This document shows positions 1 to 64,000 of a stretch of 64,000 nt of DNA, piece after piece. The notes below the pieces were generated by a model. That model was not told where the DNA came from, made no database searches, and saw only the letters and a list, made by a program, of their open reading frames with translations. The translations under genes were made by a program, and so were the position numbers. The stretch covers positions 22,718 through 86,717 of the forward strand of contig CAZEYP010000001.1 in the NCBI GenBank assembly GCA_964515925.1. Direction: 5' to 3'. The first letter of the stretch is position 1. Every line of letters begins with the position of its first letter. This DNA comes from an uncultured Nitrospirota bacterium. GTDB taxonomy: Bacteria > Nitrospirota > Thermodesulfovibrionia > Thermodesulfovibrionales > JdFR-85.

Positions 1-219
1 TGTAACAACTCAGGTTACAAGGGAAGGGTTGCCCTTTATGAGGTGCTTCCTATTAAAGAGGAGATAAAGGAGTTGATACTTGAGGGTGCCTCGGCACAGG
101 AGATAAAGAGAGTGGCTGTAAGGCTTGGCATGAAGACCCTTAGAAGAAGTGGTCTTAACAAGGCGAAAGAGGGTGTAACCAGCATTGAGGAGGTACTCAG
201 GGTATCGGTGGGAGACTGA
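1..219 (+). CDS. pilB: Type IV pilus assembly ATPase PilB/GspE family, C-terminal fragment (5' end lies outside the window)
   Basis: The frame-1 translation CNNSGYKGRVALYEVLPIKEEIKELILEGASAQEIKRVAV...EEVLRVSVGD* ends at TGA 217-219. It matches the conserved C-terminal tail of PilB/GspE ATPases. pilT and pilC follow. Confidence 0.75.
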   Translation, partial: CNNSGYKGRVALYEVLPIKEEIKELILEGASAQEIKRVAVRLGMKTLRRSGLNKAKEGVTSIEEVLRVSVGD

Positions 220-221
220 GG

Positions 222-274
222 TGATTTCAGATTTTAGATTTCAGATTTTAGATTTCAGATTTTAGATTTATGAT
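222..274 (+). repeat. Tandem heptad array NAGATTT (about 7 units) in the pilB-pilT spacer
   Basis: Reads tgattt cagattt tagattt cagattt tagattt cagattt tagattt atgat. The same word family recurs at 21547, 24474, 48475, 59842 and 63355, and on the reverse strand at 50794. Confidence 0.9.
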
Positions 275-291
275 ATAGGAGTTGGGAAACT

Positions 292-1404
292 ATGGCAACG
301 CTTTATGATTTTTTAAAGATGATGATCCAGCAAAATGCCTCTGACCTGCACATAACAACAGGGAGTCCACCAAGATTAAGAATTGATGGAAAGTTAAGGG
401 CTATCGACCATCCACCACTGACACCTGCTGATACCAAGGCACTCTGCTACAGTATTCTTACTGATGCCCAGAAACACAGGTTTGAGGAAAACAACGAGCT
501 TGACCTGTCCTTTGGTGTGAAGGGACTGAGCCGTTTCAGAGCAAATATCTTCATGCAGCGTGGTGCTGTGGCAGGTGCATTCAGGACAATTCCCTTTAAT
601 ATCAGAACATTTCAGGAGCTGGGGCTTCCAGAGATAATTAATGAGCTCGTTAAAAAGCCAAGGGGCCTTATACTGGTAACAGGGCCCACTGGCTCTGGAA
701 AGACCACCACCCTGGCAGCCATGATTGACCGTATCAATAATGAAAGAGAAGAACACATCATAACCATAGAAGACCCTATTGAGTATCTTCATCCCCACAA
801 GAAATGCCTTGTAAACCAGAGAGAGGTTACAGCAGACACTGCCTCGTTCCACGATGCCCTTCGGTATATCTTAAGACAGGACCCCGATGTTGTGCTTATT
901 GGTGAGATGAGGGATCTGGAGACCATCGAGGCTGCTCTCAGGGTTTCTGAGACAGGACATCTGACTCTGGCAACACTTCATACTAACTCTGCCATTCAGA
1001 CCATTAACAGGATTATAGATGTCTTTCCTCCTCATCAGCAGGACCAGGTGAGGGTGCAGCTTTCCTTTGTGCTTGAGGGTATTATTGCCCAGCAACTTAT
1101 TCCACGCAGAGATGGAAGGGGGAGGGTACTGGCCGTTGAGGTCCTGGTTCCAAACCCTGCTATCCGAAACCTTATCCGTGAGGACAAGGTTCATCAGCTC
1201 TATTCAATGATGCAGACAGGACAGGCAAAATTTGGGATGCAGACCATGAACCAATCACTCTATGAGTTATATACAAGAGGGCTCATATCCTATGAGGATG
1301 CCCTTGGAAGGTCACCGGTTCCAGATGAGCTGATTAACATGATTCAAAAAGGCGCTCCAGGTGCTCCACATATGCGGAATACCGCGCAGCCAAGGAGGTA
1401 TTAA
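292..1404 (+). CDS. pilT: Twitching motility (pilus retraction) ATPase PilT
   Basis: 370-aa ORF with Walker A GPTGSGKTT, Walker B region VVLIGEMRD and His box TGHLTLATLHT. The N-terminal LHITTGSPPRLRIDG is typical of PilT. Confidence 0.9.
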   Translation: MATLYDFLKMMIQQNASDLHITTGSPPRLRIDGKLRAIDHPPLTPADTKALCYSILTDAQKHRFEENNELDLSFGVKGLSRFRANIFMQRGAVAGAFRTIPFNIRTFQELGLPEIINELVKKPRGLILVTGPTGSGKTTTLAAMIDRINNEREEHIITIEDPIEYLHPHKKCLVNQREVTADTASFHDALRYILRQDPDVVLIGEMRDLETIEAALRVSETGHLTLATLHTNSAIQTINRIIDVFPPHQQDQVRVQLSFVLEGIIAQQLIPRRDGRGRVLAVEVLVPNPAIRNLIREDKVHQLYSMMQTGQAKFGMQTMNQSLYELYTRGLISYEDALGRSPVPDELINMIQKGAPGAPHMRNTAQPRRY

Positions 1405-1452
1405 TGATAAAAAAACGGGGAGAAGGCTCTCTCCAGAAAAAAGGAGGGGTAA

Positions 1453-2658
1453 GTGGCCACCGTATTTCAATGGTCAGGGCGTAACGCAAGAGGCTTAACA
1501 GAGTCGGGTGAGATTGTAGCTGGCTCAAAGGAAGAGGTTATTGCCCAGCTCAGAAAAAGAAATATCGTTCCCACCGCAATAACAGAGAAAAAGAAGGCAA
1601 AGAGGTCGCTGTCTTTTGGAGGAATAAAAGACAAAGACATAGTTGTTTTTACAAGGCAGTTTGCCACCATGATAGATGCTGGTCTGCCTCTTGTTCAGGC
1701 CCTGGAGATCTTATCCACACAGGTTGAAAACAAAAAACTTGCCAGTGTCCTATCCCAGATAAAACTTGATGTGGAGGCAGGCTCTACATACGCAGATGCC
1801 CTGAGAAAGCACCCAAAGGTGTTCAGTGAGCTTTATGTGAACATGGTGGCAGCAGGTGAAGCTGGCGGTATCCTTGATACCATTCTTGCGAGACTTGCTG
1901 CATATATTGAAAAGTCAATGAAGCTGAAGAAAAAGGTAAAGGGTGCGATGGTCTATCCTGCCGTGGTTACGGTGGTTGCTGTGCTGGTGGTTACTATAAT
2001 TATGATATTTGTTGTTCCTACCTTTACTAAGATGTATGCAAGTCTGGGTGGAACCCTGCCTCTTCCAACCAGGATAACTGTTGCAGCAAGTAATTTTATT
2101 GCAGGTGTTGGAGGCTTAATAATTCTTGGTATACTGATTTTTTTAGCTGTGTTAATTGTTCAGATGAGAAAAACCGACAGGGGTAAATATATTATTGATA
2201 AAATCCTATTATCATTTCCCATTTTCGGGCCTATAATCCAGAAGGCAGCAATAGCCAAGTTTACAAGAACCCTTGGCACCCTTACAAGCAGTGGTGTCCC
2301 TATTCTGGATGGTCTTGACATTACTGCAAAGACTGCAGGCAACAAGGTTATTGAGAAGGCCATATACGAGGTTCGACAGGCTGTGTCAGAAGGTAAGACC
2401 ATATCTGAACCACTTATGAAGACAAAGGTCTTCCCTCCCATGGTCAATCACATGATAGCAGTGGGTGAATCTACAGGTGCCCTGGATGCAATGCTTGGTA
2501 AGATTGCAGACTTTTACGACGATGAAGTGGATACCGCAGTTTCTACCCTTACATCTCTGATTGAGCCTTTTCTGATGGTGTTCCTTGGTGGCACAGTAGG
2601 CTTTATTATTGTCTCAATGTATATGCCTATCTTCAAGATGGGACAGTTAATAAAGTAA
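1453..2658 (+). CDS. pilC: Type IV pilus platform protein PilC (GspF family)
   Basis: 401-aa ORF with a duplicated GspF/T2SSF domain and hydrophobic TM segments. Its position after pilB-pilT fits. Confidence 0.9.
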   Translation: MATVFQWSGRNARGLTESGEIVAGSKEEVIAQLRKRNIVPTAITEKKKAKRSLSFGGIKDKDIVVFTRQFATMIDAGLPLVQALEILSTQVENKKLASVLSQIKLDVEAGSTYADALRKHPKVFSELYVNMVAAGEAGGILDTILARLAAYIEKSMKLKKKVKGAMVYPAVVTVVAVLVVTIIMIFVVPTFTKMYASLGGTLPLPTRITVAASNFIAGVGGLIILGILIFLAVLIVQMRKTDRGKYIIDKILLSFPIFGPIIQKAAIAKFTRTLGTLTSSGVPILDGLDITAKTAGNKVIEKAIYEVRQAVSEGKTISEPLMKTKVFPPMVNHMIAVGESTGALDAMLGKIADFYDDEVDTAVSTLTSLIEPFLMVFLGGTVGFIIVSMYMPIFKMGQLIK

Positions 2659-2666
2659 TTTGGCGA

Positions 2667-2800
2667 GACCCTTCGCTTTGCTCAGGGTGACTTCTGATTC
2701 TATTTTGAGGGTAAAAGCCGTCATCCTGAGGCCAAAGGCCGAAGGATCTAAAACAAAGGCAACGAAACTGAGGGGATGTTTCGCTGTCGCTCAACATGAC
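2667..2800. repeat. Three copies of a 25-29 nt word (consensus about GTCAYCCTGAGC..GCGAAGGATC) in alternating orientation, forming a hairpin
   Basis: 2667-2691 gacccttcgctttgctcagggtgac is close to the reverse complement of 2720-2748 gtcatcctgaggccaaaggccgaaggatc. A third copy lies at 2775-2800 and a fourth at 28437-28461. Confidence 0.8.
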
Positions 2801-2980
2801 AGATTTACGGTGAAAGGATGCATATAGAGTTGCAATGCCTTGATTGCCAAGGGATTGAGAATTATTTAACAGCCTTATTCAGGATTTAGGATTTATGAGA
2901 ATGATAAAAGACGGCCCAATAACTCAATAACAAAGCCTAATTCCTCTACCCCATTCAGTGTTTGACTTTTTAAGGACTCT

Positions 2981-4582
2981 ATGAAACAGATACAACAGAT
3001 CAAAAAAAGCCTTCAGGTGCTATCTGCCTTCCGATTGCTTATCGTCATTATATTTTTTGGTCTTGTAGTTTTTCTTCAATTAAAAGGTAAGGGGTATCCG
3101 CTTTATAAGTACATAAACTGGTGGATAGTTGGCATATTTCTCCTTACGGTTGGTTACCTTTATCTCATGAAACGTCTTCCTGCAGACCTGAAAAAGTACA
3201 GGTTATTTTCCTATGCCCAGTTAATAACAGACACTGTTTTAATTGTGATACTGATACTTCTTACCGGAGGAATCGAAAGCTGGTTTTCCTTTCTCTTGAT
3301 GCTTTCGGTTATAGGAAGCTCTATAATTCTTGGAAGAAGGGGTGGATTCATAATAGCCTCAGTTGGGGCTATATTGTATGGACTTATGATTGACCTCCAG
3401 TATTATAACTATCTGCCTATAAAGACAAGCAGCCCCTATCAGGTAAAGGACTTTTTTTACAATCTTGTAATAAACACCACCGGGCTTTATGTTACCGCCT
3501 TTCTAATGGGATATCTTGTTCAGCGACTTGAACTTACATCGGAGAATCTGCAGAAAAGAGATATTGACCTGAAGGAACTTTATAGATTCCACTCTGAGGT
3601 AATAGAAAACATCCCGAGTGGGCTCTTTACCACGGATATGGAGGGGAGGATTACCTTTATTAACAGGGCTGGTGAACAGATTGTGGGGCAGCCAAGAGAA
3701 AGCCTCCTGATGAAAAACATAAAGGACATTTTCCCTTTTCTGGAAGAGCCCCTGACACTTGGCAGGTCAAATGGAAGGGTGGAGAGAAATGGTGAAATCC
3801 AGTATGTTGGAATGAATATCTCCCTTAACCGTGACTCCACTGGAAAGGCCCTTGGTTTTATTGGCACCTTTCAGGACCTGACAAACATCGTTAAGCTTGA
3901 AGAGGAGATGAAACGGAAGGACCGTCTTGCGGCCATTGGTGAGCTTTCTGCCAACATGGCACATGAGATAAGAAACCCCCTTGCCTCAATCAAAAACTCA
4001 GTGGAGATGCTGAAGGAAGACACCCTTCCCGATGATACGAAAAAACGGCTAATGGAGATTGCTATCAAGGAGATGGACAGGCTTAATACCATTGTATCTG
4101 ATTTTCTCATGTATTCAAATCCAAAGCCCCTTGAAAAGAAGCGGACCGACCTGTCAGGGCTTGTTAACTCGGTATGCGACATGGTTTCAACTGACAGAAA
4201 TATCACCATAAAAAGAGACATCCAGCCTGATGTTTACATGACAGTGGATGAAAACAAGATCAGACAGCTCCTCTGGAATGTACTTATAAATGCAGTGCAG
4301 GCAAGCCCTGCAGGCGGTGTTGTGGAGGTATCTTTAAAAGATATTGGCTTTTTCTGTAATATAAAGGTCAGAGATTACGGGGTGGGAATAAAAGAGGAGG
4401 ACAGAGAGAAGATATTTTATCCCTTTTTCAGCACAAAAAAGGAGGGCACCGGGCTTGGGTTGGCTATCTCTTACAGGATTGTCGAGGAGCATAGGGGTAA
4501 GATTGAGGTGAAATCCAGCGAGGGTGAAGGAACTGAGTTTAGCATTTATCTAAAAAAGGAAGAAAACGATTATGAGCAGTAA
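2981..4582 (+). CDS. pilS: Membrane sensor histidine kinase, PilS-like (multi-TM, PAS, HisKA, HATPase_c)
   Basis: 533 aa with a hydrophobic N-terminal half, a PAS-like segment (VIENIPSGLFTTD), H-box SANMAHEIRNPL, and N/G boxes NVLINAVQA, DYGVGI and GTGLGLAIS. It sits between pilC and a sigma-54 activator. The symbol is assigned by context. Confidence 0.7.
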   Translation: MKQIQQIKKSLQVLSAFRLLIVIIFFGLVVFLQLKGKGYPLYKYINWWIVGIFLLTVGYLYLMKRLPADLKKYRLFSYAQLITDTVLIVILILLTGGIESWFSFLLMLSVIGSSIILGRRGGFIIASVGAILYGLMIDLQYYNYLPIKTSSPYQVKDFFYNLVINTTGLYVTAFLMGYLVQRLELTSENLQKRDIDLKELYRFHSEVIENIPSGLFTTDMEGRITFINRAGEQIVGQPRESLLMKNIKDIFPFLEEPLTLGRSNGRVERNGEIQYVGMNISLNRDSTGKALGFIGTFQDLTNIVKLEEEMKRKDRLAAIGELSANMAHEIRNPLASIKNSVEMLKEDTLPDDTKKRLMEIAIKEMDRLNTIVSDFLMYSNPKPLEKKRTDLSGLVNSVCDMVSTDRNITIKRDIQPDVYMTVDENKIRQLLWNVLINAVQASPAGGVVEVSLKDIGFFCNIKVRDYGVGIKEEDREKIFYPFFSTKKEGTGLGLAISYRIVEEHRGKIEVKSSEGEGTEFSIYLKKEENDYEQ

Positions 4583-5954
4583 GGAAAAAAGGGAAAAGAT
4601 ACTGATTGTAGAAGATGAACAGAGCATGAACGAGGTCTTGAGGATACTGCTTGAATCTGAGGGCTTTGAGGTAACCTCAGCCTTTGATGGTGCCGAGGGA
4701 ATCGATTATCTAAAGAAAGAGATATACGACCTCGTAATAACCGACCTCCGTATGCCTGAAGTTGACGGATTTCAGGTGCTGAAGACCGCTAAGGAGCTTT
4801 TCCCGGATACGGTTGTCATAATGATTACTGCCTATGGCACGAATGAGAGAGTTATAGAGGCAATGAAGGCAGGTGCCTATGATTTCATCCACAAGCCCTT
4901 TCAGGTGGACGAGATAAGGATAATCATAAATAAGGCACTTGAAAAAAGGAGGCTAAAAAAGGAGCTCGAGCTTTTAAAAGAAGAGATAAAAGAAAAATCC
5001 AGGCTGGAAAATATCATTGGAAAAAGCGAAAAGATGCAGGCTCTCCTGAGTTCCATCCCCAAGATTGCACAAAGTGGCGCCAATGTGCTTATTACAGGAG
5101 AGAGTGGTTCTGGAAAGGAATTAGTGGCAAGGGCACTGCACAACCTGAGCCCCAGGGCTCAGAAGAATTTTGTTGCCATTAACTGTGCAACCTTTCCAGA
5201 GGGCCTGCTTGAGAGTGAACTTTTTGGTTACATGAAAGGTGCCTTTACAGGGGCTGTTCAGAACAAAGAGGGTCTGCTGGAGATTGCAGATGGTGGAACA
5301 CTGTTTTTAGACGAGATAGGGGAGATGCCAATTGCGCTTCAGGCAAAGCTTCTTAGAGTGATAGAGACAGGTGCTTTTCGTAGGCTTGGTGGATTAAAGG
5401 ACATAACCGTAGATGTAAGGATCGTTGCTGCCACAAACCGCAACCTGCAGAAGGCAATAGAGGAAGGCCTTTTCAGGGAAGACCTGTACTACAGGCTTAA
5501 TGTAATACCAATTCAGATACCACCGTTAAGAGAAAGAAAAGAGGATATCCCTTTACTGATAGATTATTTCCTTGAGAAGTCGGGTTCATCGAATATTAAA
5601 TTCTCACCAGAGGCAAAGAAATTGATGTTGAATTACGAGTGGAAGGGAAATGTCAGGGAGCTTCAAAATGTAATAGAGAGAGTTGTGCTCCTTTCTGAAA
5701 GGGAATTTATCCTGCCTGAGGACCTGCCGCTTGAGATTCGTTCATCAGTACCCTGTGGTGAACGGCTTCCAGAGCTTACACAATTTGGAGTTGACCTTGA
5801 CAGTGTGCTTGAAGAGATAGAGAAGTCCTATCTACGAAAGGCACTTGAGATGACAAACGGGGTTAAAACTGAGGCAGCAAAGCTACTTAACCTTACATTC
5901 CGTTCCTTCCGGCACCGACTATCCAAGTATGGTATCAACTCTGAAGAGGATTAG
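4572..5954 (+). CDS. pilR: Sigma-54-dependent response regulator, NtrC/PilR family
   Basis: 460 aa with a receiver domain (ITDLRMP), an AAA+ sigma-54 interaction core (GESGSGKE, GAFTGA, ESELFGY) and a C-terminal Fis-type HTH. Its start overlaps the kinase stop. The symbol is assigned by context. Confidence 0.75.
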   Translation: MSSKEKREKILIVEDEQSMNEVLRILLESEGFEVTSAFDGAEGIDYLKKEIYDLVITDLRMPEVDGFQVLKTAKELFPDTVVIMITAYGTNERVIEAMKAGAYDFIHKPFQVDEIRIIINKALEKRRLKKELELLKEEIKEKSRLENIIGKSEKMQALLSSIPKIAQSGANVLITGESGSGKELVARALHNLSPRAQKNFVAINCATFPEGLLESELFGYMKGAFTGAVQNKEGLLEIADGGTLFLDEIGEMPIALQAKLLRVIETGAFRRLGGLKDITVDVRIVAATNRNLQKAIEEGLFREDLYYRLNVIPIQIPPLRERKEDIPLLIDYFLEKSGSSNIKFSPEAKKLMLNYEWKGNVRELQNVIERVVLLSEREFILPEDLPLEIRSSVPCGERLPELTQFGVDLDSVLEEIEKSYLRKALEMTNGVKTEAAKLLNLTFRSFRHRLSKYGINSEED

Positions 5955-6024
5955 AGCTACAACTGCATATTGGGTTCATTTTAATAGCCCGGCAACCTGA
6001 CAACTTAGTAACCAAGCGTTTTCA

Positions 6025-6786
6025 TCAAATTATAATCCTCTGGGGATTACTGTATATGTTAAACCTGACACCCCGCATGAAACCTATAAGGGTTATACCA
6101 TTTCTCTCAGCCATCTCAACCGAAAGTGCAGTGGGGGCGGTTCTGCTGACCACTACTGGTATAGACCACCTGATGCACTTTGATGTCATCTCAGAAGAGA
6201 GCCTTCCGCTTACAAGCATTATCTTGTCCTCAAGAGAGATATTTTCAAGGAAGCAGTAACCAATTGCCTTGTCAACTGCGTTGTGTCTGCCAATGTCTTC
6301 TGCAAGGACAATAAGATTTTTACCATCGGATACTGCGGCAGAATGAATACAGCCCGTAAGGTTATACAAAGAAGATGCCTTCTGAAATTTATTGAAAAGC
6401 CCTCTTAGCTGGTCTGCGCTAATTGATAGATCCTTAGGTTGGGTATCTGTTGTTGACGCAGCTCTATCGAATGTGACACCACCTACACAGCCACTGGTAA
6501 TAGTGGCTCCCTCAAGATTAACAGTTCCTTCTGCAGGAATATCTACAACAATCTCGTCTCCATAACTTATCTCCATCCTCTCGGCACACCAGCTACCCTC
6601 GATAATTCCTTCAGTCATAAAAAAACCAGCTACCAGTTCTCTTATCATTAAAGGACTACAGTAGAGTTTCAATATTTCCCTGCCATTTACACGTATGCGG
6701 AGCCTTTTTTCAATGGCTATAATGTCCTCTTCTTCCCGGCAATCCTGTGTTATCTTATATATCCTTTTTTTGATATACCCGTTCAT
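6025..6786 (-). CDS. fdhD: Formate dehydrogenase accessory sulfurtransferase FdhD
   Basis: 253 aa with the FdhD hallmarks SGCVGG and EDIGRHNAVDK. Confidence 0.85.
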   Translation of the reverse strand: MNGYIKKRIYKITQDCREEEDIIAIEKRLRIRVNGREILKLYCSPLMIRELVAGFFMTEGIIEGSWCAERMEISYGDEIVVDIPAEGTVNLEGATITSGCVGGVTFDRAASTTDTQPKDLSISADQLRGLFNKFQKASSLYNLTGCIHSAAVSDGKNLIVLAEDIGRHNAVDKAIGYCFLENISLEDKIMLVSGRLSSEMTSKCIRWSIPVVVSRTAPTALSVEMAERNGITLIGFMRGVRFNIYSNPQRIII

Positions 6787-8552
6787 TTTGAGATCGAATT
6801 GTAGAGGCAGACCCTGTTTCTGCCCTCTTGTTTTGCATAATAAAGAGCCTGATCTGCCTTCTTAACAAGCTCTTCACGGTCCTTTGAATCTATTGGGAAA
6901 CAGGCTATGCCAATGCTTATGGTTACCCTGAAGGTTTTTCCGTCTTCGAGCCTGAACTCATGATTTTCAATTGCCTTCCTTATCCTTTCTCCTACCTTGT
7001 AAGCATTATCACAATCAGTTTCAGGCAGTATAAGTGCAAATTCTTCTCCTCCGTAACGGGCAGGAAAATCAAGCTGACGAACATTTTTCTTAATTATATC
7101 TGCCACGGTTTTCAGAACCATATCGCCCACCTGATGTCCATAGGTGTCGTTTATCTTTTTAAAGTGGTCTATGTCTGCCATCAGAAGGAAAAGGGTCCTT
7201 TTATATCGAGAGGCACGCAGGATTTCTTCTTTTATTCTTTCCTGAAAGACCCTGTGATTATACAGCCCTGTCAGACCATCGGTTTTTGCCAGCTTTGAGA
7301 TCTCATTCTGCAATGAAATGGTCTGAAAGGCCTGAAAGGCAAAATTGAAGAGACTGTTTTCATCATCCTCTGAAAAGGGAGTATCTTTTCTGAAAAGAGT
7401 AATAACAGCCCGAAGAGAGGTGGATGAACTGATGGGCATAAAGAGGGCATAGTTTATATTATAAAGACGCTGCAGGGTGGGGTTTGTAATCTCTATATTT
7501 ACTATCTCCTGTGAGCTTAAGATATCATCATAGGTAATACCTCTTTTTCTTAGAACAGACTCGAGCACCTGGAGGTCAATCTGCTCTGATGTTGAGTAGA
7601 ATGCCCCTTCATTACCTATTGAGTAGAGGTTGATAGCTGCATTGTCTGCTTTCAGCAGGTCCCTTGTCCTTTCGATAAATCTTTCAAAGAGCACATCCAT
7701 GTCTCTTTCGCTTACCACATAGCCGATAAACTCAGTAAGAATGGACAACTCTCTGATCAGTTTTTGTTCCTTTTTGATGTAAGACTCAAGGTCAGCGATT
7801 TTTTCCTGAAGCGCCTCTGCCATCAGATTAAAATTTTTACCAAGATCCTCCAGTTCATCTCCTGAGTTTATCTTTATCCTGTGATTCAGTTCGCCTGCAG
7901 CCATCTTAAAGCTGGTCCTGCTTAGCTCAATAATCGGGAGGATGAATCCTTTTTTCAGTGTTCGCCGGATAATAAGGAAGATAAGCAAAAGGATAATTAA
8001 AAGTGCTGTATAGAAATGGAAAACAAAAATCTGTGCCCTCTTCGAGGCAACCTGTGCCCTGTAGATCTTTTCAAAGTCCTTATACCAGTGTTCGTCAATT
8101 TGTTCCAGAACCTTACTGAATAGCTCTACCTTGAGTGCTTCGTTTGCCATGGCAATGTCAGCCTGATTTTGTGAAAACAATATTTTGTTTAAAAAACTAT
8201 CGAACTTTTTGATATTATTGATTAAATAATCTATTATCTTTTTTTCATCAGAGTCCAGATTTAGTGACCTTGAGCTTGCTATTATACGATGCAGGTTTTT
8301 AATTCCATTTTCAATATTGGCTTTTGATTTTTCGTCATTGTATTTAAGAAATTCATTCAGACTATAACTTAGATTTAACAGGGTGGTTCTGAGGTTTGTA
8401 AGGAAGTCGAGCTCTTTGGTGAGATCAACAAGCTCTTCGGTTTTCTGCTGCATATTGTGGGTGACACCAAATGAGATTATTACGGTTATAAGAAAGATAC
8501 CGATTAGCAAAAACATAAAGTAATCGAACTTCTTCTTTATGCTTATCTGCAT
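6783..8552 (-). CDS. Diguanylate cyclase (TM, HAMP-like and GAF-like regions, GGDEF domain)
   Basis: 589 aa. The C-terminal GGDEF domain has DIDHFKKINDTYGH and the active site GGEEF. There are N-terminal TM segments. Confidence 0.85.
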   Translation of the reverse strand: MQISIKKKFDYFMFLLIGIFLITVIISFGVTHNMQQKTEELVDLTKELDFLTNLRTTLLNLSYSLNEFLKYNDEKSKANIENGIKNLHRIIASSRSLNLDSDEKKIIDYLINNIKKFDSFLNKILFSQNQADIAMANEALKVELFSKVLEQIDEHWYKDFEKIYRAQVASKRAQIFVFHFYTALLIILLLIFLIIRRTLKKGFILPIIELSRTSFKMAAGELNHRIKINSGDELEDLGKNFNLMAEALQEKIADLESYIKKEQKLIRELSILTEFIGYVVSERDMDVLFERFIERTRDLLKADNAAINLYSIGNEGAFYSTSEQIDLQVLESVLRKRGITYDDILSSQEIVNIEITNPTLQRLYNINYALFMPISSSTSLRAVITLFRKDTPFSEDDENSLFNFAFQAFQTISLQNEISKLAKTDGLTGLYNHRVFQERIKEEILRASRYKRTLFLLMADIDHFKKINDTYGHQVGDMVLKTVADIIKKNVRQLDFPARYGGEEFALILPETDCDNAYKVGERIRKAIENHEFRLEDGKTFRVTISIGIACFPIDSKDREELVKKADQALYYAKQEGRNRVCLYNSISK

Positions 8553-9100
8553 TGCAACCTCTTTCTGGCCAGCTCAAAGAGCCCCGGGATCTTTAAGTCT
8601 AAATAGGTGTCGCTGGATTGCAGTTGAAGGAGCCTCTCTGTAAAACCATCAACCGGTAATTTAATCACCTCAATATCTTCTACATCGTCCAGATGCTGAG
8701 AACCACCAGGCTTCACATTAAATGCAGTAAACACGGTAAGTATCTCTGCAGAGGCACCTGAGGACAGAGGGCCTTCGGCAAGAAACTCAAGTCGTTCGGC
8801 CTTATAGCCTGTCTCCTCCTGTAACTCCCTCATTGCAACCTCTTTTAAGGACTCGTTCCTGTCATTAAGCCCTGCAGGAAACTCTATGACAAAGCTATCA
8901 ACAGGAGGTCTGTACTGTTTGATTAGTATTACATGATTGTCCTCTGTAAACGGCACCACTGCCACAATTCCCCTCGTGCCAACTCTCTGGACCACCTCCC
9001 AGTGATAGGTGCGTCCTGAGTGGTTGAGAAGTTCCAGTTTTTTTATCTTTAGATAATTTCCTTCCCAGAGGGTTGTGGTTTTTATTATCCGGGGCTTCAT
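8543..9100 (-). CDS. NUDIX hydrolase (ADP-ribose pyrophosphatase-like)
   Basis: 185 aa with the Nudix box GLNDRNESLKEVAMRELQEETGY. Confidence 0.8.
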   Translation of the reverse strand: MKPRIIKTTTLWEGNYLKIKKLELLNHSGRTYHWEVVQRVGTRGIVAVVPFTEDNHVILIKQYRPPVDSFVIEFPAGLNDRNESLKEVAMRELQEETGYKAERLEFLAEGPLSSGASAEILTVFTAFNVKPGGSQHLDDVEDIEVIKLPVDGFTERLLQLQSSDTYLDLKIPGLFELARKRLQCR

Positions 9101-9106
9101 AAAGGT

Positions 9107-9448
9107 TTATCCTGGAGGCCAGGACATTACCCTCCCACCAAGTAGATGTAAATGGATATGAAAAACAGTCTGTCCAGCATCACGATTTGTGTTAAGAACA
9201 AGGCGGTACCCACTCTGGGCGATGTTTTTTCCCTGAGCTATCCTTGATGCAACAAGCACAAGATGCCCTACAAGTTCACGGTCAAGCTCTGACATGTCAA
9301 GGGCTGTGGAGATGTGCTTTTTTGGTATCACCAGTATGTGAATCGGTGCCTGTGGATTGATGTCTTCAAAGGCGAGGCATTGGTCGTCTTCATAAACTAT
9401 CTTTGATGGGATTTCTCTTTTGAGGATCTTACAAAATATACAGTCCAT
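9107..9448 (-). CDS. HIT family (histidine triad) protein
   Basis: 113 aa with the triad HIHLHLLGG near the C-terminus. Confidence 0.85.
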   Translation of the reverse strand: MDCIFCKILKREIPSKIVYEDDQCLAFEDINPQAPIHILVIPKKHISTALDMSELDRELVGHLVLVASRIAQGKNIAQSGYRLVLNTNRDAGQTVFHIHLHLLGGRVMSWPPG

Positions 9449-9771
9449 TACTGACCTCCCTGTTTCAGTTTATACTGAAAACCAGATTTGTCAAATCTGT
9501 TTTCAAGCTCTTTATAAAGCTCCTCAAGGCTTATCCCCTGCTCAACCATCATCACCAATGTATGATAGAAAAGGTCTGCCAGTTCGTATATGGTATGAGA
9601 ACGGTCGTTGGACTTTGCTGCTATTAACACCTCTATTGCCTCTTCCCCCATCTTCTTCAGTATTTCGTCTCTTCCCTTCTTAAAGAGATGGCATGTGTAT
9701 GAGCCTTCCCTGGGGTTTTTCTGTCTGTCAACAATTACCTTATAGAGCTTTTCAAGGACCCTTCTTTCCAT
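9448..9771 (-). CDS. hisE: Phosphoribosyl-ATP pyrophosphatase HisE
   Basis: ORF 9448..9870 was trimmed to the ATG at 9771-9769, which is preceded by GAGGAGG. The product is a MazG-like helical protein ([24 protein letters not shown]). Confidence 0.8.
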
Positions 9772-10135
9772 AGACCTCCTCTTCTGAAAAGACCTTCTCA
9801 GAGACCTCTTTGCCTTCGATGTCCCTGTAAAAACAGCTTCTATGCCCTGTATGGCAGGCACCTGGACCATGCTGCACCACCTTTATAAGCAGGGTATCCC
9901 TGTCACAGTCAACAAGTATCTCCCGTACCTCCTGCACATGCCCTGATGTCTCGCCTTTTTTCCAGTATTTCTGCCTTGAGCGTGACCAGAAGTGGGTATA
10001 GCCTGTCTCAATGGTCATCTGAAGGGCCTTTTTGTTCATATAGGCCATCATCAGCACCTCTCCAGTTCGGGCATCCTGCACTATGGCCGGTATCAGGCCA
10101 CTGGAGTCGTATTTGAGTTCATCTATCATCGTCAA
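9752..10135 (-). CDS. hisI: Phosphoribosyl-AMP cyclohydrolase HisI
   Basis: 127 aa with [25 protein letters not shown] and CHTGHRSCF. Its 3' end overlaps the hisE start by 20 nt. Confidence 0.85.
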
Positions 10136-10231
10136 AAGCCCCCTGTTATTTAAAATATTCCGTATGTTACCATAAAAATATTAACACAGTCTATGTAACG
10201 GAAAAGTTTATACATTGAAAGGAGATTGAAT

Positions 10232-10999
10232 ATGTCCTATCTTATAGCCCTTGCTGGAAAAGGTGGAACAGGTAAGACCAGTATAGCAGGACTTACCGTA
10301 AGGTATCTACTTGAGCGAAGAAGGGGGCCTGTACTTGCAGTGGATGCCGACAGTAATGCCTGCCTTAACGAGGCCCTTGGTGTGGATGTTCATACCACTG
10401 TTGGAGCACTCAGGGAGTCTTCCCTTGAAACCATTCGCTCTGGAGCTGACCGCCCAGGGGGGTTGAGCATGGAGGAGCTTTTTGAGTATCAGATAGCCCA
10501 GGCCCTTGTTGAGGCAAAGGGCTTTGACCTTCTTGTGATGGGCAGGCCCGAGGGGCCGGGCTGCTACTGTGCGGCAAATAACATAATCAGAAAGTATACC
10601 GATATCCTGTCAGAGAAGTATCCCTATGTGGTTATAGACAATGAGGCTGGAATGGAGCACCTGAGCCGTCGCACAACCCATAAGGTAAATCTTCTGCTAA
10701 TGGTCAGTGACCCAACGGTCAAGGGGGTGAAGACCGCCAAAAGGATTTCAGACCTGATTGATGAGCTAAAACTTGATATCGAGCGCAGGGTGCTTATAAT
10801 AAACAGGGTTTCCGGTGATGAAAGAGATACTTTAATAAAATATGCTGAAGACCTGGGGCTTGATGTGGCAGGCACGGTGCCAAATGACCCCACTGTGTTT
10901 CAGTTTGACCTTGAAGGAAAACCCATCTTTGAGCTCCCCTCTGAATCAGTGGCTGTTACATCCTTATTTAGTATCTTAGGCGCCCTTGATATAAAGTAA
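10232..10999 (+). CDS. cooC: CODH/ACS nickel-insertion ATPase CooC/AcsF
   Basis: Starts at ATG 10232, 7 nt after AGGAG. It has P-loop GKGGTGKTS and a CxC motif (GPGCYCAAN) and lies next to the acs genes. Confidence 0.85.
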   Translation: MSYLIALAGKGGTGKTSIAGLTVRYLLERRRGPVLAVDADSNACLNEALGVDVHTTVGALRESSLETIRSGADRPGGLSMEELFEYQIAQALVEAKGFDLLVMGRPEGPGCYCAANNIIRKYTDILSEKYPYVVIDNEAGMEHLSRRTTHKVNLLLMVSDPTVKGVKTAKRISDLIDELKLDIERRVLIINRVSGDERDTLIKYAEDLGLDVAGTVPNDPTVFQFDLEGKPIFELPSESVAVTSLFSILGALDIK

Positions 11000-11067
11000 T
11001 GGGAAATCCTCTGACATGAATTATGCTAAAATTAAAGCAAATCAAGATACAGGTCGATACTTGAGTT

Positions 11068-11916
11068 ATGGCAAGGATAATTGAGAAGAAACTGATAAGA
11101 GACCCTGATGTGTTTTACTTCAAGGTGGATGCCCCCAGGATATCCCGTGTTGCAAGACCAGGCCAGTTCGTAATAGTCAGGGTCAGTGAGTGTGGTGAGA
11201 GGATTCCCCTTTCACTTGCTGACATTTCCCCTGAGGAGGGCAGCATAAGCCTGATAGTTATGGCAGTAGGCAAGACCACTTCAGAGATGTCTTTGCTTGA
11301 AGAAGGTGAGGAACTGCTTGACCTCTGTGGTCCACTTGGAAGGCCAACCGAGATAGACCATTATGGCCATGTTGTGCTTGTAGGAGGAGGCTTTGGAGTT
11401 GCCCCTCTTTATCCAATAGGGAGAGAGCTTAAAGGGGCTGGTAACAGGATTACATCCATAATTGGTGCCCGTTCCTCAGACCTGATAATATACAGAGATG
11501 AGATGCGGTCCTTCTCAGACATCCTCATTATTACTACCAACGACGGCTCCGAGGGGATAAGGGGGGTTGTAACCGATGCATTAAAGAGGCTGATTGAAAC
11601 CGACCGTCCCGACATGGTAATGGCAGTTGGGCCGTCGGTAATGATGAGGGCAGTCAGTGAACTCACAGGGCCTTACAGAATTCGCACAATAGTTAGCCTG
11701 AACCCAATCATGGTCGATGGCACTGGTATGTGTGGTGGATGCAGGGTGTATGTGGGAGGTGCCATGAAATTTGCCTGTGTGGATGGTCCTGATTTTGACG
11801 GCCACAAGGTTGACTGGGACGGACTTATTGAAAGACAGAAGACTTACAGGGAAGAGGAAAGGCTGTCTTTTGAGCAATGGAAGAAAAAACATGCAGATAG
11901 AATTATTGTTGAATGA
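11068..11916 (+). CDS. nfnA: NfnA/SudB-type ferredoxin-NAD(P)+ oxidoreductase small subunit (FAD, [2Fe-2S])
   Basis: 282 aa with a ferredoxin-reductase fold and the C-terminal Cys motif MCGGCRV..C. Its stop overlaps the next start (ATGA). Confidence 0.75.
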   Translation: MARIIEKKLIRDPDVFYFKVDAPRISRVARPGQFVIVRVSECGERIPLSLADISPEEGSISLIVMAVGKTTSEMSLLEEGEELLDLCGPLGRPTEIDHYGHVVLVGGGFGVAPLYPIGRELKGAGNRITSIIGARSSDLIIYRDEMRSFSDILIITTNDGSEGIRGVVTDALKRLIETDRPDMVMAVGPSVMMRAVSELTGPYRIRTIVSLNPIMVDGTGMCGGCRVYVGGAMKFACVDGPDFDGHKVDWDGLIERQKTYREEERLSFEQWKKKHADRIIVE

Positions 11917-13316
11917 TGGCTGATTCTAAGGTGTCAAAAAGAACACCAATGCCCCAGCAGCCACCTGAAGAGCGTGTTTATAACTTTTTTGAGGTGGCTC
12001 TTGGTTACAGCACTGAGGATGCCCTCAAAGAGGCATCAAGATGTCTGCAGTGTAAAAAGCCAGGCTGTGTTAAAGGCTGTCCGGTGCATGTGCCCATTCC
12101 TGAGTTTATTGCACTGCTTAAGGAAGGAAGATTTATTGAAGCCTGCCTGAAGATAAAAGAGGTAAACCTGATGCCTGCTGTCTGCGGAAGGGTCTGCCCC
12201 CAGGAGCGGCAGTGTGAGATGCATTGCATACTTGGGAAGAAGCATGAACCAGTTGCTATTGGAAGGCTTGAGCGGTTTGTGGCAGACTGGGAGCTCTCCC
12301 ATGGCACAAATGGCTCTTTTGAGATTAAACCTGATACAGGCAAAAGGGTTGCCATTGTCGGAAGCGGTCCCTCAGGACTGAGCTGTGCCTATGACCTGAG
12401 AAAACGGGGACACAGTGTGACCATATTTGAGGCTCTTCATGAGCCAGGAGGGGTTTTAATCTATGGTATTCCCGAGTTCAGGCTTCCGAAGGAGATAGTT
12501 CAGAAGGAGATAAGCCTTCTCAGGGAGCTTGGCGTAGAGATTATAACAAATGCCATCGTAGGAAAGCTCATAACCCTTGATGAAATAAGAGAGGACTTTG
12601 ATGCCTGCTTTATTGGTGTTGGGGCAGGACTTCCCCGGTTTATGGGAATAGAGGGAGAGGAGCTAAAGGGGGTTTATTCGGCAAATGAGTTTCTGACGAG
12701 AGTAAACCTGATGAAGGCATATAAATTTCCGGAGTGTGATACCCCTGTAAAAGCAGGCAATCATGTAGTGGTTGTTGGTGGTGGAAATGTGGCAATGGAC
12801 GCGGTAAGAACAGCTCTCAGGCTTGGGGCAGAAACTGCCACAGTGGTTTACCGCAGGTCGATGGCTGAGTTGCCTGCTCGAAAAGAGGAGGTTGAGCACG
12901 CCATTGAAGAAGGAGTAAGGTTTGAACTCTGTACAAATCCGATAAGGATTGTTGGAGAGGAAGGCTGGGTTAAAGAGATTGAATGCTTGAGGATGGAGCT
13001 TTGCGGTCTTGATGAAAGTGGAAGAAAAAGGCCCGTGCCTGTGGAGGGGTCAAACTTTCGTATTCCTGCCGATGTGGTTATCATGGCTATTGGGACAAGG
13101 GCAAATCCATTGTTAACCAATGAGGTTCAGGGGCTTGATATAAACGAGCATGGTTACATCGTGGTAGATGAGGAGACAGGACAGACCAACCTTGATGGCG
13201 TGTTCGCTGGTGGAGACATAGTTACCGGTTCAGCAACGGTTATTTCTGCAATGGGTGCTGGAAGAAGAGCGGCAGATGCAATAGATAAATATTTAAGCAG
13301 CCTAAAAAATAGATAA
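11913..13316 (+). CDS. nfnB: NfnB/GltD/SudA-type NADPH-dependent oxidoreductase large subunit
   Basis: 467 aa with N-terminal Fe-S Cys motifs (CLQCKKPGCVKGCP, CGRVCPQERQCEMHC) and two dinucleotide folds (VGSGPSGL, VGGGNVAMD). Confidence 0.8.
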   Translation: MMADSKVSKRTPMPQQPPEERVYNFFEVALGYSTEDALKEASRCLQCKKPGCVKGCPVHVPIPEFIALLKEGRFIEACLKIKEVNLMPAVCGRVCPQERQCEMHCILGKKHEPVAIGRLERFVADWELSHGTNGSFEIKPDTGKRVAIVGSGPSGLSCAYDLRKRGHSVTIFEALHEPGGVLIYGIPEFRLPKEIVQKEISLLRELGVEIITNAIVGKLITLDEIREDFDACFIGVGAGLPRFMGIEGEELKGVYSANEFLTRVNLMKAYKFPECDTPVKAGNHVVVVGGGNVAMDAVRTALRLGAETATVVYRRSMAELPARKEEVEHAIEEGVRFELCTNPIRIVGEEGWVKEIECLRMELCGLDESGRKRPVPVEGSNFRIPADVVIMAIGTRANPLLTNEVQGLDINEHGYIVVDEETGQTNLDGVFAGGDIVTGSATVISAMGAGRRAADAIDKYLSSLKNR

Positions 13317-13481
13317 TCTCCAGATAACATAACAGGCATTTAAACCACATAAATAATAAATCTATAAGAATTTTTTAATTTACCTTGAAATAATAAATAT
13401 GATAAACTCTATTTCCAAAAATTTTATGTAGAAATTTGTAACATTTCAAACTCTTTTGTGTGATTTTGTAATTGAAGATTG

Positions 13482-13521
13482 ACAAATAACCAATAACAAA
13501 TTTAATCAAATAACAAACTTT
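13482..13521 (+). repeat. G-free CA/A-rich leader word array directly 5' of acsE
   Basis: acaaataaccaataacaaatttaatcaaataacaaacttt is 40 nt with no G (hand count). Confidence 0.7.
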
Positions 13522-13533
13522 GCGAGGTGTTAT

Positions 13534-14391
13534 ATGCTAATCATTGGTGAGAAACTCAGTATCATAGCAAAGAGAGTAAGAGAGGCAATGATGAAGCGGG
13601 ATAAGGAGCCGATACAGGAGATTGCCCGCAGGCAGGCTGAGGCAGGCGCTGGTATGATTGATGCAAACATTGGTCCTGCAGAAGACGGTGGCGAGGAGCT
13701 GATGCAGTGGATGGTAACCACCATCCAGGAGGCAGTAGAGTTACCTGTCTGTCTTGATACCACCAACTACGCTGCCATAGAGGCAGGTCTTAAGGTGCAC
13801 AACAACGACTATGGCCTTCCAATGATAAACTCCACCTCCAATGACCCAGAGAGATTTGCCATGCTTGAGCTGGCAGCAAAGTACAACTGCCTGATAATAG
13901 GTCTTACCGTTGGAAAGGGAGGGCTCCCGGCTGATGAAGAGGAGCGTGCTGCAATTGCAGCAGAGATAATGGCAAGGGCAATGGAGTATGGAGTGCCGCT
14001 TGAGAATCTGTATCTTGACCCTCTTGTGCTTCAGATAGCAACCACACAGGAGCAGGCTATAAAGGTTATAAGGGCAGTAGAGATGTTTCAACACCTTAAT
14101 GAGCCACCAATGAAGACAGTGGTGGGGCTCAGTAACATATCAAATGGCTGTCCAAAGCATATAAGGCCAATCTTAAATAAGTATTATTTTCTTATGTTAG
14201 AGCGAGTGGGGCTTACATCGGCTATAGCTGACCCGGTGGAGATGAAAGATGCCCTTGAGGAGAAAGATCTCTTTGAAAAGGTTCTCAATGGTGAGGAGAT
14301 AGAGGATAAAGAAAAGATGACGGTCATGAGAAAAACGATAGATGTGATAGAGGGCAAGACCCTTTATGCCCATTCATATCTGGAGATGTAA
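13534..14391 (+). CDS. acsE: Methyltetrahydrofolate:corrinoid/iron-sulfur protein methyltransferase AcsE
   Basis: 285-aa pterin-binding TIM-barrel protein (MLIIGEKLS.., GAGMIDANIGP) immediately upstream of the corrinoid Fe-S protein genes. Confidence 0.85.
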   Translation: MLIIGEKLSIIAKRVREAMMKRDKEPIQEIARRQAEAGAGMIDANIGPAEDGGEELMQWMVTTIQEAVELPVCLDTTNYAAIEAGLKVHNNDYGLPMINSTSNDPERFAMLELAAKYNCLIIGLTVGKGGLPADEEERAAIAAEIMARAMEYGVPLENLYLDPLVLQIATTQEQAIKVIRAVEMFQHLNEPPMKTVVGLSNISNGCPKHIRPILNKYYFLMLERVGLTSAIADPVEMKDALEEKDLFEKVLNGEEIEDKEKMTVMRKTIDVIEGKTLYAHSYLEM

Positions 14392-14396
14392 AAGAA

Positions 14397-14427
14397 GTGT
14401 TGAGTTTTGAGTTTTGAGTGTTGAATG
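14397..14427 (+). repeat. Heptad array GAGTTTT (left arm of an IVS-like element)
   Basis: gtgttgagttttgagttttgagtgttgaatg is nearly identical to 16973-17003. Confidence 0.85.
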
Positions 14428-14449
14428 AAAATATAAATTATTAGTTATT

Positions 14450-14563
14450 GTGAGTAAAGGTACAGCAAAGGGAGTAAAAGAAAAAAGTTATAAGTTTGCA
14501 CTTAAGATTATCGATTTAGTGAGAGAGTTACAAAAGGAACAAAAGGAGTTTACTCTGTACTAA
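14450..14563 (+). pseudogene. Truncated four-helix-bundle (23S rRNA IVS-protein family) ORF remnant, 37 codons
   Basis: GTG..TAA translates to VSKGTAKGVKEKSYKFALKIIDLVRELQKEQKEFTLY*. This resembles the N-terminal helix of PF05635/TIGR02436 proteins and stops just before the conserved ..QLxRSxxSIGANIxE segment. Confidence 0.55.
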
Positions 14564-14586
14564 ACACTATACATTGGAGGTTTATT

Positions 14587-15525
14587 ATGGCATTTGAGGC
14601 ACCAAAAGAGACATTCTCAGGTATAGTTTTTCCTGTCACCATAGGCAAGGATGTGCAGGAGACCTTTGGTGGAGAAAACACCCTGCCCTTCCATAAATTT
14701 GAGGGTGAGATACCTAACCGTCCATTAATTGCTTTTGAGATACAGGATATCCCACCTGAAGACTGGCCTGAGACGATAAAAAAGGTCTACGAAGGAGTAA
14801 GCGATGACCCTGTAAAGTGGGCTCAGTACTGTCAGGATGAGCTTAAGGCTAAGGCAATCGCCTTAAGACTTGTGGGTACCCATCCTGACCAGAAAGACCT
14901 CTCGGCAGATGATGCGGTGAAGGTGGTAAAGGATGTGCTTTCTGCTGTAAAGGTGCCTCTTGTAATACTTGGCTCTAACCATGTGGAGAAAGACTCAGAG
15001 GTGCTTCCAAAGGTAGCCGAGGCAGCAAAGGGTTACAACTGTATAATAGGTAAGGCGCAGGAGGCAAACTATAAGACCATTGCAGCTGCTGCCATGGCAA
15101 ACGACCATAAACTGATAGCCATGAGTGAGCTTGATATAAACCTTTCAAAACAGCTCAACATCCTGCTTACCCAGATGGGATTCGATAAAGAGAAGATTAT
15201 AACAGACCCCATGTGTTCAGCCCTTGGCTATGGTCTTGAGTATACATACTCTGTGATGGAGAGGATAAGGCTTGCCGCACTTGCTCAGAACGATGAGGTA
15301 ATGCAGCCGCCCATGTTTGGTGATGTGGGTATGTATGTATGGAAGATTAAGGAGACCCAGGCTACAGAGGATACCCTTCCTGAATGGGGTTCCCTTGAGG
15401 AAAGGGCTATACTTTGGGAGGCCATGACTGCTACAAGCCTTATGCTTTCAGGTGCAGAGCTTTTCGTGATGCGACATCCAAAGGCTGTAGAGCTGGTTGA
15501 GAGGTTTGTGGATGAGATGATGTAG
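14587..15525 (+). CDS. acsD: Corrinoid/iron-sulfur protein small subunit AcsD
   Basis: 312-aa TIM-barrel subunit lying between acsE and acsC. GGAGG lies 7 nt upstream of the ATG. Confidence 0.85.
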   Translation: MAFEAPKETFSGIVFPVTIGKDVQETFGGENTLPFHKFEGEIPNRPLIAFEIQDIPPEDWPETIKKVYEGVSDDPVKWAQYCQDELKAKAIALRLVGTHPDQKDLSADDAVKVVKDVLSAVKVPLVILGSNHVEKDSEVLPKVAEAAKGYNCIIGKAQEANYKTIAAAAMANDHKLIAMSELDINLSKQLNILLTQMGFDKEKIITDPMCSALGYGLEYTYSVMERIRLAALAQNDEVMQPPMFGDVGMYVWKIKETQATEDTLPEWGSLEERAILWEAMTATSLMLSGAELFVMRHPKAVELVERFVDEMM

Positions 15526-15580
15526 ATACATCATCATTTACCTACTAAACCAATATACCAATAACCAATTAACTAATTTC
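15526..15580 (+). repeat. G-free CA-rich word array (ACCAATA type) between the acsD stop and the acsC Shine-Dalgarno
   Basis: 55 nt with no G (hand count): ..cctactaaaccaatataccaataaccaattaactaatttc. It is followed by GGAGG at 15581-15585. Confidence 0.85.
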
Positions 15581-15592
15581 GGAGGTTATAAA

Positions 15593-16936
15593 ATGGCATT
15601 AAGCGGCGTAGAGATATTCAAGCTTTTACCAAAGACAAACTGTAAGAAGTGCGGTTTTCCCACCTGTCTTGCCTTTGCAATGAAGCTTGCCCAGAGGCAG
15701 ACCACTCTGGATAAATGTCCTGATGTTTCCGAGGAGGCAAAGAAGATACTTGGTGAGGCTTCGGCACCTCCAGTGAGGCCAATAACCTTTGGCACCGGGG
15801 ATAAGGCTGTCAAGATGGGTGAGGAGACAGTGCTTTTCAGGCATGAAAAGAAGTTTGTAAACCCAAACGCCTTTGTGCTTGAGATAAAGGATACTGAGGA
15901 TGACCCGGTGGTGGATGCAAAGATAAACGATGTCCTGACCTCTGAGATAAATCGAGTTGGTCAGCTTCTCAGGGTTGACGGTATCTGCATAACCAATGAC
16001 TCTGGCGATGCTGGTAAGTTTCAGGCCCTTGCCGAGAAGGTGGCTTCAAAGGCACCGGATGTTGGGGTGGTGGTTAACACGGAAAACCCTGATGCAGCAG
16101 AGGCTGCCATCAAGAGTTTTTCTGGTAAGGGTGCCATACTCCATGGCGTTACTTCTGAAAATGCTGAAAAGATGGTTGAGATAGCCAAGGCACACAAGGC
16201 AACGGTTGGTGTAAAGGCTCAGGGGCTGGAGGCACTTTCAGAGTTGACTGAAAAGGTAAAGGGTCTTGGTGTGGAAGATATTGTTATAGACTCGGGCGCT
16301 CAAAAGGCATCGGAGATTATAGAGCACAACACGCTGATAAGAAGGGCTGCCATAAAGAAGAACTTCAAGCCCCTTGGTTACCCTGTGATCACCTTTGTCC
16401 AGAGAGATGACTCCATGTATGAGGCACTGGTAGCAGGCCTTGGTGTATGTAAGTACTCCTCAATAGTGGTTTTAAGCTCTGCAGAAAAGTGGAAAAACCT
16501 GGCCCTCTTTACCCTGAGGCAGAACATCTACACCGACCCACAGGTGCCAATGCAGGTTGAGCAGAAGATTTACAAGATCGGTGAGCCCACTGCTGACTCA
16601 CCTCTTCTTATCACAACAAACTTCTCTCTCACCTACTTTATCGTATCAGGTGAGATTGAAAATGCTAAAGTGCCTGCCTGGCTTGCTGTTATGGATTGTG
16701 AGGGGCTCAGTGTACTTACAGCCTGGGCAGCAGGTAAGTTTACAGGCTCAAAGATTGCCAATTTTATAAAGGAAAGCGGGATTGAAAATGAAATAAAGCA
16801 TCGTGAGCTTATTATTCCCGGCTATGTTGCAATACTAAGTGGTGCAATAGAGGAAAAGCTTGAAGGATGGAAGGTAACCGTTGGGCCAAGGGAGGCAAAC
16901 GGACTGCCAGCCTTTTTACGCTCAAGAGCAGCATAA
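15593..16936 (+). CDS. acsC: Corrinoid/iron-sulfur protein large subunit AcsC
   Basis: 447 aa with the N-terminal [4Fe-4S] motif CKKCGFPTCLAFAMKL..C and a C-terminal B12-binding domain. Confidence 0.9.
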   Translation: MALSGVEIFKLLPKTNCKKCGFPTCLAFAMKLAQRQTTLDKCPDVSEEAKKILGEASAPPVRPITFGTGDKAVKMGEETVLFRHEKKFVNPNAFVLEIKDTEDDPVVDAKINDVLTSEINRVGQLLRVDGICITNDSGDAGKFQALAEKVASKAPDVGVVVNTENPDAAEAAIKSFSGKGAILHGVTSENAEKMVEIAKAHKATVGVKAQGLEALSELTEKVKGLGVEDIVIDSGAQKASEIIEHNTLIRRAAIKKNFKPLGYPVITFVQRDDSMYEALVAGLGVCKYSSIVVLSSAEKWKNLALFTLRQNIYTDPQVPMQVEQKIYKIGEPTADSPLLITTNFSLTYFIVSGEIENAKVPAWLAVMDCEGLSVLTAWAAGKFTGSKIANFIKESGIENEIKHRELIIPGYVAILSGAIEEKLEGWKVTVGPREANGLPAFLRSRAA

Positions 16937-16938
16937 AA

Positions 16939-17090
16939 CAGGGAGCAGGGCATAGGGGGCAGGGTGTAGTGAGTGTAGAGTTTTGAGTTTTGAGTGTTGA
17001 GTAAAAGCATAACTTAATAATTCAGCACTCAACAATATACATTAAAAACTTTTAATTCCCTGCCCACTACACGCTACACCCTACACCCTA
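16939..17090 (+). repeat. Composite imperfect inverted repeat: G/T-rich arm, short loop, C/A-rich arm
   Basis: The left arm is cagggagcagggcatagggggcagggtgtagtgagtgtagagttttgagttttgagtgttgagt. The right arm is actcaacaatatac...ccctgcccactacacgctacaccctacacccta. It starts 3 nt after the acsC stop. Confidence 0.85.
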
Positions 17091-17242
17091 TATTATTTGT
17101 AATTTAAATCGGTCAATTAAGTAAGTTGACTTTTATAAAGCATTTAGTTTAAAAATTAGGTATAGCCCTTAATCCCGTCTTTAAGAAAAAAAGGCGGGAT
17201 TTAATTATTTTAAAAAAGACAATAAACACAGAGGAGGTTCAG

Positions 17243-19456
17243 ATGTCAAAGATAATAGCCTCAGCAGCGATGCGTGGCTCTCACAAGGTCTTCAAACAGG
17301 CTGAGGAGCTTTTACAGAAGGTCATAGCAGAAAAAGGCGAGGACTATAAGTTTGAGTTTCCTGATACAGCCTACTATCTGCCGATGATTTATGCAATGAC
17401 GGGTTTTGAGGTTAAGACCCTTGCTGACATGAAAGAGGCATTAAGGATGGCGCAGGACCTGCTGCATGATGAGCCTGATGATAAGATCTGGACACCCTAT
17501 CTGGGTGAGGCGCTTGACAGTGGAATGGCAACGCTTTTTGCCGAGGAGATATGGCTTGCATGCCGTTACATCGAAGGGCTTGAGCCAGAGAAGGACCCAG
17601 AGACTGGCTACGAGTACAATGGTTTTATTACTGATACCATTCAGCGTAACCTTGGTATCCAGCTGGTTGATGGAAGGATGCCAGGTTTTGCAGCCATTAT
17701 TGGTGCTGCACCGGACGAGGAGACAGCATTAAAGATAGTCCGTGAGCTTCAGGAGAAAAACATACTGGTCTTCCTCTCAGGTCAGGCAAAGGACAAAAAC
17801 GGAAAACTCACCAGTTGCACCCGCCAGTTGCTTAATCAGGGGATTGAGCTCGGATGGGATGTCTATGTGGTTCCTCTGGGTACCACCACAGAGCATACCC
17901 TTTATGCCCTTGACTGGGCAATCAGGGCATCCCTTATCTTTGGTGGTCATAAACCAGGGGACTTCAAAAACAACCTTAAATACACAAAGGACCGTGTCTT
18001 TGCCTTTGCCCTTGGTCTTGGTGAGATGGATGACATTAAGTGGGCAACAGGTGCAGGTGCCATCAACATGGGATTTCCTGCAGTCTGTGACACAGAGGTT
18101 CCTGTTATCCATCCAACAGGTGTATGTACCTATGAGGAAGTTGAAAGGGAGCTTGACCACGACAAAATCGTGCAGCGTGCCATTGAGGTAAGGGGGCTTA
18201 AGGTCATAGTTGACAAACCCCCCATACCGATTGCCTATGGTTCAGCCTTTGAGGGTGAGCGTATAAGGAAGGACGACACCTTTATTGAGTTTGGTGGAAA
18301 TCGCACACCTGCATTTGAGTGGTGCAGGATGAGGGAGCTTGATGAGATAGAGGATGGAAAGATCACCATTGTTGGTGAGAACTGGAAGGAGCGTTATGAG
18401 CAAGGAGGGCAGATGCCCCTTGGGATACTCGTAGAGGTGGCTGGAAGGAAGATGCAGCCTGACTTTCTGCCTATTATTGAGCGCAGGCTTCATCATAACA
18501 TAAACGAAGGACAGGGAATCTGGCACATGGGCCAGAGGGATATTAACTGGATAAGGATAAGTAAGAACGCAAAGGCCGAGGGATTTTCTCTTGAGGATAT
18601 TGCAAAGATACATCATGCTATGACTCATAAGAGGTTCAGGGCAATCGTTGACAAGGTTCAGGTAACCCTGTTTACTGATGAAGAAGATGTAATTAAGTGG
18701 CGTGAAGAGGCAAGGGCAGAGTGGAAGGCAAGGGATGAGCGTCTTGCAGCACTTACGGACGACAGTGTGGATACCTTCTACAGTTGTCTGCTCTGCCAGA
18801 GCTTTGCGCCAAGCCATGTTTGTGTGATCACACCCGAGAGGCTTGGCCTCTGTGGTGCTTATAACTGGCTTGACTGTAAGGCTGCCTATGAAATTGATCC
18901 CACAGGTGGTAACCAGCCTGTTCCAAAGGGTGAGCTTGTTGATGCAAGGTATGGCAGATATACAGGTGTGGATGAGTATCTCAAGAAGGCATCAGGCGGT
19001 GCAGTAGAGACCCTGAATCTTTACACAATAATGGAAAACCCCATGACCTCCTGTGGTTGCTTTGAATGTATTGTGGCAATTATTCCAGAGGCAAATGGTG
19101 TAATGATAGTTCAGCGTGGACATACAGGTATGACCCCTATTGGAATGAAGTTTTCCACCCTTGCTGGAACCGTTGGTGGTGGAATGCAGACACCCGGGTT
19201 CATGGGGATTGGTGTTAACTTTATAACCAGTAAGAAATTCCTTGCAGGCGACGGAGGCCTGAAGAGGATAGTCTGGATGACCAAGGCACTGAAGGAAAGG
19301 ATAAAGGAGCAGTTCCAGAAGAGGGCAGAAGAGGAAGGTGTGCCTGATCTTCTTGATAAGATTGCCGACGAGACGATCTGTGAGGATTCAGAAAAACTGC
19401 TTGAGTTCCTGACACAGGTAGGACATCCAGCACTTGAGATGGAGCCGATGATATAA
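17243..19456 (+). CDS. acsB: Acetyl-CoA synthase (A-cluster subunit) AcsB
   Basis: 737 aa with A-cluster cysteines in CLLCQSFAPSHVCVITPERLGLCGA and the Cys-Gly-Cys motif MTSCGCFEC. GAGGAGG lies upstream. Confidence 0.92.
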   Translation: MSKIIASAAMRGSHKVFKQAEELLQKVIAEKGEDYKFEFPDTAYYLPMIYAMTGFEVKTLADMKEALRMAQDLLHDEPDDKIWTPYLGEALDSGMATLFAEEIWLACRYIEGLEPEKDPETGYEYNGFITDTIQRNLGIQLVDGRMPGFAAIIGAAPDEETALKIVRELQEKNILVFLSGQAKDKNGKLTSCTRQLLNQGIELGWDVYVVPLGTTTEHTLYALDWAIRASLIFGGHKPGDFKNNLKYTKDRVFAFALGLGEMDDIKWATGAGAINMGFPAVCDTEVPVIHPTGVCTYEEVERELDHDKIVQRAIEVRGLKVIVDKPPIPIAYGSAFEGERIRKDDTFIEFGGNRTPAFEWCRMRELDEIEDGKITIVGENWKERYEQGGQMPLGILVEVAGRKMQPDFLPIIERRLHHNINEGQGIWHMGQRDINWIRISKNAKAEGFSLEDIAKIHHAMTHKRFRAIVDKVQVTLFTDEEDVIKWREEARAEWKARDERLAALTDDSVDTFYSCLLCQSFAPSHVCVITPERLGLCGAYNWLDCKAAYEIDPTGGNQPVPKGELVDARYGRYTGVDEYLKKASGGAVETLNLYTIMENPMTSCGCFECIVAIIPEANGVMIVQRGHTGMTPIGMKFSTLAGTVGGGMQTPGFMGIGVNFITSKKFLAGDGGLKRIVWMTKALKERIKEQFQKRAEEEGVPDLLDKIADETICEDSEKLLEFLTQVGHPALEMEPMI

Positions 19457-19460
19457 AACA

Positions 19461-19538
19461 GGGTTTAGGGAGTAGCGTATAGGGTGTATAATTGAACGCA
19501 TAAACCCTAAAACACAACTAACGCTATAAACGCAAAAC
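19461..19538 (+). repeat. Word-repeat spacer with a short hairpin between acsB and cooS
   Basis: The sequence is cagggtttagggagtagcgtatagggtgtat aattgaacgc ataaaccctaaaacacaactaacgctataaacgc. tagggtgtat pairs with ataaacccta (9 of 10). Confidence 0.7.
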
Positions 19539-19551
19539 TTTGGAGGTAAAA

Positions 19552-21543
19552 ATGGCTGAGAAGGTAATAAAAAGTGTAGATAAGGTGGCAGAGAATATTC
19601 TGGAGTGGGCTGAGGCTCACGGCCTTGAAACTGCCTTTGAGCGGTCTGAGAGAATAAAGCCCTGTCCCATTGGTCATAGTGGCGCCTGCTGTAAGATATG
19701 TTTCATGGGGCCATGCAGACTGGTAGGTCAGGATGCAGAGGAAAAGGCAACAGGTGTCTGTGGTGCCACACTTCCAGTGGTATCTGCAAGGAACCTTCTG
19801 AGGATGGTGGCGGCAGGAACGGCAGCTCACAGTGACCATGCCCGTGATATGGCTTATACACTGCTTGAGGCTGCCACCGGTGAGGCACCTGACTTTCAGA
19901 TAAGGGATGTTCAGAAACTCAAAAAGCTGGCCAACATCCTTGAGATACCAACTGAAGATAGAACAAAAGAGGAGATTGCAAAGGATGTAGCCGAGAAACT
20001 CATCTCCGAGTTTGGTCAGCAAAAGGGAGAGCTTTCCTTTATAAAGAGGGCACCAAAAAAACGCCAGGAGATATGGCGCAAGTGGGGAGTGGTGCCAAGA
20101 GGCATTGACCGTGAAGTTGTTGAGGCCATGCACCGGACTAATATGGGAGTGGACCAGGACCCTGACAACCTTCTTATGGCCGCACTTAAGGTCTCACTTG
20201 CTGACGGCTGGGGCGGAAGCATGATAAGCACTGACATCACCGATATACTCTTTGGCACACCAAAGCCCCGTCGGTCACAGGCAAGTATTGGCATAATGAA
20301 GGAGGATGAGGTAAATGTGGTGGTTCATGGTCATGAGCCAACACTGGCTGAGATGATTGTTGAGGTCTCCCAGGAGCCTGAGATTGTTGAGTATGCTAAG
20401 AAGAAGGGCGCAAAGGGCATAAACCTTGTGGGTATGTGTTGTACTGCCAACGAGGTGTTGATGCGTCATGGAATCCCCACGGCAGGTGGTTTCCTCAATC
20501 AGGAGCTTGCCATTATGACCGGTCTGGCTGAAGCCATAATGGTGGATGTCCAGTGCATTATGCCTGCAATTGCTCAGGCTGCAAAGAAGTTTCATACCAA
20601 GGTTGTTACCACCTCACATAAGGGTAAGATGATAGATGCGGTTCACATTCAGTATGATGAGCACAGGGCAAAGGAGATTGCCCGTCAGATACTGAGGCTT
20701 GCTATAGATAATTACGAAAACCGTAAGGCCGAAGGGGCTCATGTTCATGAGACATCACCTGTGATAGCTGGCTTCTCACACGAGTATATCGACTACATGC
20801 AGGGAGGCAGATTCAGGGCATCCTTCAGGCCGCTAAACGATGCAATAATGGCAGGACGTATTCGCGGTGTTGCTGGCATTGTTGGATGTAACAACCCGAG
20901 GATTGCCCCACAGGACAGCATACATGATTATCTTGCTATAGAGTTTATCAAAAACGATGTGCTTGTAGTGACCACAGGTTGTGGTGCTGCTGCATGTGCC
21001 AAGGCAGGATTTATGACGCCTGAGACTGCCCTTGAGATGGCAGGTCCGGGGCTCAGAGAGGTCTGTGAGGCGATTGGTATTCCGCCAATCCTGCACCTTG
21101 GTGCCTGTGTGGACAACTCAAGGATACTTACCGTTGCAACCCAGATGGCAGAGGAAGGTGGGCTTGGTGAGGATATTGCAGACCTGCCTGCAGTGGGAAT
21201 TGCACCTGAGTGGATGAGTGAGAAGGCACTGGCAATTGGCTGTTACTTTGTTGCCTCTGGCGTATATACCATATTTGGTTCAGAGCATCCTGCTGAGGCA
21301 TCCAAAGAGGTGCAGAGGATAATGAGCGAGGTCTGGGAAGAGCGGTTTGGTGGAAAGCTTGAGTTCATCCCTGACCCTGAGGAGATACTGAAGAAGTCCC
21401 TTGAGCACATTGATAAGAAAAGAGATGCACTTAAGCTCCGCAAATACGAGCCAGGCAGATTTCGCGTTGAAAGGAAACTGCTCAGCATGGCTGACAGGCG
21501 TAAACTTGAATCTGCAGCAAGACCCCATGAAGGAGTGGGATAA
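19552..21543 (+). CDS. cooS: Anaerobic carbon monoxide dehydrogenase catalytic subunit CooS/AcsA
   Basis: Starts at ATG 19552, 6 nt after GGAGG. The track's TTG at 19540 overlaps the SD. It has N-terminal cluster cysteines CPIGHSGACCKICFMGPCR and C-cluster region residues HGHEP and GMCCTANE. Confidence 0.92.
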   Translation: MAEKVIKSVDKVAENILEWAEAHGLETAFERSERIKPCPIGHSGACCKICFMGPCRLVGQDAEEKATGVCGATLPVVSARNLLRMVAAGTAAHSDHARDMAYTLLEAATGEAPDFQIRDVQKLKKLANILEIPTEDRTKEEIAKDVAEKLISEFGQQKGELSFIKRAPKKRQEIWRKWGVVPRGIDREVVEAMHRTNMGVDQDPDNLLMAALKVSLADGWGGSMISTDITDILFGTPKPRRSQASIGIMKEDEVNVVVHGHEPTLAEMIVEVSQEPEIVEYAKKKGAKGINLVGMCCTANEVLMRHGIPTAGGFLNQELAIMTGLAEAIMVDVQCIMPAIAQAAKKFHTKVVTTSHKGKMIDAVHIQYDEHRAKEIARQILRLAIDNYENRKAEGAHVHETSPVIAGFSHEYIDYMQGGRFRASFRPLNDAIMAGRIRGVAGIVGCNNPRIAPQDSIHDYLAIEFIKNDVLVVTTGCGAAACAKAGFMTPETALEMAGPGLREVCEAIGIPPILHLGACVDNSRILTVATQMAEEGGLGEDIADLPAVGIAPEWMSEKALAIGCYFVASGVYTIFGSEHPAEASKEVQRIMSEVWEERFGGKLEFIPDPEEILKKSLEHIDKKRDALKLRKYEPGRFRVERKLLSMADRRKLESAARPHEGVG

Positions 21544-21546
21544 TTT

Positions 21547-21581
21547 AAGATTTCAGATTTATGATTTGAGATTTTAGATTT
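21547..21581 (+). repeat. Tandem heptad array NAGATTT (5 units)
   Basis: aagattt cagattt atgattt gagattt tagattt runs straight into the SD GGAGG of the next gene. Confidence 0.85.
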
Positions 21582-21591
21582 GGAGGTTTGG

Positions 21592-22077
21592 ATGGATATA
21601 GAAAAGATTGATGTTGACAGTGAAATCGGTAAGGTTGGTGCACATATCTGTGAACATGACAAAAAGAAGGGATTACTGATTCCAATATTGCATAAGATAC
21701 AGGAAGACTATGGATACCTTCCTGGTGAGGCACTGGAGAGGCTTTCAAAGAAGCTGGGACTGCCCCTTGCCGAGATATACTCGGTGGCGAGTTTTTATCA
21801 TCAGTTTCACTTCAGCCCCCGTGGAAAGAAGATAGTCCGTGTCTGCATGGGAACGGCCTGCCATGTTCGTGGTGCAGGGAAGGTGCTTGAGAAACTACAG
21901 GAGCACTTTAAGATAGATGTTGGAGAGACAACCGAAGACCTTACCATGACCCTTGAGACCGTTGGCTGTGTGGGTTGCTGCGGCCTTGCACCGGTTGTTA
22001 CCATAAATGATGATGTGGTGGGTGAGCTGACACCTAAGAAGCTGGATGAGGTAATAGAGGAGATAGAAGAAGAGTAA
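21592..22077 (+). CDS. NuoE/HydC-like thioredoxin-fold [2Fe-2S] subunit
   Basis: Starts at ATG 21592 after GGAGG. Cys motifs are CMGTACHVRG and CVGCCGLAP. Confidence 0.85.
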   Translation: MDIEKIDVDSEIGKVGAHICEHDKKKGLLIPILHKIQEDYGYLPGEALERLSKKLGLPLAEIYSVASFYHQFHFSPRGKKIVRVCMGTACHVRGAGKVLEKLQEHFKIDVGETTEDLTMTLETVGCVGCCGLAPVVTINDDVVGELTPKKLDEVIEEIEEE

Positions 22078-22080
22078 TAG

Positions 22081-22122
22081 TTTAACTCAACACTAACCAC
22101 TCATAACTAAACACTTAATTTT
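22081..22122 (+). repeat. G-free CA-rich word array 5' of the next SD
   Basis: tttaactcaacactaaccactcataactaaacacttaatttt is 42 nt with no G. It is followed by GAGGAGG. Confidence 0.8.
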
Positions 22123-22133
22123 GTGAGGAGGAT

Positions 22134-24473
22134 ATGGCTAAGCTTAAGAGCATTGAGGAACTGAAAAACCTTAGACTTTTATTAAAAGAGGAGACCTTTC
22201 CAGAAGGTCGTGAGCGTATAAGGGCCTGCACAGGCACGGCCTGTATGGCTTCTGGTGCAAATAAGGTGATAGAAAGGATTGAGGAGAAGGCAAAGGAAAA
22301 AGGTCTTGACATACAGGTGATTCGTACTGGCTGTCAGGGGCTATGCCAGAAGGGGCCTATTATGAAGATAGAGCCCTATGGATACTTTTATCAGAAGGTA
22401 AAGGTAGATGATGCAGAGGCGGTAGTCAGTAATACCCTTTCTGCAGGCTATCCGGTCAGGCACCTCCTGAATCGCGACTCCTTTTTTGTAGAGCCCCATG
22501 AATTAATGGATGAGCTACCCTTTTATAAAAAACAGCTTCGTATAGCCCTTCGTAACAACGGAAGGATTGACCCACTTAACATATACCACTATATCGCTGT
22601 AGGTGGATACACAGGACTGGAGAAGGCATTAAGCAGCATGACCCCTGACCAGGTCCTTGATGAAGTAGACAGGGCAAACCTCCGTGGTCGGGGAGGTGCA
22701 GGATTCCCAGCAGGTAAGAAGTGGCGTCATACAAAAAGGGCTCCAGGGGATTTAAAGTTTGTAATTGCAAACGGTGACGAAGGTGACCCTGGTGCGTTCA
22801 TGGACCGCTCAATCATGGAGGGCGACCCTCACAGTCTTATAGAGGGAATGCTTCTTTGTGCCTACGCAATTGGTGCAGAGTATGGCTTTATATATGTTCG
22901 TCATGAGTATCCACTGGCTGTTAAGAATCTCAGGCATGCTATCAAACAGGCAGAGGACCTGGGAATTCTTGGTGAAAACATACTTGGTAGTGGATTTAAT
23001 TTTTATCTTGATGTCCGCGAGGGTGCAGGTGCCTTTGTATGCGGAGAGTCAACAGCTCTGGTTGCCTCAATTGAAGGAGACAGAGGCTTTCCAAGGCCAA
23101 GGCCACCACGGCTCAGTGAGCCTGGTGGTGGGCTGTGGGGTGTGCCTTCAAATCTGAATAACATTGAGACCTATGCCTGTGTGCCGCCAATTATTGAAAA
23201 AGGCGCAGACTGGTTCCGCTCTATAGGAACCGAGACATCCCCTGGCACCAAGGTCTTTGCACTCACTGGTAAGGTTAAAAACACAGGACTGGTAGAGGTG
23301 CCAATGGGTATTACGCTCAGGGAGATTATATTTGACATTGGCGGTGGGATCCTTGGGGATAAGAAGTTCAAGGCTGTCCAGACAGGCGGCCCATCAGGTG
23401 GCTGTCTGCCCGAGGAGTATCTTGACCTGCCTGTTGATTTTGACTCATTAAGGAAGGTTGGCTCCATGATGGGCTCTGGTGGTATGGTGGTGATGGACGA
23501 GGATACATGTATGGTGGATGTGGCAAAGTACTTTCTTTCATTTACACAGGCAGAATCCTGTGGTAAATGTCCACCCTGCCGTCTCGGCACATACCAGATG
23601 CTTCAGATTCTTGAGAGGATCACCAATGGTCAGGGCGAACCTGGCGACATTGAAAGGCTTATCAAGTATGGCAAGCTCACGCAGGAGGGCTCACTCTGCG
23701 GACTTGGTCAGAGTGCACCAAATCCTGTGCTGAGCACGATTAAGTATTTCAGAGAGGAGTACGAAGAGCATATCTATGATAAGTATTGCAGGGCAAAGGT
23801 ATGTAAGGGAATGGGTGTATTCTCCATAGACCTTACACAGTGCATCCGTTGTGGTCTATGCAAGGAGGCCTGTGCCTTTGATGCAGTTAAGGAGACACGG
23901 GATGCTTTCATAATAGACAGGGATTACTGCACAAAGTGTAAGGCCTGTTACATGGTCTGTCCTGTGGATGCCGTGAAGATATGGAAGGAAAGACATCTCA
24001 AGATGGTTGAGGCATTGAAGATTCCTCCTGAAAAGATAGAAACCATTGAAAGGAGAGTAAAGATGAAACTCAAAGATGTGCTTGAGGCAAAACCTCGGGA
24101 GGTCTTCACTGTAAGAAAGGACAAGAGCGTTTCCTATGCAGTGAAGTTCATGAGTGAGCATAACATTGGTGCACTGCTTGTGGTGGATGAAAAGGATAAA
24201 CTGGTTGGAATGTTTACTGAAAGGGATGTGCTTCATTGCACTGCCCGTGGTGTTGACCTTGACTCAGAGCCAGTTGAAAATGTGATGAGTAAGGAGCTTA
24301 TTACATTCTCTCCAGATGATGATATTGCTGTTGCTGTGCAGGTTATTGCAGATAAGAAGAAGAGACACCTGCCCATTGTTGAGGGTGACAGGATCGTTGG
24401 CCTGGTAAATTATCGTGATGTGGTCAGTTATCTGCTGCCAGAGGTATTCTATCTGTCAGAGGCACTTTATTGA
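22134..24473 (+). CDS. NuoF/HydB-like NAD(P)H-binding FMN/Fe-S subunit with an N-terminal [2Fe-2S] domain, C-terminal 2x[4Fe-4S] and a tandem CBS-domain pair
   Basis: 779 aa with GLRGRGGAGFP (FMN/NADH site), ESCGKCPPCRLGT (N3-type cluster), ferredoxin motifs CIRCGLCKEAC and CTKCKACYMVCP, and a final ~135 aa (about 24063-24470) that forms a CBS pair (..HNIGALLVVDEKDKLVGMFTERDV.. / ..RHLPIVEGDRIVGLVNYRDV..). Confidence 0.85.
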   Translation: MAKLKSIEELKNLRLLLKEETFPEGRERIRACTGTACMASGANKVIERIEEKAKEKGLDIQVIRTGCQGLCQKGPIMKIEPYGYFYQKVKVDDAEAVVSNTLSAGYPVRHLLNRDSFFVEPHELMDELPFYKKQLRIALRNNGRIDPLNIYHYIAVGGYTGLEKALSSMTPDQVLDEVDRANLRGRGGAGFPAGKKWRHTKRAPGDLKFVIANGDEGDPGAFMDRSIMEGDPHSLIEGMLLCAYAIGAEYGFIYVRHEYPLAVKNLRHAIKQAEDLGILGENILGSGFNFYLDVREGAGAFVCGESTALVASIEGDRGFPRPRPPRLSEPGGGLWGVPSNLNNIETYACVPPIIEKGADWFRSIGTETSPGTKVFALTGKVKNTGLVEVPMGITLREIIFDIGGGILGDKKFKAVQTGGPSGGCLPEEYLDLPVDFDSLRKVGSMMGSGGMVVMDEDTCMVDVAKYFLSFTQAESCGKCPPCRLGTYQMLQILERITNGQGEPGDIERLIKYGKLTQEGSLCGLGQSAPNPVLSTIKYFREEYEEHIYDKYCRAKVCKGMGVFSIDLTQCIRCGLCKEACAFDAVKETRDAFIIDRDYCTKCKACYMVCPVDAVKIWKERHLKMVEALKIPPEKIETIERRVKMKLKDVLEAKPREVFTVRKDKSVSYAVKFMSEHNIGALLVVDEKDKLVGMFTERDVLHCTARGVDLDSEPVENVMSKELITFSPDDDIAVAVQVIADKKKRHLPIVEGDRIVGLVNYRDVVSYLLPEVFYLSEALY

Positions 24474-24618
24474 TTTTAGATTTGAGATTTAAGATTTCAG
24501 ATTTAAAAGCTCTGTAAGCGCTGTGTTCTCTGTGGTTAAAATAGAAGAAGTGCATAAGTTTGGAAAATTGGGATTTGGAATTTGTTTAGAAATTAGGGTT
24601 TAGAAATTAGAATTTTTA
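24474..24618 (+). repeat. Composite spacer element: NAGATTT heptads, then NNCTCTGTG nonamers, then GGAATTT/AGAAATT words
   Basis: The sequence is tttagatttgagatttaagatttcagatttaaaagctctgtaagcgctgtgttctctgtggtt...ggaaaattgggatttggaatttgtttagaaattagggtttagaaattagaattttt. It is homologous to 59829-59967 and partly to 48466-48563. Confidence 0.85.
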
Positions 24619-24636
24619 AAAATCGGGGTGTGAGAT

Positions 24637-25251
24637 ATGGAAGAAAAGAAGGTTCTAAAGGTAGAAGACATAAAGAGGGAGGCTGATGAGAGGAAGTGTC
24701 CTGTTCAGCGGTCACTTTATTACATTGATGAGTTCCTGAAGGGGCCCATGTGTGGTAGATGTTTTCCCTGTGGGATGGGAACCTATGAGGCAAGGATTCG
24801 GCTTGAGAGGATAATAAATAACGAAGGCGGTGAAGATGACATTCAGGCATTAAAGAGGATTGCTTCTGATATGCTTGTTTCTTCCTTCTGTAAAAAGGGA
24901 AAGGATACTGCAAAATTTATGCTCGAGTGGCTTGATAGTGGAGTCTTTCAGGAGCACATAAACGGAATATGTCCAGATGCAGAGTGTCTCCAGTTTATCA
25001 GGTATAAGGTCATTGGTGAGAAATGTATAAACTGTGGTGAGTGTAAAAAGGTCTGTAAGTATCACGCTGTGTTCGGGCAGACCCGTAAAAGCAGATTTAA
25101 ATTTGGTTATCCACCTTTTGAGATTAGAGACCGCAGGTGTACCCGTTGCGGTGCCTGTCTTCCAGTATGTCCAACAGGTGCAATTGTCGTGATAGAGCGT
25201 AAAACAGGCCGTATAGTTAAGGAAAAGGAGGTTCCAGAAGAGGTAGGATAA
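24637..25251 (+). CDS. Fe-S protein: stand-alone NuoF C-terminal-like [4Fe-4S] module plus a 2x[4Fe-4S] ferredoxin domain
   Basis: 204 aa. MCGRCFPCGMGT resembles the NuoF cluster-N3 motif. It also has the ferredoxin motifs CINCGECKKVC and CTRCGACLPVCP. Confidence 0.65.
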   Translation: MEEKKVLKVEDIKREADERKCPVQRSLYYIDEFLKGPMCGRCFPCGMGTYEARIRLERIINNEGGEDDIQALKRIASDMLVSSFCKKGKDTAKFMLEWLDSGVFQEHINGICPDAECLQFIRYKVIGEKCINCGECKKVCKYHAVFGQTRKSRFKFGYPPFEIRDRRCTRCGACLPVCPTGAIVVIERKTGRIVKEKEVPEEVG

Positions 25252-25259
25252 CCCAATTG

Positions 25260-25300
25260 TCTATTAACTAATAAACCAATATACCAATAACAACTTTTTA
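25260..25300 (+). repeat. G-free CA-rich word array 5' of the SD
   Basis: tctattaactaataaaccaatataccaataacaacttttta is 41 nt with no G. GGAGG follows at 25301. Confidence 0.8.
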
Positions 25301-25310
25301 GGAGGTTTTC

Positions 25311-27317
25311 ATGTCGGAGAAGGTCAAACTAACAATAGACGGTAAAGATGTCACTGTTAAGGCTGGCTCCACCATACTGGATGCTGCAGAGCAGGCAGGC
25401 ATTCATATCCCTAACCTCTGTTACCTGAAGGGCATGAAGGGCATTGGTGCCTGCAGGATGTGTCTTGTGGAGATTGAAGGAATGAAGGCACCAATGACTG
25501 CATGCACGGCGAGGGTTAAGGATGGAATGGTTGTAAAAACCACCAATGAACAGATAGAGGAGATTAGAAAGTATGTTATAGACCTGATACTCAGCATGCA
25601 TCCCCTTGACTGTATGACCTGCACAAAGGCAGGTGTGTGCCAGCTTCAGCAGTATGCCTATGACCTTGAGATTAAGGAGTCATCCTTTAGTAGAAAGAAG
25701 TTTGGCTTTGACACTGATGAAGGAAACCCATTTATCAAACGCGACCCTGACTACTGCATCCTCTGTGCCCGGTGTGTGAGAGTATGTAAAGAGCAGGGCA
25801 CATCAGTGCTGGATTTTTATGGCCGCGGCGTGGGTGCAAAGGTGACCACTGCACAGGACAGACCACTTCAGGAGGCAGGATGCACCTTCTGCGGTAGCTG
25901 TCTTGATGCCTGCCCAGTTAACGCAATCTTAGAGGCAGACCGCTGGCGCAGAGGCCGTGAATGGGACTACGAAAGGGTTGAGTCAACCTGTCTGTTCTGC
26001 GGAAATGCCTGCTCCACGGTTGTAAGCACCTATCGTGGAGATGTGGCAAAGGTGAATGCCTCTGGTGATAAGGGCAGGGTTGACCATTTTATCTGCGCCT
26101 ATGGTCGCTATGGTTTTGATTATATAAACGGTGATACCAGGGTGCTTGAGCCACTTAAGAGGATGGATGGAGAGTTTAAGCTCATTTCCTGGACACAGGC
26201 AATAGAGGATATGGCAAGGGCACTGATGGATGATGCAAACTCTGGAATTATAACCGCCGGGAACCTGCTTAATGAGGACTATCTGTCCATTAAAAGGTTT
26301 GCTGACGAGGCAGGTATCAAAAACATAGACTGCACGGTAAGTGCCTATGCTGATGAGGCAAGCCTCCTTGGTCCTGAGGTTGACATAAACGAGGCTGACT
26401 GTCTTGTTGTGGTTGGACTTAACCCATCTCAATGGGATAGGGTTCATGCCTGTCTTGACGCATCCTTAAGAAGGGCAAAGGCCCGTGGAGCAAAGCTGAT
26501 AGTGATTAACTCCGTAGATACAAGGCTTGCTGAGGTTGCTGATGTGGCAGTAAAGGCATCTGAGGCCGATACAATGGCTGCCCTTGCAAAGGCTCTCAAA
26601 GAGCAGGGAGAACCCCTCCCTAAAGGTTTAAAGGTGCCTGATGTGGATGTGTCTGAAGAAATAAACAAAGCTGCAGAGCTTTATGTGAAGGCATCAAATC
26701 CTGTGGTAGTATCCTCCCCGGTATACTTTGAGGCATCGAGCAATGTGGCATTGATAAAGGGTGCCGCAGTTTCTGTCCCCATAGAGGCAAATGCAAAGGG
26801 AGCCCTGCTTATGGGTATTAAAGGAACCGGCAAGAGCTACAACGAGATGGCATCAGAAGGCATAAAGATACTTTATGTAATAGGTGATGTAGCTATGAAG
26901 AGACCTGCTGGTGTTGATATGCTAATAGTTCAGAACTCCCACATGACAGAGCTTGCCAAAGAGGCTGACCTTGTGCTTCCTTCAATAACGAGTTTCGAGT
27001 CAAATGGCACGGTAGTTGACTACATGGGAAGGATGAAGACAGTTAAGGCTGCCATAGAGCCCTTTGCAGAGTCAAAGACCACTGTAGATATAATTAAGGC
27101 TCTTTCAAAGAAGATGGGGCTTAAGGTTAAGCCAGCAACATCGGCTGATGTGAAAAAGCAAATCAAGGGCTATAAAGTGGAAATTAAACCCTCAGATTTT
27201 AAGGCAAGAGATGACCTTACATTTAATCCTGCTGATTTTATTCCACAGAGCCTTTCAACAATGGTGCAGAGCTCCAGGCTACTGTGGCTCAGGGAAGTGC
27301 AGGCACAGACTGCTTAA
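25311..27317 (+). CDS. NuoG-like Fe-S subunit ([2Fe-2S], His-ligated and 4Cys [4Fe-4S] clusters, truncated molybdopterin-oxidoreductase-like domain)
   Basis: 668 aa with CRMCLVE..C, HPLDCMTCTKAGVC, CILCARCVRVC, CTFCGSCLDACP and a MopB-type N-terminal cluster CLFCGNAC. There is no catalytic Cys/Sec motif of the FdhA type. Confidence 0.8.
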   Translation: MSEKVKLTIDGKDVTVKAGSTILDAAEQAGIHIPNLCYLKGMKGIGACRMCLVEIEGMKAPMTACTARVKDGMVVKTTNEQIEEIRKYVIDLILSMHPLDCMTCTKAGVCQLQQYAYDLEIKESSFSRKKFGFDTDEGNPFIKRDPDYCILCARCVRVCKEQGTSVLDFYGRGVGAKVTTAQDRPLQEAGCTFCGSCLDACPVNAILEADRWRRGREWDYERVESTCLFCGNACSTVVSTYRGDVAKVNASGDKGRVDHFICAYGRYGFDYINGDTRVLEPLKRMDGEFKLISWTQAIEDMARALMDDANSGIITAGNLLNEDYLSIKRFADEAGIKNIDCTVSAYADEASLLGPEVDINEADCLVVVGLNPSQWDRVHACLDASLRRAKARGAKLIVINSVDTRLAEVADVAVKASEADTMAALAKALKEQGEPLPKGLKVPDVDVSEEINKAAELYVKASNPVVVSSPVYFEASSNVALIKGAAVSVPIEANAKGALLMGIKGTGKSYNEMASEGIKILYVIGDVAMKRPAGVDMLIVQNSHMTELAKEADLVLPSITSFESNGTVVDYMGRMKTVKAAIEPFAESKTTVDIIKALSKKMGLKVKPATSADVKKQIKGYKVEIKPSDFKARDDLTFNPADFIPQSLSTMVQSSRLLWLREVQAQTA

Positions 27318-27350
27318 TCAATTTAATACATAGGATTATTGGCAAACAGA

Positions 27351-27386
27351 AAAACACCCCGGTTACAATCCGGGGTGTTTTTTTTA
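27351..27386 (+). terminator. Rho-independent terminator (potentially bidirectional)
   Basis: aaaacaccccgg ttacaat ccggggtgtttttttt has a 9-bp GC-rich stem (27354-27362 with 27370-27378) and a T8 run, with an A-run on the 5' side. Confidence 0.85.
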
Positions 27387-27517
27387 ATAGCTATGTTCAA
27401 TTCTTCATGGGTCTCTGGTATAAAGACCTAAAACCCTATATTTTCAAACCGACCCCCAAGAAACTAAAGCGAAGGCAATTTCAATTTAAACTAAGTTATT
27501 GAAAATGAAAAAATATT

Positions 27518-27595
27518 TGGCGTCCCCAACGGGATTCGAACCCGTGTTACCGCCTTGAAAGGGCGGTGTCCTAGGCCTGGCTAGACGATGGGGAC
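27518..27595 (-). tRNA. tRNA-Glu (anticodon UUC), CCA encoded
   Basis: The reverse complement is GTCCCCATCGTCTAGCCAGGCCTAGGACACCGCCCTTTCAAGGCGGTAACACGGGTTCGAATCCCGTTGGGGACGCCA. It has a cloverleaf, anticodon loop CTTTCAA, and is close to E. coli tRNA-Glu. Confidence 0.92.
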
Positions 27596-27602
27596 GCTGT
27601 AC

Positions 27603-27669
27603 GGAAGTCTGAAGTCGGAAATCAGAATATGTTATCTGACCTCCGACCTCTGACCTCTGTCCTCTGTCC
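27603..27669 (-). repeat. Inter-tRNA spacer hairpin built from heptads (CTGACCT array versus GAAGTC/GAAATC array)
   Basis: 27603-27626 pairs with 27635-27658. There are 18 Watson-Crick pairs on either strand, plus 4 further G:U pairs only in the minus-strand (tRNA-sense) RNA. Confidence 0.8.
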
Positions 27670-27745
27670 TGGTGAGCCGCCGGGGATTCGAACCCCGCAC
27701 ACCCGCCTTAAAAGGGCGGTGCTCTGCCGACTGAGCTAGCGGCCC
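27670..27745 (-). tRNA. tRNA-Lys (anticodon UUU), CCA encoded
   Basis: The reverse complement is GGGCCGCTAGCTCAGTCGGCAGAGCACCGCCCTTTTAAGGCGGGTGTGCGGGGTTCGAATCCCCGGCGGCTCACCA. The anticodon loop is CTTTTAA. Confidence 0.92.
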
Positions 27746-27916
27746 TGCAAAATTAGACTATTAGGATACAAATTTATTGGCTCTTCTGTCAATCCTTCTG
27801 CATTCCTCAAAAATAATCTACACGAAGGGGTATAGTTTTTCCTCATAATTGACAAAGATGGCAAACATCCGTTAAGCCTTAAGATAGTTGCCCGAGTCCC
27901 TAAAGGAGTATACACC

Positions 27917-28068
27917 ATGAAGGACAGGTATGTCATTATTAATCACAATGCAAAGACATATTAGAATGCCGACAAGAAGGTTAAGTCTCAGATACTTGAC
28001 GAACTTACAGAGATATTACAGATGAACCGTCATTATATAGGGTATCTGCTTAGGAAATCTGGCAGAGT
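27917..28068 (+). pseudogene. Transposase (DDE/integrase-core type) N-terminal fragment with an in-frame stop, abutting the tRNA-fMet 3' end
   Basis: AAGGAG then an ATG gives MKDRYVIINHNAKTY*NADKKVKSQILDELTEILQMNRHYIGYLLRKSGR.. The ..KK.KSQILDE....G.NRKY.I.LL pattern is recognised from the N-terminal HTH of many IS transposases. Only about 50 codons remain. Confidence 0.45.
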
Positions 28069-28145
<77 letters not shown>

Positions 28146-28386
28146 GTGATTATATTAAAACAATGGCTAAAATATTGTCAAATCGCATTAGATCACCCAA
28201 AATCCGAAATAGACAAGGGCAAAATTGTAAATACCTTCCACATAGAGGTCCTTACACGATGCTTATGCCATCCCTCTGAAAACAACATCTCTTAGGAAGT
28301 TAAAATAATCTTGTGTCTGTGAGTAAAATATATAACTATGAATAAAACATAGGAATTTGTTTGTTAACAGGAAATTAGGATGCATG

Positions 28387-28419
28387 TTGACACCAATCAT
28401 CTGTGCTCTATGGTATAAT
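28387..28419 (+). promoter_or_regulatory. Candidate sigma-70 promoter with an extended -10 (TGgTATAAT)
   Basis: TATAAT lies at 28414-28419, preceded by TGg. TTGACA at 28387-28392 is 21 nt upstream, which is longer than optimal. It points toward the 28609 gene. Confidence 0.4.
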
Positions 28420-28427
28420 TTAACAGC

Positions 28428-28504
28428 TTCCTCGCTGTCATTCTGAGCGAAGAGAAGAATCTTAAAAACAGGGAGTAGGGGGTAGTTAAAATACCTACAC
28501 CCTG
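28428..28504 (+). repeat. Two small hairpin words in the leader: a GTCATTCTGAGCGAAGAGAAGAATC copy and a minimal CAGGGAGTAGG...CCTACACCCTG hairpin
   Basis: 28437-28461 matches the 2720-2748 word family. In 28469-28479 versus 28494-28504, 10 of 11 positions pair. Confidence 0.8.
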
Positions 28505-28553
28505 AAGTTTAGAATTTATATTTGGTAGTTTGTGCTGAAATCCACTGATATTT

Positions 28554-28583
28554 TTAAGAAGGTTTAATTTAAGAAGGTTTAAT
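28554..28583 (+). repeat. Perfect 15-bp direct tandem repeat (ttaagaaggtttaat x2)
   Basis: 28554-28568 is identical to 28569-28583. It lies 25 nt upstream of the ATG at 28609. Confidence 0.9.
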
Positions 28584-28608
28584 TTTGGTTATAGGAAAGG
28601 GGAATATT

Positions 28609-29286
28609 ATGAAGAGAGCCTTACTATCCACGGTGTTCTTAATTGTTCTTACAGCCACATCATATGCAGCGCCATCAATTCTGTTTACCGAGGAAAAACA
28701 CGACTTTGGAGAGGTTAAGCAGGGGGATAAGCTGGAGTATGAATTTCACTTCAAAAACATAGGGGATGAAACACTTATTATCAAAAAGATCACCGCATCC
28801 TGAGGTTGCACTGCAACGATGGTCAGTTCAGACCATCTGGGCTCTGGCGAGGAAGGCACTATAAAGGCCACTGTAGACACAAGAAGAAAAAGGGGAAGGA
28901 TAGTAAAGACCGTACAGGTAAAAACCAATGACCCTCAAAGACCGCTGGTTATCCTGAAACTCATGGCAAATGTTAAAGACCCCTTTCATGCTGCTGCGCA
29001 CGAACCAGATGCCATTTTTAAAACTCCCTGCAGAAGCTGTCATGTGGACAGAGGAGTTGGAAGAACAGGAGCTGCACTATTCAGGGCAGACTGTATGATG
29101 TGTCACAGAAGGGGAAGGGTTGGAAATGACCTGCTTCAGTTGAAAAAGCTCTCCTTTGAAGAGCTGACTCGTTCGATAGAAGAAGGTGTTAAGGGTACCA
29201 TAATGCCAGGGTTTGCATCTCGTGTTGGCGGCCCACTTACAGAGGCGCAGATAAGGTCACTCGTAAGATATATAAAGGGGCACTAA
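28609..29286 (+). CDS. Candidate selenoprotein: secreted DUF1573 domain (Sec at TGA 28801-28803) fused to a c-type cytochrome domain
   Basis: ORFs 28585..28803 and 28819..29286 are in the same frame (offset 234 nt). Readthrough gives ..ETLIIKKITAS-U-GCTATMV..GEEGTIKATVD..VQVKTNDP..LKLMANV, which is the DUF1573 pattern with U at the first Cys of SCGCT. The C-terminal part has CRSCH and CMMCH heme motifs and IMPGF. It has a signal peptide MKRALLSTVFLIVLTATSYA. The start is ATG 28609 after AGGAAAGGGG. Confidence 0.6.
28818..28837 (+). promoter_or_regulatory. SECIS-like hairpin downstream of TGA 28801
   Basis: gatggtc agttca gaccatc has a perfect 7-bp stem, and its apical loop AGUUCA contains GU. 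The loop starts 21 nt after the UGA. A second small hairpin, gttgc act gcaac, lies at 28805-28817. Confidence 0.5.
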
Positions 29287-29777
29287 GCCTCTAAGAGTTT
29301 TTCTTCCTCTTCCTGCTCGGTCTTACAATCAATGCACATGGTGGTTACAGGTCTTGCCTCAAGCCTCTTGATGCCTATCTCGCAGCCACAAACCTCACAG
29401 ATACCATAGGTGCCGTTGTCAATCTTTTCTATGGCAAGCTCAATCTTTTTGATAAGTTTCTGCTCCCTGCCTCTTAACCTAAGCATGAAGTTTTTGTCGA
29501 TCTCTGCCGAGGCCTGATCCCCAAGGTCTGGAAAGGCGCTTTCCTCTGGAAGGCTGTTAAGGGCTGTTTCTGCCTCTTGAAGTAGCTTCTCTTTCTGTTC
29601 AATTAGCCTTTGTCTAATTTCCTGGATAATCTTTTCTCTATCGGTAATCTTTTTGTTTTCTTTAGCCTCAGAGCAACGTTTTGTTGACTTTTTCTTTGTG
29701 GTGGCCTTCTTCTTTGCCGAGGTTTTGGTTTTCTTTTTACTGGTTGTGCCATTCTGGCTCTTTTTTCTTGTTGCCAT
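29283..29777 (-). CDS. dksA: DksA/TraR-family C4 zinc-finger protein with a Lys-rich N-terminal extension
   Basis: 164 aa with a C-terminal CEVCGCEI..(17)..CIDCK, a coiled-coil region, and a first ~45 aa made up mostly of K/T/S. Confidence 0.75.
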   Translation of the reverse strand: MATRKKSQNGTTSKKKTKTSAKKKATTKKKSTKRCSEAKENKKITDREKIIQEIRQRLIEQKEKLLQEAETALNSLPEESAFPDLGDQASAEIDKNFMLRLRGREQKLIKKIELAIEKIDNGTYGICEVCGCEIGIKRLEARPVTTMCIDCKTEQEEEEKLLEA

Positions 29778-29920
29778 TTAAATCTCCTCTCCAAGCACTA
29801 AGATACTGTGATAGATAGACTTTTAAGCCTAACAAACTGACAATACATTAGTCAAGATGGTATAATACCCGAACCAGCATATGTAACTACTCTGCTTAAC
29901 TGTTTAAAGGGGATAAATAT

Positions 29921-31573
29921 ATGAAAAGATTTTTAATACTGTTAGGTATATTTCTGCTACCAGTCACTGCCTTTGCAGTGACTAACCCTTTTGTGCCTGT
30001 AGCAAAGCACATTGTTTCTTATTTCACCCCTCTGGAGGGTGATGTTATTGGGGTAAACAGTGATGTGGTTATAAATATAGGAAGAAATAGGGGCATAAAG
30101 AAGGGAATGAGGTTCAAGGTCTTTGAAAGAGGAGCCTCTTTTTATCATCCTGTTACGGGTGAGTATATGGGCAGGATTGAGAGGTTCAGAGGTGTTATTG
30201 AGGTAAAGGATGTCTCTGACAATGAGAGCCGTTGCAGAATTGTGGAGGGAGATGCAAAAAAGGGAGACCTTGTAAGGATATCTGGTGCAAAGACCAGAGT
30301 GCTTTTCTATCAGGATATGACGGTTGATTACTTTATCGGAGATGCACTGTATCAGGAACTTAAAGACTCGGGGCGTTTTGACCTATCTGATGCGCCCATT
30401 GAAAACCTCTCTTTAAAGGAACTTCTCAGTATTGCAGAAAAGGAAAAGACCGAAGCCATTATTAAGCTGACCTCACCAAAAAAGGATGTGAGGGAAAGGA
30501 TAGTAGATGTCTCGCTCCTGTGGAAAGACGGCGAGGTTTTTTTTAAAGAGCAGGTTCCTGTTAGTGCAGAGTTTATCAGGGAGGTAAGAAGCTCTCAGGA
30601 ATTCCTTACAGGTGGGGTTCAGGAGCCACTACTTCTTTATTCACTTCCCTTTGGGGCAGAACACATACTCACCGGCGATGTGGATGGTGATAAAAAATTA
30701 GATATTGTATTGAGCAATGGCTATGATATCTATGTATACTCCTATGATGTAGACCTCAGCTATCTGTATCAGGCAACCCTTAACAAACAGGAAAATGCCC
30801 TGTGGCTTGATATTTATGATATAGACAGAGATGGCAGGGATGAAATAATTATTTCTACTATTAATGACGATGAAACCAGTGTGGTCTCATACATCTTTAA
30901 GTTTAATAAAAGGAAACTTAAACAGATATGGAAAACCGAAGGGTTTCTCAGGGTGTTAGATGGGAAACTCCTGTGGCAGGCGTTTTCCCCTTATGATGGG
31001 TATATCGGCAAGGTTAGAGAGATAATTTATAATAAAGGAACCTTTGAAAATGACGAAAGTCTTGATCTGCCACCAGATCTGAATATATATAACTTTGTAA
31101 TGATTCACTCAAAGGAAGGTGAGTTGTATTTTTACGTAGACAAGTACAACCACCTGGTATTATTAAATAACGAGGGACTTCCTGTATGGAGAAGTGAAAA
31201 GGACCTTGGAGGTTTTGTTAAAAAGTTCAATAAGAAACAGTACATTGAGATGGTTGAAAGGGGACAGTGGGTTGTGCCTGACAGGATGATAGTAAGAGGA
31301 CGCTCTGTGATTGTGCCTGCAAGAACACCTATAGCTAAGAAGGCACAAACCCTTGGTTATAAAGAGTCGGAAATCAGGACTTACACCATATCAGGCAGCA
31401 CGGTTGATGAGATTTCTCTTATCAACGATATAAATGGAAACCTGATTGACTTCAGTGTGTTTGGTGACAAGATTGCCTTTGTGGACAAACCACCCTTTGG
31501 CTTTGTTGCAAAGAATCTATTAAGGGGCAAAAATCCCTTTGTTATATACCTGCAGATATTTTCTATAAAATAA
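29921..31573 (+). CDS. Secreted protein with FG-GAP/VCBS-like repeats, function unknown
   Basis: 550 aa with a signal peptide (MKRFLILLGIFLLPVTAFA) and repeat motifs GDVDGDKKLDIVLSNG and DIDRDGRDEIIIST. Confidence 0.5.
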   Translation: MKRFLILLGIFLLPVTAFAVTNPFVPVAKHIVSYFTPLEGDVIGVNSDVVINIGRNRGIKKGMRFKVFERGASFYHPVTGEYMGRIERFRGVIEVKDVSDNESRCRIVEGDAKKGDLVRISGAKTRVLFYQDMTVDYFIGDALYQELKDSGRFDLSDAPIENLSLKELLSIAEKEKTEAIIKLTSPKKDVRERIVDVSLLWKDGEVFFKEQVPVSAEFIREVRSSQEFLTGGVQEPLLLYSLPFGAEHILTGDVDGDKKLDIVLSNGYDIYVYSYDVDLSYLYQATLNKQENALWLDIYDIDRDGRDEIIISTINDDETSVVSYIFKFNKRKLKQIWKTEGFLRVLDGKLLWQAFSPYDGYIGKVREIIYNKGTFENDESLDLPPDLNIYNFVMIHSKEGELYFYVDKYNHLVLLNNEGLPVWRSEKDLGGFVKKFNKKQYIEMVERGQWVVPDRMIVRGRSVIVPARTPIAKKAQTLGYKESEIRTYTISGSTVDEISLINDINGNLIDFSVFGDKIAFVDKPPFGFVAKNLLRGKNPFVIYLQIFSIK

Positions 31574-31592
31574 CAGAGGAGAGGAGGGAGCA

Positions 31593-32291
31593 GTGGAAAA
31601 CCTTCCAAGGCATGTGGGTGTGATAATGGATGGAAATGGCCGCTGGGCACAGCTAAGAGGGCTTAAGAGAATCGAAGGGCATCGAAGGGGTGCAGAGCGT
31701 GCAAAGGATATAATCAGGGTCTCCCTTGACATCGGAATTGATGTACTCACCCTATATGCCTTCTCCATAGAGAACTGGCAGAGGCCCGAAGATGAGGTGT
31801 CCACCCTTATGGAGCTCCTTGAGGTCTATCTCTCAAAGGAGCTTATAGACCTGATTCAGGAGGGCATAAGGTTCAGGGTTATTGGCAACATTGAGAGGCT
31901 TCCAGGTCAGATTCGTTCCATTATAAAGGATGCTGAAAGACTTACTGAAAACAACAATCGCCTCACCCTTGTGCTGGCACTCAGCTACAGCGGAAGGGAT
32001 GAGATAATAAGGGCTGTTAAGAAGATTATAGAGTCAGGGCTTGAGCCTGATGAGATTAATGAGACAGTGTTTGACGGTTTTCTTGATACACATGGACTTC
32101 CACCTGTTGACCTGATCATCAGAACAAGTGGTGAGATTAGAATCAGCAATTTTCTCCTCTGGCAGGGTGCCTATGCAGAGCTTTACTTTACCGAGACCCT
32201 CTGGCCTGATTTCACAAAGGAGGAGTTCATGCTTGCAATCCAGGATTTTCAGAGAAGAGAAAGGAGATTCGGGACGGTTCTGTCCACTTAG
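31593..32291 (+). CDS. uppS: Undecaprenyl diphosphate synthase
   Basis: 232 aa with HVGVIMDGNGRWA, and RTSGE.RISNFLLWQ.AY.E at the C-terminus. Confidence 0.92.
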   Translation: MENLPRHVGVIMDGNGRWAQLRGLKRIEGHRRGAERAKDIIRVSLDIGIDVLTLYAFSIENWQRPEDEVSTLMELLEVYLSKELIDLIQEGIRFRVIGNIERLPGQIRSIIKDAERLTENNNRLTLVLALSYSGRDEIIRAVKKIIESGLEPDEINETVFDGFLDTHGLPPVDLIIRTSGEIRISNFLLWQGAYAELYFTETLWPDFTKEEFMLAIQDFQRRERRFGTVLST

Positions 32292-32294
32292 TAG

Positions 32295-33083
32295 GTGCAG
32301 ATGAGAAAAAGAGAGATAGTTGCCGCAGTAATCCTACCAGTTCTTTACCTTTATATAATGAAACTACCTCCTGTGTTCTTTCTTGCACTTCTGGCACTTG
32401 CCTGTCTTATGGCACAGGCGGAGTTTTACTCAATGTATCATGTCAGAGGTATAAGCAAACTCTTCGGGCTTGGTTACGGTCTTTTTTATCTTCTGATGTA
32501 TTATCTTGGTGTTCAGGATATCCTTTTTGTTGTGGTCTTTTTTCTTCTTTCCGTTGTGATAAGGCTTTTTTCTGGCGACAGGTCTCCAGAGCGGGCACTT
32601 CAGGATATAGCACCAGTGGTTATAGGGTTTCTTTACATTCCCTTTATACTGAGTCTGCTTCTTTACATCCGCCTTGTGGGGCCAGGATGGATTATATACA
32701 CAGGCGTGACCGTATGGGCCTCTGACAGTTTTGCCTATTATGTGGGAAAAAACATGGGCAAACATAAGCTCTATCCATCCATGAGCCCTAAAAAGACTGT
32801 AGAGGGTGCGGCAGGCTCACTGGTTGGAGGTATGGTCTTTTCATGTATAATAAAGTATCTATTGCTTGACAGAATGAGTATTACCTATGCACTGTTACTT
32901 GGTGCTGTGATAGGTGCAATTGCAGTGGTTGGTGACCTTTCAGAGTCCATGTTCAAGAGAGATTCAGGTGTGAAAGACTCAAGTGTCCTGATACCAGGGC
33001 ATGGTGGCGTGCTTGACAAACTTGACGGAATAATATTTGCCACACCGGTGGTCTTTATATTCTTAAGGTATATATTTAGATGA
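32295..33083 (+). CDS. cdsA: Phosphatidate cytidylyltransferase
   Basis: 262-aa polytopic protein with the signature SMFKRDSGVKDSSVLIPGHGGVLDKLD. An ATG at 32301 is an alternative start. Confidence 0.9.
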   Translation: MQMRKREIVAAVILPVLYLYIMKLPPVFFLALLALACLMAQAEFYSMYHVRGISKLFGLGYGLFYLLMYYLGVQDILFVVVFFLLSVVIRLFSGDRSPERALQDIAPVVIGFLYIPFILSLLLYIRLVGPGWIIYTGVTVWASDSFAYYVGKNMGKHKLYPSMSPKKTVEGAAGSLVGGMVFSCIIKYLLLDRMSITYALLLGAVIGAIAVVGDLSESMFKRDSGVKDSSVLIPGHGGVLDKLDGIIFATPVVFIFLRYIFR

Positions 33084-34222
33084 AGAGACTTTCCATCTTA
33101 GGCTCCACAGGCTCAATCGGCAGGGCAACCCTTGATATCATAAGGCGTTATCCCCATAGATTCAAGGTTATGGGGCTTGCGGCTGGTTCAAACGTTGAGC
33201 TTATGGCTCAGCAGATTGAGGAGTTTCGCCCTGATGTGATTGCCCTTTCAGATGATGAGTCTGCACAGAGACTGAGCAGTAGATTCAGGGAGCTTGAGAT
33301 ACTCTCTGGACAGGATGGCCTCGTAAGGGTGGCAACCCTTGAAGAGGTTGATTTTGTGCTTTCCGCAATCTCCGGTGCCTCCGGACTTCTGCCCACATAC
33401 GAGGCAATTCGGGCTGGTAAGACCATAGGGCTTGCAAACAAGGAGACCCTTGTAATGGCCGGGGAACTGATAAACAGAGAGGCTCGGGCGCCAATTATCC
33501 CTGTTGATAGTGAACACAGCGCCCTTTTTCAGTGTCTTCAGGGCCACAGGGTTGAGGATGTCCGCAAGCTGATACTTACTGCCTCAGGTGGTCCATTCAG
33601 GGGGATGAAGAAAGAGGATTTAGAGGATGTTACAGGTGAGGATGCCCTCAGGCATCCCACATGGCAGATGGGAAGGAAGATAACCATAGACTCGGCAACA
33701 CTGATGAACAAGGGGCTTGAGGTGATAGAGGCCCATCATCTCTTTGGCTTTAAGCCCGAGCAGATAGATGTGGTGATTCATCACCAGAGCATTGTTCATT
33801 CCCTGGTGGAGTTTGTAGATGGCTCTTTACTTGCCCAGCTTTCCATGCCTGACATGCGCGGGCCTATTGCCTATGCACTGTCTTATCCTGAAAGGCTTCC
33901 TGGGGTGCTAAAGAGATGCAGTCTTTCTGAACTGAAGACCCTGAGCTTTGAAGAACCCGATATAGAGACCTTTTCATGCCTGAGGCTATGTTACATGGCA
34001 CTTCAACTTGGAGGTACTGCTCCAACAGTGGTTAATGCTGCTGATGAAAAGGCAGTTGATGCCTTTTTGAAGGGATACATTGGCTTCAATGAGATACCTG
34101 TTATAATAGAGGAGATACTCTCTTCCCATCTGACTGTACGGGTCAACACTATTGAGGATGTGCTTGAGGCAGACAGGTGGGCAAGGGAGAGGTTCGATGA
34201 ACTTATGGAGGAAAGGGTTTGA
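33080..34222 (+). CDS. dxr: 1-deoxy-D-xylulose 5-phosphate reductoisomerase
   Basis: 380 aa with GSTGSIG, LANKE, DSEHSA and the HPTWQMG.KITIDSAT motif. Confidence 0.92.
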   Translation: MKRLSILGSTGSIGRATLDIIRRYPHRFKVMGLAAGSNVELMAQQIEEFRPDVIALSDDESAQRLSSRFRELEILSGQDGLVRVATLEEVDFVLSAISGASGLLPTYEAIRAGKTIGLANKETLVMAGELINREARAPIIPVDSEHSALFQCLQGHRVEDVRKLILTASGGPFRGMKKEDLEDVTGEDALRHPTWQMGRKITIDSATLMNKGLEVIEAHHLFGFKPEQIDVVIHHQSIVHSLVEFVDGSLLAQLSMPDMRGPIAYALSYPERLPGVLKRCSLSELKTLSFEEPDIETFSCLRLCYMALQLGGTAPTVVNAADEKAVDAFLKGYIGFNEIPVIIEEILSSHLTVRVNTIEDVLEADRWARERFDELMEERV

Positions 34223-35310
34223 CCATTATATCTGCAATAGTACTTCTGGGGGTGTTAATATTTGTTCATGAGTTGGGCCATTTTATCGTGGCAAAGCTCT
34301 CAGGGGTGAAGGTGCTCAGGTTTTCCCTTGGCTTTGGCCCGAAGGTGGTGGGAAAACAGTTCGGTGAAACAGAGTACCTGCTTTCGGCAATACCGCTTGG
34401 TGGGTATGTAAAGATGCTTGGTGAGGAGCCTGACGAGGAGCTTCCTGCAGAGGAGGCAGAAAGGGCATTTAACCGTCAGCCCATTAGAAAGAGGGCATTG
34501 ATAGTTTTTGCTGGTCCCTTTTTTAATGTCCTGCTAACCTACATCATATTTACAGCAGTTCTGGCAGTTGGACTGCCAATAAATATCCCGGTTGTTAAGC
34601 AGTTAAAACCAAGTATTGATAAAGTGGAGGAGGGTTATCCTGCGCAGAAGGCCGGACTGAAGGCAGGTGACATTGTCAAAGAGATAGATGGCCGTCCGGT
34701 TGACACCTGGTTTGACCTGGTCAGTATTGTCTCAAAAAGCCCCGGGAAAGAGCTTGAGTTTATGGTGTTAAGGGGGGAAAGGCTGATAAAGATAAAGATA
34801 ACTCCCCGAAGGGTTGAAAAAAAGGGCCCAGACGGCAAAAGAATTGTTATTGGAAGGATAGGAGTCAGGAAAACAGGAGATGGATTTTTTGAGAGTATCC
34901 AGGCAAAGGGGGCTTTAGAGGCACCTTTTAAGGGTGCCATGGCCACCTACAGGATGGGCTTTTTTATAGTGGACTCAATCAGGATGCTTGTGACAGGAGA
35001 GGTATCATTTAAAAACCTTGGTGGGCCTGTCACTATTATCAAGGAATCAGGAAAGGCGGCTTCAGCAGGCATACTTGCCTATGTTATGTTTATGGCCCTT
35101 TTGAGTGTAAACCTTGCGGTGCTGAATCTTCTGCCTATACCGATTCTTGATGGTGGACATCTGCTTCTGTTTGCAGTGGAGGCAATGAAGGGTGAGCCAC
35201 TTAATGAAGAAATCGTGATTATAGTGCACAAAATAGGCTATGCGATACTTATAATACTTATGGGTTTTGCCCTTTACAACGACATCGTAAGGATATTTAC
35301 CGATTCTTAA
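34219..35310 (+). CDS. rseP: RIP site-2 zinc metalloprotease RseP
   Basis: 363 aa with HELGHF, a PDZ segment, and a C-terminal NLLPIPILDGGH. Confidence 0.9.
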   Translation: MTIISAIVLLGVLIFVHELGHFIVAKLSGVKVLRFSLGFGPKVVGKQFGETEYLLSAIPLGGYVKMLGEEPDEELPAEEAERAFNRQPIRKRALIVFAGPFFNVLLTYIIFTAVLAVGLPINIPVVKQLKPSIDKVEEGYPAQKAGLKAGDIVKEIDGRPVDTWFDLVSIVSKSPGKELEFMVLRGERLIKIKITPRRVEKKGPDGKRIVIGRIGVRKTGDGFFESIQAKGALEAPFKGAMATYRMGFFIVDSIRMLVTGEVSFKNLGGPVTIIKESGKAASAGILAYVMFMALLSVNLAVLNLLPIPILDGGHLLLFAVEAMKGEPLNEEIVIIVHKIGYAILIILMGFALYNDIVRIFTDS

Positions 35311-35316
35311 CCCATG

Positions 35317-35350
35317 ACCAATACACAAATAACCAATATACCAACATCAC
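35317..35350 (+). repeat. G-free CA-rich word array directly abutting the next start codon
   Basis: accaatacacaaataaccaatataccaacatcac. There is no SD between it and the ATG at 35351. Confidence 0.75.
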
Positions 35351-35701
35351 ATGCACAGTCTTGAAGGTTTAAAACTGAGGCTCAGGGAGTTTGCCGAGGA
35401 GAGGGACTGGGACAAGTTCCACTCCCCCAAGAACCTCTCTATGGCACTCATAGTGGAGGCTGCTGAACTGGTTGAGCATTTTCAGTGGCTTACACAGGCA
35501 GAAAGCCTTGAACTGCCAGAAGAAAAACTTCAGGATGTTAAGGAGGAGCTTGCCGATATACTGATTTATCTTGTAAGGATTGCAGACAAACTGGGGGTTG
35601 ACCTGATAGAGGAGGCATACAGGAAGATAGAAAAGAACACCCGAAAGTACCCTGCAGAGCTGGTCAGGGGAAGGGCTGATAAATATACTGAATACAAATG
35701 A
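35351..35701 (+). CDS. MazG-like nucleotide pyrophosphohydrolase
   Basis: 116 aa, all-alpha, with EAAELVEHFQW and ELADILIYL motifs (EExxE-type metal sites). Confidence 0.8.
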   Translation: MHSLEGLKLRLREFAEERDWDKFHSPKNLSMALIVEAAELVEHFQWLTQAESLELPEEKLQDVKEELADILIYLVRIADKLGVDLIEEAYRKIEKNTRKYPAELVRGRADKYTEYK

Positions 35702-35717
35702 ATACACAGCTATTAAT

Positions 35718-36134
35718 ATGAACATTCATGAACTGGAAGTAAAGATCTATTACGAGGACACCGACTGTGGTGGCGTGGTCTATTACGCCAACTATCTGAA
35801 GTACTTTGAGCGTGCCCGAACAGAGATGTTTGAACAGGCCTGCATGCCCCTTACAGAGCTTATGAAACAGGGCATACAGTTTGTGGTGGTAGAGGCATCA
35901 CTTAAGTATCATCTGCCAGGTAGATACGGAGACCGCCTGGTTGTAGAATCCTGGATAAAGGAGATCGGCCATGTAACCATTCTGTTTGGCCACAGGGTAA
36001 AAAGAAAAGAGACCTCTGAGGTGCTTGTAAGTGGAGAGGTCAAAATAGCCTCAGTGTCTGATACATTAAGGCCTGTAAAACTGCCAGACAATATCAGAAA
36101 GGCAATGGAAAAATATAACTTAGATGAAACTTAA
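35718..36134 (+). CDS. Acyl-CoA thioesterase, YbgC/4HBT hot-dog family
   Basis: 138 aa with the N-terminal [21 protein letters not shown] typical of YbgC-type thioesterases. Confidence 0.8.
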
Positions 36135-36585
36135 GGATAGGGAGACATTAAAGGAGATCCTGAAAACCCTCAAGAAGCAGGGCAAAAAGGTGGTCTTTAC
36201 AAATGGCTGTTTCGACATCATACACGCTGGCCACATTGCCTATCTCCGCCAGGCCCGTGGCCTCGGAGATCTGCTTGTTGTGGGAGTAAACTCTGATGAA
36301 TCGGTAAAGAGACTCAAGCCTAAAAGACCCATTGTGCCCTGTGCTCAGAGGGTGGAGGTGCTTTCAGCCCTTGAGATGGTTGATTATGTGGTGGTCTTTG
36401 AAGAGGACACAGCCTATGAGCTGATAAAGAGCATTGAGCCTGATGTGCTTGTAAAGGGTGGCGACTGGAAGGTTCAGGATATTGTGGGCTCAGACCTTGT
36501 TCCAGAGACCTACAGCCTGCCCTACCGTGAAGGACTTTCCACAACAGAGATAATACAGAGAATAATCAAGAGATATTGTCAGTAA
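36124..36585 (+). CDS. D-glycero-beta-D-manno-heptose 1-phosphate adenylyltransferase (RfaE domain II type)
   Basis: 153-aa cytidylyltransferase fold with [12 protein letters not shown] and the ..GVNSDESV.. motif. Confidence 0.8.
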
Positions 36586-39500
36586 AGGCTTTTATGATGA
36601 CCTCCTTGCCTGAAAAACTCCAGTCCCTTCTCTTTGACTGCATTGATTCGCTTTTAAGGGAATCAAAGAAACAGGAGATTTATAACCTTATAGGCTCCTC
36701 TGGTGCACTGCTACTTGCACTTATTTCTGACCTGCTTCCTGAGAGGACAGTGGTCTGTCTTGTTAGAGGCCAGTCTCAGGCACGAAGGATGATGACTGAT
36801 ACCCTGTTTTACAGAAGGCTCTTTCAACTTGAACAAAGGGGAAAGATATCTTACATCCCCAACTCATCTGATCCCCAATCACTTGGTCTGAGGCTGAAGG
36901 GGCTTTATGAGGCAGGCCCTGGAGATATGGTGTTTCTCACACCCGATGCCCTTTATCAGGAGACTTACCAGAAAGAGGAACTTCAAAAGAGGATTATCAC
37001 CATAAAGACAGGCACCGAGCTATCAAGACCCCTGTTGATCGAGGCGCTCCAGAAGGCCGGTTACCGCCGTGTAGCAGAGGTGACAGAGCCAGGTGGGTTT
37101 TCCTATAAGAGATGGATAATTGATATCTATCCCGTTGGTGAGGCCCAGCCCGTAAGGGTGGAGTTTTTTGGAGATGAGGTGGACTCACTCAGGTATTTTG
37201 ATGTGGAAAACCAGGTCTCAAAAGAACCGGTGCAGGAGATAAGGCTCTATCCTGCCATTGACAGTACCGATGGTGTCATGGCATGCGAGTATCTGCTTGA
37301 GCGAGGGGTATTTGTAGATTTTGTCCATTCAGAAAAACTCCCTGATGGGGCATTGGTGATTGATGCCCATGAGCTAAAGATCGAGTATAAAGGGGGCTTA
37401 AATTTTCCAGTTTTACCGCTTACAGGGCTTGGGCTTCTGAGGCATGAGCGAAAGGGGCTTCAGGAGATAGCCAATTCAGTAAAGAGGCTTTCAGGGCAGT
37501 TCAGGATTGTCTTTTCTGCCCTTACTTCATCCCAGGCAGAGAGAATAAAAGACATACTTCAGGAAGCTAAGATTATTGCACCTCTGCTTTCAGTGGAGAG
37601 GGCCTATGAGTATGATGGTAACTGTGCGATTACAGTTGGTGGACTTTCCGAGGGTATCAGGTTAGATGGCCTCATACTGATAAGTGCCTCTGACCTCTTT
37701 GGTAAAGCTCCAGAGTTTAAGAGCACGGGAAGGTCAAGGCTTTCAAAGGTCATTGCAAGGCTTGATGAGATTAGTGTGGGGGATTATGTGGTGCACAAAA
37801 GGCACGGCATAGGTATCTTCAGGGGACTGAAGAAGATTCAATCAGGTGAGGTTGAGTCCGAAGTGGTGGAGATAGAGTATGCCCAGGGCATAAGGATTTA
37901 CCTGCCTGTACAGAACATATCACTCCTTCAGAAATACAGGGCAGAGGAGGGCGTGGTTCCAAGGCTTGACCGGCCGGGCAGCCGCAACTGGGAGCGCAAA
38001 AAGGATCGAATCAGGAAGAAGATCAGGGAGATGGCAGAACGTCTGGTTCGCCTGTATGCACACAGGGAGGTGGTCAGGGGTTTTGCCTTTTCAGAGGATA
38101 CGGAGCTTCACAGGGAGTTTGAGTCCTTCTTTCCCTTTCAACTGACCCCTGATCAGGAACGAACCTGGGAAGAGGTGAAGTCTGATATGGAGTCACGCCG
38201 TCCAATGGACCGTCTGGTCTGCGGAGATGTGGGCTTTGGAAAAACAGAGATAGCCATGCGGGCAGCATTCAAGGCAGTTTATGATGGCAAGCAGGTGGCA
38301 GTGCTGGTGCCAACCACTCTTTTGTGTGAGCAGCACTACCGCACATTCTCTGCCCGTTTTTCAGCCTTCCCTGTGAAGATAGACTATCTGAGCCGTTTTA
38401 AAACACCTGCTGAGAGAAAACAGACACTGAAACGGCTAAAAGAGGGGGAAATAGACATCATCATAGGCACCCATGCTCTTTTGGGAAAGAGGGTTGAGTT
38501 TTTTGCCCTTGGCCTTCTTGTGGTTGACGAGGAGCACCGTTTTGGCGTTACCCACAAAGAGAGGATTAAGGAGCTAAGAAAAAAGGTTGACTGCCTGAGC
38601 CTAAGCGCCACCCCCATACCGCGAACCCTTGAGATGTCGCTTTCAGGTATCAGAGAGATGTCCCTTATAGAGACACCACCAGAGGAGAGACTTGCAGTAA
38701 AGGGTATTGTTACGGTCTTTAACGAAGAGGTGATCAGAGAGGCCATTGAGAGGGAGATTAAAAGGGGCGGGCAGGTCTTTTTTGTGCACAACAGGGTGAG
38801 TGAATTAGGGGGTATTGAGCGGATGCTCAGGCGTCTTGTGCCACTGGCACGACTTTCAGTTGCTCACGGACAGATGCCAGAGAAGGAACTTGAAGAGGTA
38901 ATGCACAGATTCGTAAACCAGGAGTTTGACATCCTGCTCTGCACATCTATAATCGGCTCAGGTATAGACCTTCCATCGGCAAACACCATAATCATTAACA
39001 GGGCAGACAGGATGGGTCTGGCAGACCTGTATCAACTAAAAGGTAGGGTGGGAAGGGGCTCTGAGGAGGCCTGGGCCTATTTTCTCATACCTCCTGTAAG
39101 CAGTCTCTCTGAGGAGGCAAGACGCAGGATAAGGGCAATAGAGGAGCTTAACTACCTTGGGGCAGGCCTGAGCATTGCGATGCGGGACCTTGAGATAAGA
39201 GGTGCCGGTAATTTGCTCGGTAAAGAACAGTCAGGCCACATACATGAGATAGGACTCGACCTCTATATGGAGATGCTAAGCAGGGAGGTAGCCCGATTAA
39301 AGGGACAACCCCTTGAGGAGGAGTTTGAGCCAGTGGTTGACCTTAGTGTGCCAGCCTTTGTGCCAGAGGAGTATATTGACGATACAGGGGTAAGGCTTGG
39401 CATCTACAGAAGATTGAGCCTGTGCAGAACCTCTGAAGATGTGGAGAACATAAAGAAAGAGATAACCGACCGTTTCGGCTCCCTGCCTGCTGAGGTGGAA

Positions 39501-39755
39501 AACCTGATAACCCTTATGGAGATAAAAACCCTGGCTAAGAGACTGAGGGCAGAGCGGCTATCAGACACCTCAAAGGGCATCAGGCTTCGGTTTCGTAAGG
39601 ACACCCCCCTTTCTGTGGAGAACATACTTGGCCTACAAGAGAGGCTTCAGGACTTCAGACTCAAGGAGGATGGCTTTTACTTTTCCTTCACAAACAGAGC
39701 CAGCATGCTTGAAGAACTGAAATCTGTGCTTAATCAACTGCTTCAGCAATTATAA
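36576..39755 (+). CDS. mfd: Transcription-repair coupling factor Mfd
   Basis: 1059 aa with a CarD-like RNAP-interaction domain ([12 protein letters not shown]), helicase motifs [17 protein letters not shown] and QLKGRVGRG, and a C-terminal TRCF domain. The exact start is uncertain (ATG 36594 is possible). Confidence 0.92.
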
Positions 39756-39781
39756 AAATTTTTAATATTATATTCATTTTA

Positions 39782-39811
39782 TTGATACCCTGCCTGAGTA
39801 AATGTTATGTT
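39782..39811 (+). promoter_or_regulatory. Candidate promoter of the formate dehydrogenase operon
   Basis: TTGATA lies at 39782-39787, with TATGTT 18 nt downstream, in an AT-rich spacer after mfd. If used, it excludes the ATG at 39802 as a start. Confidence 0.3.
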
Positions 39812-39849
39812 ATTTAACTTTATTTTTCTATGTCTTCAGGGAGGCAACT

Positions 39850-40308
39850 TTGGAAGGGCAGTTAGAGAGGATACTTGAGAATTATTATAGTTCTGAAGGA
39901 AACATAATCTCCATCCTTCAGGATGTTCAGGAGACCTTTGGATACCTGCCAGAGGAGGCAATCAACTGGTTCTCAAAAAGACTTGATATCCCACCTGCCA
40001 AGTTCTTTGGTGTGGCAACATTCTATGCCCAGTTTCACCTCAAGCCAAGGGGCAAAAACATCATTACCGCATGCTGTGGAACCGCCTGTCATGTGAAGGG
40101 TTCAGAACGGATTATAAATAGCATCAGGAAGGAACTGGAACTTGCCTCAGATGAAGACACAACAGCCGATGGTGAGTTTACAGTGGAAGAGGTTGCCTGT
40201 CTGGGGACATGCAGTTTTGCCCCTGTGGTGCTCATAAATGGTGAGGTTTACGGAAGGGTAAAGGTTGAAGACCTGGTAAAAAAGATCAAGGAGATCAGGA
40301 AGGGCTGA
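39850..40308 (+). CDS. NuoE-like [2Fe-2S] subunit of NAD(P)-linked formate dehydrogenase
   Basis: In-frame TTG at 39850, 5 nt after CAGGGAGG. The track start ATG 39802 lacks an SD and adds a non-conserved hydrophobic leader. Cys motifs are CCGTACHVKG and CLGTCSFAP. Confidence 0.8.
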   Translation: MEGQLERILENYYSSEGNIISILQDVQETFGYLPEEAINWFSKRLDIPPAKFFGVATFYAQFHLKPRGKNIITACCGTACHVKGSERIINSIRKELELASDEDTTADGEFTVEEVACLGTCSFAPVVLINGEVYGRVKVEDLVKKIKEIRKG

Positions 40309-42089
40309 TGAACAGAAGTAGTATAACAGTCAGGGTATGTATGGGGCCTGCAGGCATCGCTGCTGGTGGCAGGGATGTGCTGGAGAGGTTTGATGCAGTG
40401 ATTAAAGAAAAGGAGTTAGATGCTGAGCTCAGAGAGGGCTGCAGTGTCCACAAGGTCGGATGTCTGGGGCTTTGTGCAAGGGATGTGCTGGTTGAGATAG
40501 AGATAGATGGTGAAAAAACATTTTATCAGTTTATAAAGCCTGACATGGTGGAGCAGATCGTTCAGGAGCATCTCGTTAATGGGAGGCCTGTTAAAGAGTG
40601 GCTTGTGGATGAGGGCTACTGGAGGTTTTATGAGAAGCAGAAAAAGGTTGTTCTTTCCGATTGTGGCAGGATTGACCCTGAAGACATCGATGCTTATATT
40701 TCTGTTGGCGGCTATAACTCCCTCAGAGAAGTGCTTAAAAACAGAACCCCTGGGGATGTGATTGAAACAATAAAGAATTCCGGTCTCAGGGGCCGCGGTG
40801 GAGCTGGTTTTCCAACCGGCCTGAAGTGGGAGTTTGCCCATAAGGCAGCAGGAGATATCAAGTATCTGATCTGTAATGCCGATGAAGGGGACCCCGGTGC
40901 ATTTATGGACAGGGCAGTCATCGAGGGTAATCCACATGCACTCGTTGAGGGGATGCTTATAGCAGCTTATGCAATAGGTGCCACAAAGGGTTATGTCTAT
41001 ATCAGGGCAGAGTATCCCCTTGCAGTAGAAAGGCTCCGTCTTGCACTGAAGCAGGCACATGAAAAGGGCTTTCTGGGAAAGGACATACTGGGAAGTGGTT
41101 TTGATTTTGATATAAAGATAAAATTAGGGGCAGGTGCCTTTGTCTGTGGTGAGGAGACTGCCCTTATAGCATCCATTGAGGGTAAAAGGGGTATGCCGCG
41201 GCCAAAGCCGCCCTTCCCGGCCCAGAAGGGTCTCTGGGGCAAACCAACGGTTATAAACAATGTTGAGACCCTTGCCAATGTGCCCTATATTATTCGTAAT
41301 GGTGCAGAGTGGTTTGCCCGTTATGGCACTGAAAAAAGCAAGGGCACCAAGGTCTTTGCACTCACTGGAAAGATCAATAATACTGGACTGATAGAGGTTC
41401 CAATGGGTATAACGCTGCGGGAGATTATCTACGAGATAGGTGGTGGAGTGGCAGAAGGTAGAAAGCTCAAGGCTGTCCAGACAGGTGGTCCATCAGGTGG
41501 ATGTATCCCTGCCGAGCACATTGACATCCCTGTTGATTATGAGTCCCTTGCAAAGATGGGCTCCATTGTTGGCTCAGGCGGAATGATTGTACTTGATGAT
41601 TCAGATTGTATGGTGAATGTTGCAAAGTATTTTCTTGAGTTTACACAGAAGGAGTCCTGCGGAAAGTGTGTGCCCTGCCGCATTGGAACAAAGAGGCTTC
41701 TTGAGATTCTGACAAGGATCACCGATGGAAGGGGCCGACCTGGTGACATTGAACTACTCATCGAGCTCAGTGAGGATGTAAAGGCAGGCTCTCTATGTGG
41801 GCTTGGCCAAACCGCACCCAATCCTGTCTTAAGCACCATAAAGTATTTCCGTGAGGAATACGAGGCACATATTCATGATAAACGATGCCCTGCAGGGGTG
41901 TGTAAAAACCTGCTTACCTACACCATACTTGAGGAGTTCTGCAAGGGATGCACCATGTGTGCAAGGGTCTGCCCTGCAGGGGCAATTGTTGGCGAGAAGA
42001 AACAGCCTCACAGGATCGTTCAGGAGATATGCATCAAGTGCGGCGCCTGCTTTGAGACCTGTAAGTTCAAGGCGATAAAGAAGGGGTAG
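40308..42089 (+). CDS. NuoF-like NAD(P)H/FMN/Fe-S subunit of formate dehydrogenase
   Basis: 593 aa with GLRGRGGAGFPTG, ESCGKCVPCRIGT, and C-terminal ferredoxin motifs CKGCTMCARVCP and CIKCGACFETC. It is a paralogue of 22134..24473 without the CBS pair. Confidence 0.88.
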   Translation: MNRSSITVRVCMGPAGIAAGGRDVLERFDAVIKEKELDAELREGCSVHKVGCLGLCARDVLVEIEIDGEKTFYQFIKPDMVEQIVQEHLVNGRPVKEWLVDEGYWRFYEKQKKVVLSDCGRIDPEDIDAYISVGGYNSLREVLKNRTPGDVIETIKNSGLRGRGGAGFPTGLKWEFAHKAAGDIKYLICNADEGDPGAFMDRAVIEGNPHALVEGMLIAAYAIGATKGYVYIRAEYPLAVERLRLALKQAHEKGFLGKDILGSGFDFDIKIKLGAGAFVCGEETALIASIEGKRGMPRPKPPFPAQKGLWGKPTVINNVETLANVPYIIRNGAEWFARYGTEKSKGTKVFALTGKINNTGLIEVPMGITLREIIYEIGGGVAEGRKLKAVQTGGPSGGCIPAEHIDIPVDYESLAKMGSIVGSGGMIVLDDSDCMVNVAKYFLEFTQKESCGKCVPCRIGTKRLLEILTRITDGRGRPGDIELLIELSEDVKAGSLCGLGQTAPNPVLSTIKYFREEYEAHIHDKRCPAGVCKNLLTYTILEEFCKGCTMCARVCPAGAIVGEKKQPHRIVQEICIKCGACFETCKFKAIKKG

Positions 42090-42092
42090 GAA

Positions 42093-42240
42093 GGTGAATT
42101 GGTATATTGGTGTAGTGGTGTAGTGGTGAAGGGGTGAAACAGGCTTCAGGCTATAGGCTTAAGGTTATGGGCAATGGATTAAGATGCGAATATCAAAAAA
42201 GCCAGATTAATAATTTAGTAATCCAATAATCTAATAACTT
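42093..42240 (+). repeat. Octamer word arrays: G/T-rich arm GTGNANTG, spacer, C/A-rich arm
   Basis: ggtgaattggtatattggtgtagtggtgtagtggtgaaggggtgaaac ... attaataatttagtaatccaataatctaataactt lies between the NuoF-like gene and vapB. Confidence 0.75.
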
Positions 42241-42292
42241 AAAGAATATATTTTTATTGAATCAGGAATACTTTTAAGGCTAAAATAGAAGC

Positions 42293-42514
42293 ATGAAAAC
42301 CACAGTTGATATTCCAGATGATGAGCTCAAAGAATTACTGAAAAACACCAGAGCAAAGACCAAGAAAGAGGCAATTCTTCAGGCAGTAAGGGAGTACAAT
42401 CGCAGGCAGAAACTCAAAAGGCTTGCAGATATGCTGGGTACCTTTGAGGATATAATCACACTGGAAGAACTCCAGAAGTTCAGGATGGACCATAAATGGC
42501 CCGACAGGATGTAG
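42293..42514 (+). CDS. vapB: Type II antitoxin, VapB family
   Basis: 73 aa starting MKTTVDIPDDELKELLKNTRAKTKKEAILQAVREY.. It overlaps the PIN gene by 19 nt. Confidence 0.8.
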   Translation: MKTTVDIPDDELKELLKNTRAKTKKEAILQAVREYNRRQKLKRLADMLGTFEDIITLEELQKFRMDHKWPDRM

Positions 42515-42885
42515 TGCTTGTAGATACTTCCGTATGGATTGAGGCATTGAGGGTAAAAGGTGATGCTGAGACAAAAGAAAGACTCAGGCAGTTGATATTG
42601 GAGGACAGGGCTGTTTGGTGTGACCTGGTGGTGCTTGAACTACTCAGCGGAATGAAGGGTGAGAAGGAGAAAAAGAAGATTAGGGAATACATAGAAGAGA
42701 TAAGGAGTCTTGAGATTAACAGCAAGGTCTGGCAAAGGGCTAAAGGGTTAGTTGTTTCCTGCAGGCAAAAGGGATTTACGGTGCCTGTAACAGACATTAT
42801 AATAGCAGCCTGTGGCCTGAGCCACGGGGTGCCCTTAATGTATAAAGACCGACACTTCGACATCATACTGAGGGAGGTTCTATGA
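42496..42885 (+). CDS. vapC: Type II toxin VapC (PIN-domain ribonuclease)
   Basis: 129 aa with PIN acidic residues in VLVDTSVWIE, ..LVVLELL.., VTDIIIAA and KDRHFD. Its stop TGA (42883-42885) overlaps the fdhA ATG (42882-42884). Confidence 0.85.
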   Translation: MARQDVVLVDTSVWIEALRVKGDAETKERLRQLILEDRAVWCDLVVLELLSGMKGEKEKKKIREYIEEIRSLEINSKVWQRAKGLVVSCRQKGFTVPVTDIIIAACGLSHGVPLMYKDRHFDIILREVL

Positions 42886-45560
42886 TTACACTTATGATAG
42901 ATGGTAAGTATGTTGAGGTTCCTGAGGGGACGACCATACTTCAGGCTGCCCGTGAGGCTGACATCTACATCCCCACCCTCTGCGACGACCCACGACTGGA
43001 GCCCTACGGTGCATGCAGGCTCTGCCTTGTTCAGGTAAAGGGTATGCCAAGGCCTGTTACTGCCTGCACCACACCTGTAAGTGAGGGGATGGAGGTTCAG
43101 ACCAGCAATGAACAGATAGAGCGTATACGTAGAACCATAGTGGAGCTACTTCTAAGCGACCATCCCAATGATTGCATGGTCTGTGAAAAGGCAGGTGACT
43201 GCACCCTTCAGGAGCTTGCCTATTTTTACGACCTCAGAAAGAACCGATTCTGGGGTGAACGCCGTCAGTACACAAAGCGGGATGCCAATCCCTTTATTGA
43301 GAGGGATATGGAAAAGTGTGTGCTCTGTGGTAAGTGTGTGCGGGTCTGTGAGGAGATTCAGGGTGTGGCTGCCATAGACATAGCCTACAGGGGATTCAAG
43401 GCAAAGGTATGCCCTCCCTTTGAAAAGGACCTTAACTGTGAGTTCTGCGGTCAGTGCGTAAGCGTCTGCCCCACAGGTGCACTTATCGGCAAGCAGTCCC
43501 TTGGAAAAGGAAGGCAGAAGGACATAAAGCGAGTTGATACCGTATGTCCCTATTGTGGTTGTGGCTGTAACATAACCCTTCATGTAAGCCGCAATGAGAT
43601 AATCAGGGTGACCTCTGATCCAGACAGCCATAACGAGGGCTGGCTCTGCGTAAAGGGCAGGTTTGGCTTCAGGTTCGTAAACAGCCCTGACCGCCTGAAA
43701 AAACCCCTTATCAGGCGTAACGGTGAGTTTGAGGAGGTCTCCTGGGATGTGGCCCTTGAGTATATAGCAGAGAGGCTTAAAAAGATAAAGAAAGAACATG
43801 GTGCAGATGCCATCGCCGGGCTCAGCTCTGCCCGTTGCACCAATGAAGAAAACTACCTCTTCCAGAAGTTTATGCGTGCCGCAATTGGCACCAACAATGT
43901 TGACCACTGTGCCCGTTACTGACACTCTGCAACGGTGGCCGGTCTGGCCACAGTGTTCGGCTCAGGAGCCATGACCAACTCCATTGCAGAGATTGAGGAC
44001 AACGACCTTCTGTTTGTCATTGGCTCTAACACAAAGGAAAACCATCCCATAGTGGCACTTAGGATGATAAAGGCAGTGCGCAGGGGGGCTAAACTCATCG
44101 TGGCTGACCCAAGGAAGGTTCCCCTTGTCAGGTTTGCCCATCTGTGGCTTCAGCACCGCCCTGGCACGGATGTGGCACTTCTTAACAGCATGATGCATGT
44201 GATTGTAAAAGAGGACCTTATAGACAGGGACTTCATAATAAACATGACCGAGGGCTTTGAAAAGGAGTTCCTTGAAAACCTCGAGCAGTATACCCCTGAG
44301 GTTGGTGAGAAGCTAACTGGTGTTCCAAAGGAAAAGATAGTGGAGGCTGCAAGGCTTTATGGCTCTGCCGAGAGGGCTGGCATTTACTACACCATGGGCA
44401 TTACCCAGCACAGCCACGGCTCTGACAATGTCTTCAGCATTGCAAACCTGGCACTTATGACAGGCAATTTAGGGAAACCCTCCTCAGGTGTTAACCCTCT
44501 CAGGGGGCAGAACAATGTGCAGGGCTCAACCGATATGGGCTGCTCACCAGACAGTTATCCAGGCTACCAGAAGGTCCATCTGCCTGCTGTAAAAGAGAAG
44601 TTTGAAAGGCTCTGGGGTGTAAAGCTCTCTGACAGGCCAGGACTTACTGCCTCGGAGATGCTCTTTGAGGCTGAGGCAGGAAAATTAAGGGCCCTTTACA
44701 TAATGGGTGAAAACCCGGTGCTCAGTGACCCTGATGTGGGGCATACGGTGAGGGCATTAAAATCCCTTGACTTCCTGGTGGTTCAGGACATATTCATGAC
44801 CGAGACAGCAGAGCTTGCCGATGTGGTGCTTCCAGCTGCAAGCTTTGCTGAAAAGGACGGCACCTTTACAAACACAGAGCGAAGGGTTCAGCGGGTAAGA
44901 AAGGCACTAAACCCACCAGGGGATGCCAGAGAGGACTCCTGGATTATCACCGAGTTAAGCAAACGAATGGGCTATGAGATGAACTATGCAAATATATCTG
45001 AGGTGTTCAGGGAGATAGGACAGGCCTGGCCAGCAGTTGCAGGGATAACCTACTCAAGGCTTGAGCACGGAGGGCTCCAGTGGCCCTGTCCAACGGTGGA
45101 CCACCCTGGAACTCCATATCTTTTTAAGGGTGGTTTCCCGAGAGGAAAGGGTAGATTTACCATAGTGAAATACCGCGACCCCATGGAGATGGTAAGTGAT
45201 GAATTCCCCTTTATCCTGACAACAGGCCGTCAGCTGTTTCAGTACCATACAGGCACCATGACAAGAAGGGTTCCACCTATAAACGAGGTTTCCCCTGGAC
45301 CCTATGTGGAGATAAATCCTGATGACGCCCTAACGCTTGGCATTGAGGATGAGCAGAAGGTAAGGGTTACATCAAAACGGGGTAGCATAGAGCTTAATGC
45401 AAGGCTTACTGACAGGGTGGAAAGGGGTCTTGTGTTTATCCCCTTTCACTTTAAAGAGGCAGCAGCCAATGTGCTTACAGACAGCAGGGCACTTGACCCA
45501 CTCTGTAAGATTCCTGAGTTTAAAGTCTGTGCTGTGAATGTGGAGAAGATAGTTAATTGA
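42882..45560 (+). CDS. fdhA: Selenocysteine-containing formate dehydrogenase alpha subunit with a NuoG-like N-terminal Fe-S extension
   Basis: ORFs 42882..43922 and 43935..45560 are one frame joined across TGA 43920-43922. The context ..[30 protein letters not shown] is the conserved FdhA/FdhF Sec/Cys active-site motif. It has N-terminal [2Fe-2S] and 4x[4Fe-4S] motifs plus MopB and MopB_CT domains. Confidence 0.92.
43923..43955 (+). promoter_or_regulatory. SECIS element of fdhA
   Basis: cact ctgcaacg gtggcc ggtct ggccac agtg has a 6-bp upper stem with apical loop GGUCU (like the E. coli fdhF loop) plus a 4-bp lower stem. It starts immediately 3' of the UGA. Confidence 0.75.
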
Positions 45561-45640
45561 ATTAATAGCGTTGGTAGTGTTGATTGGAGTTGGGTTAGGG
45601 TGTTTTTACTACTCCCTACACGCTACACCCTGAACCCTAA
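45561..45640 (+). repeat. Dispersed composite repeat, copy M (GCGTT words, conserved core, CNCCCTA heptads)
   Basis: attaatagcgttggtagtgttgattggagttgggttagggtgtttttactactccctacacgctacaccctgaaccctaa aligns with 57440-57520 and with the reverse complement of 50830-50910. Confidence 0.85.
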
Positions 45641-45690
45641 ATATGTTATATTTATCAGTCAGCTAATTTGAAGGAATTCGGAGGAAAGAG

Positions 45691-46149
45691 ATGGTTCAGA
45701 TCAATGATTTAAAAGAGCAGATATTATTGAAAGAACTAAACGACGATGAACTGAACATAATTGCTGAGAAGGTTCAGGAGCAAAGCTTTCCAATGGGGAA
45801 GTTAATCTTTATGGAGGGCGAAGAGACCAAGGGTATTTATCTTATAAAAAAGGGTAAGGTAGAGATATCAAAGACCACCCCTGATGGCTGGAAGCAAACA
45901 CTGGCTGTGTTTACTGATGGACATTTCTTTGGTGAGCTTTCGGTTATAGAAGACAAGAAAGAGCACGGTGCAATTGCCACAGCTATTGAGGATACCGATG
46001 CCTTTTTAATTAAAAAGGATGACCTGAAAAGTCTTGAAAAAAGCAACCCTGAGCTGATGTATAAGATTATGAAGACCATTGCCCGTGTGGCAAGCCACAA
46101 TGTGCATACGATGAATGAAAAACTGGTGAAGTTGTTGATTAGTTATTAG
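45691..46149 (+). CDS. Cyclic-nucleotide-binding domain protein (no DNA-binding domain)
   Basis: 152 aa with a CAP_ED beta-roll (GEETKGIYLIKKGKVEI, FFGELSVI). Confidence 0.75.
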   Translation: MVQINDLKEQILLKELNDDELNIIAEKVQEQSFPMGKLIFMEGEETKGIYLIKKGKVEISKTTPDGWKQTLAVFTDGHFFGELSVIEDKKEHGAIATAIEDTDAFLIKKDDLKSLEKSNPELMYKIMKTIARVASHNVHTMNEKLVKLLISY

Positions 46150-46180
46150 TGTAATGGTGTATTGGTGTAGTGGTATAGTG
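46149..46180 (+). repeat. Left (G/T-rich octamer) arm of the stem enclosing the four-helix-bundle ORF
   Basis: gtgtaatggtgtattggtgtagtggtatagtg pairs with 46598-46629 (27 WC plus 2 G:U of 32, hand-aligned). Confidence 0.8.
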
Positions 46181-46219
46181 GTAAATTGATGATAGGATGT
46201 TTTAGATAAATAATATATA

Positions 46220-46591
46220 ATGGGATTGGATGAGCTTGAGATATATGTTCTGGCAAGGCAGTTGAGCAGAGTTTTCTGGAAAGTATATGAAGGAATGGAC
46301 AATAGCATTAAATACAACATCGGGACACAGGCCCTTAGGTCTATTGATTCAATAGGAGCAAACATTGCTGAAGGATACGGTAGATATCATTATCTTGACT
46401 GTGTAAGGTTTTACTATAATGCCAGAGGATCTCTATGGGAAAGTTTACACTGGATAGAACTCCTATACGAAAGGGGTCTTTTAGAAGAACAGGTTTACAC
46501 ACAACTTACAGATGACCTTAACATACTCGTAAAAAAACTTAACAGCTTTATAAATTCAATAAAAAACAAAAAGGAAAACCTTAATAATTAA
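46220..46591 (+). CDS. Four-helix-bundle protein (23S rRNA intervening-sequence protein family, PF05635/TIGR02436 type)
   Basis: 123 aa. ..LRSIDSIGANIAEGYGRYHYLDCVRFYYNARGSLWESLHWIELL.. matches the family signature (SIxxNIAEGxGR ... ARGSxxE). Confidence 0.85.
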   Translation: MGLDELEIYVLARQLSRVFWKVYEGMDNSIKYNIGTQALRSIDSIGANIAEGYGRYHYLDCVRFYYNARGSLWESLHWIELLYERGLLEEQVYTQLTDDLNILVKKLNSFINSIKNKKENLNN

Positions 46592-46678
46592 AAAATACAA
46601 TACACTATTACACCAATACACCAATACACAAATATACCAATATACCAATATATTATTTTACTAATACACCAACATTAA
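46575..46678 (+). repeat. Right (C/A-rich octamer AYACCAAT) arm; a 104-nt stretch with no G
   Basis: ..caatacactattacaccaatacaccaatacacaaatataccaatataccaatatattattttactaatacaccaacattaa runs up to the AGGAGG of fhs. There is no G from 46575 to 46678 (hand count). Confidence 0.85.
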
Positions 46679-46688
46679 GGAGGTCATT

Positions 46689-48452
46689 ATGCCACTTGAT
46701 CCAACCAAGCATGCAGACTGGGAGATTGCCGAGGCAGCTGAAAAGAACATGAAGACTGTTTATCAGCTTGCCGAGGAGATGGGGCTTGAAAAGGAGGAGC
46801 TTCTGCCCCACGGTCATTATGTTGCAAAGGTTGACTACAAGAGCATTCTTAATCGTCTTTCAAGCCGTCCTGACGGAAAGTACATTGATGTAACCGCCAT
46901 CACACCCACCCCACTTGGTGAGGGTAAGTCAACCACCACAATCGGACTCCTTCAGGGTATGGGCAAAAGGGGAAAGAATGTTATAGCTGCCATCAGGCAG
47001 CCCTCTGGTGGCCCAACAATGAACATAAAGGGTTCTGCTGCAGGCGGAGGACTTTCTCAGTGCATTCCGCTTACACCCTTTTCACTGGGACTTACAGGAG
47101 ACATCAACGCAATAATGAATGCCCACAACCTTGCAATGGTTGCCCTTACTGCAAGGATGCAGCATGAGTTTAACTACAACGACGAGCAGCTTGCAAAGCG
47201 TAACCTCAAAAGACTAAACATTGACCCCCGCAATGTCCAGATGGGCTGGATAATGGACTTCTGTGCCCAGGCCCTAAGGAAGATAATCATCGGTATCGGT
47301 GGAAAGATGGATGGCTTTATGATGGAAAGCCGTTTCGACATCGCCGTTTCCTCTGAGGTGATGGCCATACTGGCAGTTGCAAAGGACCTTAAGGACTTCC
47401 GTGAGAGGATGGGCAGGATCGTTGTTGCCTACGACAAGCAGGGTAACCCCATCACCACCGAAGACCTCGAGGTTGCAGGTGCAATGACCGCCTGGATGGT
47501 TGAGGCACTGAATCCAAACCTCATGCAGTCCATCGAGGGTCAGCCCGTTCTGGTTCATGCAGGTCCATTTGCAAACATTGCTATCGGGCAGTCCTCAATC
47601 ATAGCCGACAGGGTGGGGCTTAAGCTTGCCGATTACCACATCACCGAAAGTGGTTTTGGTGCAGACATAGGGTTTGAGAAGTTCTGGAACCTCAAGTGCC
47701 GTTTTTCAGGACTGAAACCCCATGCTGCAGTTATCGTGGCAACCATAAGGGCACTTAAGTGTCACGGTGGTGCACCTGTTCCAGTGCCGGGAAGACCAAT
47801 TCCTGAGGAATACTCTGAGGAGAATGTGGAATGGGTGGAAAAGGGTTGTGAAAACCTGGTCCATCACATAAACACCGTAAGAAGGGCAGGCATTAACCCG
47901 GTGGTATGTATTAATGCCTTCTACACTGATACAAAGGATGAGATAGAAACAGTAAGAAGGATAGCCGAGCAGGCAGGAGCCCGTGTTGCCGTCAGTGAGC
48001 ACTGGCTCAAAGGCGGCGAGGGTGCACTTGAGCTTGCCGATGCAGTGATAGATGCCTGCGAAGACAGCAACAACTTTAAATTCCTCTATGAACTTAATGT
48101 TCCAGTCAGGAACAGGATTGAGATGATAGCAGAGCATGTCTATGGTGCAGATGGTGTGGAGTATACACCTCAGGCACTTCAGAAACTCAAGGCAATCGAG
48201 CAGGATTCAGAGCTCAGCCAGCTTGGCACCTGTATGGTCAAGACCCACCTCAGTCTTTCTGATAATCCAAGCATCAAGGGTGTTCCAAAGGGCTGGAAGC
48301 TCTTTGTAAGGGATGTGCTTATTTACAAGGGAGCAGGTTTCGTGGTTCCTGTGGCAGGTGACATCAAGTTGATGCCAGGTACATCCTCTGACCCGGCATA
48401 CAGAAGGATTGATGTGGATACAGAGACAGGTAAGGTAAAGGGCTTGTTCTAA
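46689..48452 (+). CDS. fhs: Formate--tetrahydrofolate ligase
   Basis: 587 aa with [15 protein letters not shown] (P-loop) and overall FTHFS family similarity. Confidence 0.93.
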
Positions 48453-48465
48453 GGATTGAGTAATA

Positions 48466-48563
48466 GGGAGCGGGGATTTCGGATTTATGATTTTAGATTT
48501 TAGATTTCAGATTTAGATACTCTGTGTTCTCTGTGGTTTGTATCTTCAATGTCCCTGCTCCCC
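48466..48563 (+). repeat. Composite spacer element (NAGATTT heptads plus CTCTGTG nonamers) bracketed by gggagcgggga / tccctgctccc
   Basis: The sequence is gggagcggggatttcggatttatgattttagattttagatttcagatttagatactctgtgttctctgtggtttgtatcttcaatgtccctgctcccc. The outer 11 nt are complementary apart from one G:T. Confidence 0.8.
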
Positions 48564-48589
48564 ATAGCCCAATAACTTAATTTATAGCC

Positions 48590-48964
48590 ATGAACCATAT
48601 CGTTGCATCCATATTGATGATGAATAACTACTTCCATGATGTGGCCACAGCAATGGTGCCTGCCACTGCTGCGGTTGCATGGATGGTGCTTAATTTTTCG
48701 GAGAGGGCAGGCAGTGATGGAAGCAGAGATGTCTATTTAAAGATTTATAAATTAGTGGTAAAGATATTTGTTTATAGCCTGTTCTGGCTGATGATTGGAG
48801 CTATTCCACGGGTGCTAACCTTCAAGGCCTATGAGCTTAAAGAGGCGCAGATGAAGGGAGTCGTTACGGCACTTTTTGCAAAGCTTATTGTTGCATTTGT
48901 ACTCGTGGTTATAGGCTCTGTGATGTGGATAAAGATTGGCAGACGGCTGAAAAAAATGACCTAA
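48590..48964 (+). CDS. Small integral membrane protein, function unknown
   Basis: 124 aa with 3-4 hydrophobic helices and no recognisable motif. Confidence 0.5.
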   Translation: MNHIVASILMMNNYFHDVATAMVPATAAVAWMVLNFSERAGSDGSRDVYLKIYKLVVKIFVYSLFWLMIGAIPRVLTFKAYELKEAQMKGVVTALFAKLIVAFVLVVIGSVMWIKIGRRLKKMT

Positions 48965-49554
48965 CCCTTCTCGTTCTTTTCCCTGAGCATTTTTACAAGG
49001 CCATCATAGGATGACCTGCGGATAATGCTTTTAAACTGCCGCCTGTAGTTGTTTACAAGGCTTACACCTTCTATAATCACATCGTATACAATCCAGTTAT
49101 CACCTTTTTTAAGAAGTTTGTAGTCAACAGGGATTTCAGTTTGCTTTGATGTGACAACCAGTGTCTTAACTATTGCGTATTTGCCCCTTATGCGCTGTCC
49201 CTTGTATATTATCTTTTCATTCTGATAGGCTTCTATCTTCTTAAGGTAGGTTCTCTCAATAAGGCCCCTGTAAAGCTCCACAAACTCCCCTTTCTGCTTA
49301 TCCGACAGCTTTCTCCACTGTCTTGCAAGAGACCTCTTTGCCATCTCTCTGAAGTCAAGGATGCCAGAGACTGCCTCTCTGAGTGCCTCCTTACGCTGTT
49401 TTGCTTTGTCCTGTGACTTAAGGGCAGGGTCTTTAAGCACCTTTATCACCCTGTCAACGCCTGTCTTAACAGTCTGCAAAGGCTCAGAGGCCATTGCATT
49501 TGATACCACAAAAATAAAAACAATGCTTAATAACGCTATCAGTGCTTTTTTCAT
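48961..49554 (-). CDS. mlaC: Phospholipid-binding periplasmic protein MlaC (Ttg2D family)
   Basis: 197 aa with a signal peptide, Ttg2D-like sequence, and position at the end of the mla operon. Confidence 0.8.
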   Translation of the reverse strand: MKKALIALLSIVFIFVVSNAMASEPLQTVKTGVDRVIKVLKDPALKSQDKAKQRKEALREAVSGILDFREMAKRSLARQWRKLSDKQKGEFVELYRGLIERTYLKKIEAYQNEKIIYKGQRIRGKYAIVKTLVVTSKQTEIPVDYKLLKKGDNWIVYDVIIEGVSLVNNYRRQFKSIIRRSSYDGLVKMLREKNEKG

Positions 49555-50277
49555 TTATTTTTTTACCTCCCTGTCTCTGTACTGGATATAGGCGTCCTGC
49601 AGAGATATGTATGGGTCGAGGGCCCCTTCTACCATGTCCTCGTAATCTCCAATGTGAAGTGAAGTGGTGTTCACAAGGCTTGTGGCTCTTAGGGCAAGGG
49701 ATTTCTCAATCTCTATGTATGTCAGCGGGTCAAGCAGGAAGTCGCCTAATAGGCCAAAGGTATCTCTTAAGGATGAGGGTCCCAGGACAGGCCAGACAAT
49801 ATAAAACCCATGGCCTGCACCGAAATGGGCAAGGCTCTGACCAAAGTCTTCGTTTGAGCTTTTTATATTAAATTCCTTCTTTGCCACATCATCAAGTCCA
49901 AAAACCCCTGCTGTGGTGTTAATGCTAAATCTCAGGAATTCATTACCTGCTTGCTTAAATTTCCCCTGTAACAGACAGTTAATGAAGCGTACTGGAAACA
50001 GAAGGTTTTTGAAGAAATTGCCAATGGCTACCCTTGCATCCTGAGGAAGTACAAAGGAATAGCCCTTTGCAACAGGCTTCAGTACCCAGAAGTAGAACCT
50101 GTCATTAAACTTAAACATCAGGCGGTTCCAGGGCTCAATCGGGTCAGCTATGGTAAGCTCCACGGTATTATCAAAGCTACCATTATCGTTAAAGTCTTGG
50201 GCTCTAACATGGTTAGAGCTGAAAACAACAAAGAGGACTGTTACAAACAGTGTTATAAGAAAAATTCTTTTAATCAT
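49555..50277 (-). CDS. mlaA: Outer-membrane lipoprotein MlaA/VacJ
   Basis: 240 aa with the DPIEPWNRLMFKFND and GPS.LRD motifs of the VacJ family. Confidence 0.85.
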   Translation of the reverse strand: MIKRIFLITLFVTVLFVVFSSNHVRAQDFNDNGSFDNTVELTIADPIEPWNRLMFKFNDRFYFWVLKPVAKGYSFVLPQDARVAIGNFFKNLLFPVRFINCLLQGKFKQAGNEFLRFSINTTAGVFGLDDVAKKEFNIKSSNEDFGQSLAHFGAGHGFYIVWPVLGPSSLRDTFGLLGDFLLDPLTYIEIEKSLALRATSLVNTTSLHIGDYEDMVEGALDPYISLQDAYIQYRDREVKK

Positions 50278-50324
50278 CCTTCCTCCCGATAAAAAATTTA
50301 CTTCCCACCCCCTACACCCTATGA

Positions 50325-50771
50325 TTATTCCACTTTACCAAAGACAAACTTGGAAATCAACTCCTCCAGGTCAACGGCTGATTCGGTTTCCTGAATCCTT
50401 CCTCCGTTTGGTATGGTCTCCTCTGCTCCCCCAGGTGTTATCTCAATGAATTTTTCGCCTATTAGTCCCTTTGTCTTTATAGAGGCAATGGCATCTTCCT
50501 GAAGTTTAATATTGCTGTTAAGAGCCATTTCTACAAGTGCAGTGAAGTCTTCGGTTAGCTCCACTGACTTGACCCTGCCAACCGTAACTCCTGCAATCTC
50601 CACAGATGCACCTGGTTTAAGCCCACCTATCCTTTCAAACTCTGCATAGACCCTGTACCCCTCTTTGTTTAATATATCCAGATTACCGAGCTTTACAGAG
50701 ATATATCCAAGAGCCAGTATGCCCAGCACAACAAACACTCCTACCATAAATTCAATATCAAATCTCTTCAT
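50325..50771 (-). CDS. mlaD: MCE-domain protein MlaD
   Basis: 148 aa with an N-terminal TM anchor plus an MCE domain (..GLKPGASVEIAGVTVGRV..). Confidence 0.85.
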   Translation of the reverse strand: MKRFDIEFMVGVFVVLGILALGYISVKLGNLDILNKEGYRVYAEFERIGGLKPGASVEIAGVTVGRVKSVELTEDFTALVEMALNSNIKLQEDAIASIKTKGLIGEKFIEITPGGAEETIPNGGRIQETESAVDLEELISKFVFGKVE

Positions 50772-50793
50772 AGAGTTGCCTCCCTTTATATTT

Positions 50794-51020
50794 AAATCCG
50801 AAATACGAAATCCTAATTTCTAAACATTACAGGGTGTAGGGTGTAGCGTGTAGGGAGTAACAAAAACACCCCAACCAAACCCCAATCAACGCTACCAACG
50901 CTATTAACGCAAAGAACGCAATTAACTCTATAAGCGCAAGCAACGCAAATAACTCAAAGAACGCAAAGAACCCGATAAACTCGATAAACGCAAAGAACGC
51001 AACTTAACGCAATCAACGCT
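50794..51020 (-). repeat. Large composite repeat inside the mla operon (sense = minus): about 14 nonamers NNNNGCGTT, conserved core, CNCCCTA heptads, NNGATTT heptads
   Basis: Reverse-complement reading gives gattgcgtt aagttgcgtt ctttgcgtt tatcgagtt ... aatagcgtt ggtagcgtt gattggggtttggttggggtgtttttgttactccctacacgctacaccctacaccctg ... agaaatt aggattt cgtattt cggattt. The core 50830-50910 matches 57440-57520 at 75 of 81 positions, in inverted orientation. Confidence 0.9.
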
Positions 51021-51773
51021 CTAATCCAGTACCTTTATTGGGCCTTCAAGGCTGCCCATTATAAACTGTTTTACTGCAGGGTTTTCAGAGCTTTTTATCT
51101 CACCGGGAAGTCCTGTTTCAACAATGACTCCATCATGAAGCATTGCCACCCTGTCTGCAATATCAAAGACCTGCGGTATATCATGACTAATAACCACACC
51201 AGTAAAATTATATTTCCTGTGGGTCCTGACAATAAGCCTGTGAATGGCGTTCAGACTTATGGGGTCAAGCCCTGTTGTTGGCTCATCAAAAAGCACTATC
51301 TCGGGCTCAGTGATCAATGCCCTTGCCAGTGCCACCCTCTTTCTCATCCCACCACTTAGCTCAGCAGGGTATTTCTGCTCTATCCTCCTTAGTCCCACAT
51401 CCTCAAGTGCCTCTTCCACCTTTTCTGCGATAACCCTTTTTGAGAGTTTTGTCTTTTCCTGAAGCGGGAATGCCACATTTTCAAAGACCGTCATCGAGTC
51501 AAAAAGCGCCCCTCCCTGAAATAATACGCCGAAGCGTTCCCTGAGTCTGCAGACCTCTTTCTTGCCACAGGTCTTAATGATGTCTTCACCATCGATCAGT
51601 ATCTTTCCACTGTCAGGCCTGTAGATACCTATAAGATGCTTAAGAAGCACGCTTTTGCCAGCGCCACTTTTCCCTATTATCACCATTAACTCTTTGTCTT
51701 TAATGGTGAGATTAACACCCTTTAGCACCTCAAGGCCATCAAATGATTTTTTCAAGTCAACTATCTCTATCAT
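51021..51773 (-). CDS. mlaF: ABC transporter ATPase MlaF
   Basis: 250 aa with Walker A GKSGAGKS, signature LSGGMRKRVALARA and Walker B VLFDEPTTGLD. Confidence 0.88.
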   Translation of the reverse strand: MIEIVDLKKSFDGLEVLKGVNLTIKDKELMVIIGKSGAGKSVLLKHLIGIYRPDSGKILIDGEDIIKTCGKKEVCRLRERFGVLFQGGALFDSMTVFENVAFPLQEKTKLSKRVIAEKVEEALEDVGLRRIEQKYPAELSGGMRKRVALARALITEPEIVLFDEPTTGLDPISLNAIHRLIVRTHRKYNFTGVVISHDIPQVFDIADRVAMLHDGVIVETGLPGEIKSSENPAVKQFIMGSLEGPIKVLD

Positions 51774-51776
51774 CTC

Positions 51777-52604
51777 CTACACCCATACAGAGCCTATAAA
51801 GTAATCCCAGATTAAAATCAATATTGATGAAAGCACCACTGCCTCTGTGGTTGCCCTGCTAACACCCTTTGCTCCATAGCCAGTGTGATAGCCCTTGTAG
51901 CATGATACCCATGCCACTATAAGCCCAAAGCATAGGGATTTTACAAGTCCAATGGATATGTCTTCCAGGTCAATGAATTCATCCATCTTTGAAAAGTAGG
52001 TACCAGAGCTGAGTCCAAGGAGTTTCACTCCCACCACATAGCCACCATAAATTCCTACCAGGTCAAAGATGCTGGCAAGCAGGGGAAAGACCATAAGTGC
52101 TGCTACTATATTTGGCACCACCAGGTATCTGATAGGACTTAATGCCATGGATATAAGTGCGTCTATCTGTTCTGTGATTCGCATGATACCGATCTCTGCG
52201 GTTAAAGCTGAACCAGCTCTACCTGTTACCATCAGGGCAGAAAGCACAGGCCCAAGCTCCCTTATCAAACTCAGTGCCACGGCAGGTCCAAGCAGTGCCT
52301 CAGAGCCGAACTTGCTGAGGGTATAAAAAATCTGTAAAGAAAGCACCATCCCTGTAAATGCACCGGTAAGCAGAATAACCAGGATTGATTTGTTTCCGAG
52401 AAACCATATCTGTCTTATAAGTAGCCTGAACTTGAAGGGCGGTATGAATATATGTAGAATCGAGTTGAGCAGGAATATAAACATCCTGCCAAGCCCCTTT
52501 ATATCACTAATACACTTCCTGCCGATCTTCCTGAATAATTCTGTTATGTCCATCCATTGATTATAATTTTTATAGCAGGGCTTTTTCAAATCCATCAGGC
52601 ACAT
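51777..52604 (-). CDS. mlaE: ABC transporter permease MlaE
   Basis: 275-aa polytopic protein of the MlaE/Ttg2B family. The start is uncertain (an internal ATG at 52553 is possible). Confidence 0.85.
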   Translation of the reverse strand: MCLMDLKKPCYKNYNQWMDITELFRKIGRKCISDIKGLGRMFIFLLNSILHIFIPPFKFRLLIRQIWFLGNKSILVILLTGAFTGMVLSLQIFYTLSKFGSEALLGPAVALSLIRELGPVLSALMVTGRAGSALTAEIGIMRITEQIDALISMALSPIRYLVVPNIVAALMVFPLLASIFDLVGIYGGYVVGVKLLGLSSGTYFSKMDEFIDLEDISIGLVKSLCFGLIVAWVSCYKGYHTGYGAKGVSRATTEAVVLSSILILIWDYFIGSVWV

Positions 52605-52741
52605 ATTTTGCAGAAATTTTTTTGTTTACAGTAAGCAGGGCTATTTATTAGTATAGGTAGTATAGGGATTAGCAAGGATTAATAACCTGAAGAATGCATG
52701 GAGGTTAATGGCTGAAGCGCCTTAAAAATCAATAACTTATT

Positions 52742-54190
52742 ATGAGAAAAAAGATACTTTTTATTACGCCCCCTTTTCATGTTGGTGTGGTGGAGGTAGC
52801 TGGAAGCTGGGTGCCCCTGTACCTTGTATATCTTGCTGGTGCCGCAGAGGCTGCGGGATTTCACGCAGAAATCTACGACGCAATGTCAAAAAAGGTCGGC
52901 CATGAGGATGTGGCAAAGAGGATAGAGGAGTTTAAACCCGACTTTGTTGCCACCACTGCCATTACCTGCACCAGTTATGATGCACTCAGGGTGCTTGAGA
53001 CTGCCAAGACCATCAATCCCGAGATTGTGACCATTATTGGAGGGGTTCATGCCAGCTTCATGTACGAGGAGATGCTTGAAAATGCTGCAGTGGATTTTGT
53101 GGTAAGGGGTGAAGGAGAGATAACCCTAATTGAACTGCTTCAAGCTATCACTGCAGGCGACAACCCCTCAAAGGTCAAAGGTATTACCTACTGGGAAAAC
53201 GGTGCAGTGGTAGTTACTCCACAAAGGGGATTTATAGAGAGCTTTGACAACCTCCCCATGGGCTGGCACCTACTTGACTGGGAAGACTATACCTATTATA
53301 TACTTCCGAAAAGCCGTCTCGGAGCAATTTGCACATCAAGAGGATGTTCACAGGAATGCACCTTCTGTTCCCAGCAGAAGTTCTGGCACAAGACCTGGCG
53401 TGCCCGCTCACCTGAGGACATAGTAAGGGAGATGGAGCATCTCAGGAAGACCTATGATGTGGATGTGGTGCTTTTTACCGACGACTACCCATCACCAGAC
53501 AGAAAGAGGTGGGAGCGACTACTTGACCTTTTAATAAAGGCTGACCTTGATATGAAGATACTCATGGAGACAAGGGCTGAAGACATAGTTCGTGACAGAG
53601 ACATACTTGATAAGTATAAAGAGGCAGGTATAATACACATCTATGTCGGCACAGAGGCGACCAATCAGGAAAGCCTTGATTACATAAAGAAGGCAATCAG
53701 CGTGGAGCAGTCCCGTGAGGCATTGAGGCTTCTAAGGGATGTGGGAATAATCACGGAGACCTCCATGATACTTGGTTTTCCTGACGAGACCTGGGACAGC
53801 ATTGAACAGACCCTTCGTCTGGTACTTGACTACAACCCTGATTTTGCTCACTTCCTTGCCATTGCACCCTGGCCCTATTCAGACATTTACGAAGACCTTA
53901 AGCCCTACATCGTTGTTGAGGACTACCGAAAGTACAATCTGATTGACCCTATCATTAAGCCTAAAGAGATGAGCCTTGAGGACATAGACAGGGCAATTGT
54001 GGATTGTTATCGTGCCTTTTACATGAATAAATATGCCCAGATGCTTGAAGAGACCGATGAGTTCAAAAAAAATTACATGATTACAGCCATGAAACTAATG
54101 ATGGCAAACTCCTTCATCAGGAAAAAGCTTGGCAACATGGGCGGTGCAATGCCTGAAGAGGTAAAGAAGATAATCAATGCAACCGGTTAG
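52742..54190 (+). CDS. B12-binding-domain radical SAM enzyme (class B), substrate unknown
   Basis: 482 aa with an N-terminal cobalamin-binding Rossmann-like domain (..DFVATTAITCTSYDA..IIGGVHAS..) and the radical SAM motif CSQECTFC (CxxxCxxC). Confidence 0.8.
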   Translation: MRKKILFITPPFHVGVVEVAGSWVPLYLVYLAGAAEAAGFHAEIYDAMSKKVGHEDVAKRIEEFKPDFVATTAITCTSYDALRVLETAKTINPEIVTIIGGVHASFMYEEMLENAAVDFVVRGEGEITLIELLQAITAGDNPSKVKGITYWENGAVVVTPQRGFIESFDNLPMGWHLLDWEDYTYYILPKSRLGAICTSRGCSQECTFCSQQKFWHKTWRARSPEDIVREMEHLRKTYDVDVVLFTDDYPSPDRKRWERLLDLLIKADLDMKILMETRAEDIVRDRDILDKYKEAGIIHIYVGTEATNQESLDYIKKAISVEQSREALRLLRDVGIITETSMILGFPDETWDSIEQTLRLVLDYNPDFAHFLAIAPWPYSDIYEDLKPYIVVEDYRKYNLIDPIIKPKEMSLEDIDRAIVDCYRAFYMNKYAQMLEETDEFKKNYMITAMKLMMANSFIRKKLGNMGGAMPEEVKKIINATG

Positions 54191-54223
54191 CCTGTCTACC
54201 TCATAGGGCCACCACCGTGATAC

Positions 54224-54517
54224 CTATTTATCCTCCCTTTCTCTCAACTGTATTACATACTCAAAAAAGGATCTGCACTTTTTGAGCCTGAATATATAGA
54301 CCTTCTTTACAGGCAGGTTGAGCTTTTCAAGCTCTTTTATTAGTTCATCAGAGCGTTTTATGAGGTCCCTTAGCTCGGCCTTACTGAGGCTCTCGGCAAT
54401 CTGAACCCTGCTGCAGATATCATCAAACCTGTCTTTCCAGCTTTTCTGCTCAGCAAAGAGCATAGGGCCTGTCAGCACAAAAAACAACACAAAGATTGTT
54501 GTGAATACCTTTTTCAT
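54224..54517 (-). CDS. Small secreted protein, function unknown
   Basis: 97 aa with a signal peptide (MKKVFTTIFVLFFVLTGPMLFA) and a helical charged remainder. Confidence 0.45.
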   Translation of the reverse strand: MKKVFTTIFVLFFVLTGPMLFAEQKSWKDRFDDICSRVQIAESLSKAELRDLIKRSDELIKELEKLNLPVKKVYIFRLKKCRSFFEYVIQLREREDK

Positions 54518-54612
54518 ACTGTTAGCACCCTCCTTAACGATGGCTATTGTTAATAATACCAGAAAAGGGCTGATGGGTAAAGTCTTCTGTGCCCGTTCAC
54601 AGCTTTTTATGG

Positions 54613-55974
54613 CTATTTTTCGGTAATATCTCGGATAGAATCCTTTATTATCTCAAGCATCCTTTCAAGGTTTTCTTCACCGATACTCAGTGGTGGCATG
54701 ATGACAATCACATTGCCAAGGGGCCTGATTATGAGTCCCCGTTGTCTTGCCCTGTAGCAGACCATGTATCCCATCTGCTCCTGAAAGGGATAGGGCTCTT
54801 TTGTCTCTTTATCTGCTACAAGCTCAACTCCAGCAATAAGACCAATACCACGGGCATTTCCTACATGGACAAGCTCTGATACAGACTGAAGCCAATCTTT
54901 CAGTATTTCTGACTTTTCCCTTACAGCCTGAAGTGTATTGTCCTTTTCAAAGACCTCCAAAGAGGCTACTGCCGCAGCACAGGCAAGGGGGTTTCCTGTG
55001 TATGAGTGTCCATGAAAAAAGGTCTTTAGCTCCCTGTATTCAGCCAGAAAGGCCTGATAAACCTCGTCAGTGGTTATCGTCACGGCAAGGGGCAGATAAC
55101 CCCCTGTGATTCCCTTTGACAGGCAGAGAAAATCTGGCACCACCTCCTCATGCTCGCAGGCAAACATCCTGCCTGTTCTGCCAAACCCCACCGCCACCTC
55201 ATCAGCTATCATCAGGACATCATATTTTCTGGTAAGCTCTCTTACACCACGCAGATAACCTTCTGGGTGTACTATCATACCACCGGCTCCCTGAACAATC
55301 GGCTCAATAATCAGGGCTGCAATCTCATGATGATGCTCCCTGAGCAGCTCTTCTAATCTTTTTAGACAGGCCATACTGCATGTGTCCTGCATCAGCCCAA
55401 GCTCACATCTATAGCAGTAGGGGGAAGGTGCCCTGTAAGTCTTAAAAAGCAGGGGCCTGTATATTTCATGAAACAGGTCTATTCCGCCCACACTTACTGC
55501 GCCGATGGTGTCACCGTGGTATGCATTGTTCAGGCAGACAAAGGCATCCCTGCCCTCTATGCCACGATTTTTCCAGTACTGAAAGGCCATCTTAAGGGCA
55601 ATCTCCACAGAAGTGGAGCCATTGTCAGAGTAAAAGACCTTTGTAAGACCTTCAGGCACAATTCTTAAAAGCCTCTCTGCAAGCTCAATGGAAGGGACAT
55701 TGCCAAGACCAAGGAGTGTTGAATGAGAAAGCCTGTCAATCTGCTCCTTTATGGCCTGGTCGATCTCCTTTTTTCTGTGTCCGTGGATGTTTACCCAGAG
55801 AGAGGACACCCCGTCAAGGTACCACCTGCCGTAGATGTCCTTTAAAAACTCACCCCTTCCCTCTTCGATTATAAGAGGTGTGGTGGCCTCCCACTGCTTC
55901 ATCTGTGTAAAGGGATGCCATATTAAACGCCTGTCAGCCTCTTCAAGATGTCTGTTTCTTTCTTCAATAGCCAT
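54613..55974 (-). CDS. bioA: Adenosylmethionine-8-amino-7-oxononanoate aminotransferase
   Basis: 453-aa class III PLP aminotransferase with LIWHPFTQM, YHGDT, ADEVAVGFGRTG and the SKG.TGGYLP (PLP Lys) motifs typical of BioA. Confidence 0.88.
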   Translation of the reverse strand: MAIEERNRHLEEADRRLIWHPFTQMKQWEATTPLIIEEGRGEFLKDIYGRWYLDGVSSLWVNIHGHRKKEIDQAIKEQIDRLSHSTLLGLGNVPSIELAERLLRIVPEGLTKVFYSDNGSTSVEIALKMAFQYWKNRGIEGRDAFVCLNNAYHGDTIGAVSVGGIDLFHEIYRPLLFKTYRAPSPYCYRCELGLMQDTCSMACLKRLEELLREHHHEIAALIIEPIVQGAGGMIVHPEGYLRGVRELTRKYDVLMIADEVAVGFGRTGRMFACEHEEVVPDFLCLSKGITGGYLPLAVTITTDEVYQAFLAEYRELKTFFHGHSYTGNPLACAAAVASLEVFEKDNTLQAVREKSEILKDWLQSVSELVHVGNARGIGLIAGVELVADKETKEPYPFQEQMGYMVCYRARQRGLIIRPLGNVIVIMPPLSIGEENLERMLEIIKDSIRDITEK

Positions 55975-56025
55975 AGAAGTTCTTTAGCCCATCAAGTGCA
56001 GGATGTCTGATTATAGATTATAGAA

Positions 56026-57021
56026 CTAACCCTTTAACTCCTTATACACCTCTTTAAAGGGCCTTAGCTCCGAAAACTCATAGAGGGTGCTCATCGCCTT
56101 GCTTTCAGTATGAATCCCCCTTTCCTCAACTGCTGCAAGGGGATTAAGTCCGCCAACAATAACCATACCTGCCCTGTCTATTCCAACCCCCATCTCATAA
56201 AGAGGGGAGTTAGGCTCACCAATGCTCAATATGCCTCCTATACCCTTTTTCCTCAGCCGTTCGGCAATCTCAAGGGTCCTTTTATAACAGACCACAGGTA
56301 TCTCTCTGAAGCTTGCAAGCACTCTGCCTCTGGAGCCCTTTATTGCCCCCCTGACATCGGTCATCTTGCCGCGAATGAATATCTCCAGTGGGTCAAGAGA
56401 GGTGCCCTCATAGCTTATAAGCGCAACAAACCTCTTTGGTCCCTTTTCATCTATCTCCAGTACCCCACCAAACCTTGATGTCACTGGAATCCCCTCTTTC
56501 AGCAAAACACCGTTGATTGTCACACTGCATACCGTACCAATAGCCACCATATCCTTGGGCACCAGTACATCACCAAGCTCTTCTCCCTCAAAAGCAATGG
56601 CGACTCTGTTGCTCATTACATAGGGTGAGTCGAAAACAGGCCTCATTGCCCTTAGTGCGTCACTGAGGTCTTTTTTATGAATGTAGGATATATTCAGTAT
56701 TATCTGACCCTTCATGTTATTGATGTCCAGTTCAGTAAGATAAGAAAGGGTGTCTATCTTGCTTATTATAAAACCAACCTTGTCAGAGACCATTGAAAGA
56801 GAAAGTTCTTCTATTCCCTTTCTGGTTATCCGTCGCCCTTCTTTGCCAAAGGATTCTGTCAGGCCACGCTCGTCAAGTATCCTTAGATGGTATCTGACGG
56901 TTCTCTCAGATAGCGTCACGCCATAGAGCTTTAATTCCTTTGCAATCTCTCTTGAACCAATTATCTCATTTTCATGGTTTTTTAATACCTTCAGTATGGA
57001 AAGTAATGTCCTGTTTTCCAT
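56026..57021 (-). CDS. NrpR-like regulator (winged HTH plus two DUF128/NRD domains)
   Basis: Starts at ATG 57021, 5 nt after GGGAG (the track start 57045 lacks an SD). The N-terminal wHTH is ..IGSREIAKELKLYGVTLSERTVRYHLRILDERGL.., followed by a duplicated C-terminal domain as in archaeal NrpR. Confidence 0.65.
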   Translation of the reverse strand: MENRTLLSILKVLKNHENEIIGSREIAKELKLYGVTLSERTVRYHLRILDERGLTESFGKEGRRITRKGIEELSLSMVSDKVGFIISKIDTLSYLTELDINNMKGQIILNISYIHKKDLSDALRAMRPVFDSPYVMSNRVAIAFEGEELGDVLVPKDMVAIGTVCSVTINGVLLKEGIPVTSRFGGVLEIDEKGPKRFVALISYEGTSLDPLEIFIRGKMTDVRGAIKGSRGRVLASFREIPVVCYKRTLEIAERLRKKGIGGILSIGEPNSPLYEMGVGIDRAGMVIVGGLNPLAAVEERGIHTESKAMSTLYEFSELRPFKEVYKELKG

Positions 57022-57139
57022 AAAAACTCCCTCTGTTAAATGCATTTTTCAGGGTTTTCCAATTTTAACATTTCATAAACATTTATTTCACAGGAAATCT
57101 GCTTAATAATCAGATAGTTAGTTGATATTCATTTTTTTC

Positions 57140-57168
57140 TTGACAAATACAAGATATTGTGGTTTAAT
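57140..57168 (+). promoter_or_regulatory. Strong sigma-70-type promoter of nrdJ
   Basis: TTGACA (57140-57145), a 17-nt spacer, then TTTAAT (57163-57168) preceded by TGg (extended -10). Confidence 0.6.
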
Positions 57169-57194
57169 GTATAGCCAAGCACAATCTATTGGGG
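57147..57194 (+). promoter_or_regulatory. Two candidate NrdR boxes overlapping the nrdJ promoter
   Basis: Box 1 is 57147-57162 (reverse complement ccACAATATCTTGTat). Box 2 is 57179-57194 (gcACAATCTATTGggg). Both resemble the NrdR consensus acaCwAtATaTwGtgt. The centres are about 32 bp apart, the usual tandem spacing. Confidence 0.45.
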
Positions 57195-57361
57195 AGGATG
57201 ATGGTTTTCTGTAAGGGAGTGGAAAACTGGTTTTACTGTCTGAGGTGCCCCTATCTTTGTAGTAGCCAGTGTCCGATTGAGAGTAATGACCCTTTGCGTC
57301 TTTTGTCGCTTTACATAAAAGATGAGGCAACAACGGGGGAGGACAAGGGAAAGTTATTGCG

Positions 57362-57558
57362 TTGATTGCGTTAATAGCGTTTATTGCGTTCTTTGCGTTA
57401 ATCGGGATGATTGCGTTTATTGGGTTAATAGTGTTAATTGCGTTAATAGCGTTGGTAGCGTTGATTAGGGTTTGGATGGGGTGTTTTTGTTGCTCCCTAC
57501 TCCCTACTCCCTACACCCTGTCTTTTTTACTCCCTACACGCTACCCCCTACACCCTAA
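57362..57558 (+). repeat. Large composite repeat in the nrdJ leader: about 12 nonamers NNNNGCGTT, conserved core, CTCCCTA/CACCCTA heptads
   Basis: The sequence is gattgcgtt aatagcgtt tattgcgtt ctttgcgtt ... aatagcgtt ggtagcgtt gattagggtttggatggggtgtttttgttgctccctactccctactccctacaccctg ... ctccctacacgctaccccctacacccta. It ends 13 nt before the GGAGG of nrdJ. Confidence 0.9.
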
Positions 57559-57581
57559 TATTATTTCATCTGGAGGTTTTT

Positions 57582-59822
57582 ATGGGTTTAAAAGAAAAAG
57601 TGGCGAGGGGCCCTCTGGCGTTAACTGAAAACGCAAAAAAGGTGCTTGAGAAGAGGTATCTGAAGAAGAACGAAGAGGGGGTTGTTATAGAGACACCCGA
57701 GGAGCTTTTCAGGCGTGTGGCAAGGGCAATTGCTGCTTCAGACCTTAACTATGGTGCAAGCCCACAGGAGGTTGCACTATTGGAGGATGAGTTTTACAGA
57801 ATGATGACCTCTCTTGAGTTTTTACCAAACAGCCCCACGCTGATGAATGCAGGCAGAAGGCTTGGACAACTAAGTGCCTGTTTCGTGCTTCCTGTTGACG
57901 ACTCAATGGAGAGCATCTTTGAGGCGGTCAAGAACGCTGCCATCATACACAAGTCAGGCGGTGGCACGGGCTTTAGTTTCTCCCGTCTTCGTCCAAAGGG
58001 TGATGTGGTGGGCTCCACAAAGGGTATCTCCTCTGGTCCCATATCCTTCATGACTGTCTTTGATACAGCAACAGAGGCAGTCAAACAGGGTGGCACCAGA
58101 AGAGGGGCAAACATGGGTATCCTGAGAGTCGATCACCCTGACATTATAGAGTTTATTGCCTGTAAAGATGAAAACGACAGACTCAACAACTTCAACATAT
58201 CTGTTGCCCTTACAGAGGAGTTCATGAAAAAGGTTGAAGAAGGCGGAGAGTATGATCTGGTTAATCCACGCACTAAAAGGGTTGTCAAGAGGCTCAGGGC
58301 ACGGGAGGTCTTCGACCTGATAGTTCAGCATGCCTGGGGAAATGGTGAGCCTGGAATCGTGTTTCTTGACAGGATAAACCGTACCAATCCCACTCCTGAG
58401 CTTGGAGAGATAGAAAGCACCAATCCCTGTGGAGAACAGCCGCTTCTGCCCTATGAGTCCTGCAACCTGGGCTCAATAAACCTTGCAAAGATGGTAAAGG
58501 CAGGCTCTGTGGATTGGGACCGTCTTCGCAGGGTAACCTGGTCAGCAGTGCACTTTCTTGACAATGTGATAGATGTAAATAGATACCCCCTGAAGCAGAT
58601 AGAGGAAATGACAAAGGCAAACCGAAAGATAGGCCTTGGTGTGATGGGCTGGGCAGATATGCTGATACAGCTTGGCATACCCTACAACTCAGATGAGGCA
58701 CTGAACCTGGCAGAACAGGTAATGGGATTTATAACAAATGAGGGAAGAAAGGCATCTCATGAGCTTGCCAAAAAGCGCGGGGTATTTCCAAACTGGTCTC
58801 GAAGTATCTACAAAGACAAATTAGAGGTTCGTAATGCCACGGTAACCACCATTGCTCCCACAGGCACACTGAGCATAATTGCTGGATGCTCCTCTGGCAT
58901 TGAACCCATATTCGCCATCTGCTTTGTAAGAAATGTGCTTGAAGGCACAAAGCTCCTTGAGGTAAATCCCTATTTTGAAAGGATTGCCAGAGAAAGGGGC
59001 TTTTACAGCCGTGAACTGATGGAGCGAATCTCCGAGACAGGCTCCATCCACGATATACCCGAGATACCCGATGACCTGAAAAGGGTCTTTGTAACAGCAC
59101 ACGACATTACCCCTGAAGACCACATAAGGATGCAGGCTGCCTTTCAGCGCCATGTGGACAATGCTGTAAGTAAGACCGTTAATTTCCCTAATCACGCCAC
59201 TCCGGAGGATGTAAAAAATGTCTATCTGCTTGCCTACAAGTTAGGCTGTAAGGGAGTTACGGTGTATCGTGACGGCTCAAGGGATGTGCAGGTCCTCAAC
59301 AAAGGTGCTAAAGCAGAAGGCTCAAAAAAGGCTGACCATGAGTTGTCCTCTGGAAAGATAGTGCCCCGTAAGAGGCCAGATGTGATAAAGGGCACAACAA
59401 GGGCAATGAAGACAGGCTGTGGCAATCTCTATGTCACGGTAAACGAGGATGAAAGCGGACACCCCTTTGAGGTCTTCAACCACATTGGCAAGGCCGGTGG
59501 CTGTGCAGCAAGCCAGTCTGAGGCCATAGGGAGACTTGTCTCCCTTGCCCTGAGGTCAAACATTGCACCCGAGGAAATAATAAAGCAGCTTAAAGGCATA
59601 TCATGCCATCAGCAGGCATGGGCAAAGGGTGGAAAGATATCATCCTGTGCTGATGCCATTGCAAAGGCACTTGAGCTCTATATGACCCGCGGAAATGGTA
59701 ACGGAAAGGGCACGGTGGATGTGGTGATGCAGATAGGGGCCTGCCCTGAGTGCGGTGGGCCTGTGGAGCATGAAGGCGGCTGCGCAGTATGCCGTAATTG
59801 TGGGCATACGAAGTGTGGATAA
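57582..59822 (+). CDS. nrdJ: Adenosylcobalamin-dependent (class II) ribonucleotide reductase
   Basis: 746 aa with SACFVLPV, the TNPCGEQPL active-site loop, and a C-terminal Cys-rich tail [14 protein letters not shown] typical of class II enzymes. Confidence 0.9.
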
Positions 59823-59828
59823 AAAAGA

Positions 59829-59967
59829 CAGGGAGTAGGAATTTTAGATTTCAGATTTATGATTTTAGATTTAAAAACTCTGTGAACTCTGTGCACTCTG
59901 CGGTTTTGTAGTTAATTTGAAAAATTGGAATTTGGAATTTGTTCAGGATTTAAAAATTTCAGATTTA
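59829..59967 (+). repeat. Composite spacer element homologous to 24474-24618
   Basis: The sequence is cagggagtaggaattttagatttcagatttatgattttagatttaaaaactctgtgaactctgtgcactctgcggtt...ttgaaaaattggaatttggaatttgttcaggatttaaaaatttcagatttat. Confidence 0.85.
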
Positions 59968-59994
59968 TATAAGACCGGAGGCATTAGAGAAAAA

Positions 59995-60486
59995 ATGGGT
60001 AACAACGGAAAAAGGCCAGCTCACAAAAGACCGCCCTGGGATGAGTATTTTCTTGAGATTGCAAAGGTGGTCTCTACAAGGTCAACCTGTCTGAGGCGTC
60101 GATACGGTGCTGTTATAGTCAAGGACAATGTAATCGTAAGCACAGGATACAATGGTTCACCACGGGGTGCAGTAAACTGCATAGACTCCGGGATATGTAA
60201 ACGAAAAGAACTGAATGTGCCGCCAGGTGAGCGTTACGAACTATGTGTGGCAGTGCATGCAGAGCAGAATGCCATTGTCAACGGCCCACCAGAGCGAATG
60301 AAAGGTGCAACCATATACATCGCTGGCTTCGAGGCTGATGGTTCACTGGCAGAGGGTAAACCCTGTTTGCTCTGTAGACGCATGATCCAGAATGCCCAGA
60401 TTGGCAAGGTGGTTTACCTCAGGAAAGATGGTGAGATAGAAACAGTAGAAAATGTTAAAGAACTCAATACCGAAGTGCCAGGCTGA
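59995..60486 (+). CDS. dCMP deaminase (ComEB family)
   Basis: The ATG at 59995 is taken as the start, because the track's TTG at 59917 lies inside the repeat element. Zinc motifs are HAEQNA and PCLLCRRMI. Confidence 0.85.
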   Translation: MGNNGKRPAHKRPPWDEYFLEIAKVVSTRSTCLRRRYGAVIVKDNVIVSTGYNGSPRGAVNCIDSGICKRKELNVPPGERYELCVAVHAEQNAIVNGPPERMKGATIYIAGFEADGSLAEGKPCLLCRRMIQNAQIGKVVYLRKDGEIETVENVKELNTEVPG

Positions 60487-60539
60487 AGTGTTAAGGTTAG
60501 CATTAATCAATAGACCGGGTGACAATCCTTTAACAACAC

Positions 60540-60569
60540 TTGACAACAGCGAGGTCTTTTTTTTATTAA
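60540..60569 (+). promoter_or_regulatory. Candidate promoter for the response-regulator gene
   Basis: TTGACA (60540-60545), an 18-nt spacer, then TATTAA (60564-60569). Confidence 0.3.
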
Positions 60570-60622
60570 TATTTGTTTCATTTATTTCAACGCTTTAAAT
60601 ATACACGAAAGAGGGGAGTGTT

Positions 60623-61033
60623 ATGAGGAAGAAAGTTATCGTAATCGAAGACGAAGACGGTATAAGAGAGTTTCTTGAGTATCTCTTAAAGGAGGTTGGA
60701 TTTGAGGTAAGCTCATATGGCACTGCCACGGCCTTTCTCTCTGATGAAAAGGTTTCTTCTTCAGAAATTGATTTTATGATTACCGACAACTATATGCCTT
60801 ACATGAAGGGGCTTGACCTTATAGAAACCCTTAAAAATAAAAGACCCTTTCAGGTAAAAAATGTGGCCGTAATCTCTGGCTCCTGGACAGAGGATGACCT
60901 TACAAGGGCAAACAAACTCGGTTGTAAAACCATCTCAAAGCCCTTTGGTATGGCAGAGATCCTTAGCTGGATTAATTCCTCTGCAGAGGAGAATTTTTCC
61001 CCATTTTTTGACACTATGGGACATATTACATAA
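60623..61033 (+). CDS. Single-domain response regulator (CheY-like receiver)
   Basis: 136 aa with acidic pocket IEDEDG, phospho-acceptor context FMITDNYMP, and a conserved S/T and K (ISKPF). Confidence 0.8.
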   Translation: MRKKVIVIEDEDGIREFLEYLLKEVGFEVSSYGTATAFLSDEKVSSSEIDFMITDNYMPYMKGLDLIETLKNKRPFQVKNVAVISGSWTEDDLTRANKLGCKTISKPFGMAEILSWINSSAEENFSPFFDTMGHIT

Positions 61034-61229
61034 TCTGCTCTCCTTCATGTAACACTCAATTTGTCTGAATAATTACTATTCTGCAGGTCTACCTGTCTTC
61101 CAAGGAAAATATCAGCACTTTTCTCTGTTTTTCTTCTTTTTTTGACTTGATCTTTTTGATTTCACCAAATGCAAAAATTTGCAAACATTGGTATAAATTT
61201 TGCTTATTAATTTATTAGAGGAGATGATT

Positions 61230-61646
61230 ATGGCAGAGTACAGAGAAAAAAACTATGGTGAGCCCTGGTGGGTGGAGCTTGAAGAGGTTGAACAGAGTGC
61301 GGTAAGGCTCAACTGGTGCTGCCGTCTGATACTGGAAGGTGGATTTGAGCAGTTTATTCAGGAAGAAATCGGAATTTATGTTTCTCTGAGGTTCAGTGTG
61401 AACTACTGTCCCCACTGTGGGAGGCCGCTGAAGGCTGATATCAGAGAAGATGCATCTGGTGCCTGCTGCAGGCTGTTTTCAGGTCTTGGCCTTGAGGGTA
61501 TTGTGTTTGAAGAGCCCTGTGTTGATGAGTTTGGCAGGGTTGAGTTCTCAGTTCACAGGCTATTTGCCAACTATTGTTTCAACTGTGGTAAAAGGCTAAG
61601 GAAGCAAAATCCACCGGTGAGACCTCACAGATGTATAGGGCATTAG
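61230..61646 (+). CDS. Cys-rich protein with an internal duplication (two CC...CxxC units), function unknown
   Basis: The ATG at 61230 after GGAG is preferred over the track's start at 61200. The halves ..WCCRL..FSVNYCPHCGRPLK and ..ACCRL..FSVHRLFANYCFNCGKRLRK align. The 3' end overlaps convergent truA by 4 nt. Confidence 0.5.
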   Translation: MAEYREKNYGEPWWVELEEVEQSAVRLNWCCRLILEGGFEQFIQEEIGIYVSLRFSVNYCPHCGRPLKADIREDASGACCRLFSGLGLEGIVFEEPCVDEFGRVEFSVHRLFANYCFNCGKRLRKQNPPVRPHRCIGH

Positions 61647-62431
61647 AGGCTGTCTCCGTAATGAATCCTATAAAGGTAAAGCCCCTCAGGTGGGGCTGTT
61701 GGCCCTGCTCGTGTGCGGTCACGGCTTTCTACGACCTCCTGCACCCAGGAGGCTGGATAGCGTCCAAGCCCCACCTCAATCAGGGTGCCCACCATGTTTC
61801 TGACCATGTATCTTAAAAAGGCATTTGCCTCAATATGAAAAACTATGAACCTCCCCCTGATGGGCATGGAGAGAAAGCCTATCTCTTCGGTTGCGGTGAT
61901 ATCAAGGCGCATAACCTCCCTTACTGTGGTTTTTGCAGAACAGCCTGTTGCCTGAAATGCCCTGAAGTCCTTTTTGCCCACAAGGTATGAGGCTGCCTCT
62001 TTCATTGCCTCCACATTGAGCTCCCTGCCCCTGTAGCATGCATACTTAAGTAGAAAGGGTGACCTTACAGGGGAGTTTTCCAGCACATAGATGTACTCCT
62101 TTGAGCTTGCGCTGAATCGGGGATGGAAGTCATCCGTGGTATATTCTGCCTCTTTGACCCTGATGTAGGGTGGAAGGATACCGTTTAAGGCACGCCTGAA
62201 TACCTCGGGGGGATGCTCAGAAGATGTGCTGAAGGCTGCTACCTGCTCTATTGCGTGAACTCCTCTGTCTGTCCTGCTTGCACCGACAACCCGTGTGTTT
62301 TCGCCTGTAAGCCTTCGGATGGCCTCTTCAAGAAGCCCCTGATAGGTGAGCCTGTCAGGCTGCACCTGCCAGCCCGAGGCATAACTGCCATCGTAGCTTA
62401 GCAGGAGTTTTATCTTCCTTCCTGATGTCAT
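61643..62431 (-). CDS. truA: tRNA pseudouridine(38-40) synthase
   Basis: 262 aa with the catalytic motif ASRTDRGVHA and TruA-type duplicated halves. Confidence 0.9.
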   Translation of the reverse strand: MTSGRKIKLLLSYDGSYASGWQVQPDRLTYQGLLEEAIRRLTGENTRVVGASRTDRGVHAIEQVAAFSTSSEHPPEVFRRALNGILPPYIRVKEAEYTTDDFHPRFSASSKEYIYVLENSPVRSPFLLKYACYRGRELNVEAMKEAASYLVGKKDFRAFQATGCSAKTTVREVMRLDITATEEIGFLSMPIRGRFIVFHIEANAFLRYMVRNMVGTLIEVGLGRYPASWVQEVVESRDRTRAGPTAPPEGLYLYRIHYGDSL

Positions 62432-62622
62432 ATCGCTATATTTTACACTGAAATCCTGTATAAAAGGATATTATATTTAAAGCAAATGCTGATAGAGAAA
62501 AACAAAACCATACCCAATAGCTTGCTGATGAGTAGTAGGGCTTATGGTCAAATATGTTTGCTCGCTATCAGTCTAAAATAATGTTAAAATAGATATTCAC
62601 AAATTTTCATCTGGAGAAAATA

Positions 62623-63354
62623 ATGCAGGAGAGACTACAAAAGATACTGGCAAGGGCAGGCATTGCCTCAAGGCGTAAGGCTGAGGAGCTTATCAGGGAA
62701 GGCCGTGTTACTGTAAACGGTCAGATTGCGACCCTCGGAATGAAGGCAGACCTTGAAACTGACTATATAAAGGTTGACGGCAAGCTTGTTCTGAAACCCG
62801 AACCCAAGACCTATATAATGCTTAACAAACCAAAGGGAGTTTTAACTACCCTTGAAGACCCTGAAGGCCGTCCAGCCATAAAGGAGCTTATAAAGGGTGT
62901 AAGGTTCAGGGTATATCCGGTTGGAAGACTGGATTTCTACACCGAGGGACTGCTGTTGTTGACAAATGATGGTGAGCTTGCCTATAGAATTATTCATCCT
63001 TCCTTTAAGGTTGACAAGACATATCTTGTTAAGGTCAAGGGCATTATTGAAGAAAAGGACCTTGAAAAGCTACGCAGGGGGATAAGGCTTGAAGATGGCA
63101 TAACTGCTCCGGCAAGGATAAAGAGAATAAGGATGCCAAAAACTGAAAAAAACTCCTGGCTTGAGGTGGTGATTCATGAAGGCAAAAAGCGACAGATCCG
63201 CAGGATGTTTCAACGGGTAGGGCATCCAGTGTTAAAGCTGAAACGGACAAAAATTGACGGCTTGAGCCTTGGGGATTTACCTGCGGGCAAGTGGCGTTAT
63301 CTTACCAACGAGGAGATAAAAAGGCTTAAGAAAAGTGTTAAAATAGACAATTAA
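62623..63354 (+). CDS. Pseudouridine synthase, RsuA/RluB family (S4 domain plus catalytic domain)
   Basis: 243 aa with the N-terminal S4 RLQKILARAGIASRRKAEELIREGRVTVNG and the catalytic motif PVGRLDFYTEGLLLLTNDGEL. Confidence 0.88.
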   Translation: MQERLQKILARAGIASRRKAEELIREGRVTVNGQIATLGMKADLETDYIKVDGKLVLKPEPKTYIMLNKPKGVLTTLEDPEGRPAIKELIKGVRFRVYPVGRLDFYTEGLLLLTNDGELAYRIIHPSFKVDKTYLVKVKGIIEEKDLEKLRRGIRLEDGITAPARIKRIRMPKTEKNSWLEVVIHEGKKRQIRRMFQRVGHPVLKLKRTKIDGLSLGDLPAGKWRYLTNEEIKRLKKSVKIDN

Positions 63355-63406
63355 TTTTAGATTTTAGATTTCAGATTTATGATTTCAGATTTTAGATTTA
63401 TGATTT
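63355..63406 (+). repeat. Tandem heptad array NAGATTT (about 7 units)
   Basis: tttagatttt agattt cagattt atgattt cagattt tagattt atgattt starts immediately after the stop codon. Confidence 0.9.
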
Positions 63407-63458
63407 AAGAGTAAGTGCTAAAATTGTTAATAAAGTTTAAGGTAGGAGGTTAGAGCTA

Positions 63459-64000
63459 ATGTACAGAGACAAAGGCTGTGGTGAGATTACAGAGCAGGAC
63501 CTTGGGATGGTGCTGACACTTTCAGGCTGGGTCTTCAGGTGGAGAGACCACGGAGGGCTTATATTTATTGACCTGAGGGACCGAAGCGGTATCATGCAGG
63601 TGGTCTTCAGTCCGGATGTATCAAGCCAGTCTCATCAGCTTGCACACACCCTGCGTTCAGAGTATGTGATTAAGATAAAGGGAGAGGTCAGACGGAGACC
63701 AGAAGGCACAGAAAACCCTGACATCCCAACAGGTGAGCTTGAGGTCTATGCAAGCGAGCTTGAAATCCTCTCAAAGGCAGAACCACTGCCTTTTATGATA
63801 GATGAGCCAAAGGAGATCTCCGAGTCTTTAAGGCTAAGACACCGATATCTTGACCTCAGAAGACCTGAGATGCTTGCCAATCTCATAACACGCCATCGGG
63901 TTACCAAACATATAAGAGACTACCTTGACAGAGAGGGTTTTCTTGAGATAGAAACCCCCATGCTTACAAAGTCCACTCCCGAGGGTGCAAGGGACTACCT
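63459..64000 (+). CDS. aspS: Aspartate--tRNA ligase, N-terminal part (3' end lies outside the window)
   Basis: ATG 63459 after AGGAGG gives MYRDKGCGEITEQDLGMVLTLSGWVFRWRDHGGLIFIDLRDRSG..RHRYLDLRR..FLEIETPMLTKSTPEGARDY, which covers the OB-fold anticodon domain and class II motif 1 of AspRS. Confidence 0.9.
   Translation, partial: MYRDKGCGEITEQDLGMVLTLSGWVFRWRDHGGLIFIDLRDRSGIMQVVFSPDVSSQSHQLAHTLRSEYVIKIKGEVRRRPEGTENPDIPTGELEVYASELEILSKAEPLPFMIDEPKEISESLRLRHRYLDLRRPEMLANLITRHRVTKHIRDYLDREGFLEIETPMLTKSTPEGARDY

What the first reader, a model, noticed from the sequence alone, without database searches (positions are those of the whole stretch)
42090..42885. vapBC toxin-antitoxin pair inserted inside the formate dehydrogenase operon, with its stop overlapping the fdhA start
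**Seen in the sequence.**
- The NuoE-like and NuoF-like genes and fdhA all lie on the same strand.
- Between the NuoF-like stop (42089) and fdhA there is a word-repeat element (42093-42240). After it come vapB (42293-42514) and vapC (42496-42885).
- The vapC stop overlaps the fdhA start in an ATGA junction at 42882-42885. No separate SD-containing spacer precedes fdhA.

**Established knowledge.** VapC PIN toxins are site-specific RNases, often targeting initiator tRNA or rRNA. TA loci usually sit in accessory DNA, not inside core catabolic operons.

**Inference.** Translation of the catalytic FDH subunit may be coupled to translation of the toxin gene. The TA promoter and autoregulation may also now contribute to fdhA expression. 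This links a growth-arrest module to the entry step of CO2 fixation. The adjacency to a repeat element suggests how it was acquired.
Basis: partly seen in the sequence, partly recalled or inferred. Interest (0 to 1): 0.55.

Follow-up and report, generated by a model that had tools for sequence, protein, structure and literature searches.

The report
Old vapBC toxin-antitoxin inside formate dehydrogenase operon
A normal-looking VapBC toxin-antitoxin pair really does sit between two subunit genes of a formate dehydrogenase operon, but it is an old insertion kept under purifying selection in at least six related uncultured Nitrospirota lineages, and the dehydrogenase gene still has its own ribosome-binding site.

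Summary
vapB (42293-42514) and vapC (42496-42885) lie between the nuoF-like gene (stop at 42089) and fdhA (start at 42882), and the vapC stop and fdhA start share ATGA.

VapC passes the curated VapC model. It keeps all four catalytic acidic residues and models as a PIN fold closest to M. tuberculosis VapC11.

- **Age:** 80 related species genomes keep nuoE-nuoF-fdhA-fhs with a median 4-nt nuoF-fdhA gap and no vapBC. Every close VapB or VapC homologue found (six lineages; VapC 55-99% identical) sits at this same junction with the same ATGA. vapB and vapC are under strong purifying selection (dN/dS 0.03-0.23). Their synonymous divergence is close to that of the flanking genes, so the insertion is old.
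- **Loss:** One relative without vapBC (L006) keeps a 12-nt piece of the vapC tail as its spacer, which indicates deletion.
- **fdhA translation:** A GGGAGG Shine-Dalgarno (42872-42877), homologous to that of vapBC-free relatives, lies inside the vapC tail. Coupling to vapC is therefore possible but not required.
- **vapB promoter:** A promoter-like TTGAAT-18-TAAAAT with GAATAT repeats is conserved upstream of vapB.
- **Word repeat:** It is lineage-specific and not linked to the acquisition.

The physiological link to CO2 fixation remains speculation.

The parts
39802..40308 (+). nuoE-like [2Fe-2S] subunit gene (FDH gamma / HoxE-like), first gene of the operon
   Evidence: PF01257, 157.9 bits. 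NCBIfam matches to HoxE, NuoE and FDH-gamma are all below their curated cut-offs. It is syntenic upstream of nuoF in the related loci whose contigs reach that far.
40308..42089 (+). nuoF-like FMN/Fe-S subunit gene (FDH beta-like); stop TAG at 42087-42089
   Evidence: PF01512, PF10589 and Fer4 matches. TIGR01959 scores 536.9 bits. Its terminal codons AAGAAGGGN lie 2-5 nt before the fdhA ATG in the many relatives with such short gaps, where they could serve as its SD.
42093..42240 (.). Lineage-specific arrays of 7-8-nt words (GGTGTAGT-type, AGGCTTA-type, TAATCCAA-type); not part of the TA module
   Evidence: Tandem Repeats Finder rows. The predicted RNA fold is no better than shuffles on either strand (z = +0.79 and -0.07). 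The 23-mer TATTGGTGTAGTGGTRTAGTGGT occurs exactly at 42105-42127 and in the left arm of the IVP cassette at 46160-46182, with 0 expected by chance. Other vapBC lineages carry different arrays, and L173 has essentially none.
42244..42292 (+). Conserved vapB upstream region: GAATAT (42244-42249), -35-like TTGAAT (42257-42262), GGAATAC (42265-42271), -10-like TAAAAT (42281-42286), then 6 nt to the vapB ATG (possible leaderless start). Candidate autoregulated promoter and operator.
   Evidence: The promoter scan reports 42257-42286, TTGAAT-18-TAAAAT. TAAAAT and the GAATA(T) cores are invariant, and the -35 is TTGAAT or TTGATT, in six lineages whose synonymous sites are near saturation. Function is inferred, not shown.
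42293..42514 (+). vapB antitoxin gene (73 aa)
   Evidence: PF09957, 27.1 bits against a cut-off of 23.4. It overlaps vapC by 19 nt in all lineages. dN/dS is 0.03-0.09.
42496..42885 (+). vapC PIN-domain toxin gene (129 aa); its last codons (K/R-E-V-L-stop) are written over the fdhA SD and start codon
   Evidence: NF047959, 97 bits against a cut-off of 80. D10, E48, D100 and D118 are invariant. The AlphaFold model has pLDDT 89.9 and its best PDB match is VapC11 (6a7v), TM 0.83. phmmer against 6a7v gives E = 3.5e-14. dN/dS is 0.07-0.23.
42872..42877 (+). Shine-Dalgarno GGGAGG of fdhA, embedded in the vapC 3' end
   Evidence: Read directly from the sequence. It is conserved with the same 4-nt spacing in all six vapBC lineages and in vapBC-free relatives L006, L007, L008 and L075.
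42882..45560 (+). fdhA, catalytic formate dehydrogenase alpha subunit with an N-terminal NuoG-like Fe-S domain; in-frame TGA (selenocysteine) at 43920-43922
   Evidence: TIGR01591 scores 677 bits for the C-terminal part. Fer2_4, NADH-G_4Fe-4S_3, Molybdop_Fe4S4, Molybdopterin and Molydop_binding domains are present. The TGA lies in CARY-U-HSAT and is conserved in 83 of 89 locus entries.

Best explanation
This is a canonical, probably active type II VapBC toxin-antitoxin module. It was inserted once, long ago, into the few bases between the nuoF stop codon and the fdhA Shine-Dalgarno of a NuoEF-type, selenocysteine-containing formate dehydrogenase operon. The host was an ancestor of a small clade of uncultured Thermodesulfovibrionia (Nitrospirota).

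Since then it has mostly been inherited together with its flanking genes, and it has occasionally been deleted.

**How it most likely works (inferred)**
- vapBC is transcribed both by read-through from the operon promoter and from its own conserved promoter (TTGAAT-18-TAAAAT). GAATAT repeats around that promoter would let VapB or VapBC repress it.
- No terminator separates vapC from fdhA, so transcripts from the TA promoter continue into fdhA.
- fdhA is translated from its own ancestral SD, which now lies inside the last vapC codons. Ribosomes terminating at the UGA of AUGA may add some re-initiation.
- The module persists for three reasons: it is functional (purifying selection), loss of a labile antitoxin is penalised (the addiction principle), and its 3' end is physically entangled with the fdhA ribosome-binding site. 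Only deletions that spare the vapC tail are tolerated.

No specific physiological link to formate or CO2 metabolism is required.
For: **Shown**
- *Family membership:* HMM scores are above the curated cut-offs. All four PIN acidic residues are invariant in six lineages. The model is a PIN fold closest to VapC11, FitB and VapC15.
- *Insertion:* 80 related species genomes keep nuoE-nuoF-fdhA-(cNMP)-fhs without vapBC, with a median nuoF-fdhA gap of 4 nt. The outgroups L008, L075, L010 and L013 have stop-GGAGG-4 nt-ATG.
- *Age and conservation:* Every VapC homologue of at least 55% identity and every VapB homologue of at least 70% identity sits at this same junction with the same 4-nt overlap. These are L085, L170-172, L086, L087/88, L089 and L173. 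The next nearest relatives are in unrelated contexts or are no more than 42% identical.
- *Selection:* dN/dS is 0.03-0.09 for vapB and 0.07-0.23 for vapC. For the window against L085, dS is 0.67 (vapB) and 0.95 (vapC), against 1.14 (fdhA) and 1.12 (nuoF).
- *Losses:* L005 and L006 lack vapBC but nest within the vapBC-bearing clade on the NuoF and FdhA trees. Beyond the shared SD, the L006 spacer contains 12 nt identical to vapC codons 122-126 of L173, its sister on the NuoF tree (0 of 300 shuffles scored as well). That stretch aligns to VapC11 residues, so it is native vapC sequence.
- *fdhA SD:* it is conserved with and without vapBC.
- *Promoter and operator motifs:* they are conserved in six lineages.
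- *Terminators:* no terminator-like site lies between nuoF and fdhA.
Against: - There are no expression, toxicity or binding data. The promoter, the leaderless start and the autoregulation are read from conservation and consensus matches only.
- Inheritance is not purely vertical. Between L086 and L087, vapC dS is 0.29 but the first 97 codons of fdhA give 1.43. This suggests that recombination moved vapBC or fdhA between related lineages.
- The trees are neighbour-joining trees of single genes without bootstrap, and several loci are short metagenome contigs.
- Similarity of the L005 and L007 spacers to the vapC tail is not significant. L007 may therefore predate the insertion.
- Strong purifying selection over this depth is more than a purely selfish element needs, which leaves room for a host function.
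Confidence: 0.6

Rival explanations
1. Domesticated regulator. The VapBC module has been co-opted by the host. Its autoregulated internal promoter sets fdhA (and downstream fhs) expression independently of nuoEF. VapC activity ties the formate/CO2 step of the Wood-Ljungdahl methyl branch to translation arrest when energy or substrate fails.
For: - The module has been retained at one locus through divergence at which synonymous sites are near saturation, with dN/dS as low as in the neighbouring enzyme genes.
- The promoter and operator motifs are invariant.
- The VapC subfamily is found only in this context.
- There is a precedent for a TA promoter feeding a downstream housekeeping operon: S. 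aureus mazEF and the sigB operon (PMC3920265).
Against: - At least two lineages within the clade (L005, L006) lost vapBC and kept an intact nuoF-fdhA-fhs operon.
- The other 78 related species run the same operon without vapBC.
- fdhA keeps its own SD.
- Nothing in the sequence links VapC to formate metabolism. The Sec codon in fdhA is equally present in relatives without vapBC.
Confidence: 0.2
2. Recent, genome-specific acquisition mediated by the adjacent repeat element, with fdhA translation now dependent on vapC translation.
For: - The ATGA overlap and the absence of any spacer are real.
- A repeat array lies directly upstream.
- Junctions in other genomes have been invaded by repeat-flanked cassettes. 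L066 carries an IVP gene between inverted word arrays.
Against: - The same arrangement is found in six lineages, with VapC identity down to 55% and dS of about 1 or higher.
- The array differs between lineages or is absent, and vapBC has no inverted partner arm.
- The ancestral SD is retained.
Confidence: 0.05
3. Spread by homologous recombination. vapBC with its flanks moves between related Thermodesulfovibrionia by recombination in nuoF and fdhA. On this view the patchy distribution reflects repeated gains rather than one gain followed by losses.
For: - Between L086 and L087, vapC dS (0.29) and vapB dS (0.30 for L086-L089) are far below the dS of the adjacent fdhA 5' region (1.43).
- The window's NuoF is 82-88% identical overall to its nearest relatives, but its last 182 residues are 96-97% identical. 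This hints at mosaicism next to the insert.
Against: - For the window against L085, dS of vapBC is similar to that of both flanks.
- L006 carries a vapC-tail remnant, which is a deletion signature and not an empty site.
- All insert junctions are identical, which a single origin also predicts.
Confidence: 0.15

Closest known systems
VapBC type II toxin-antitoxin systems, closest solved example M. tuberculosis VapBC11 (PDB 6a7v)
   Same: - A 129-aa PIN toxin with the four acidic residues.
- A small upstream antitoxin gene (PF09957) that overlaps the toxin gene.
- Repeats around a sigma-70-like promoter.
- Sequence match E = 3.5e-14 and structural match TM 0.83.
   Different: - It is not in accessory DNA and not patchily scattered. 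It is fixed at one site between two subunit genes of an enzyme, across several species-level lineages.
- The toxin's last three codons and its stop are the ribosome-binding site and start codon of the downstream gene.
- Target RNA and toxicity are untested.
Staphylococcus aureus mazEF transcriptionally linked to the downstream sigB operon (reviewed in PMC3920265); similarly E. coli relA-mazEF-mazG
   Same: A chromosomal TA pair sits directly upstream of housekeeping genes and is co-transcribed with them, so the TA promoter contributes to downstream expression.
   Different: - There the TA precedes a regulatory operon and is separated from it by a weak terminator.
- Here the TA sits inside a metabolic enzyme operon, between the beta-like and alpha subunit genes, with an overlapping stop and start and no predicted terminator.
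- Co-transcription is not demonstrated here.
Sinorhizobium meliloti ntrPR (VapBC-type), which by my own recollection sits next to nitrogen-regulation genes; the papers found mention it, but I did not read them for its position or function
   Same: A VapBC-type module sits beside core metabolic or regulatory genes and is proposed to modulate metabolism.
   Different: ntrPR, as I recall it, is upstream of the neighbouring operon and not between enzyme subunit genes. No overlap with a catalytic subunit's start codon is known to me.
Repeat-flanked 'four helix bundle' / 23S rRNA-IVS protein cassettes (TIGR02436, PF05635), and short tandem heptamer arrays of the cyanobacterial STRR type (the STRR comparison is from my own knowledge)
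   Same: The array upstream of vapB uses the same 8-nt words as the left arm of the IVP cassette at 46144-46191. Similar arrays and an IVP cassette occupy the nuoF-fdhA junction in other genomes.
   Different: vapBC is not bracketed by inverted arms. Other vapBC lineages carry different arrays or none. The array is therefore a later, independent occupant of the spacer.

Membership tests
VapBC type II toxin-antitoxin | Toxin is a PIN-domain protein of about 130 aa that matches the family model above its curated threshold | tested here: met
   PF01850 scores 48.5 bits (cut-off 23.6). NF047959 scores 97 bits (cut-off 80).
VapBC type II toxin-antitoxin | Four conserved acidic active-site residues of the PIN domain | tested here: met
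   D10, E48, D100 and D118 are invariant in the window and in five other lineages.
VapBC type II toxin-antitoxin | PIN (Rossmann-like alpha/beta/alpha) fold | tested here: met
   The AlphaFold model has pLDDT 89.9. The top Foldseek matches are VapC11, FitB, VapC15 and VapC21, with TM 0.73-0.85.
VapBC type II toxin-antitoxin | Small antitoxin gene immediately upstream, co-oriented, usually overlapping the toxin gene, with an N-terminal DNA-binding domain | tested here: met
   vapB is 73 aa. PF09957 matches residues 1-42 at 27.1 bits (cut-off 23.4). The 19-nt overlap with vapC is conserved in all lineages.
VapBC type II toxin-antitoxin | Toxin is a growth-arresting RNase that is neutralised by direct binding of the antitoxin | not testable with these tools
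   This needs expression and cleavage assays. Only indirect support is available, from purifying selection on both genes.
VapBC type II toxin-antitoxin | Autoregulated promoter with operator repeats bound by the antitoxin or the complex | tested here: inconclusive
   TTGAAT-18-TAAAAT and two GAATAT repeats 21 nt apart in the window (22 nt in L086) are conserved in six lineages. Binding was not tested.
NuoEF-type (FdsGBA-like) soluble formate dehydrogenase operon | Co-oriented genes for a NuoE-like 2Fe-2S subunit, a NuoF-like FMN/Fe-S subunit, and an Fdh-alpha with a NuoG-like N-terminus and a Mo/W-bisPGD domain | tested here: met
   Synteny holds in the related loci whose contigs reach that far. 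A Sec codon lies at 43920-43922.
Word-repeat-flanked mobile cassette (as for the IVP gene at 46220-46591) | Cargo bracketed by inverted arms made of complementary word arrays | tested here: not met
   The IVP gene has arms at 46144-46191 and 46598-46672. The search of 42060-42900 finds no partner arm for the 42093-42138 array. The array is not conserved among vapBC lineages.
TA promoter feeding a downstream operon (S. aureus mazEF-sigB type) | Transcripts that start at the TA promoter extend into the downstream genes | not testable with these tools
   Overlapping genes and the absence of a predicted terminator are compatible with this. Transcript mapping is required.

The most novel reading that the evidence does not exclude
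The VapBC pair has been co-opted as a built-in controller of the formate dehydrogenase / formyl-THF branch. Its VapB-repressed internal promoter and the vapC-fdhA overlap set the stoichiometry of the catalytic subunit. Release of VapC cleaves a specific tRNA or rRNA, so that growth stops when the CO2/formate entry step of the Wood-Ljungdahl pathway fails. This would explain why a normally mobile module has been kept at one operon junction under strong purifying selection across species.
Probability: 0.12. Interest if true: 0.7.

Novelty: new member of a known kind. Interest (0 to 1): 0.4.

Why it matters
Chromosomal toxin-antitoxin pairs are usually scattered, quickly gained and lost, and their function is disputed. 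This locus is a clean natural case of a different behaviour.

A TA pair was fixed between two subunit genes of a core C1-metabolism enzyme. It was kept intact through roughly species- to genus-level divergence, and its 3' end doubles as the ribosome-binding site of the catalytic subunit. At least one relative carries a deletion scar.

The locus therefore offers a concrete system for asking two questions:
- Do such modules persist through addiction and physical entanglement, or because the host uses them?
- Does a TA promoter feed a metabolic operon?

It is not a new kind of system, and no effect on CO2 fixation is shown.

Tried and rejected
- **Metagenome scan with a VapC alignment:** It added no further members and only showed that the subfamily is isolated.
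- **RNA structure for the word-repeat region:** the minimum free energy is no better than shuffles on either strand, and there is no Rfam match in the region. The idea of a hairpin or an RNA element was dropped.
- **Inverted partner arm for the array, which would make vapBC a repeat-bracketed cassette like the IVP gene:** none was found.
- **Deletion scars in L005 and L007:** local alignment of their spacers to vapBC inserts was not significant (17-21 of 300 and 40-60 of 300 shuffles scored as well). Only the L006 scar is claimed.
- **Independent fdhA promoter inside vapC:** there are two consensus matches (42775-42803 and 42857-42886). They lie in conserved coding sequence and the first is not kept in L086, so they are not claimed.
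- **Link between VapC and selenocysteine decoding:** the Sec codon is present in 83 of 89 locus entries regardless of vapBC. The idea was rejected.
- **Literature searches:** searches for vapBC in formate dehydrogenase operons, for STRR-type repeats and for vertically inherited TA loci returned nothing on target.
Full report
**1. The observation**

ORF listing and direct reading confirm every coordinate.
- nuoE-like is 39802-40308 and nuoF-like is 40308-42089.
- vapB is 42293-42514 and vapC is 42496-42885.
- fdhA starts at 42882, so the vapC TGA and the fdhA ATG share ATGA at 42882-42885. All genes are on the + strand.

Profile searches support the names.
- vapB matches PF09957 above its gathering score.
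- vapC matches PF01850 and the NCBIfam equivalog 'type II TA system VapC family toxin' at 97 bits against a cut-off of 80.
- The flanking genes are a NuoE-like 2Fe-2S protein, a NuoF-like FMN/Fe-S protein, and an Fdh-alpha with a NuoG-like N-terminus.
- fdhA has an in-frame TGA at 43920-43922 in the motif CARY-U-HSAT, so it encodes a selenocysteine enzyme.

The 'word-repeat element' is real. Tandem Repeats Finder finds three arrays between 42093 and 42237.

The one correction concerns the SD. There is no spacer, but a strong GGGAGG (42872-42877) lies 4 nt before the fdhA ATG, inside the last vapC codons.

**2. Is VapBC intact?**

- D10, E48, D100 and D118 are present and invariant among all homologues.
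- The AlphaFold model (pLDDT 89.9) is a PIN fold. Its best PDB matches are M. tuberculosis VapC11, FitB, VapC15 and VapC21. VapC11 is also the best sequence match, at E = 3.5e-14.
- Both genes are under strong purifying selection: dN/dS is 0.03-0.09 for vapB and 0.07-0.23 for vapC.

**3. Comparative synteny: it is an insertion**

A scan of one genome per species with the FdhA N-terminal part returned 80 loci. Nearly all are Nitrospirota or Thermodesulfovibrionales MAGs, at 63-97% identity.
- Wherever the contig reaches far enough, the order nuoE-nuoF-fdhA is kept. A cNMP-binding protein gene and fhs usually follow.
- None of the 80 contains vapB or vapC.
- The nuoF-fdhA gap could be measured in 78 of them. 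Its median is 4 nt and it is 2-45 nt in most.
- In the outgroups nearest to the window's clade (L008, L075, L010, L013) the nuoF stop is followed directly by GGAGG, 4 nt and the ATG.
- Where the gap is only 2-5 nt, the terminal nuoF codons (AAGAAGGGN) lie where an SD would be.

A tight junction between fdhA and the upstream gene is therefore the ancestral state. The window's 792-nt gap is an insertion.

**4. The insertion is old and conserved**

The same arrangement, at 100% identity, occurs in four independent metagenome contigs. More importantly, all close homologues lie at this same junction.
- Every VapC homologue found with at least 67% identity (P0002-P0004) lies between nuoF and fdhA, with vapC ending 3 nt after the fdhA start.
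- So does every VapB homologue with at least 70% identity (P0009-P0013).
- The loci are L085, L170/171/172, L086, L087/88, L089 and L173. L173's VapC is only 55% identical and its upstream neighbourhood is different.
- The next VapB relative (59%, Acidobacteriota) is in an unrelated context.
- A metagenome scan found no other VapC above 42% identity.

For the window against L085, synonymous divergence of vapB (0.67) and vapC (0.95) is close to that of fdhA (1.14) and nuoF (1.12). vapBC was therefore already present when these lineages split.

On neighbour-joining trees of NuoF and FdhA, all vapBC-bearing lineages fall in one clade.
- That clade also contains the vapBC-free L005 (fdhA dS to the window only 0.21) and L006. 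L007 is its sister.
- The simplest history is one gain and at least two losses.

A deletion scar supports loss.
- The 21-nt spacer of L006 is ttatatcttcaaggaggtatt.
- Together with the following ATGA, it is identical over 25 nt to the vapC tail of L173, its sister on the NuoF tree.
- Twelve of those nucleotides lie upstream of the shared SD and correspond to vapC codons 122-126 (0 of 300 shuffles scored as well).
- Those codons align to VapC11 residues, so they are native PIN sequence.
- Analogous similarity in L005 and L007 is not significant.

One pair is discordant. Between L086 and L087, vapC dS is 0.29 while the first 97 fdhA codons give 1.43. Some recombinational exchange within the clade is therefore likely.

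**5. Anatomy of the junctions**

*Right border*
- In all six lineages the sequence is A(A/G)GGAGGT-N3-ATGAT.
- The part GGAGGT-N3-ATGA is the ancestral fdhA ribosome-binding site and start (compare L008 TGGAGGTATTATGA).
- The vapC frame simply runs through it, which gives the conserved C-terminus (K/R)-E-V-L and a stop at the TGA of ATGA.
- The insertion point was therefore the 0-3 nt between the nuoF stop and the fdhA SD.
- fdhA did not lose its SD. Termination-reinitiation coupling to vapC is possible but not required.

*Left border: the roughly 50 nt before vapB are conserved in six lineages*
- GAATAT at 42244-42249.
- TTGAAT at 42257-42262.
- GGAATA(C/T) at 42265-42271.
- TAAAAT at 42281-42286.
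- Then 6 nt to the ATG, with no SD.

The promoter scan flags exactly this pair of hexamers. Their invariance where synonymous sites are near saturation argues for a functional promoter with operator-like repeats, possibly producing a leaderless vapB mRNA. This is inference only. No terminator-like site lies between nuoF and the end of fdhA, so transcripts from this promoter should include fdhA.

**6. The word repeat**

- Its RNA fold is no better than shuffles.
- Its 8-nt words are those of the left arm of a repeat-bracketed 'four helix bundle / 23S rRNA IVS protein' cassette 4 kb downstream. An exact 23-mer occurs at 42105-42127 and 46160-46182, with 0 expected by chance.
- vapBC has no inverted partner arm.
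- L085, L170 and L086 carry different (TGAGTGN) arrays at this position, and L173 has almost none.
- Similar arrays are scattered through intergenic DNA across the window.
- Similar arrays also fill the nuoF-fdhA gap in several vapBC-free genomes. That gap has been independently invaded by an IVP cassette (L066) and by an Lcl_C-domain ORF (L031).

The array is therefore a fast-evolving, independent occupant of a permissive spacer. It is not a trace of how vapBC arrived.

**7. Interpretation**

The best-supported reading is an ordinary, functional VapBC module that became entrenched inside a formate dehydrogenase operon.
- It is transcribed from its own conserved promoter and probably also by operon read-through.
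- fdhA lies downstream on the same transcripts and is translated from its retained SD.
- Persistence can be explained by the addiction property of TA pairs, together with the fact that the vapC tail carries the fdhA ribosome-binding site. Only deletions that spare the tail survive, as in L006.
- A host function, such as regulation of FdhA supply or a link between C1 metabolism and growth arrest, cannot be excluded. It is hinted at by the depth of conservation. However, two lineages lost the module and about 80 related species do without it.
- Known precedents for TA pairs co-transcribed with housekeeping genes exist, for example S. aureus mazEF and the sigB operon (PMC3920265). A literature search found nothing on vapBC within formate dehydrogenase operons.

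**8. Verdict**

The insertion and the possible promoter contribution stand. Recency, repeat-mediated acquisition and obligatory coupling do not.
- It is a new member of a known kind in an unusual, conserved context, and of moderate interest.

Noticed in passing
window 43920-43922 (within fdhA): There is an in-frame TGA in the motif CARY-U-HSAT, so FdhA is a selenocysteine enzyme. The same codon is TGA in 83 of 89 locus entries and Cys (TGC or TGT) in five (L012, L038, L050, L055, L077). Gene callers split the gene in two at this point.
   Followed up: partly
window 46144-46672: A 'four helix bundle' / 23S rRNA-IVS protein gene (46220-46591; TIGR02436 90 bits, PF05635) lies between the cNMP-binding gene and fhs. 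It is bracketed by inverted arms made of 8-nt word arrays (46144-46191 and 46598-46672, 75-84% complementary). A 65%-identical IVP gene sits at the same place in L008 and L075 but is absent from most relatives.
   Followed up: partly
L066:5579-6001: In this vapBC-free relative the nuoF-fdhA junction holds a different small cassette. It is an IVP gene (PF05635, 124.7 bits) flanked by complementary word arrays (GGCGTAAGG... and ...CCTCACGCCTCACGCC). The same junction in L031 (Ca. Magnetominusculus) holds a 165-aa Lcl_C-domain ORF. L009, L019, L024, L033, L062, L064, L068, L074 and L081 hold only word arrays or hairpin-like repeats there.
   Followed up: partly
window, whole (e.g. 223-269, 16952-17091, 21543-21582, 24472-24612, 27635-27670, 48475-48518, 63354-63410): Dozens of short tandem arrays with periods of 7-9 nt are scattered across the window; the ones I checked against ORFs lie between genes. 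They often occur as complementary pairs. They resemble cyanobacterial STRR heptamer arrays (comparison from my own knowledge). Several metagenome contigs of this organism end at or near such arrays, which suggests they break assemblies.
   Followed up: no
window 50821-50993 and 57357-57529: A 173-nt inverted repeat (83% complementary), itself built from word arrays (AGGGTGT and AACGCAA types), brackets 6.36 kb. The enclosed segment carries about six genes, including MlaE and an ABC ATPase and a B12-binding radical SAM gene. It could be an invertible or mobile segment.
   Followed up: no
L022, L044, L054, L084 (about 1-3500 in each locus): These relatives carry a second, more divergent NuoF/FdhA-like gene set immediately upstream of the main nuoE-nuoF-fdhA operon. 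This looks like a tandem paralogous FDH operon.
   Followed up: no
window 40308-42089 (nuoF): The window's NuoF is 82-88% identical overall to its nearest relatives (L085, L170, L005), but its last 182 residues are 96-97% identical. FdhA is 95-97% identical. The 5' two-thirds of nuoF may have been replaced by recombination.
   Followed up: no
L174:4001-5088 (Acidobacteriota metagenome contig): The nearest VapB relative outside the FDH clade (59% identity) belongs to a vapBC pair whose toxin gene overlaps a downstream cytidine/deoxycytidylate deaminase-family gene by 8 nt. This is another TA pair abutting a metabolic gene.
   Followed up: no

Follow-up and report, generated by a model that had tools for sequence, protein, structure and literature searches.

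Enterobacterial REP and BIME repeats alter the stability or attenuation of the cistrons that flank them. Small dispersed repeats (SDR) of Nostoc were reportedly described by Elhai et al. in Genome Res in 2008. BOX and other pneumococcal repeats are enriched between convergently transcribed genes (PMC3049150, Table 1). Long simple-sequence repeats include the cyanobacterial STRR heptamers, the G4-forming GGGNATC and GGGGA(C/T)T repeats (PMC4692102), and the TAACTGA repeats of Beggiatoaceae (PMC4679880).

We analysed a composite repeat in a 64-kb stretch of DNA (the window, meaning the whole stretch) from an uncultured Nitrospirota lineage whose nearest named relatives are Dissulfurispira and Candidatus Magnetoovum/Magnetomonas. 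On balance, we think that the copies form a lineage-specific, non-coding, modular family of intergenic repeats resembling BOX and BIME, co-transcribed and with a predicted role in cis.

Copies of the repeat and their parts

Three copies, here A, B and C, were marked in a first-pass annotation made from the window alone. Ungapped alignment of the reverse complement of 50830-50910 (copy B) with 57440-57520 (copy C) gave exactly the 6 mismatches over 81 positions that it had counted. Copy A, which it had placed at 45561-45640 and called more diverged, was recovered by pairwise alignment with a 1-nt offset (45560-45640), with 11/81 differences from copy B and 17/81 from copy C. Using an inverted-repeat search, we extended the B/C pairing to arms at 50821-50993 and 57357-57529 (173 nt, 83% complementary, 6363 nt separation); the longest perfect match between the two copies is 29 nt. 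A 24-nt pattern over the non-repetitive junction matched 3 times in the window against 0.03 times in shuffled sequence, so that the copies exceed what chance or low complexity would give. The GCGTT 9-mers and CNCCCTA heptads annotated beside the copies were found again by TRF as arrays of period 9 (copy B, 15.1 copies, 50883-51019; copy C, 10.9 copies, 57356-57453) and period 7 (copy B, 4.1 copies, 50831-50859; copy C, 9 copies, 57493-57557). Over the 64 kb, TRF returned 27 merged arrays with a period of 7-9 or multiples, with large array families in intergenic spacers.

The whole element extends beyond 81 nt. Copy E, which lies upstream of mshE (L140:7790-8015), can be aligned with copy B at 87.6% identity over 234 nt, and the alignment takes in odd array-unit variants common to both, which argues for common descent and against independent growth of the arrays. 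In its 5' part the element consists of (GCGTTNNNN)2-22 followed by a G/T-rich core of about 30 nt (GATTGGGGTTTGGKTGGGGTGTTTTTGTTA), and in its 3' part of (CNCCCTA)3-9, often followed by (GATTTAG-like)3-5.

Copy A lies on the plus strand at 45552-45647 (nhmmer E = 8e-25), between a molybdopterin (FdhA-like) gene at 43935-45560 and a cNMP-binding gene at 45691-46149 (Pfam context), and comprises a G/T-rich core with about 4 CNCCCTA heptads and 2-3 GCGTT-type 9-mers, the latter overlapping the stop codon of the fdhA-like gene. Copy B, on the minus strand, fills the spacer between mlaF (ABC ATPase, 51021-51773, upstream) and mlaD (50325-50771, downstream), both also on the minus strand, from the first base after the mlaF stop to the RBS. 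As a full element it covers 50786-51020, with a GCGTT 9-mer array at 50883-51020, the core at 50860-50890, heptads at 50831-50859 and GATTT-type heptads at 50794-50826. Copy C, on the plus strand at 57356-57557, has its GCGTT 9-mer array at 57356-57466, its core at 57460-57492 and heptads with a 37-nt internal duplication at 57493-57557, ending 24 nt before the start codon of a ribonucleotide reductase gene (nrdJ-like, 57582-59822, plus strand). It had been assigned to the nrdJ leader and does lie upstream of nrdJ, but it is not simply a leader: it sits between nrdJ and a small Cys-rich ORF (57198-57365, plus strand; FCKG..W.YC..CPYLC...CP) that is conserved in two sister species (L135 and L137) and has no Pfam match. 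The first GCGTT units of copy C provide the last codons and the TGA stop of this ORF. The gene names of the first-pass annotation agree with the Pfam matches. Using nhmmer, we detected a fourth, previously missed copy in the window (copy D, 19455-19539, minus strand, E = 4e-9), diverged to about 60-66% identity to the other cores and antisense to both flanking plus-strand genes (17243-19456 and 19540-21543). An ORF of 86 aa is called over copy E, and one of 88 aa lies over copy C.

Distribution of the family

The repeat is a dispersed, multi-copy family, as had been supposed: the roughly 97 kb sampled from this genome contain at least 5 full copies (A, B, C, E and F, the last at L269:8378-8694), and copy D is a diverged sixth. 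Further copies were found in two related Nitrospirota species, three in the L007 MAG and two variants with nested modules in L139 and L148; other modules can nest inside the elements. Alignment of B, E, C and F with the L007 copies gave fixed modules plus a variable tandem module, dispersed as one unit.

A strict pattern for the core matched one contig among 185,579 species representatives and none of the viral contigs, while a loose GCGTT-9mer pattern matched many unrelated viral contigs and was uninformative. In a metagenome scan with the loose pattern TTGGTNGNGTTGATTNNNGTTNG, the matches listed (at least 120 loci) were chance ones, none of them with the element. A search of Rfam gave nothing at gathering score in the window besides 3 tRNAs, and nothing at E <= 1 in 45000-58000. 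A protein search with the open frame of the repeat, seeking spurious ORFs over other copies, gave no matches.

Placement, polarity and predicted structure

The elements occupy spacers between co-directional genes (or a 5' UTR), starting at or a few bases from the upstream stop codon and ending just before the downstream RBS. The sense orientation noted for A, B and C relative to their genes was confirmed, and over 8 independent loci we counted 7 sense elements and 1 antisense (copy D; two-sided binomial p about 0.07). B and F lie on the minus strand, as do the genes beside them; copy B is inverted with respect to A and C because the mla operon is transcribed from the opposite strand. The neighbouring genes have no common functional theme. 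A general rule of a G/T-rich first and an A/C-rich second spacer half was discarded, the trend being weak (15/22 spacers, Wilcoxon p = 0.04). Direct reading ruled out avoidance of Rho as the cause of the polarity, since C-rich, G-poor arrays (ACCAATAC, CNCCCTA) also occur in sense orientation.

A closing stem of 7-8 bp, GGTAGCGT/ACGCTAC, recurs in copies A, B, C, F, L7a and L7b1, with one G-U wobble each in A and L7b1; both stem motifs are also present in copy E in the A3 alignment. In copy C the left arm GGTAGCGT (57454-57461, plus strand) pairs with ACGCTACC (57538-57545, plus strand), in copy B GGTAGCGT (50889-50896, minus strand, read in sense) with ACGCTACA (50842-50849, minus strand, likewise), and in copy A GGTAGTGT (45573-45580, plus strand) with ACGCTACA at 45620-45627, through the wobble. 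Fold z-scores were -3.0 for C, -3.2 for L7a and -5.4 for the L139 variants; A (-1.0) and B (-0.6) gave a weak hairpin. The RNAalifold consensus reached only -9 kcal/mol with almost no covariation, a result that says little, since the copies are too alike. Either strand of the L139 variants folds equally well, so that these may be palindromes at the DNA level.

The idea that CUCCC heptads sequester the downstream RBS as an anti-Shine-Dalgarno is unsupported, as predicted SD accessibility is no lower for the 3 heptad-preceded genes (0.88, 0.34 and 0.27) than for 26 other genes (mean 0.38; p = 0.89). A coding role of the 9-mer arrays (Ala-Leu-Ile repeats) was also discarded: the frame is not conserved, copy B having a 10-nt unit and in-frame stops and copy E a 1-nt shift.

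For the BOX/BIME-like family that we favour, we propose the following. A scan found no promoter or terminator site within the copies; having no such site of its own, the element would be transcribed within the mRNA. There it is predicted to form an imperfect hairpin, with GGUAGCGU/ACGCUAC(C) as its closing stem. By analogy with REP/BIME, BOX and Correia elements, it may tune how stable the flanking cistrons are, how they are processed or how their translation is coupled. Candidate routes of spread are copy-and-paste, template switching and ectopic conversion.

Gain, turnover and alternative explanations

The spread proposed in the first-pass annotation was borne out for at least one copy. The mlaF-mlaD spacer measures 249 nt here and 368 nt in L139 and L148, and the site is empty in L135, L137, L146 and L147 (15, 13, 14 and 12 nt respectively); this tight junction in sister species indicates that the element was gained there. 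Between pepP and efp, L007 has this element and the present genome a different repeat family; the spacer there measures 112 nt in L271 and 26 nt in L272. Between strains that are about 99.95% identical, the only indels were +9 nt at 57383, -8 nt at 46631 and +7 nt at L140:5309, all whole-unit changes inside arrays; the 9-nt unit inserted at 57383, in copy C, is carried by two strains. The arrays therefore change by whole-unit slippage between near-identical strains.

Such unit-length indels, the massive turnover of spacer content between close species and the lack of a functional theme among the flanking genes are also what selfish or neutral low-complexity filler would give, with arrays grown by slippage and copies homogenised by ectopic gene conversion, at no effect on the host. 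Three observations make this account possible but unlikely. The cores are 90-94% identical between this genome and L007, and in its right part copy B matches its L139 orthologue at about 91% (hand count from the alignment), whereas third codon positions between the same species are only 51-66% identical; the core is conserved far beyond the synonymous-site background. Copy F resembles the L007 copies (92-94%) more than its paralogues in this genome (81-90%), the reverse of what homogenisation within a genome would give. The bias towards sense orientation also argues against filler. The high conservation could nevertheless reflect the needs of a mobilising machinery or gene conversion instead of a host function. 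The first-pass annotation had read the high identity of B and C, compared with the third copy, as a sign of recent spread or gene conversion; a special identity of this pair through recent conversion is not supported, as 90-94% is the norm of the family, even between species.

The placement invites a stronger reading that we regard as doubtful, in which the element is an undescribed, conserved, cis-acting intercistronic RNA module with sense-only stop-to-RBS placement, transcription-linked spread and arrays serving as tunable spacers. Either the host or the element itself would place it precisely from the stop codon to the next RBS, spread would be mediated by RNA or template switching and need no transposase ends, and the slippage-prone arrays would set the relative expression of neighbouring cistrons.

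The suggestion of MITE-like behaviour held in part: the elements are small, dispersed and multi-copy, but they have no terminal inverted repeats and no convincing target-site duplication. A classical MITE, that is a non-autonomous DNA transposon moved by the transposase of an IS acting in trans, would account for small, non-coding, multi-copy intergenic elements, for orthologous sites that are filled or empty depending on the species and for modules nested within one another. We nevertheless consider it improbable. An inverted-repeat search (seed 6) found no terminal inverted repeats in the full-length copies B, E and C, and comparison of filled and empty mlaF-mlaD sites gave only the imperfect TAGAG / TAAAG at the flanks of copy B (TA(A/G)AG), not a clean target-site duplication. 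No transposase is among the Pfam-annotated genes of the flanking loci, which comprise the L001-covered part of the window and the further loci sampled, and orientation follows transcription, which cut-and-paste DNA transposition does not predict.

Very improbable, in our judgement, is an action at the DNA level, with the 9- and 7-nt arrays binding a protein or the heptads forming G-quadruplexes on the template strand that modulate transcription. The complement of the heptad is a repeated GGG-N4, the antisense strand of copy C has by direct reading at least 4 consecutive G-tracts, and the placement rule of GGGNATC repeats (G-rich in sense after stops, antisense <50 bp upstream of ORFs; PMC4692102) fits here. 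However, no more than 3 G-tracts occur in A and B, and an 11-nt loop sets one of these apart; neither the GCGTT arrays nor the conserved core has G4 potential, and no candidate binding protein was found for the arrays.

The inverted pair B and C had been proposed as substrates for inversion of the 6.3-kb segment between them, which would split the mla operon and uncouple nrdJ from its promoter. We looked for both orientations in assemblies and found a single arrangement throughout: three independent strain assemblies (about 99.95% identity) span the segment and match the window, and L135 and L137 have an identical nrdJ...mlaD order and orientation; a fourth strain contig is short and covers mlaD to FTHFS only. 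By Pfam content, 51021-57361 and its flanks encode MlaE, MlaF, a B12-radical SAM protein, Aminotran_3, an NrpR-like protein and RNR, with no recombinase gene in or adjoining the segment. The commonly cited minimum match for RecA-dependent recombination is close to 29 nt. Inversion through B and C, homologous or site-specific, whether as a switch or as a recurrent rearrangement, is thus barely credible despite the 83% identity of the 173-nt arms (93% over the 81-nt core), a longest perfect match near that minimum and contigs of two metagenomes that terminate within B or C, since the arrangement is constant in these assemblies, the segment and its surroundings encode no recombinase, a broken operon and an nrdJ parted from its promoter should be selected against, the inverted geometry is wholly accounted for by orientation following transcription, and contig breaks are expected of any repeat with at least 5 copies because multi-copy repeats break assemblies. 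The B/C pair is not an inversion switch.

Implications

If the family is as we propose, many intercistronic spacers of an uncultured Nitrospirota lineage close to magnetotactic Magnetobacteriaceae-type lineages are assembled from a limited set of 7-9 nt arrays, linked into elements that are conserved and can be copied. One could then study side by side how simple-sequence arrays become mobile modules, why their polarity follows transcription and whether operon expression is tuned. These repeats fragment short-read assemblies, with contigs ending inside them, yield spurious hydrophobic ORF calls and are usable as VNTR-like strain markers. Inverted repeats that bracket genes are not necessarily the sign of an inversion system.

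Comparison with known repeat systems

BOX of Streptococcus pneumoniae (boxA-boxB(n)-boxC; PMC3049150) is likewise interspersed between genes and of composite build, includes a tandem module of variable number and is confined to a few close species, as the present family appears to be. It is co-transcribed with its neighbours and has a predicted stem-loop, traits that the present family is predicted to have, and its large copies give spurious ORFs, as do copies E (86 aa) and C (88 aa) here. The two have no apparent sequence relation, and we treat the present family as analogous to BOX, REP and BIME and not as belonging to them. In BOX a 45-nt unit lies between two terminal boxes, whereas here arrays of 7 and 9 nt flank a unique core; BOX has terminal inverted repeats resembling ISSpn2 and favours convergent gene pairs, whereas the present family has no such repeats and sits in spacers of co-directional genes. 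REP/BIME of enterobacteria (summarised in PMC3049150 and PMC3116915) are also mosaics of short motifs in intercistronic and 3' regions, transcribed and hairpin-forming, as predicted here. REPs are palindromes of 20-40 nt linked, as REPINs, to RAYT transposases, whereas tandem 7-9 nt arrays make up the bulk here and no RAYT gene was seen in the sampled DNA (about 97 kb).

Correia/NEMIS MITEs (definition in PMC3049150) are similarly small, non-autonomous, dispersed, intergenic and present or absent at orthologous sites; the present family differs in its transcription-linked polarity and in having neither terminal inverted repeats nor a clear target-site duplication. The SDR of Nostoc are likewise very small, insert in one another and in heptamer arrays and have no recognisable transposase, but are set apart by description, with units of about 21-27 nt. 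Long simple-sequence repeats share the 7-9 nt tandem units, the strong enrichment between co-directional ORFs, the variable unit number, the transcription (predicted here) and the strand rule, G-rich in sense after stops and antisense just upstream of ORFs. They are simple arrays by description, whereas here two array types and a conserved unique core form a single travelling unit of about 100-240 nt that is copied from locus to locus.

Copies of the composite repeat and their placement

The window carries three copies of a composite element in which a 9-nt GCGTT-type array is followed by a G/T-rich core, CNCCCTA heptads and often GATTT-type heptads: A (45552-45647, plus strand), B (50786-51020, minus strand) and C (57356-57557, plus strand). 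D (19455-19539, minus strand), a fourth copy that has diverged, lies antisense to its plus-strand neighbours. The first-pass annotation had described B and C as 93% identical and A as more diverged, and both descriptions hold: the reverse complement of 50830-50910 differs from 57440-57520 at 6 of 81 positions (ungapped), and a comparison of 45560-45640 with copy B gives 11 differences in 81. A repeat search returned B and C as inverted arms (50821-50993 and 57357-57529) of 173 nt, 83% complementary and 6363 nt apart. The claimed 9-nt arrays were recovered by TRF at 50883-51019 (15.1 units) and 57356-57453 (10.9 units) and the claimed 7-nt arrays at 50831-50859 and 57493-57557, while the gene names were backed by Pfam hits on identical metagenome contigs. 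The similarity of the copies is not a low-complexity artefact, since a 24-nt pattern spanning the non-repetitive junction matched 3 times in the window versus 0.03 in shuffles.

Copy C, previously placed in the nrdJ leader, does lie upstream of nrdJ, but a conserved small Cys-rich ORF (57198-57365, plus strand, about 55 aa, FCKG..W.YC..CPYLC...CP) precedes it, so that A, B and C are all intercistronic. This ORF is conserved in two sister species and had no match in a Pfam search; the promoter-like TTGACA-17-TTTAAT upstream of it contains a palindromic ACAAGATATTGTGG, which we take to resemble an NrdR box.

As had been claimed, A, B and C share the sense orientation of the local genes, as do copies E and F on further contigs of this genome, L007a in a related-species MAG (L007) and the second copy in the relative L139; only the diverged D is antisense. 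B and F are on the minus strand together with their neighbouring genes, hence orientation tracks transcription and not the DNA strand, which by itself accounts for the inverted placement of B with respect to A and C.

Dispersal and gain at empty sites

Five full copies were found in the approximately 97 kb of this genome that was searched (the window and contigs L140, L143, L269 and L270): A, B, C, E (L140:7790-8015, upstream of mshE) and F (L269:8378-8694, between purH and cutA). Over 234 nt, B and E reach 87.6% identity, and they have idiosyncratic array units in common, which argues that whole elements of about 230 nt were copied and not independently grown. In L007, whose EF-P is 94% identical, copies precede efp and follow purH, and the relatives L139 and L148 (MlaD 93-94% identical) have two variants with a further hairpin module nested in the loop. 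Among GTDB species representatives a strict core pattern matched only the L007 MAG, and it had no match in viral contigs. Because assembly contigs end inside these repeats, copy counts in MAGs are probably too low.

Filled and empty versions of three spacers were compared among relatives. The mlaF-mlaD spacer is 249 nt here, 368 nt in L139 and L148, and 15, 13, 14 and 12 nt in L135, L137, L146 and L147, respectively; on both sides of the insert the sequence can be aligned with the empty sites, over the stop codon at one edge and over the 14-15 nt next to the RBS at the other. The pepP-efp spacer holds an element of a second composite family (GATTT/CTCTGTG-type) here versus a GCGTT-type element in L007, and measures 112 nt in L271 and 26 nt in L272. 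The spacer between the small ORF and nrdJ is 216 nt long here (copy C) and 26 nt in L137, and in L135 it consists of 165 nt made up of other modules. Tight intercistronic junctions have thus been repeatedly colonised. Of the MITE-like behaviour proposed earlier, multi-copy dispersal stands, but the full copies B, C and E have no terminal inverted repeats, and comparing filled with empty mlaF-mlaD sites revealed an imperfect TAGAG/TAAAG at copy B and no clean target-site duplication.

Conservation, slippage and the inversion question

MlaD and EF-P homologues carry Nitrospirae/Nitrospirota names from their sources, the named relatives being Dissulfurispira thermophila (69% identical, by MlaD) and Candidatus Magnetomonas and Magnetoovum (75-77%, by EF-P of L007). 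Near-identical strains (~99.95%) occur in three JGI metagenomes (3300009408, 3300023503 and 3300023507) and one SRA run (SRR5189949). The only indels among them are +9 nt (TTGCGTTCT) at 57383 in the copy C array, -8 nt (AATATACC) at 46631-46638 in a ACCAATAC array and +7 nt (GTAGGGG) at L140:5309 in an AGGGTGT array; each is one unit inside an array, which is slipped-strand behaviour.

Third codon positions are 51-62% identical versus L007 and 58-66% versus L139; element cores are 90-94% identical across species. These comparisons point to constraint on the sequence, which may be imposed by a function in the host or by the propagation of the element itself. Recent conversion, suggested earlier by the identity of B and C, fits poorly with cores this similar even across species, and copy F, with 92-94% identity to the L007 copies but 81-90% to its paralogues in this genome, does not match the pattern expected from genome-wide gene conversion. 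As for the proposed inversion of the B-C segment, B and C share no perfect match longer than 29 nt, the segment encodes no recombinase gene by Pfam annotation, the window arrangement is kept in three strain assemblies spanning it, and the order and orientation of nrdJ-NrpR-bioA-(rSAM)-mlaE-mlaF-mlaD are the same in two sister species. A rare RecA-mediated inversion, though unlikely, may occur, but nothing in these assemblies indicates that it happens or is used.

Structure and signals

A closing stem of 7-8 bp, GGTAGCGT/ACGCTAC(C) (RNA GGUAGCGU/ACGCUAC), is present in A, B, C, F and the L007 copies L7a and L7b1, with the same motifs in E; its span is 39-76 nt, and it contains G-U wobbles that arose from two independent changes. 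Copies C and L7a had sense-strand fold z-scores of -3.0 and -3.2, but A and B reached only -1.0 and -0.6. The nested L139 variants and a heptad hairpin at 16937-17100 scored about -5. The RNAalifold consensus of the copies was weak and without covariation, an Rfam search had no match to them, and a scan found no promoter- or terminator-like sites inside them.

Other repeats and neighbouring genes

Intergenic spacers of the window share a vocabulary of tandem units (GATTTNA, CTCTGTGNN, ACCAATAC/TGGTGTAG, AGGGTGT/ACACCCT, TGAGTTT and GCGTTNNNN), with 27 merged arrays of period 7-9 (or multiples) in 64 kb. The second composite family, (GATTTNA)n, then (CTCTGTGNN)n, then TTTGGAAAATTGGGATTTGGAATTTG, occurs at 24473-24636, 48475-48547, 59841-59952 and L269:4074-4346, always in sense orientation. 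Long nested hairpins directly 3' of stop codons at 16937-17100 and L140:1823-1880 (z = -5.0 and -5.3) are made of G-rich heptads, TGAGTTT heptads and their complements. In the minus-strand three-tRNA cluster (27521-28145), a (TCTGACC)5 array (27635-27670) and its partial complement (27602-27620) lie between two of the tRNAs. The 9-mer arrays at 57362-57628 and L140:7738-7998 form open frames for Ala/Leu/Ile-rich pseudo-peptides, one annotated by JGI as an 86-aa gene; we rejected them as coding sequence, as the frames differ between copies and are not conserved.

A 23S_rRNA_IVP (PF05635) gene (46220-46591) is bracketed by inverted 8-mer arrays of (TGGTGTAG)n and (CACCAATA)n (46144-46188 and 46598-46642; 45 nt, 78% complementary), and arrays likewise flank its L135 orthologue. 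Such an arrangement is reminiscent of intervening sequences in rRNA, where RNase III cuts the flanking stems. Near 14480-14560, the TGAGTTT array is followed by what is probably a fragment of an IVP pseudogene (YKFALKIIDLVRELQKEQKEF). A VapB-like and PIN (VapC) toxin-antitoxin pair (42274-42885), between NADH-dehydrogenase-like and formate-dehydrogenase genes, is missing from the same place in L135.

Interpretation and comparison with known systems

The best-supported reading is a new BOX/BIME-like modular interspersed repeat family, built largely from simple-sequence arrays. The elements would be co-transcribed with their neighbours, polar with transcription, and by analogy may affect mRNA stability, processing or translational coupling. 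In its placement the heptad module conforms to a rule described for the G-rich heptamer repeats of Xanthomonas and Nostoc (PMC4692102), and it is similar to the intergenic heptamers of Beggiatoaceae (PMC4679880), while the modular logic of the whole element is similar to that of pneumococcal BOX elements (PMC3049150).

Follow-up and report, generated by a model that had tools for sequence, protein, structure and literature searches.

In the 23S rRNA of Leptospira and Coxiella burnetii there are intervening sequences (IVSs) whose long terminal stem encloses, in its loop, an ORF of the S23p/PF05635 family; in Coxiella this stem is of 28 bp and RNase III cuts it in the middle (PMC4990558). The 64-kb stretch of DNA considered here (the window, by which we mean the entire stretch) contains no rRNA that Rfam can detect; nonetheless, a gene of the same family, also enclosed by a stem, is found there between a cyclic-nucleotide-binding gene and fhs. 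Can the IVS type of organization exist in the spacer of an ordinary mRNA and, if so, what are its arms and how is their complementarity maintained?

Organization of the Locus

The insert occupies an operon spacer, with the formate dehydrogenase genes and the cNMP gene on one side and fhs on the other. Its components and neighbors are the following.

45691..46149, + strand: upstream neighbor, a cyclic-nucleotide-binding (cNMP) domain protein of 152 aa (PF00027, E 1.6e-19)
46149..46188, + strand: 5' arm, about five GT-rich octamers (GTGTAATG GTGTATTG GTGTAGTG GTATAGTG GTAAATTG) with the class I core ATTGG
46189..46219, + strand: AT-rich linker from the 5' arm to the start codon
46220..46591, + strand: four-helix-bundle (4HB) gene, 123 aa, PF05635/TIGR02436, Avd-like
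46575..46678, + strand: G-free tract of 104 nt that starts at the end of the ORF, includes the 3' array and reaches the fhs ribosome-binding site
46598..46672, + strand: 3' arm, about nine CA-rich octamers (CAATACAC and variants) with the class I core CCAAT
46677-46683, + strand: fhs Shine-Dalgarno motif, AAGGAGG
46689-48452, + strand: downstream neighbor, the formate-tetrahydrofolate ligase gene fhs (PF01268, E 2e-235)

The linker, the G-free tract and the Shine-Dalgarno motif were read directly from the sequence, and the linker itself has no such motif. Both arms are tandem arrays of period 8. The final codons of the cNMP gene, AGT TAT TAG, already resemble an array word, and the end of the 3' array is located 5 nt upstream of the fhs Shine-Dalgarno and 17 nt upstream of the fhs start codon. 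A preliminary description of this DNA had reported that the stem begins on the stop codon of the cNMP gene, that it encloses a single ORF of the 23S rRNA IVS protein family and that a G-free tract extends to the fhs Shine-Dalgarno. All of this was recovered: the stem starts at the last base of the TAG (46147-46149), 46220-46591 is the only ORF within it, the tract is seen at 46575-46678, and the family assignment is firm (PF05635, E 6e-24; TIGR02436, E 1e-25). Scans for promoters and terminators at the locus gave nothing better than shuffled sequences, a sigma-70-like match at 46186-46214 being weak and at shuffle level. Neither Rfam nor PADLOC has a match at the locus.

Complementarity of the Two Arms

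Realignment by hand of 46149-46180 with 46598-46629 reproduced the 27 Watson-Crick and 2 G:U pairs originally counted, the 3 other positions of the 32 being mismatches. This 32-nt core can be extended to ~45 nt, and the 5' arm can pair in several registers with the part of the 3' array at approximately 46598-46642. The duplex of the two arms has an energy of -44.2 kcal/mol, compared with -31.7 +/- 3.8 for dinucleotide shuffles (0/300 as good; z ~-3.3). The proposed stem also withstood folding against shuffled controls, with a z of -2.7 for the 551-nt fold; it is present in both the minimum-free-energy and the centroid structures, and the partition function gives the bases of the 5' arm a mean probability of 0.84 of pairing with the 3' array. 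This excess of pairing is real but moderate, because the opposition of GT-rich and CA-rich composition alone creates a strong background. Nevertheless, when the 57 genes of the window are ranked by the complementarity of their flanks, the 4HB gene is first (z -4.0; median 0.19). A 16-nt word pattern has 15 occurrences in the window, where 0.49 are expected. The locus has one of the features of a classical IVS, terminal inverted repeats that form a stem of at least ~20 bp around an ORF.

The preliminary description had attached significance to G:U pairs that exist only in the plus RNA, but this argument carries no weight, since 38 loci have 34 wobbles of the sense type and 33 of the antisense type. 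As G:U pairs are about as frequent as A.C mismatches, the complementarity may be kept at the DNA level and not by selection on the sense RNA. Separately, the GT-rich arm is upstream in 26 of 32 loci. We considered this as a polarity relative to the ORF but rejected the idea: an inverted repeat of the form 5'-GT...CA-3' is identical on both strands, and the arrangement therefore belongs to the hairpin.

Packaging of the Family across Phyla

A scan of reference genomes gave at least 80 family loci, the source genome of the window not being among these 80. The statistics concern 73 family loci, among the matches listed, from many phyla, and the controls are 97 neighbor genes of the same loci; short-period arrays were called with TRF and the likeness of arms was scored by consensus words. 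Complementary flanks at z<-3 are found at 44% of the PF05635/TIGR02436 genes and at 1% of the neighbors, the median z being -2.83 for the family and -0.07 for the controls (p=3e-17). Arrays lie upstream in 47, downstream in 42 and on both sides in 31 of the 73 loci (64% upstream and 58% downstream), whereas the corresponding counts are 12, 12 and 4 for the 97 controls (12% on either side). The best partner of an arm is its cognate arm in 18/72 loci, with 1 expected. The arms are placed close to the ORF: the median distance is 9 nt from the 5' arm to the ATG and 3 nt from the stop to the 3' arm. The upstream neighbor is co-directional in 62/67 loci (baseline 0.66; p=5e-7); of 66 copies, a single one runs antisense to the neighbors on both sides. 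About half of the family members have no clear arms, including the copy on a Pseudanabaena plasmid; the subfamily hardly occurs on plasmids or in phages, and its sole plasmid copy is without arrays.

None of the 20 family loci examined with Rfam has an rRNA context. The IVS-like stem-plus-ORF layout first suggested for the window is real and recurs outside rRNA. Arrays of complementary words are the usual packaging of the PF05635/TIGR02436 family across phyla, and the words are lineage-specific and mutually matched. In the literature on the PF05635 family we found no description of flanking word arrays, which is not proof of absence; the link between the family and word arrays, a nonribosomal version of the 23S rRNA IVS, appears to be new.

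Comparison with the IVSs of 23S rRNA

Our best explanation, in which we have moderate confidence, is that the locus is an IVS-type gene cassette, composed of a GT-rich 5' array, an Avd-like 4HB gene and a complementary CA-rich 3' array, that is tolerated in an operon spacer. It resembles the rRNA elements in several respects: a protein of the same family is encoded in the loop that a long terminal stem closes, the element lies in sense orientation inside a host transcript, and ORF-less versions exist at the same sites. The differences are also considerable. The 23S rRNA IVS is situated in helix 25 or 45, whereas the window's cassette is in the mRNA spacer between the cNMP-binding gene and fhs; its arms consist of 8-nt words in tandem, and these words recur elsewhere in the genome; and its ORF is under purifying selection, with a dN/dS of 0.12-0.16 at the cNMP-fhs site, while the ORF of the Coxiella IVS is decaying. 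Excision by RNase III was demonstrated for the rRNA cases (PMC4990558).

The cassette probably has no promoter of its own, and read-through from fdhA and the cNMP gene would account for its transcription. After synthesis of the 3' array, the arms would pair, in one or another of several possible registers, to give an imperfect RNA duplex of ~32-45 bp, by which the insert would be folded away as a hairpin domain complete in itself. By analogy with the rRNA-borne relatives, the duplex would most likely be cut by RNase III, yielding the upstream mRNA, a loop RNA that contains the ORF, and an fhs mRNA whose leader would be CA-rich and free of G. If the insert is such a self-contained and cleavable hairpin, then the main contribution of the stem would be that a transcription unit can tolerate the insert; it is less likely that the stem has a regulatory role dedicated to fhs.

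The Encoded Protein and the Words

A purely structural model leaves one aspect of the family unexplained, since the words have conserved cores and track the protein clade, which points to sequence-specific recognition. The cores are specific to the arm and conserved across phyla (ATTGG / CCAAT; GAAAT / ATTTC): they occur in 17/28 and 18/25 words, compared with ~1.7 expected, and almost never in the wrong arm. The words follow the protein clade within phyla (OR 9.3) and, less strongly, between them (OR 2.1). It is thus possible, although we would not wager on it, that a putative Avd-like pentamer binds evenly spaced words with the core ATTGG / CCAAT, on RNA or DNA. The arrays of the gene itself would then mediate autoregulation and the ORF-less arrays elsewhere in the genome would constitute a regulon, through which the protein would control how transcripts are translated, processed or stabilized where genes of an operon meet; the complementarity of the arms would be secondary or would even compete with protein binding. 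The ring-shaped TRAP and HutP proteins offer a precedent as binders of repeated triplets.

The properties of the protein bear on this proposal in both directions. It scores 84.8 bits with PF05635 (cut-off 33.8) and 90 bits with TIGR02436 (cut-off 24). It has the RxxxSxxxNxxE motif of the family as given in PMC3936711 (R40, S44, N48, E51), and lacks the G three residues N-terminal of R40 that is part of that motif; also kept are G54-R55, H57-Y58, N67, R69, W73, H77-W78 and R85, which are invariant in our alignment A2. The AlphaFold model (pLDDT 91.9) has four helices, and Foldseek matches it to 2GSC (TM 0.85-0.94, rmsd 1.4-1.7) and to Avd (4DWL/8UB7; TM 0.74-0.84); the predicted fold also agrees with that of 2RLD. 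Avd, from diversity-generating retroelements (DGRs), has the same four-helix-bundle fold and belongs to the same superfamily (PMC10053308), although sequence identity is only ~12%. It forms a basic pentamer with structured RNA as its ligand, as in the DGR ribonucleoprotein (8UB7; bioRxiv 2023.10.23.563531), where the template too is flanked by complementary segments. A DGR has TR/Spacer elements, however, whereas the flanks of the cassette are word arrays, and within +/-10 kb of the locus there is no RVT-family gene among the called genes and no TR/VR pair.

Binding would be consistent with the basic character of the family (pI 9.4), but the protein encoded in the window is exceptional in being acidic (pI 5.7, net charge -2). 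The arrays have ~4-5 units (median 4.4) and the crystals of the solved relatives 2GSC and 2RLD have five chains per entry, but the estimate of unit number is limited by the detection threshold. ORF-less arrays share the local 4HB words in the same loci (OR 6.8), as a regulon would, and MacGregor 2015 had postulated a binder for heptamer repeats beside start codons. Against this, the genome has several unrelated word families (GATTTYA, GGGTGTAG and AACGCAAAG) and just one 4HB gene in 64 kb, and binding leaves the specific complementarity of the two arms unexplained.

Dispersed Arrays and the History of the Junction

The window has 27 short-period arrays, whereas 50 kb of E. coli has 2. Arrays occur in about half of the window's spacers, and several of them form ORF-less hairpins. 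The ORF-less modules exist in 4 to 6 or more copies that are 73-94% identical, their nonrepetitive loops included. The arms of the cassette are not unique DNA but members of genome-wide word families, and the hairpin in a tRNA spacer of the window has no ORF; it belongs to the larger population of ORF-less word-array hairpins, which the preliminary description had not recognized. The 4HB cassette has no second full copy in the window, nor does tblastn find a second copy of its gene there; its only relatives in the window are solo arms.

42094-42138: solo relative of the 5' arm, 86% identical
35317-35347: solo relative of the 3' arm, 94% identical
25267-25289: solo relative of the 3' arm, 91% identical

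Solo CA-rich arrays also precede three other start codons (15548, 25266, 35308). They fit the STRR/TAACTGA-type heptamers of Cyanobacteria, Beggiatoaceae and Bacteroidetes, which are tandem 7-8-nt intergenic words, often ending just before a start codon and abundant in some genomes (PMC4679880); the window likewise has tandem 7-8-nt words upstream of start codons, in abundance. However, the STRR/TAACTGA repeats were described as direct, with neither partner array nor gene, whereas the arrays considered here form inverted pairs around a specific family.

The cassette is syntenic in at least five lineages (L006, L008, L010, L012, L124), down to 61-65% protein identity, and this distribution indicates that it is old at the cNMP-fhs site, not a recent arrival. 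In some sister lineages the spacer at the same junction is bare; in others it retains a CA-only remnant or has ORF-less hairpins. In L094 the junction folds with a z of -3.9, the 5' arm being identical to that of the window at 19/24 positions and the 3' arm having been rematched; in the strain L002, the 3' array is one unit shorter. The closest orthologue (L006) has arm complementarity at the level of shuffles (z -0.1), so a strong stem is not strictly required at this site. The trees allow either a single ancient gain followed by losses or two gains at this junction. The notion of a portable cassette must be qualified accordingly: at the scale of the family it is reasonable, because there are many unrelated contexts and the cNMP-fhs junction undergoes gain and loss, but it does not describe this locus, where the cassette is old and syntenic.

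Such observations suggest another reading, which we also view as rather doubtful, that of a repeat element at the DNA level. Dispersed intergenic inverted repeats such as REP/BIME and Correia-type elements are cotranscribed and form hairpins that affect mRNA stability or processing, and Correia elements are RNase III substrates. They are palindromes of unique sequence without an ORF, whereas here the arms are word arrays and one class has a conserved gene in its loop. If the element were REP- or MITE-like, its arms would mark both ends of the members of a dispersed family, with the ORF-bearing copies as its autonomous or founder members and the ORF-less hairpins as derivatives; templated DNA correction between the arms would keep them complementary, and the RNA hairpin would be a by-product. 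This agrees with the lack of a sense-RNA wobble bias, with the dispersed modules and solo copies of both arms, with the turnover of states at one orthologous junction and the slippage of a unit between strains, and with the family genes wedged in cas operons and rRNA genes (PMC3936711; bioRxiv 2024.02.27.582315). But no transposase, recombinase or reverse transcriptase lies within +/-10 kb, no target-site duplication of the 4HB cassette was recognized, and neither the stability of the cassette at its site across deep divergence nor the near absence of the subfamily from plasmids and phages is what a mobile element would predict; the sense co-orientation with the upstream gene is equally unexpected, unless selection filters the insertions. 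Finally, the abundance of arrays and ORF-less hairpins might suggest that this genome simply fills its spacers and that the 4HB ORF lies between two arrays by chance, but this is very improbable and largely refuted by the neighbor-gene controls, since 4HB genes of unrelated phyla are bracketed when their neighbors are not, the window's copy heads the ranking of flank complementarity and cognate arms match each other specifically.

Implications

The IVS-type cassette that we favor implies that ordinary operons tolerate such inserts, here at a point with formate dehydrogenase genes on one side and fhs on the other. Annotators and the designers of CRISPR-array finders should be aware that word arrays and a 4HB gene travel together. 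To our knowledge, the four-helix-bundle protein encoded by IVSs has had no known function since 1993, nor do we know of any partner or origin for the short tandem heptamer/octamer intergenic repeats of some bacteria. These two puzzles may be one; because the family is packaged in complementary arrays with conserved cores, and its words recur in ORF-less arrays, both become directly testable. A broader and quite speculative possibility is that the bracketed PF05635 genes are the ORF-bearing members of a widespread STRR/TAACTGA-like word system, the Avd-like pentamer being the sequence-specific partner of the words that either drives their spread and upkeep or controls processing and translation at operon junctions. 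If this were true, the rRNA IVS would represent a single niche among those that such short-word repeats occupy.

Anatomy of the cassette

The spacer between the gene for a cNMP-binding protein and fhs, the formate-tetrahydrofolate ligase gene, is occupied by a compact cassette built around a single gene for an Avd-like four-helix-bundle (4HB) protein:

46149-46188: GT-rich 5' arm, a period-8 tandem array of about 5 units upstream of the 4HB ORF
46220-46591 (+): 4HB ORF, a clear member of PF05635/TIGR02436 and the only ORF enclosed by the stem
46598-46672: CA-rich 3' arm, a period-8 tandem array of about 9 units downstream of the ORF
46575-46678: G-free tract of 104 nt, ending at the fhs Shine-Dalgarno sequence

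The preliminary description of this stem proved accurate. Both quoted arm sequences are present. When 46149-46180 is aligned to 46598-46629 taken in reverse complement, 27 positions are Watson-Crick pairs, 2 are G:U and 3 are mismatched. The final G of the TAG that stops the cNMP gene is the first base of the stem. The same contig region was found in five metagenome assemblies, identical save for one 8-nt unit: in strain L002 (near 10410; window equivalent 46631-46638) exactly one unit of the 3' array is missing from an otherwise identical sequence, which is a slippage polymorphism.

The stem also stands out against shuffled controls, the comparison that had been proposed for it. The 551-nt fold has a z of -2.7, its MFE and centroid structures alike contain the stem, and the arm-arm duplex reaches -44.2 kcal/mol against -31.7 +/- 3.8 in dinucleotide shuffles, none of 300 being as good. 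In the partition function the 5'-arm bases pair with the 3' array, across several registers, with a mean probability of 0.84. The pairing excess is real but moderate, because base composition by itself, GT-rich facing CA-rich, already sets a high background. The word pattern itself occurs 15 times in the window, where 0.49 would be expected.

Word arrays elsewhere in the window

Arrays of 7-9-nt words crowd the spacers of the window (27 per 64 kb versus 2 per 50 kb in E. coli), and many form hairpins that contain no ORF, such as 16937-17085 (z -4.5). One near-perfect hairpin of this kind (-36.5 kcal/mol; z -7.8) exactly fills the tRNA-tRNA spacer 27596-27672 on the minus strand. The arrays group into dispersed families:

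57440-57545, 50821-50910, 45562-45638, 19455-19533: Module A, ORF-less, at least 4 copies with 73-90% identity, including the non-repetitive loop
220-278, 21549-21581, 24466-24537, 48472-48540, 59841-59906, 63354-63410: GATTTYA/CTCTGTG module, at least 6 copies
15548-15578, 25266-25290, 35308-35344, 13482-13517: solo CA-rich AACCAATA-type arrays, GT-rich partner absent

Module A combines ATTGCGTTA-type 9-mers with a GGGTGT.../...CTACACCC hairpin; two copies stand 6.3 kb from each other in inverted orientation, and one copy immediately precedes the cNMP gene. The GATTTYA heptamers, frequently with CTCTGTG words behind them, are found 3' of six different genes. The solo AACCAATA-type arrays stand immediately 5' of ribosome-binding sites and resemble both the cassette's 3' arm and a CA-only remnant in the close relative L092; solo relatives of the 4HB arms occur at 42094, 35317 and 25267. 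Between a NuoF-like gene and fdhA there is a VapB/VapC(PIN) toxin-antitoxin pair (42090-42885), preceded by a GT-rich (42093-42172) and a CA-rich array (42219-42240); this insert is absent from relatives L006 and L010. The two formate dehydrogenase ORFs that follow (42882-45560) are one gene with an in-frame TGA at 43920-43922 (motif HCARY-U-HSATVAG), the classic selenocysteine site of FdhA.

Packaging of the family across phyla

Relatives of 36-65% identity were collected from reference genomes at 80 loci, among the matches listed, from Nitrospirota, Campylobacterota, Desulfobacterota, Bacteroidota, Patescibacteria, Gammaproteobacteria, Verrucomicrobiota and others. The duplex between the 120 nt upstream and the 120 nt downstream was evaluated at the 73 usable loci, with 97 neighbour genes of the same loci as controls. 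Flanking complementarity was found at the family loci (median z -2.83, 44% below -3), whereas for the controls the median was -0.07 and the share below -3 was 1% (Mann-Whitney p=3e-17). Short-period arrays were detected by TRF upstream of 47, downstream of 42 and on both sides of 31 of the 73 genes, versus 12, 12 and 4 of the 97 controls. Their periods are only 7, 8, 10 or 11, and the arms of one locus usually agree. When flanks were swapped, the cognate downstream flank was the best partner at 18 of the 72 loci, where 1 would be expected, and among the top three at 27. Clear arms are missing in about half of the family copies, including the sole plasmid copy; bracketing by word arrays is thus common, not universal.

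The words themselves are constrained. Period-7/8 arms carry ATT[GA]G upstream (17/28; 1.8 expected) and C[CT]AAT downstream (18/25; 1.5 expected), almost never in the wrong arm, and period-10/11 words have the cores GAAAT and ATTTC. Words track protein similarity both within phyla (OR 9.3) and between them (OR 2.1). The arms lie close to the ORF, at a median distance of 9 nt from its ATG and 3 nt from its stop, and only a few copies leave room for a Shine-Dalgarno sequence. Near family genes, the 358 kb covered by these loci contain 137 ORF-less arrays, versus 4 after shuffling; in 34% of cases they have words in common with the 4HB arms of their own locus, versus 7% for the arms of other loci (OR 6.8). 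Two relatives' loci deserve mention: at L127 (2750-3410) arrays of more than 140 nt with a 24-nt super-unit flank the gene on each side, and at L015 (3364-3500) an extra complete ORF-less hairpin follows directly behind it.

History of the site

The order cNMP-4HB-fhs is kept in relatives whose 4HB identity is 89%, 80%, 78% and 61-65%, and the ORF has a dN/dS of 0.12-0.16. In one orthologous lineage (L010 4883-5000, and L011) a 1-nt insertion after codon 6 causes an N-terminal frameshift or truncation, which may be incipient decay. Arm complementarity is clear in the window and at orthologous locus L008 (z about -3), marginal in L010 and absent in L006.

Querying metagenomes with the cNMP protein yielded 23 orthologous fdhA-cNMP-fhs junctions without the 4HB gene. 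Some are bare spacers of 20-31 nt; L092 retains its CA-rich remnant; and others (L094, z -3.9; L114, -2.8; L112; L103) bear ORF-less hairpins of other words. The 5' arm of L094 has 19/24 identity to that of the window, with its 3' arm altered to match. In the trees, the lineages with a 4HB gene form two clades, and relatives that are empty or ORF-less are placed between them. Turnover at the site follows from this, and the trees fit one gain with later losses as well as repeated gains.

The protein

The window protein is confidently predicted to be a four-helix bundle (pLDDT 91.9), its nearest structural matches being 2GSC and 2RLD, then the Avd of diversity-generating retroelements (DGRs). 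Across the family these proteins are basic (median net charge +5, pI 9.4), and at this site the resident lineage has shed that charge: near-universal lysines are substituted, all core motif residues remaining intact. The window protein has a net charge of -2 and keeps every core residue; pI is 5.7-6.8 in it (5.7) and its relatives P0001 and P0002, while relative P0004 retains a pI of 9.1 with its charge down to +3. Plasmids and phages are nearly devoid of the subfamily, PADLOC gave no match, and none of the genes called within +/-10 kb of the locus is a reverse transcriptase.

Discussion

The observations of the preliminary description were upheld, and its interpretation was supported in part. 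On balance we favour reading the locus as a cassette of the IVS type that resides in an operon spacer, its arms forming a predicted long RNA duplex that probably serves for processing of the RNase III type or for insulation. The structure and evolutionary history that this reading draws on are shown by the analyses above. The cassette would be transcribed by read-through, the arms would form a long duplex in vivo, and this would be cleaved, most likely by RNase III-type processing. Strict sense orientation argues for a role in RNA: at 62 of 67 loci the 4HB gene points the same way as the gene upstream of it (baseline 0.66; p=5e-7), and at 1 of 66 it is antisense to both neighbours. The same role is favoured by the absence of promoter signal for the gene at this locus and by the rRNA-borne relatives, whose IVS ORF and stem were already known and which are excised by RNase III (PMC4990558). 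None of 20 family loci checked lay within rRNA. The G:U pairs had been put forward as a mark of the plus RNA, and here the proposal failed: across 38 clear-arm loci, 34 transition mismatches give G:U in the sense strand versus 33 in the antisense only, so that nothing marks the sense transcript as the unit under selection. An excess of 5'-GT...CA-3' hairpins (26/32) was considered as polarity relative to the ORF and rejected, since both strands read alike and it is a property of hairpins.

Two partly overlapping alternatives seem to us possible but doubtful. The arrays could be candidate binding sites of an Avd-like pentamer: Avd, to which the family is homologous (PMC10053308), forms pentamers that bind both RNA and the reverse transcriptase of DGRs, and solved relatives have five chains in the crystal. 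It is similarly improbable, in our view, that the arms are termini of a family of repeat elements acting at the DNA level. The idea of generic arms around an incidental ORF, prompted by the dispersed word-array families that fill the window's spacers, is largely excluded by the neighbour-gene controls; moreover, the 4HB gene, the only family member in the window, has the strongest flank complementarity of its 57 genes (z -4.0; median 0.19).

Published cases place family members inside cas operons (PMC3936711) and in CPR rRNA insertions (bioRxiv 2024.02.27.582315), and MacGregor described abundant intergenic heptamer repeats with partner unknown (PMC4679880). Our incomplete literature search, which does not prove novelty, found no link between the 4HB family and flanking word arrays. 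The family-wide generalization of word-array bracketing renders two old questions testable.
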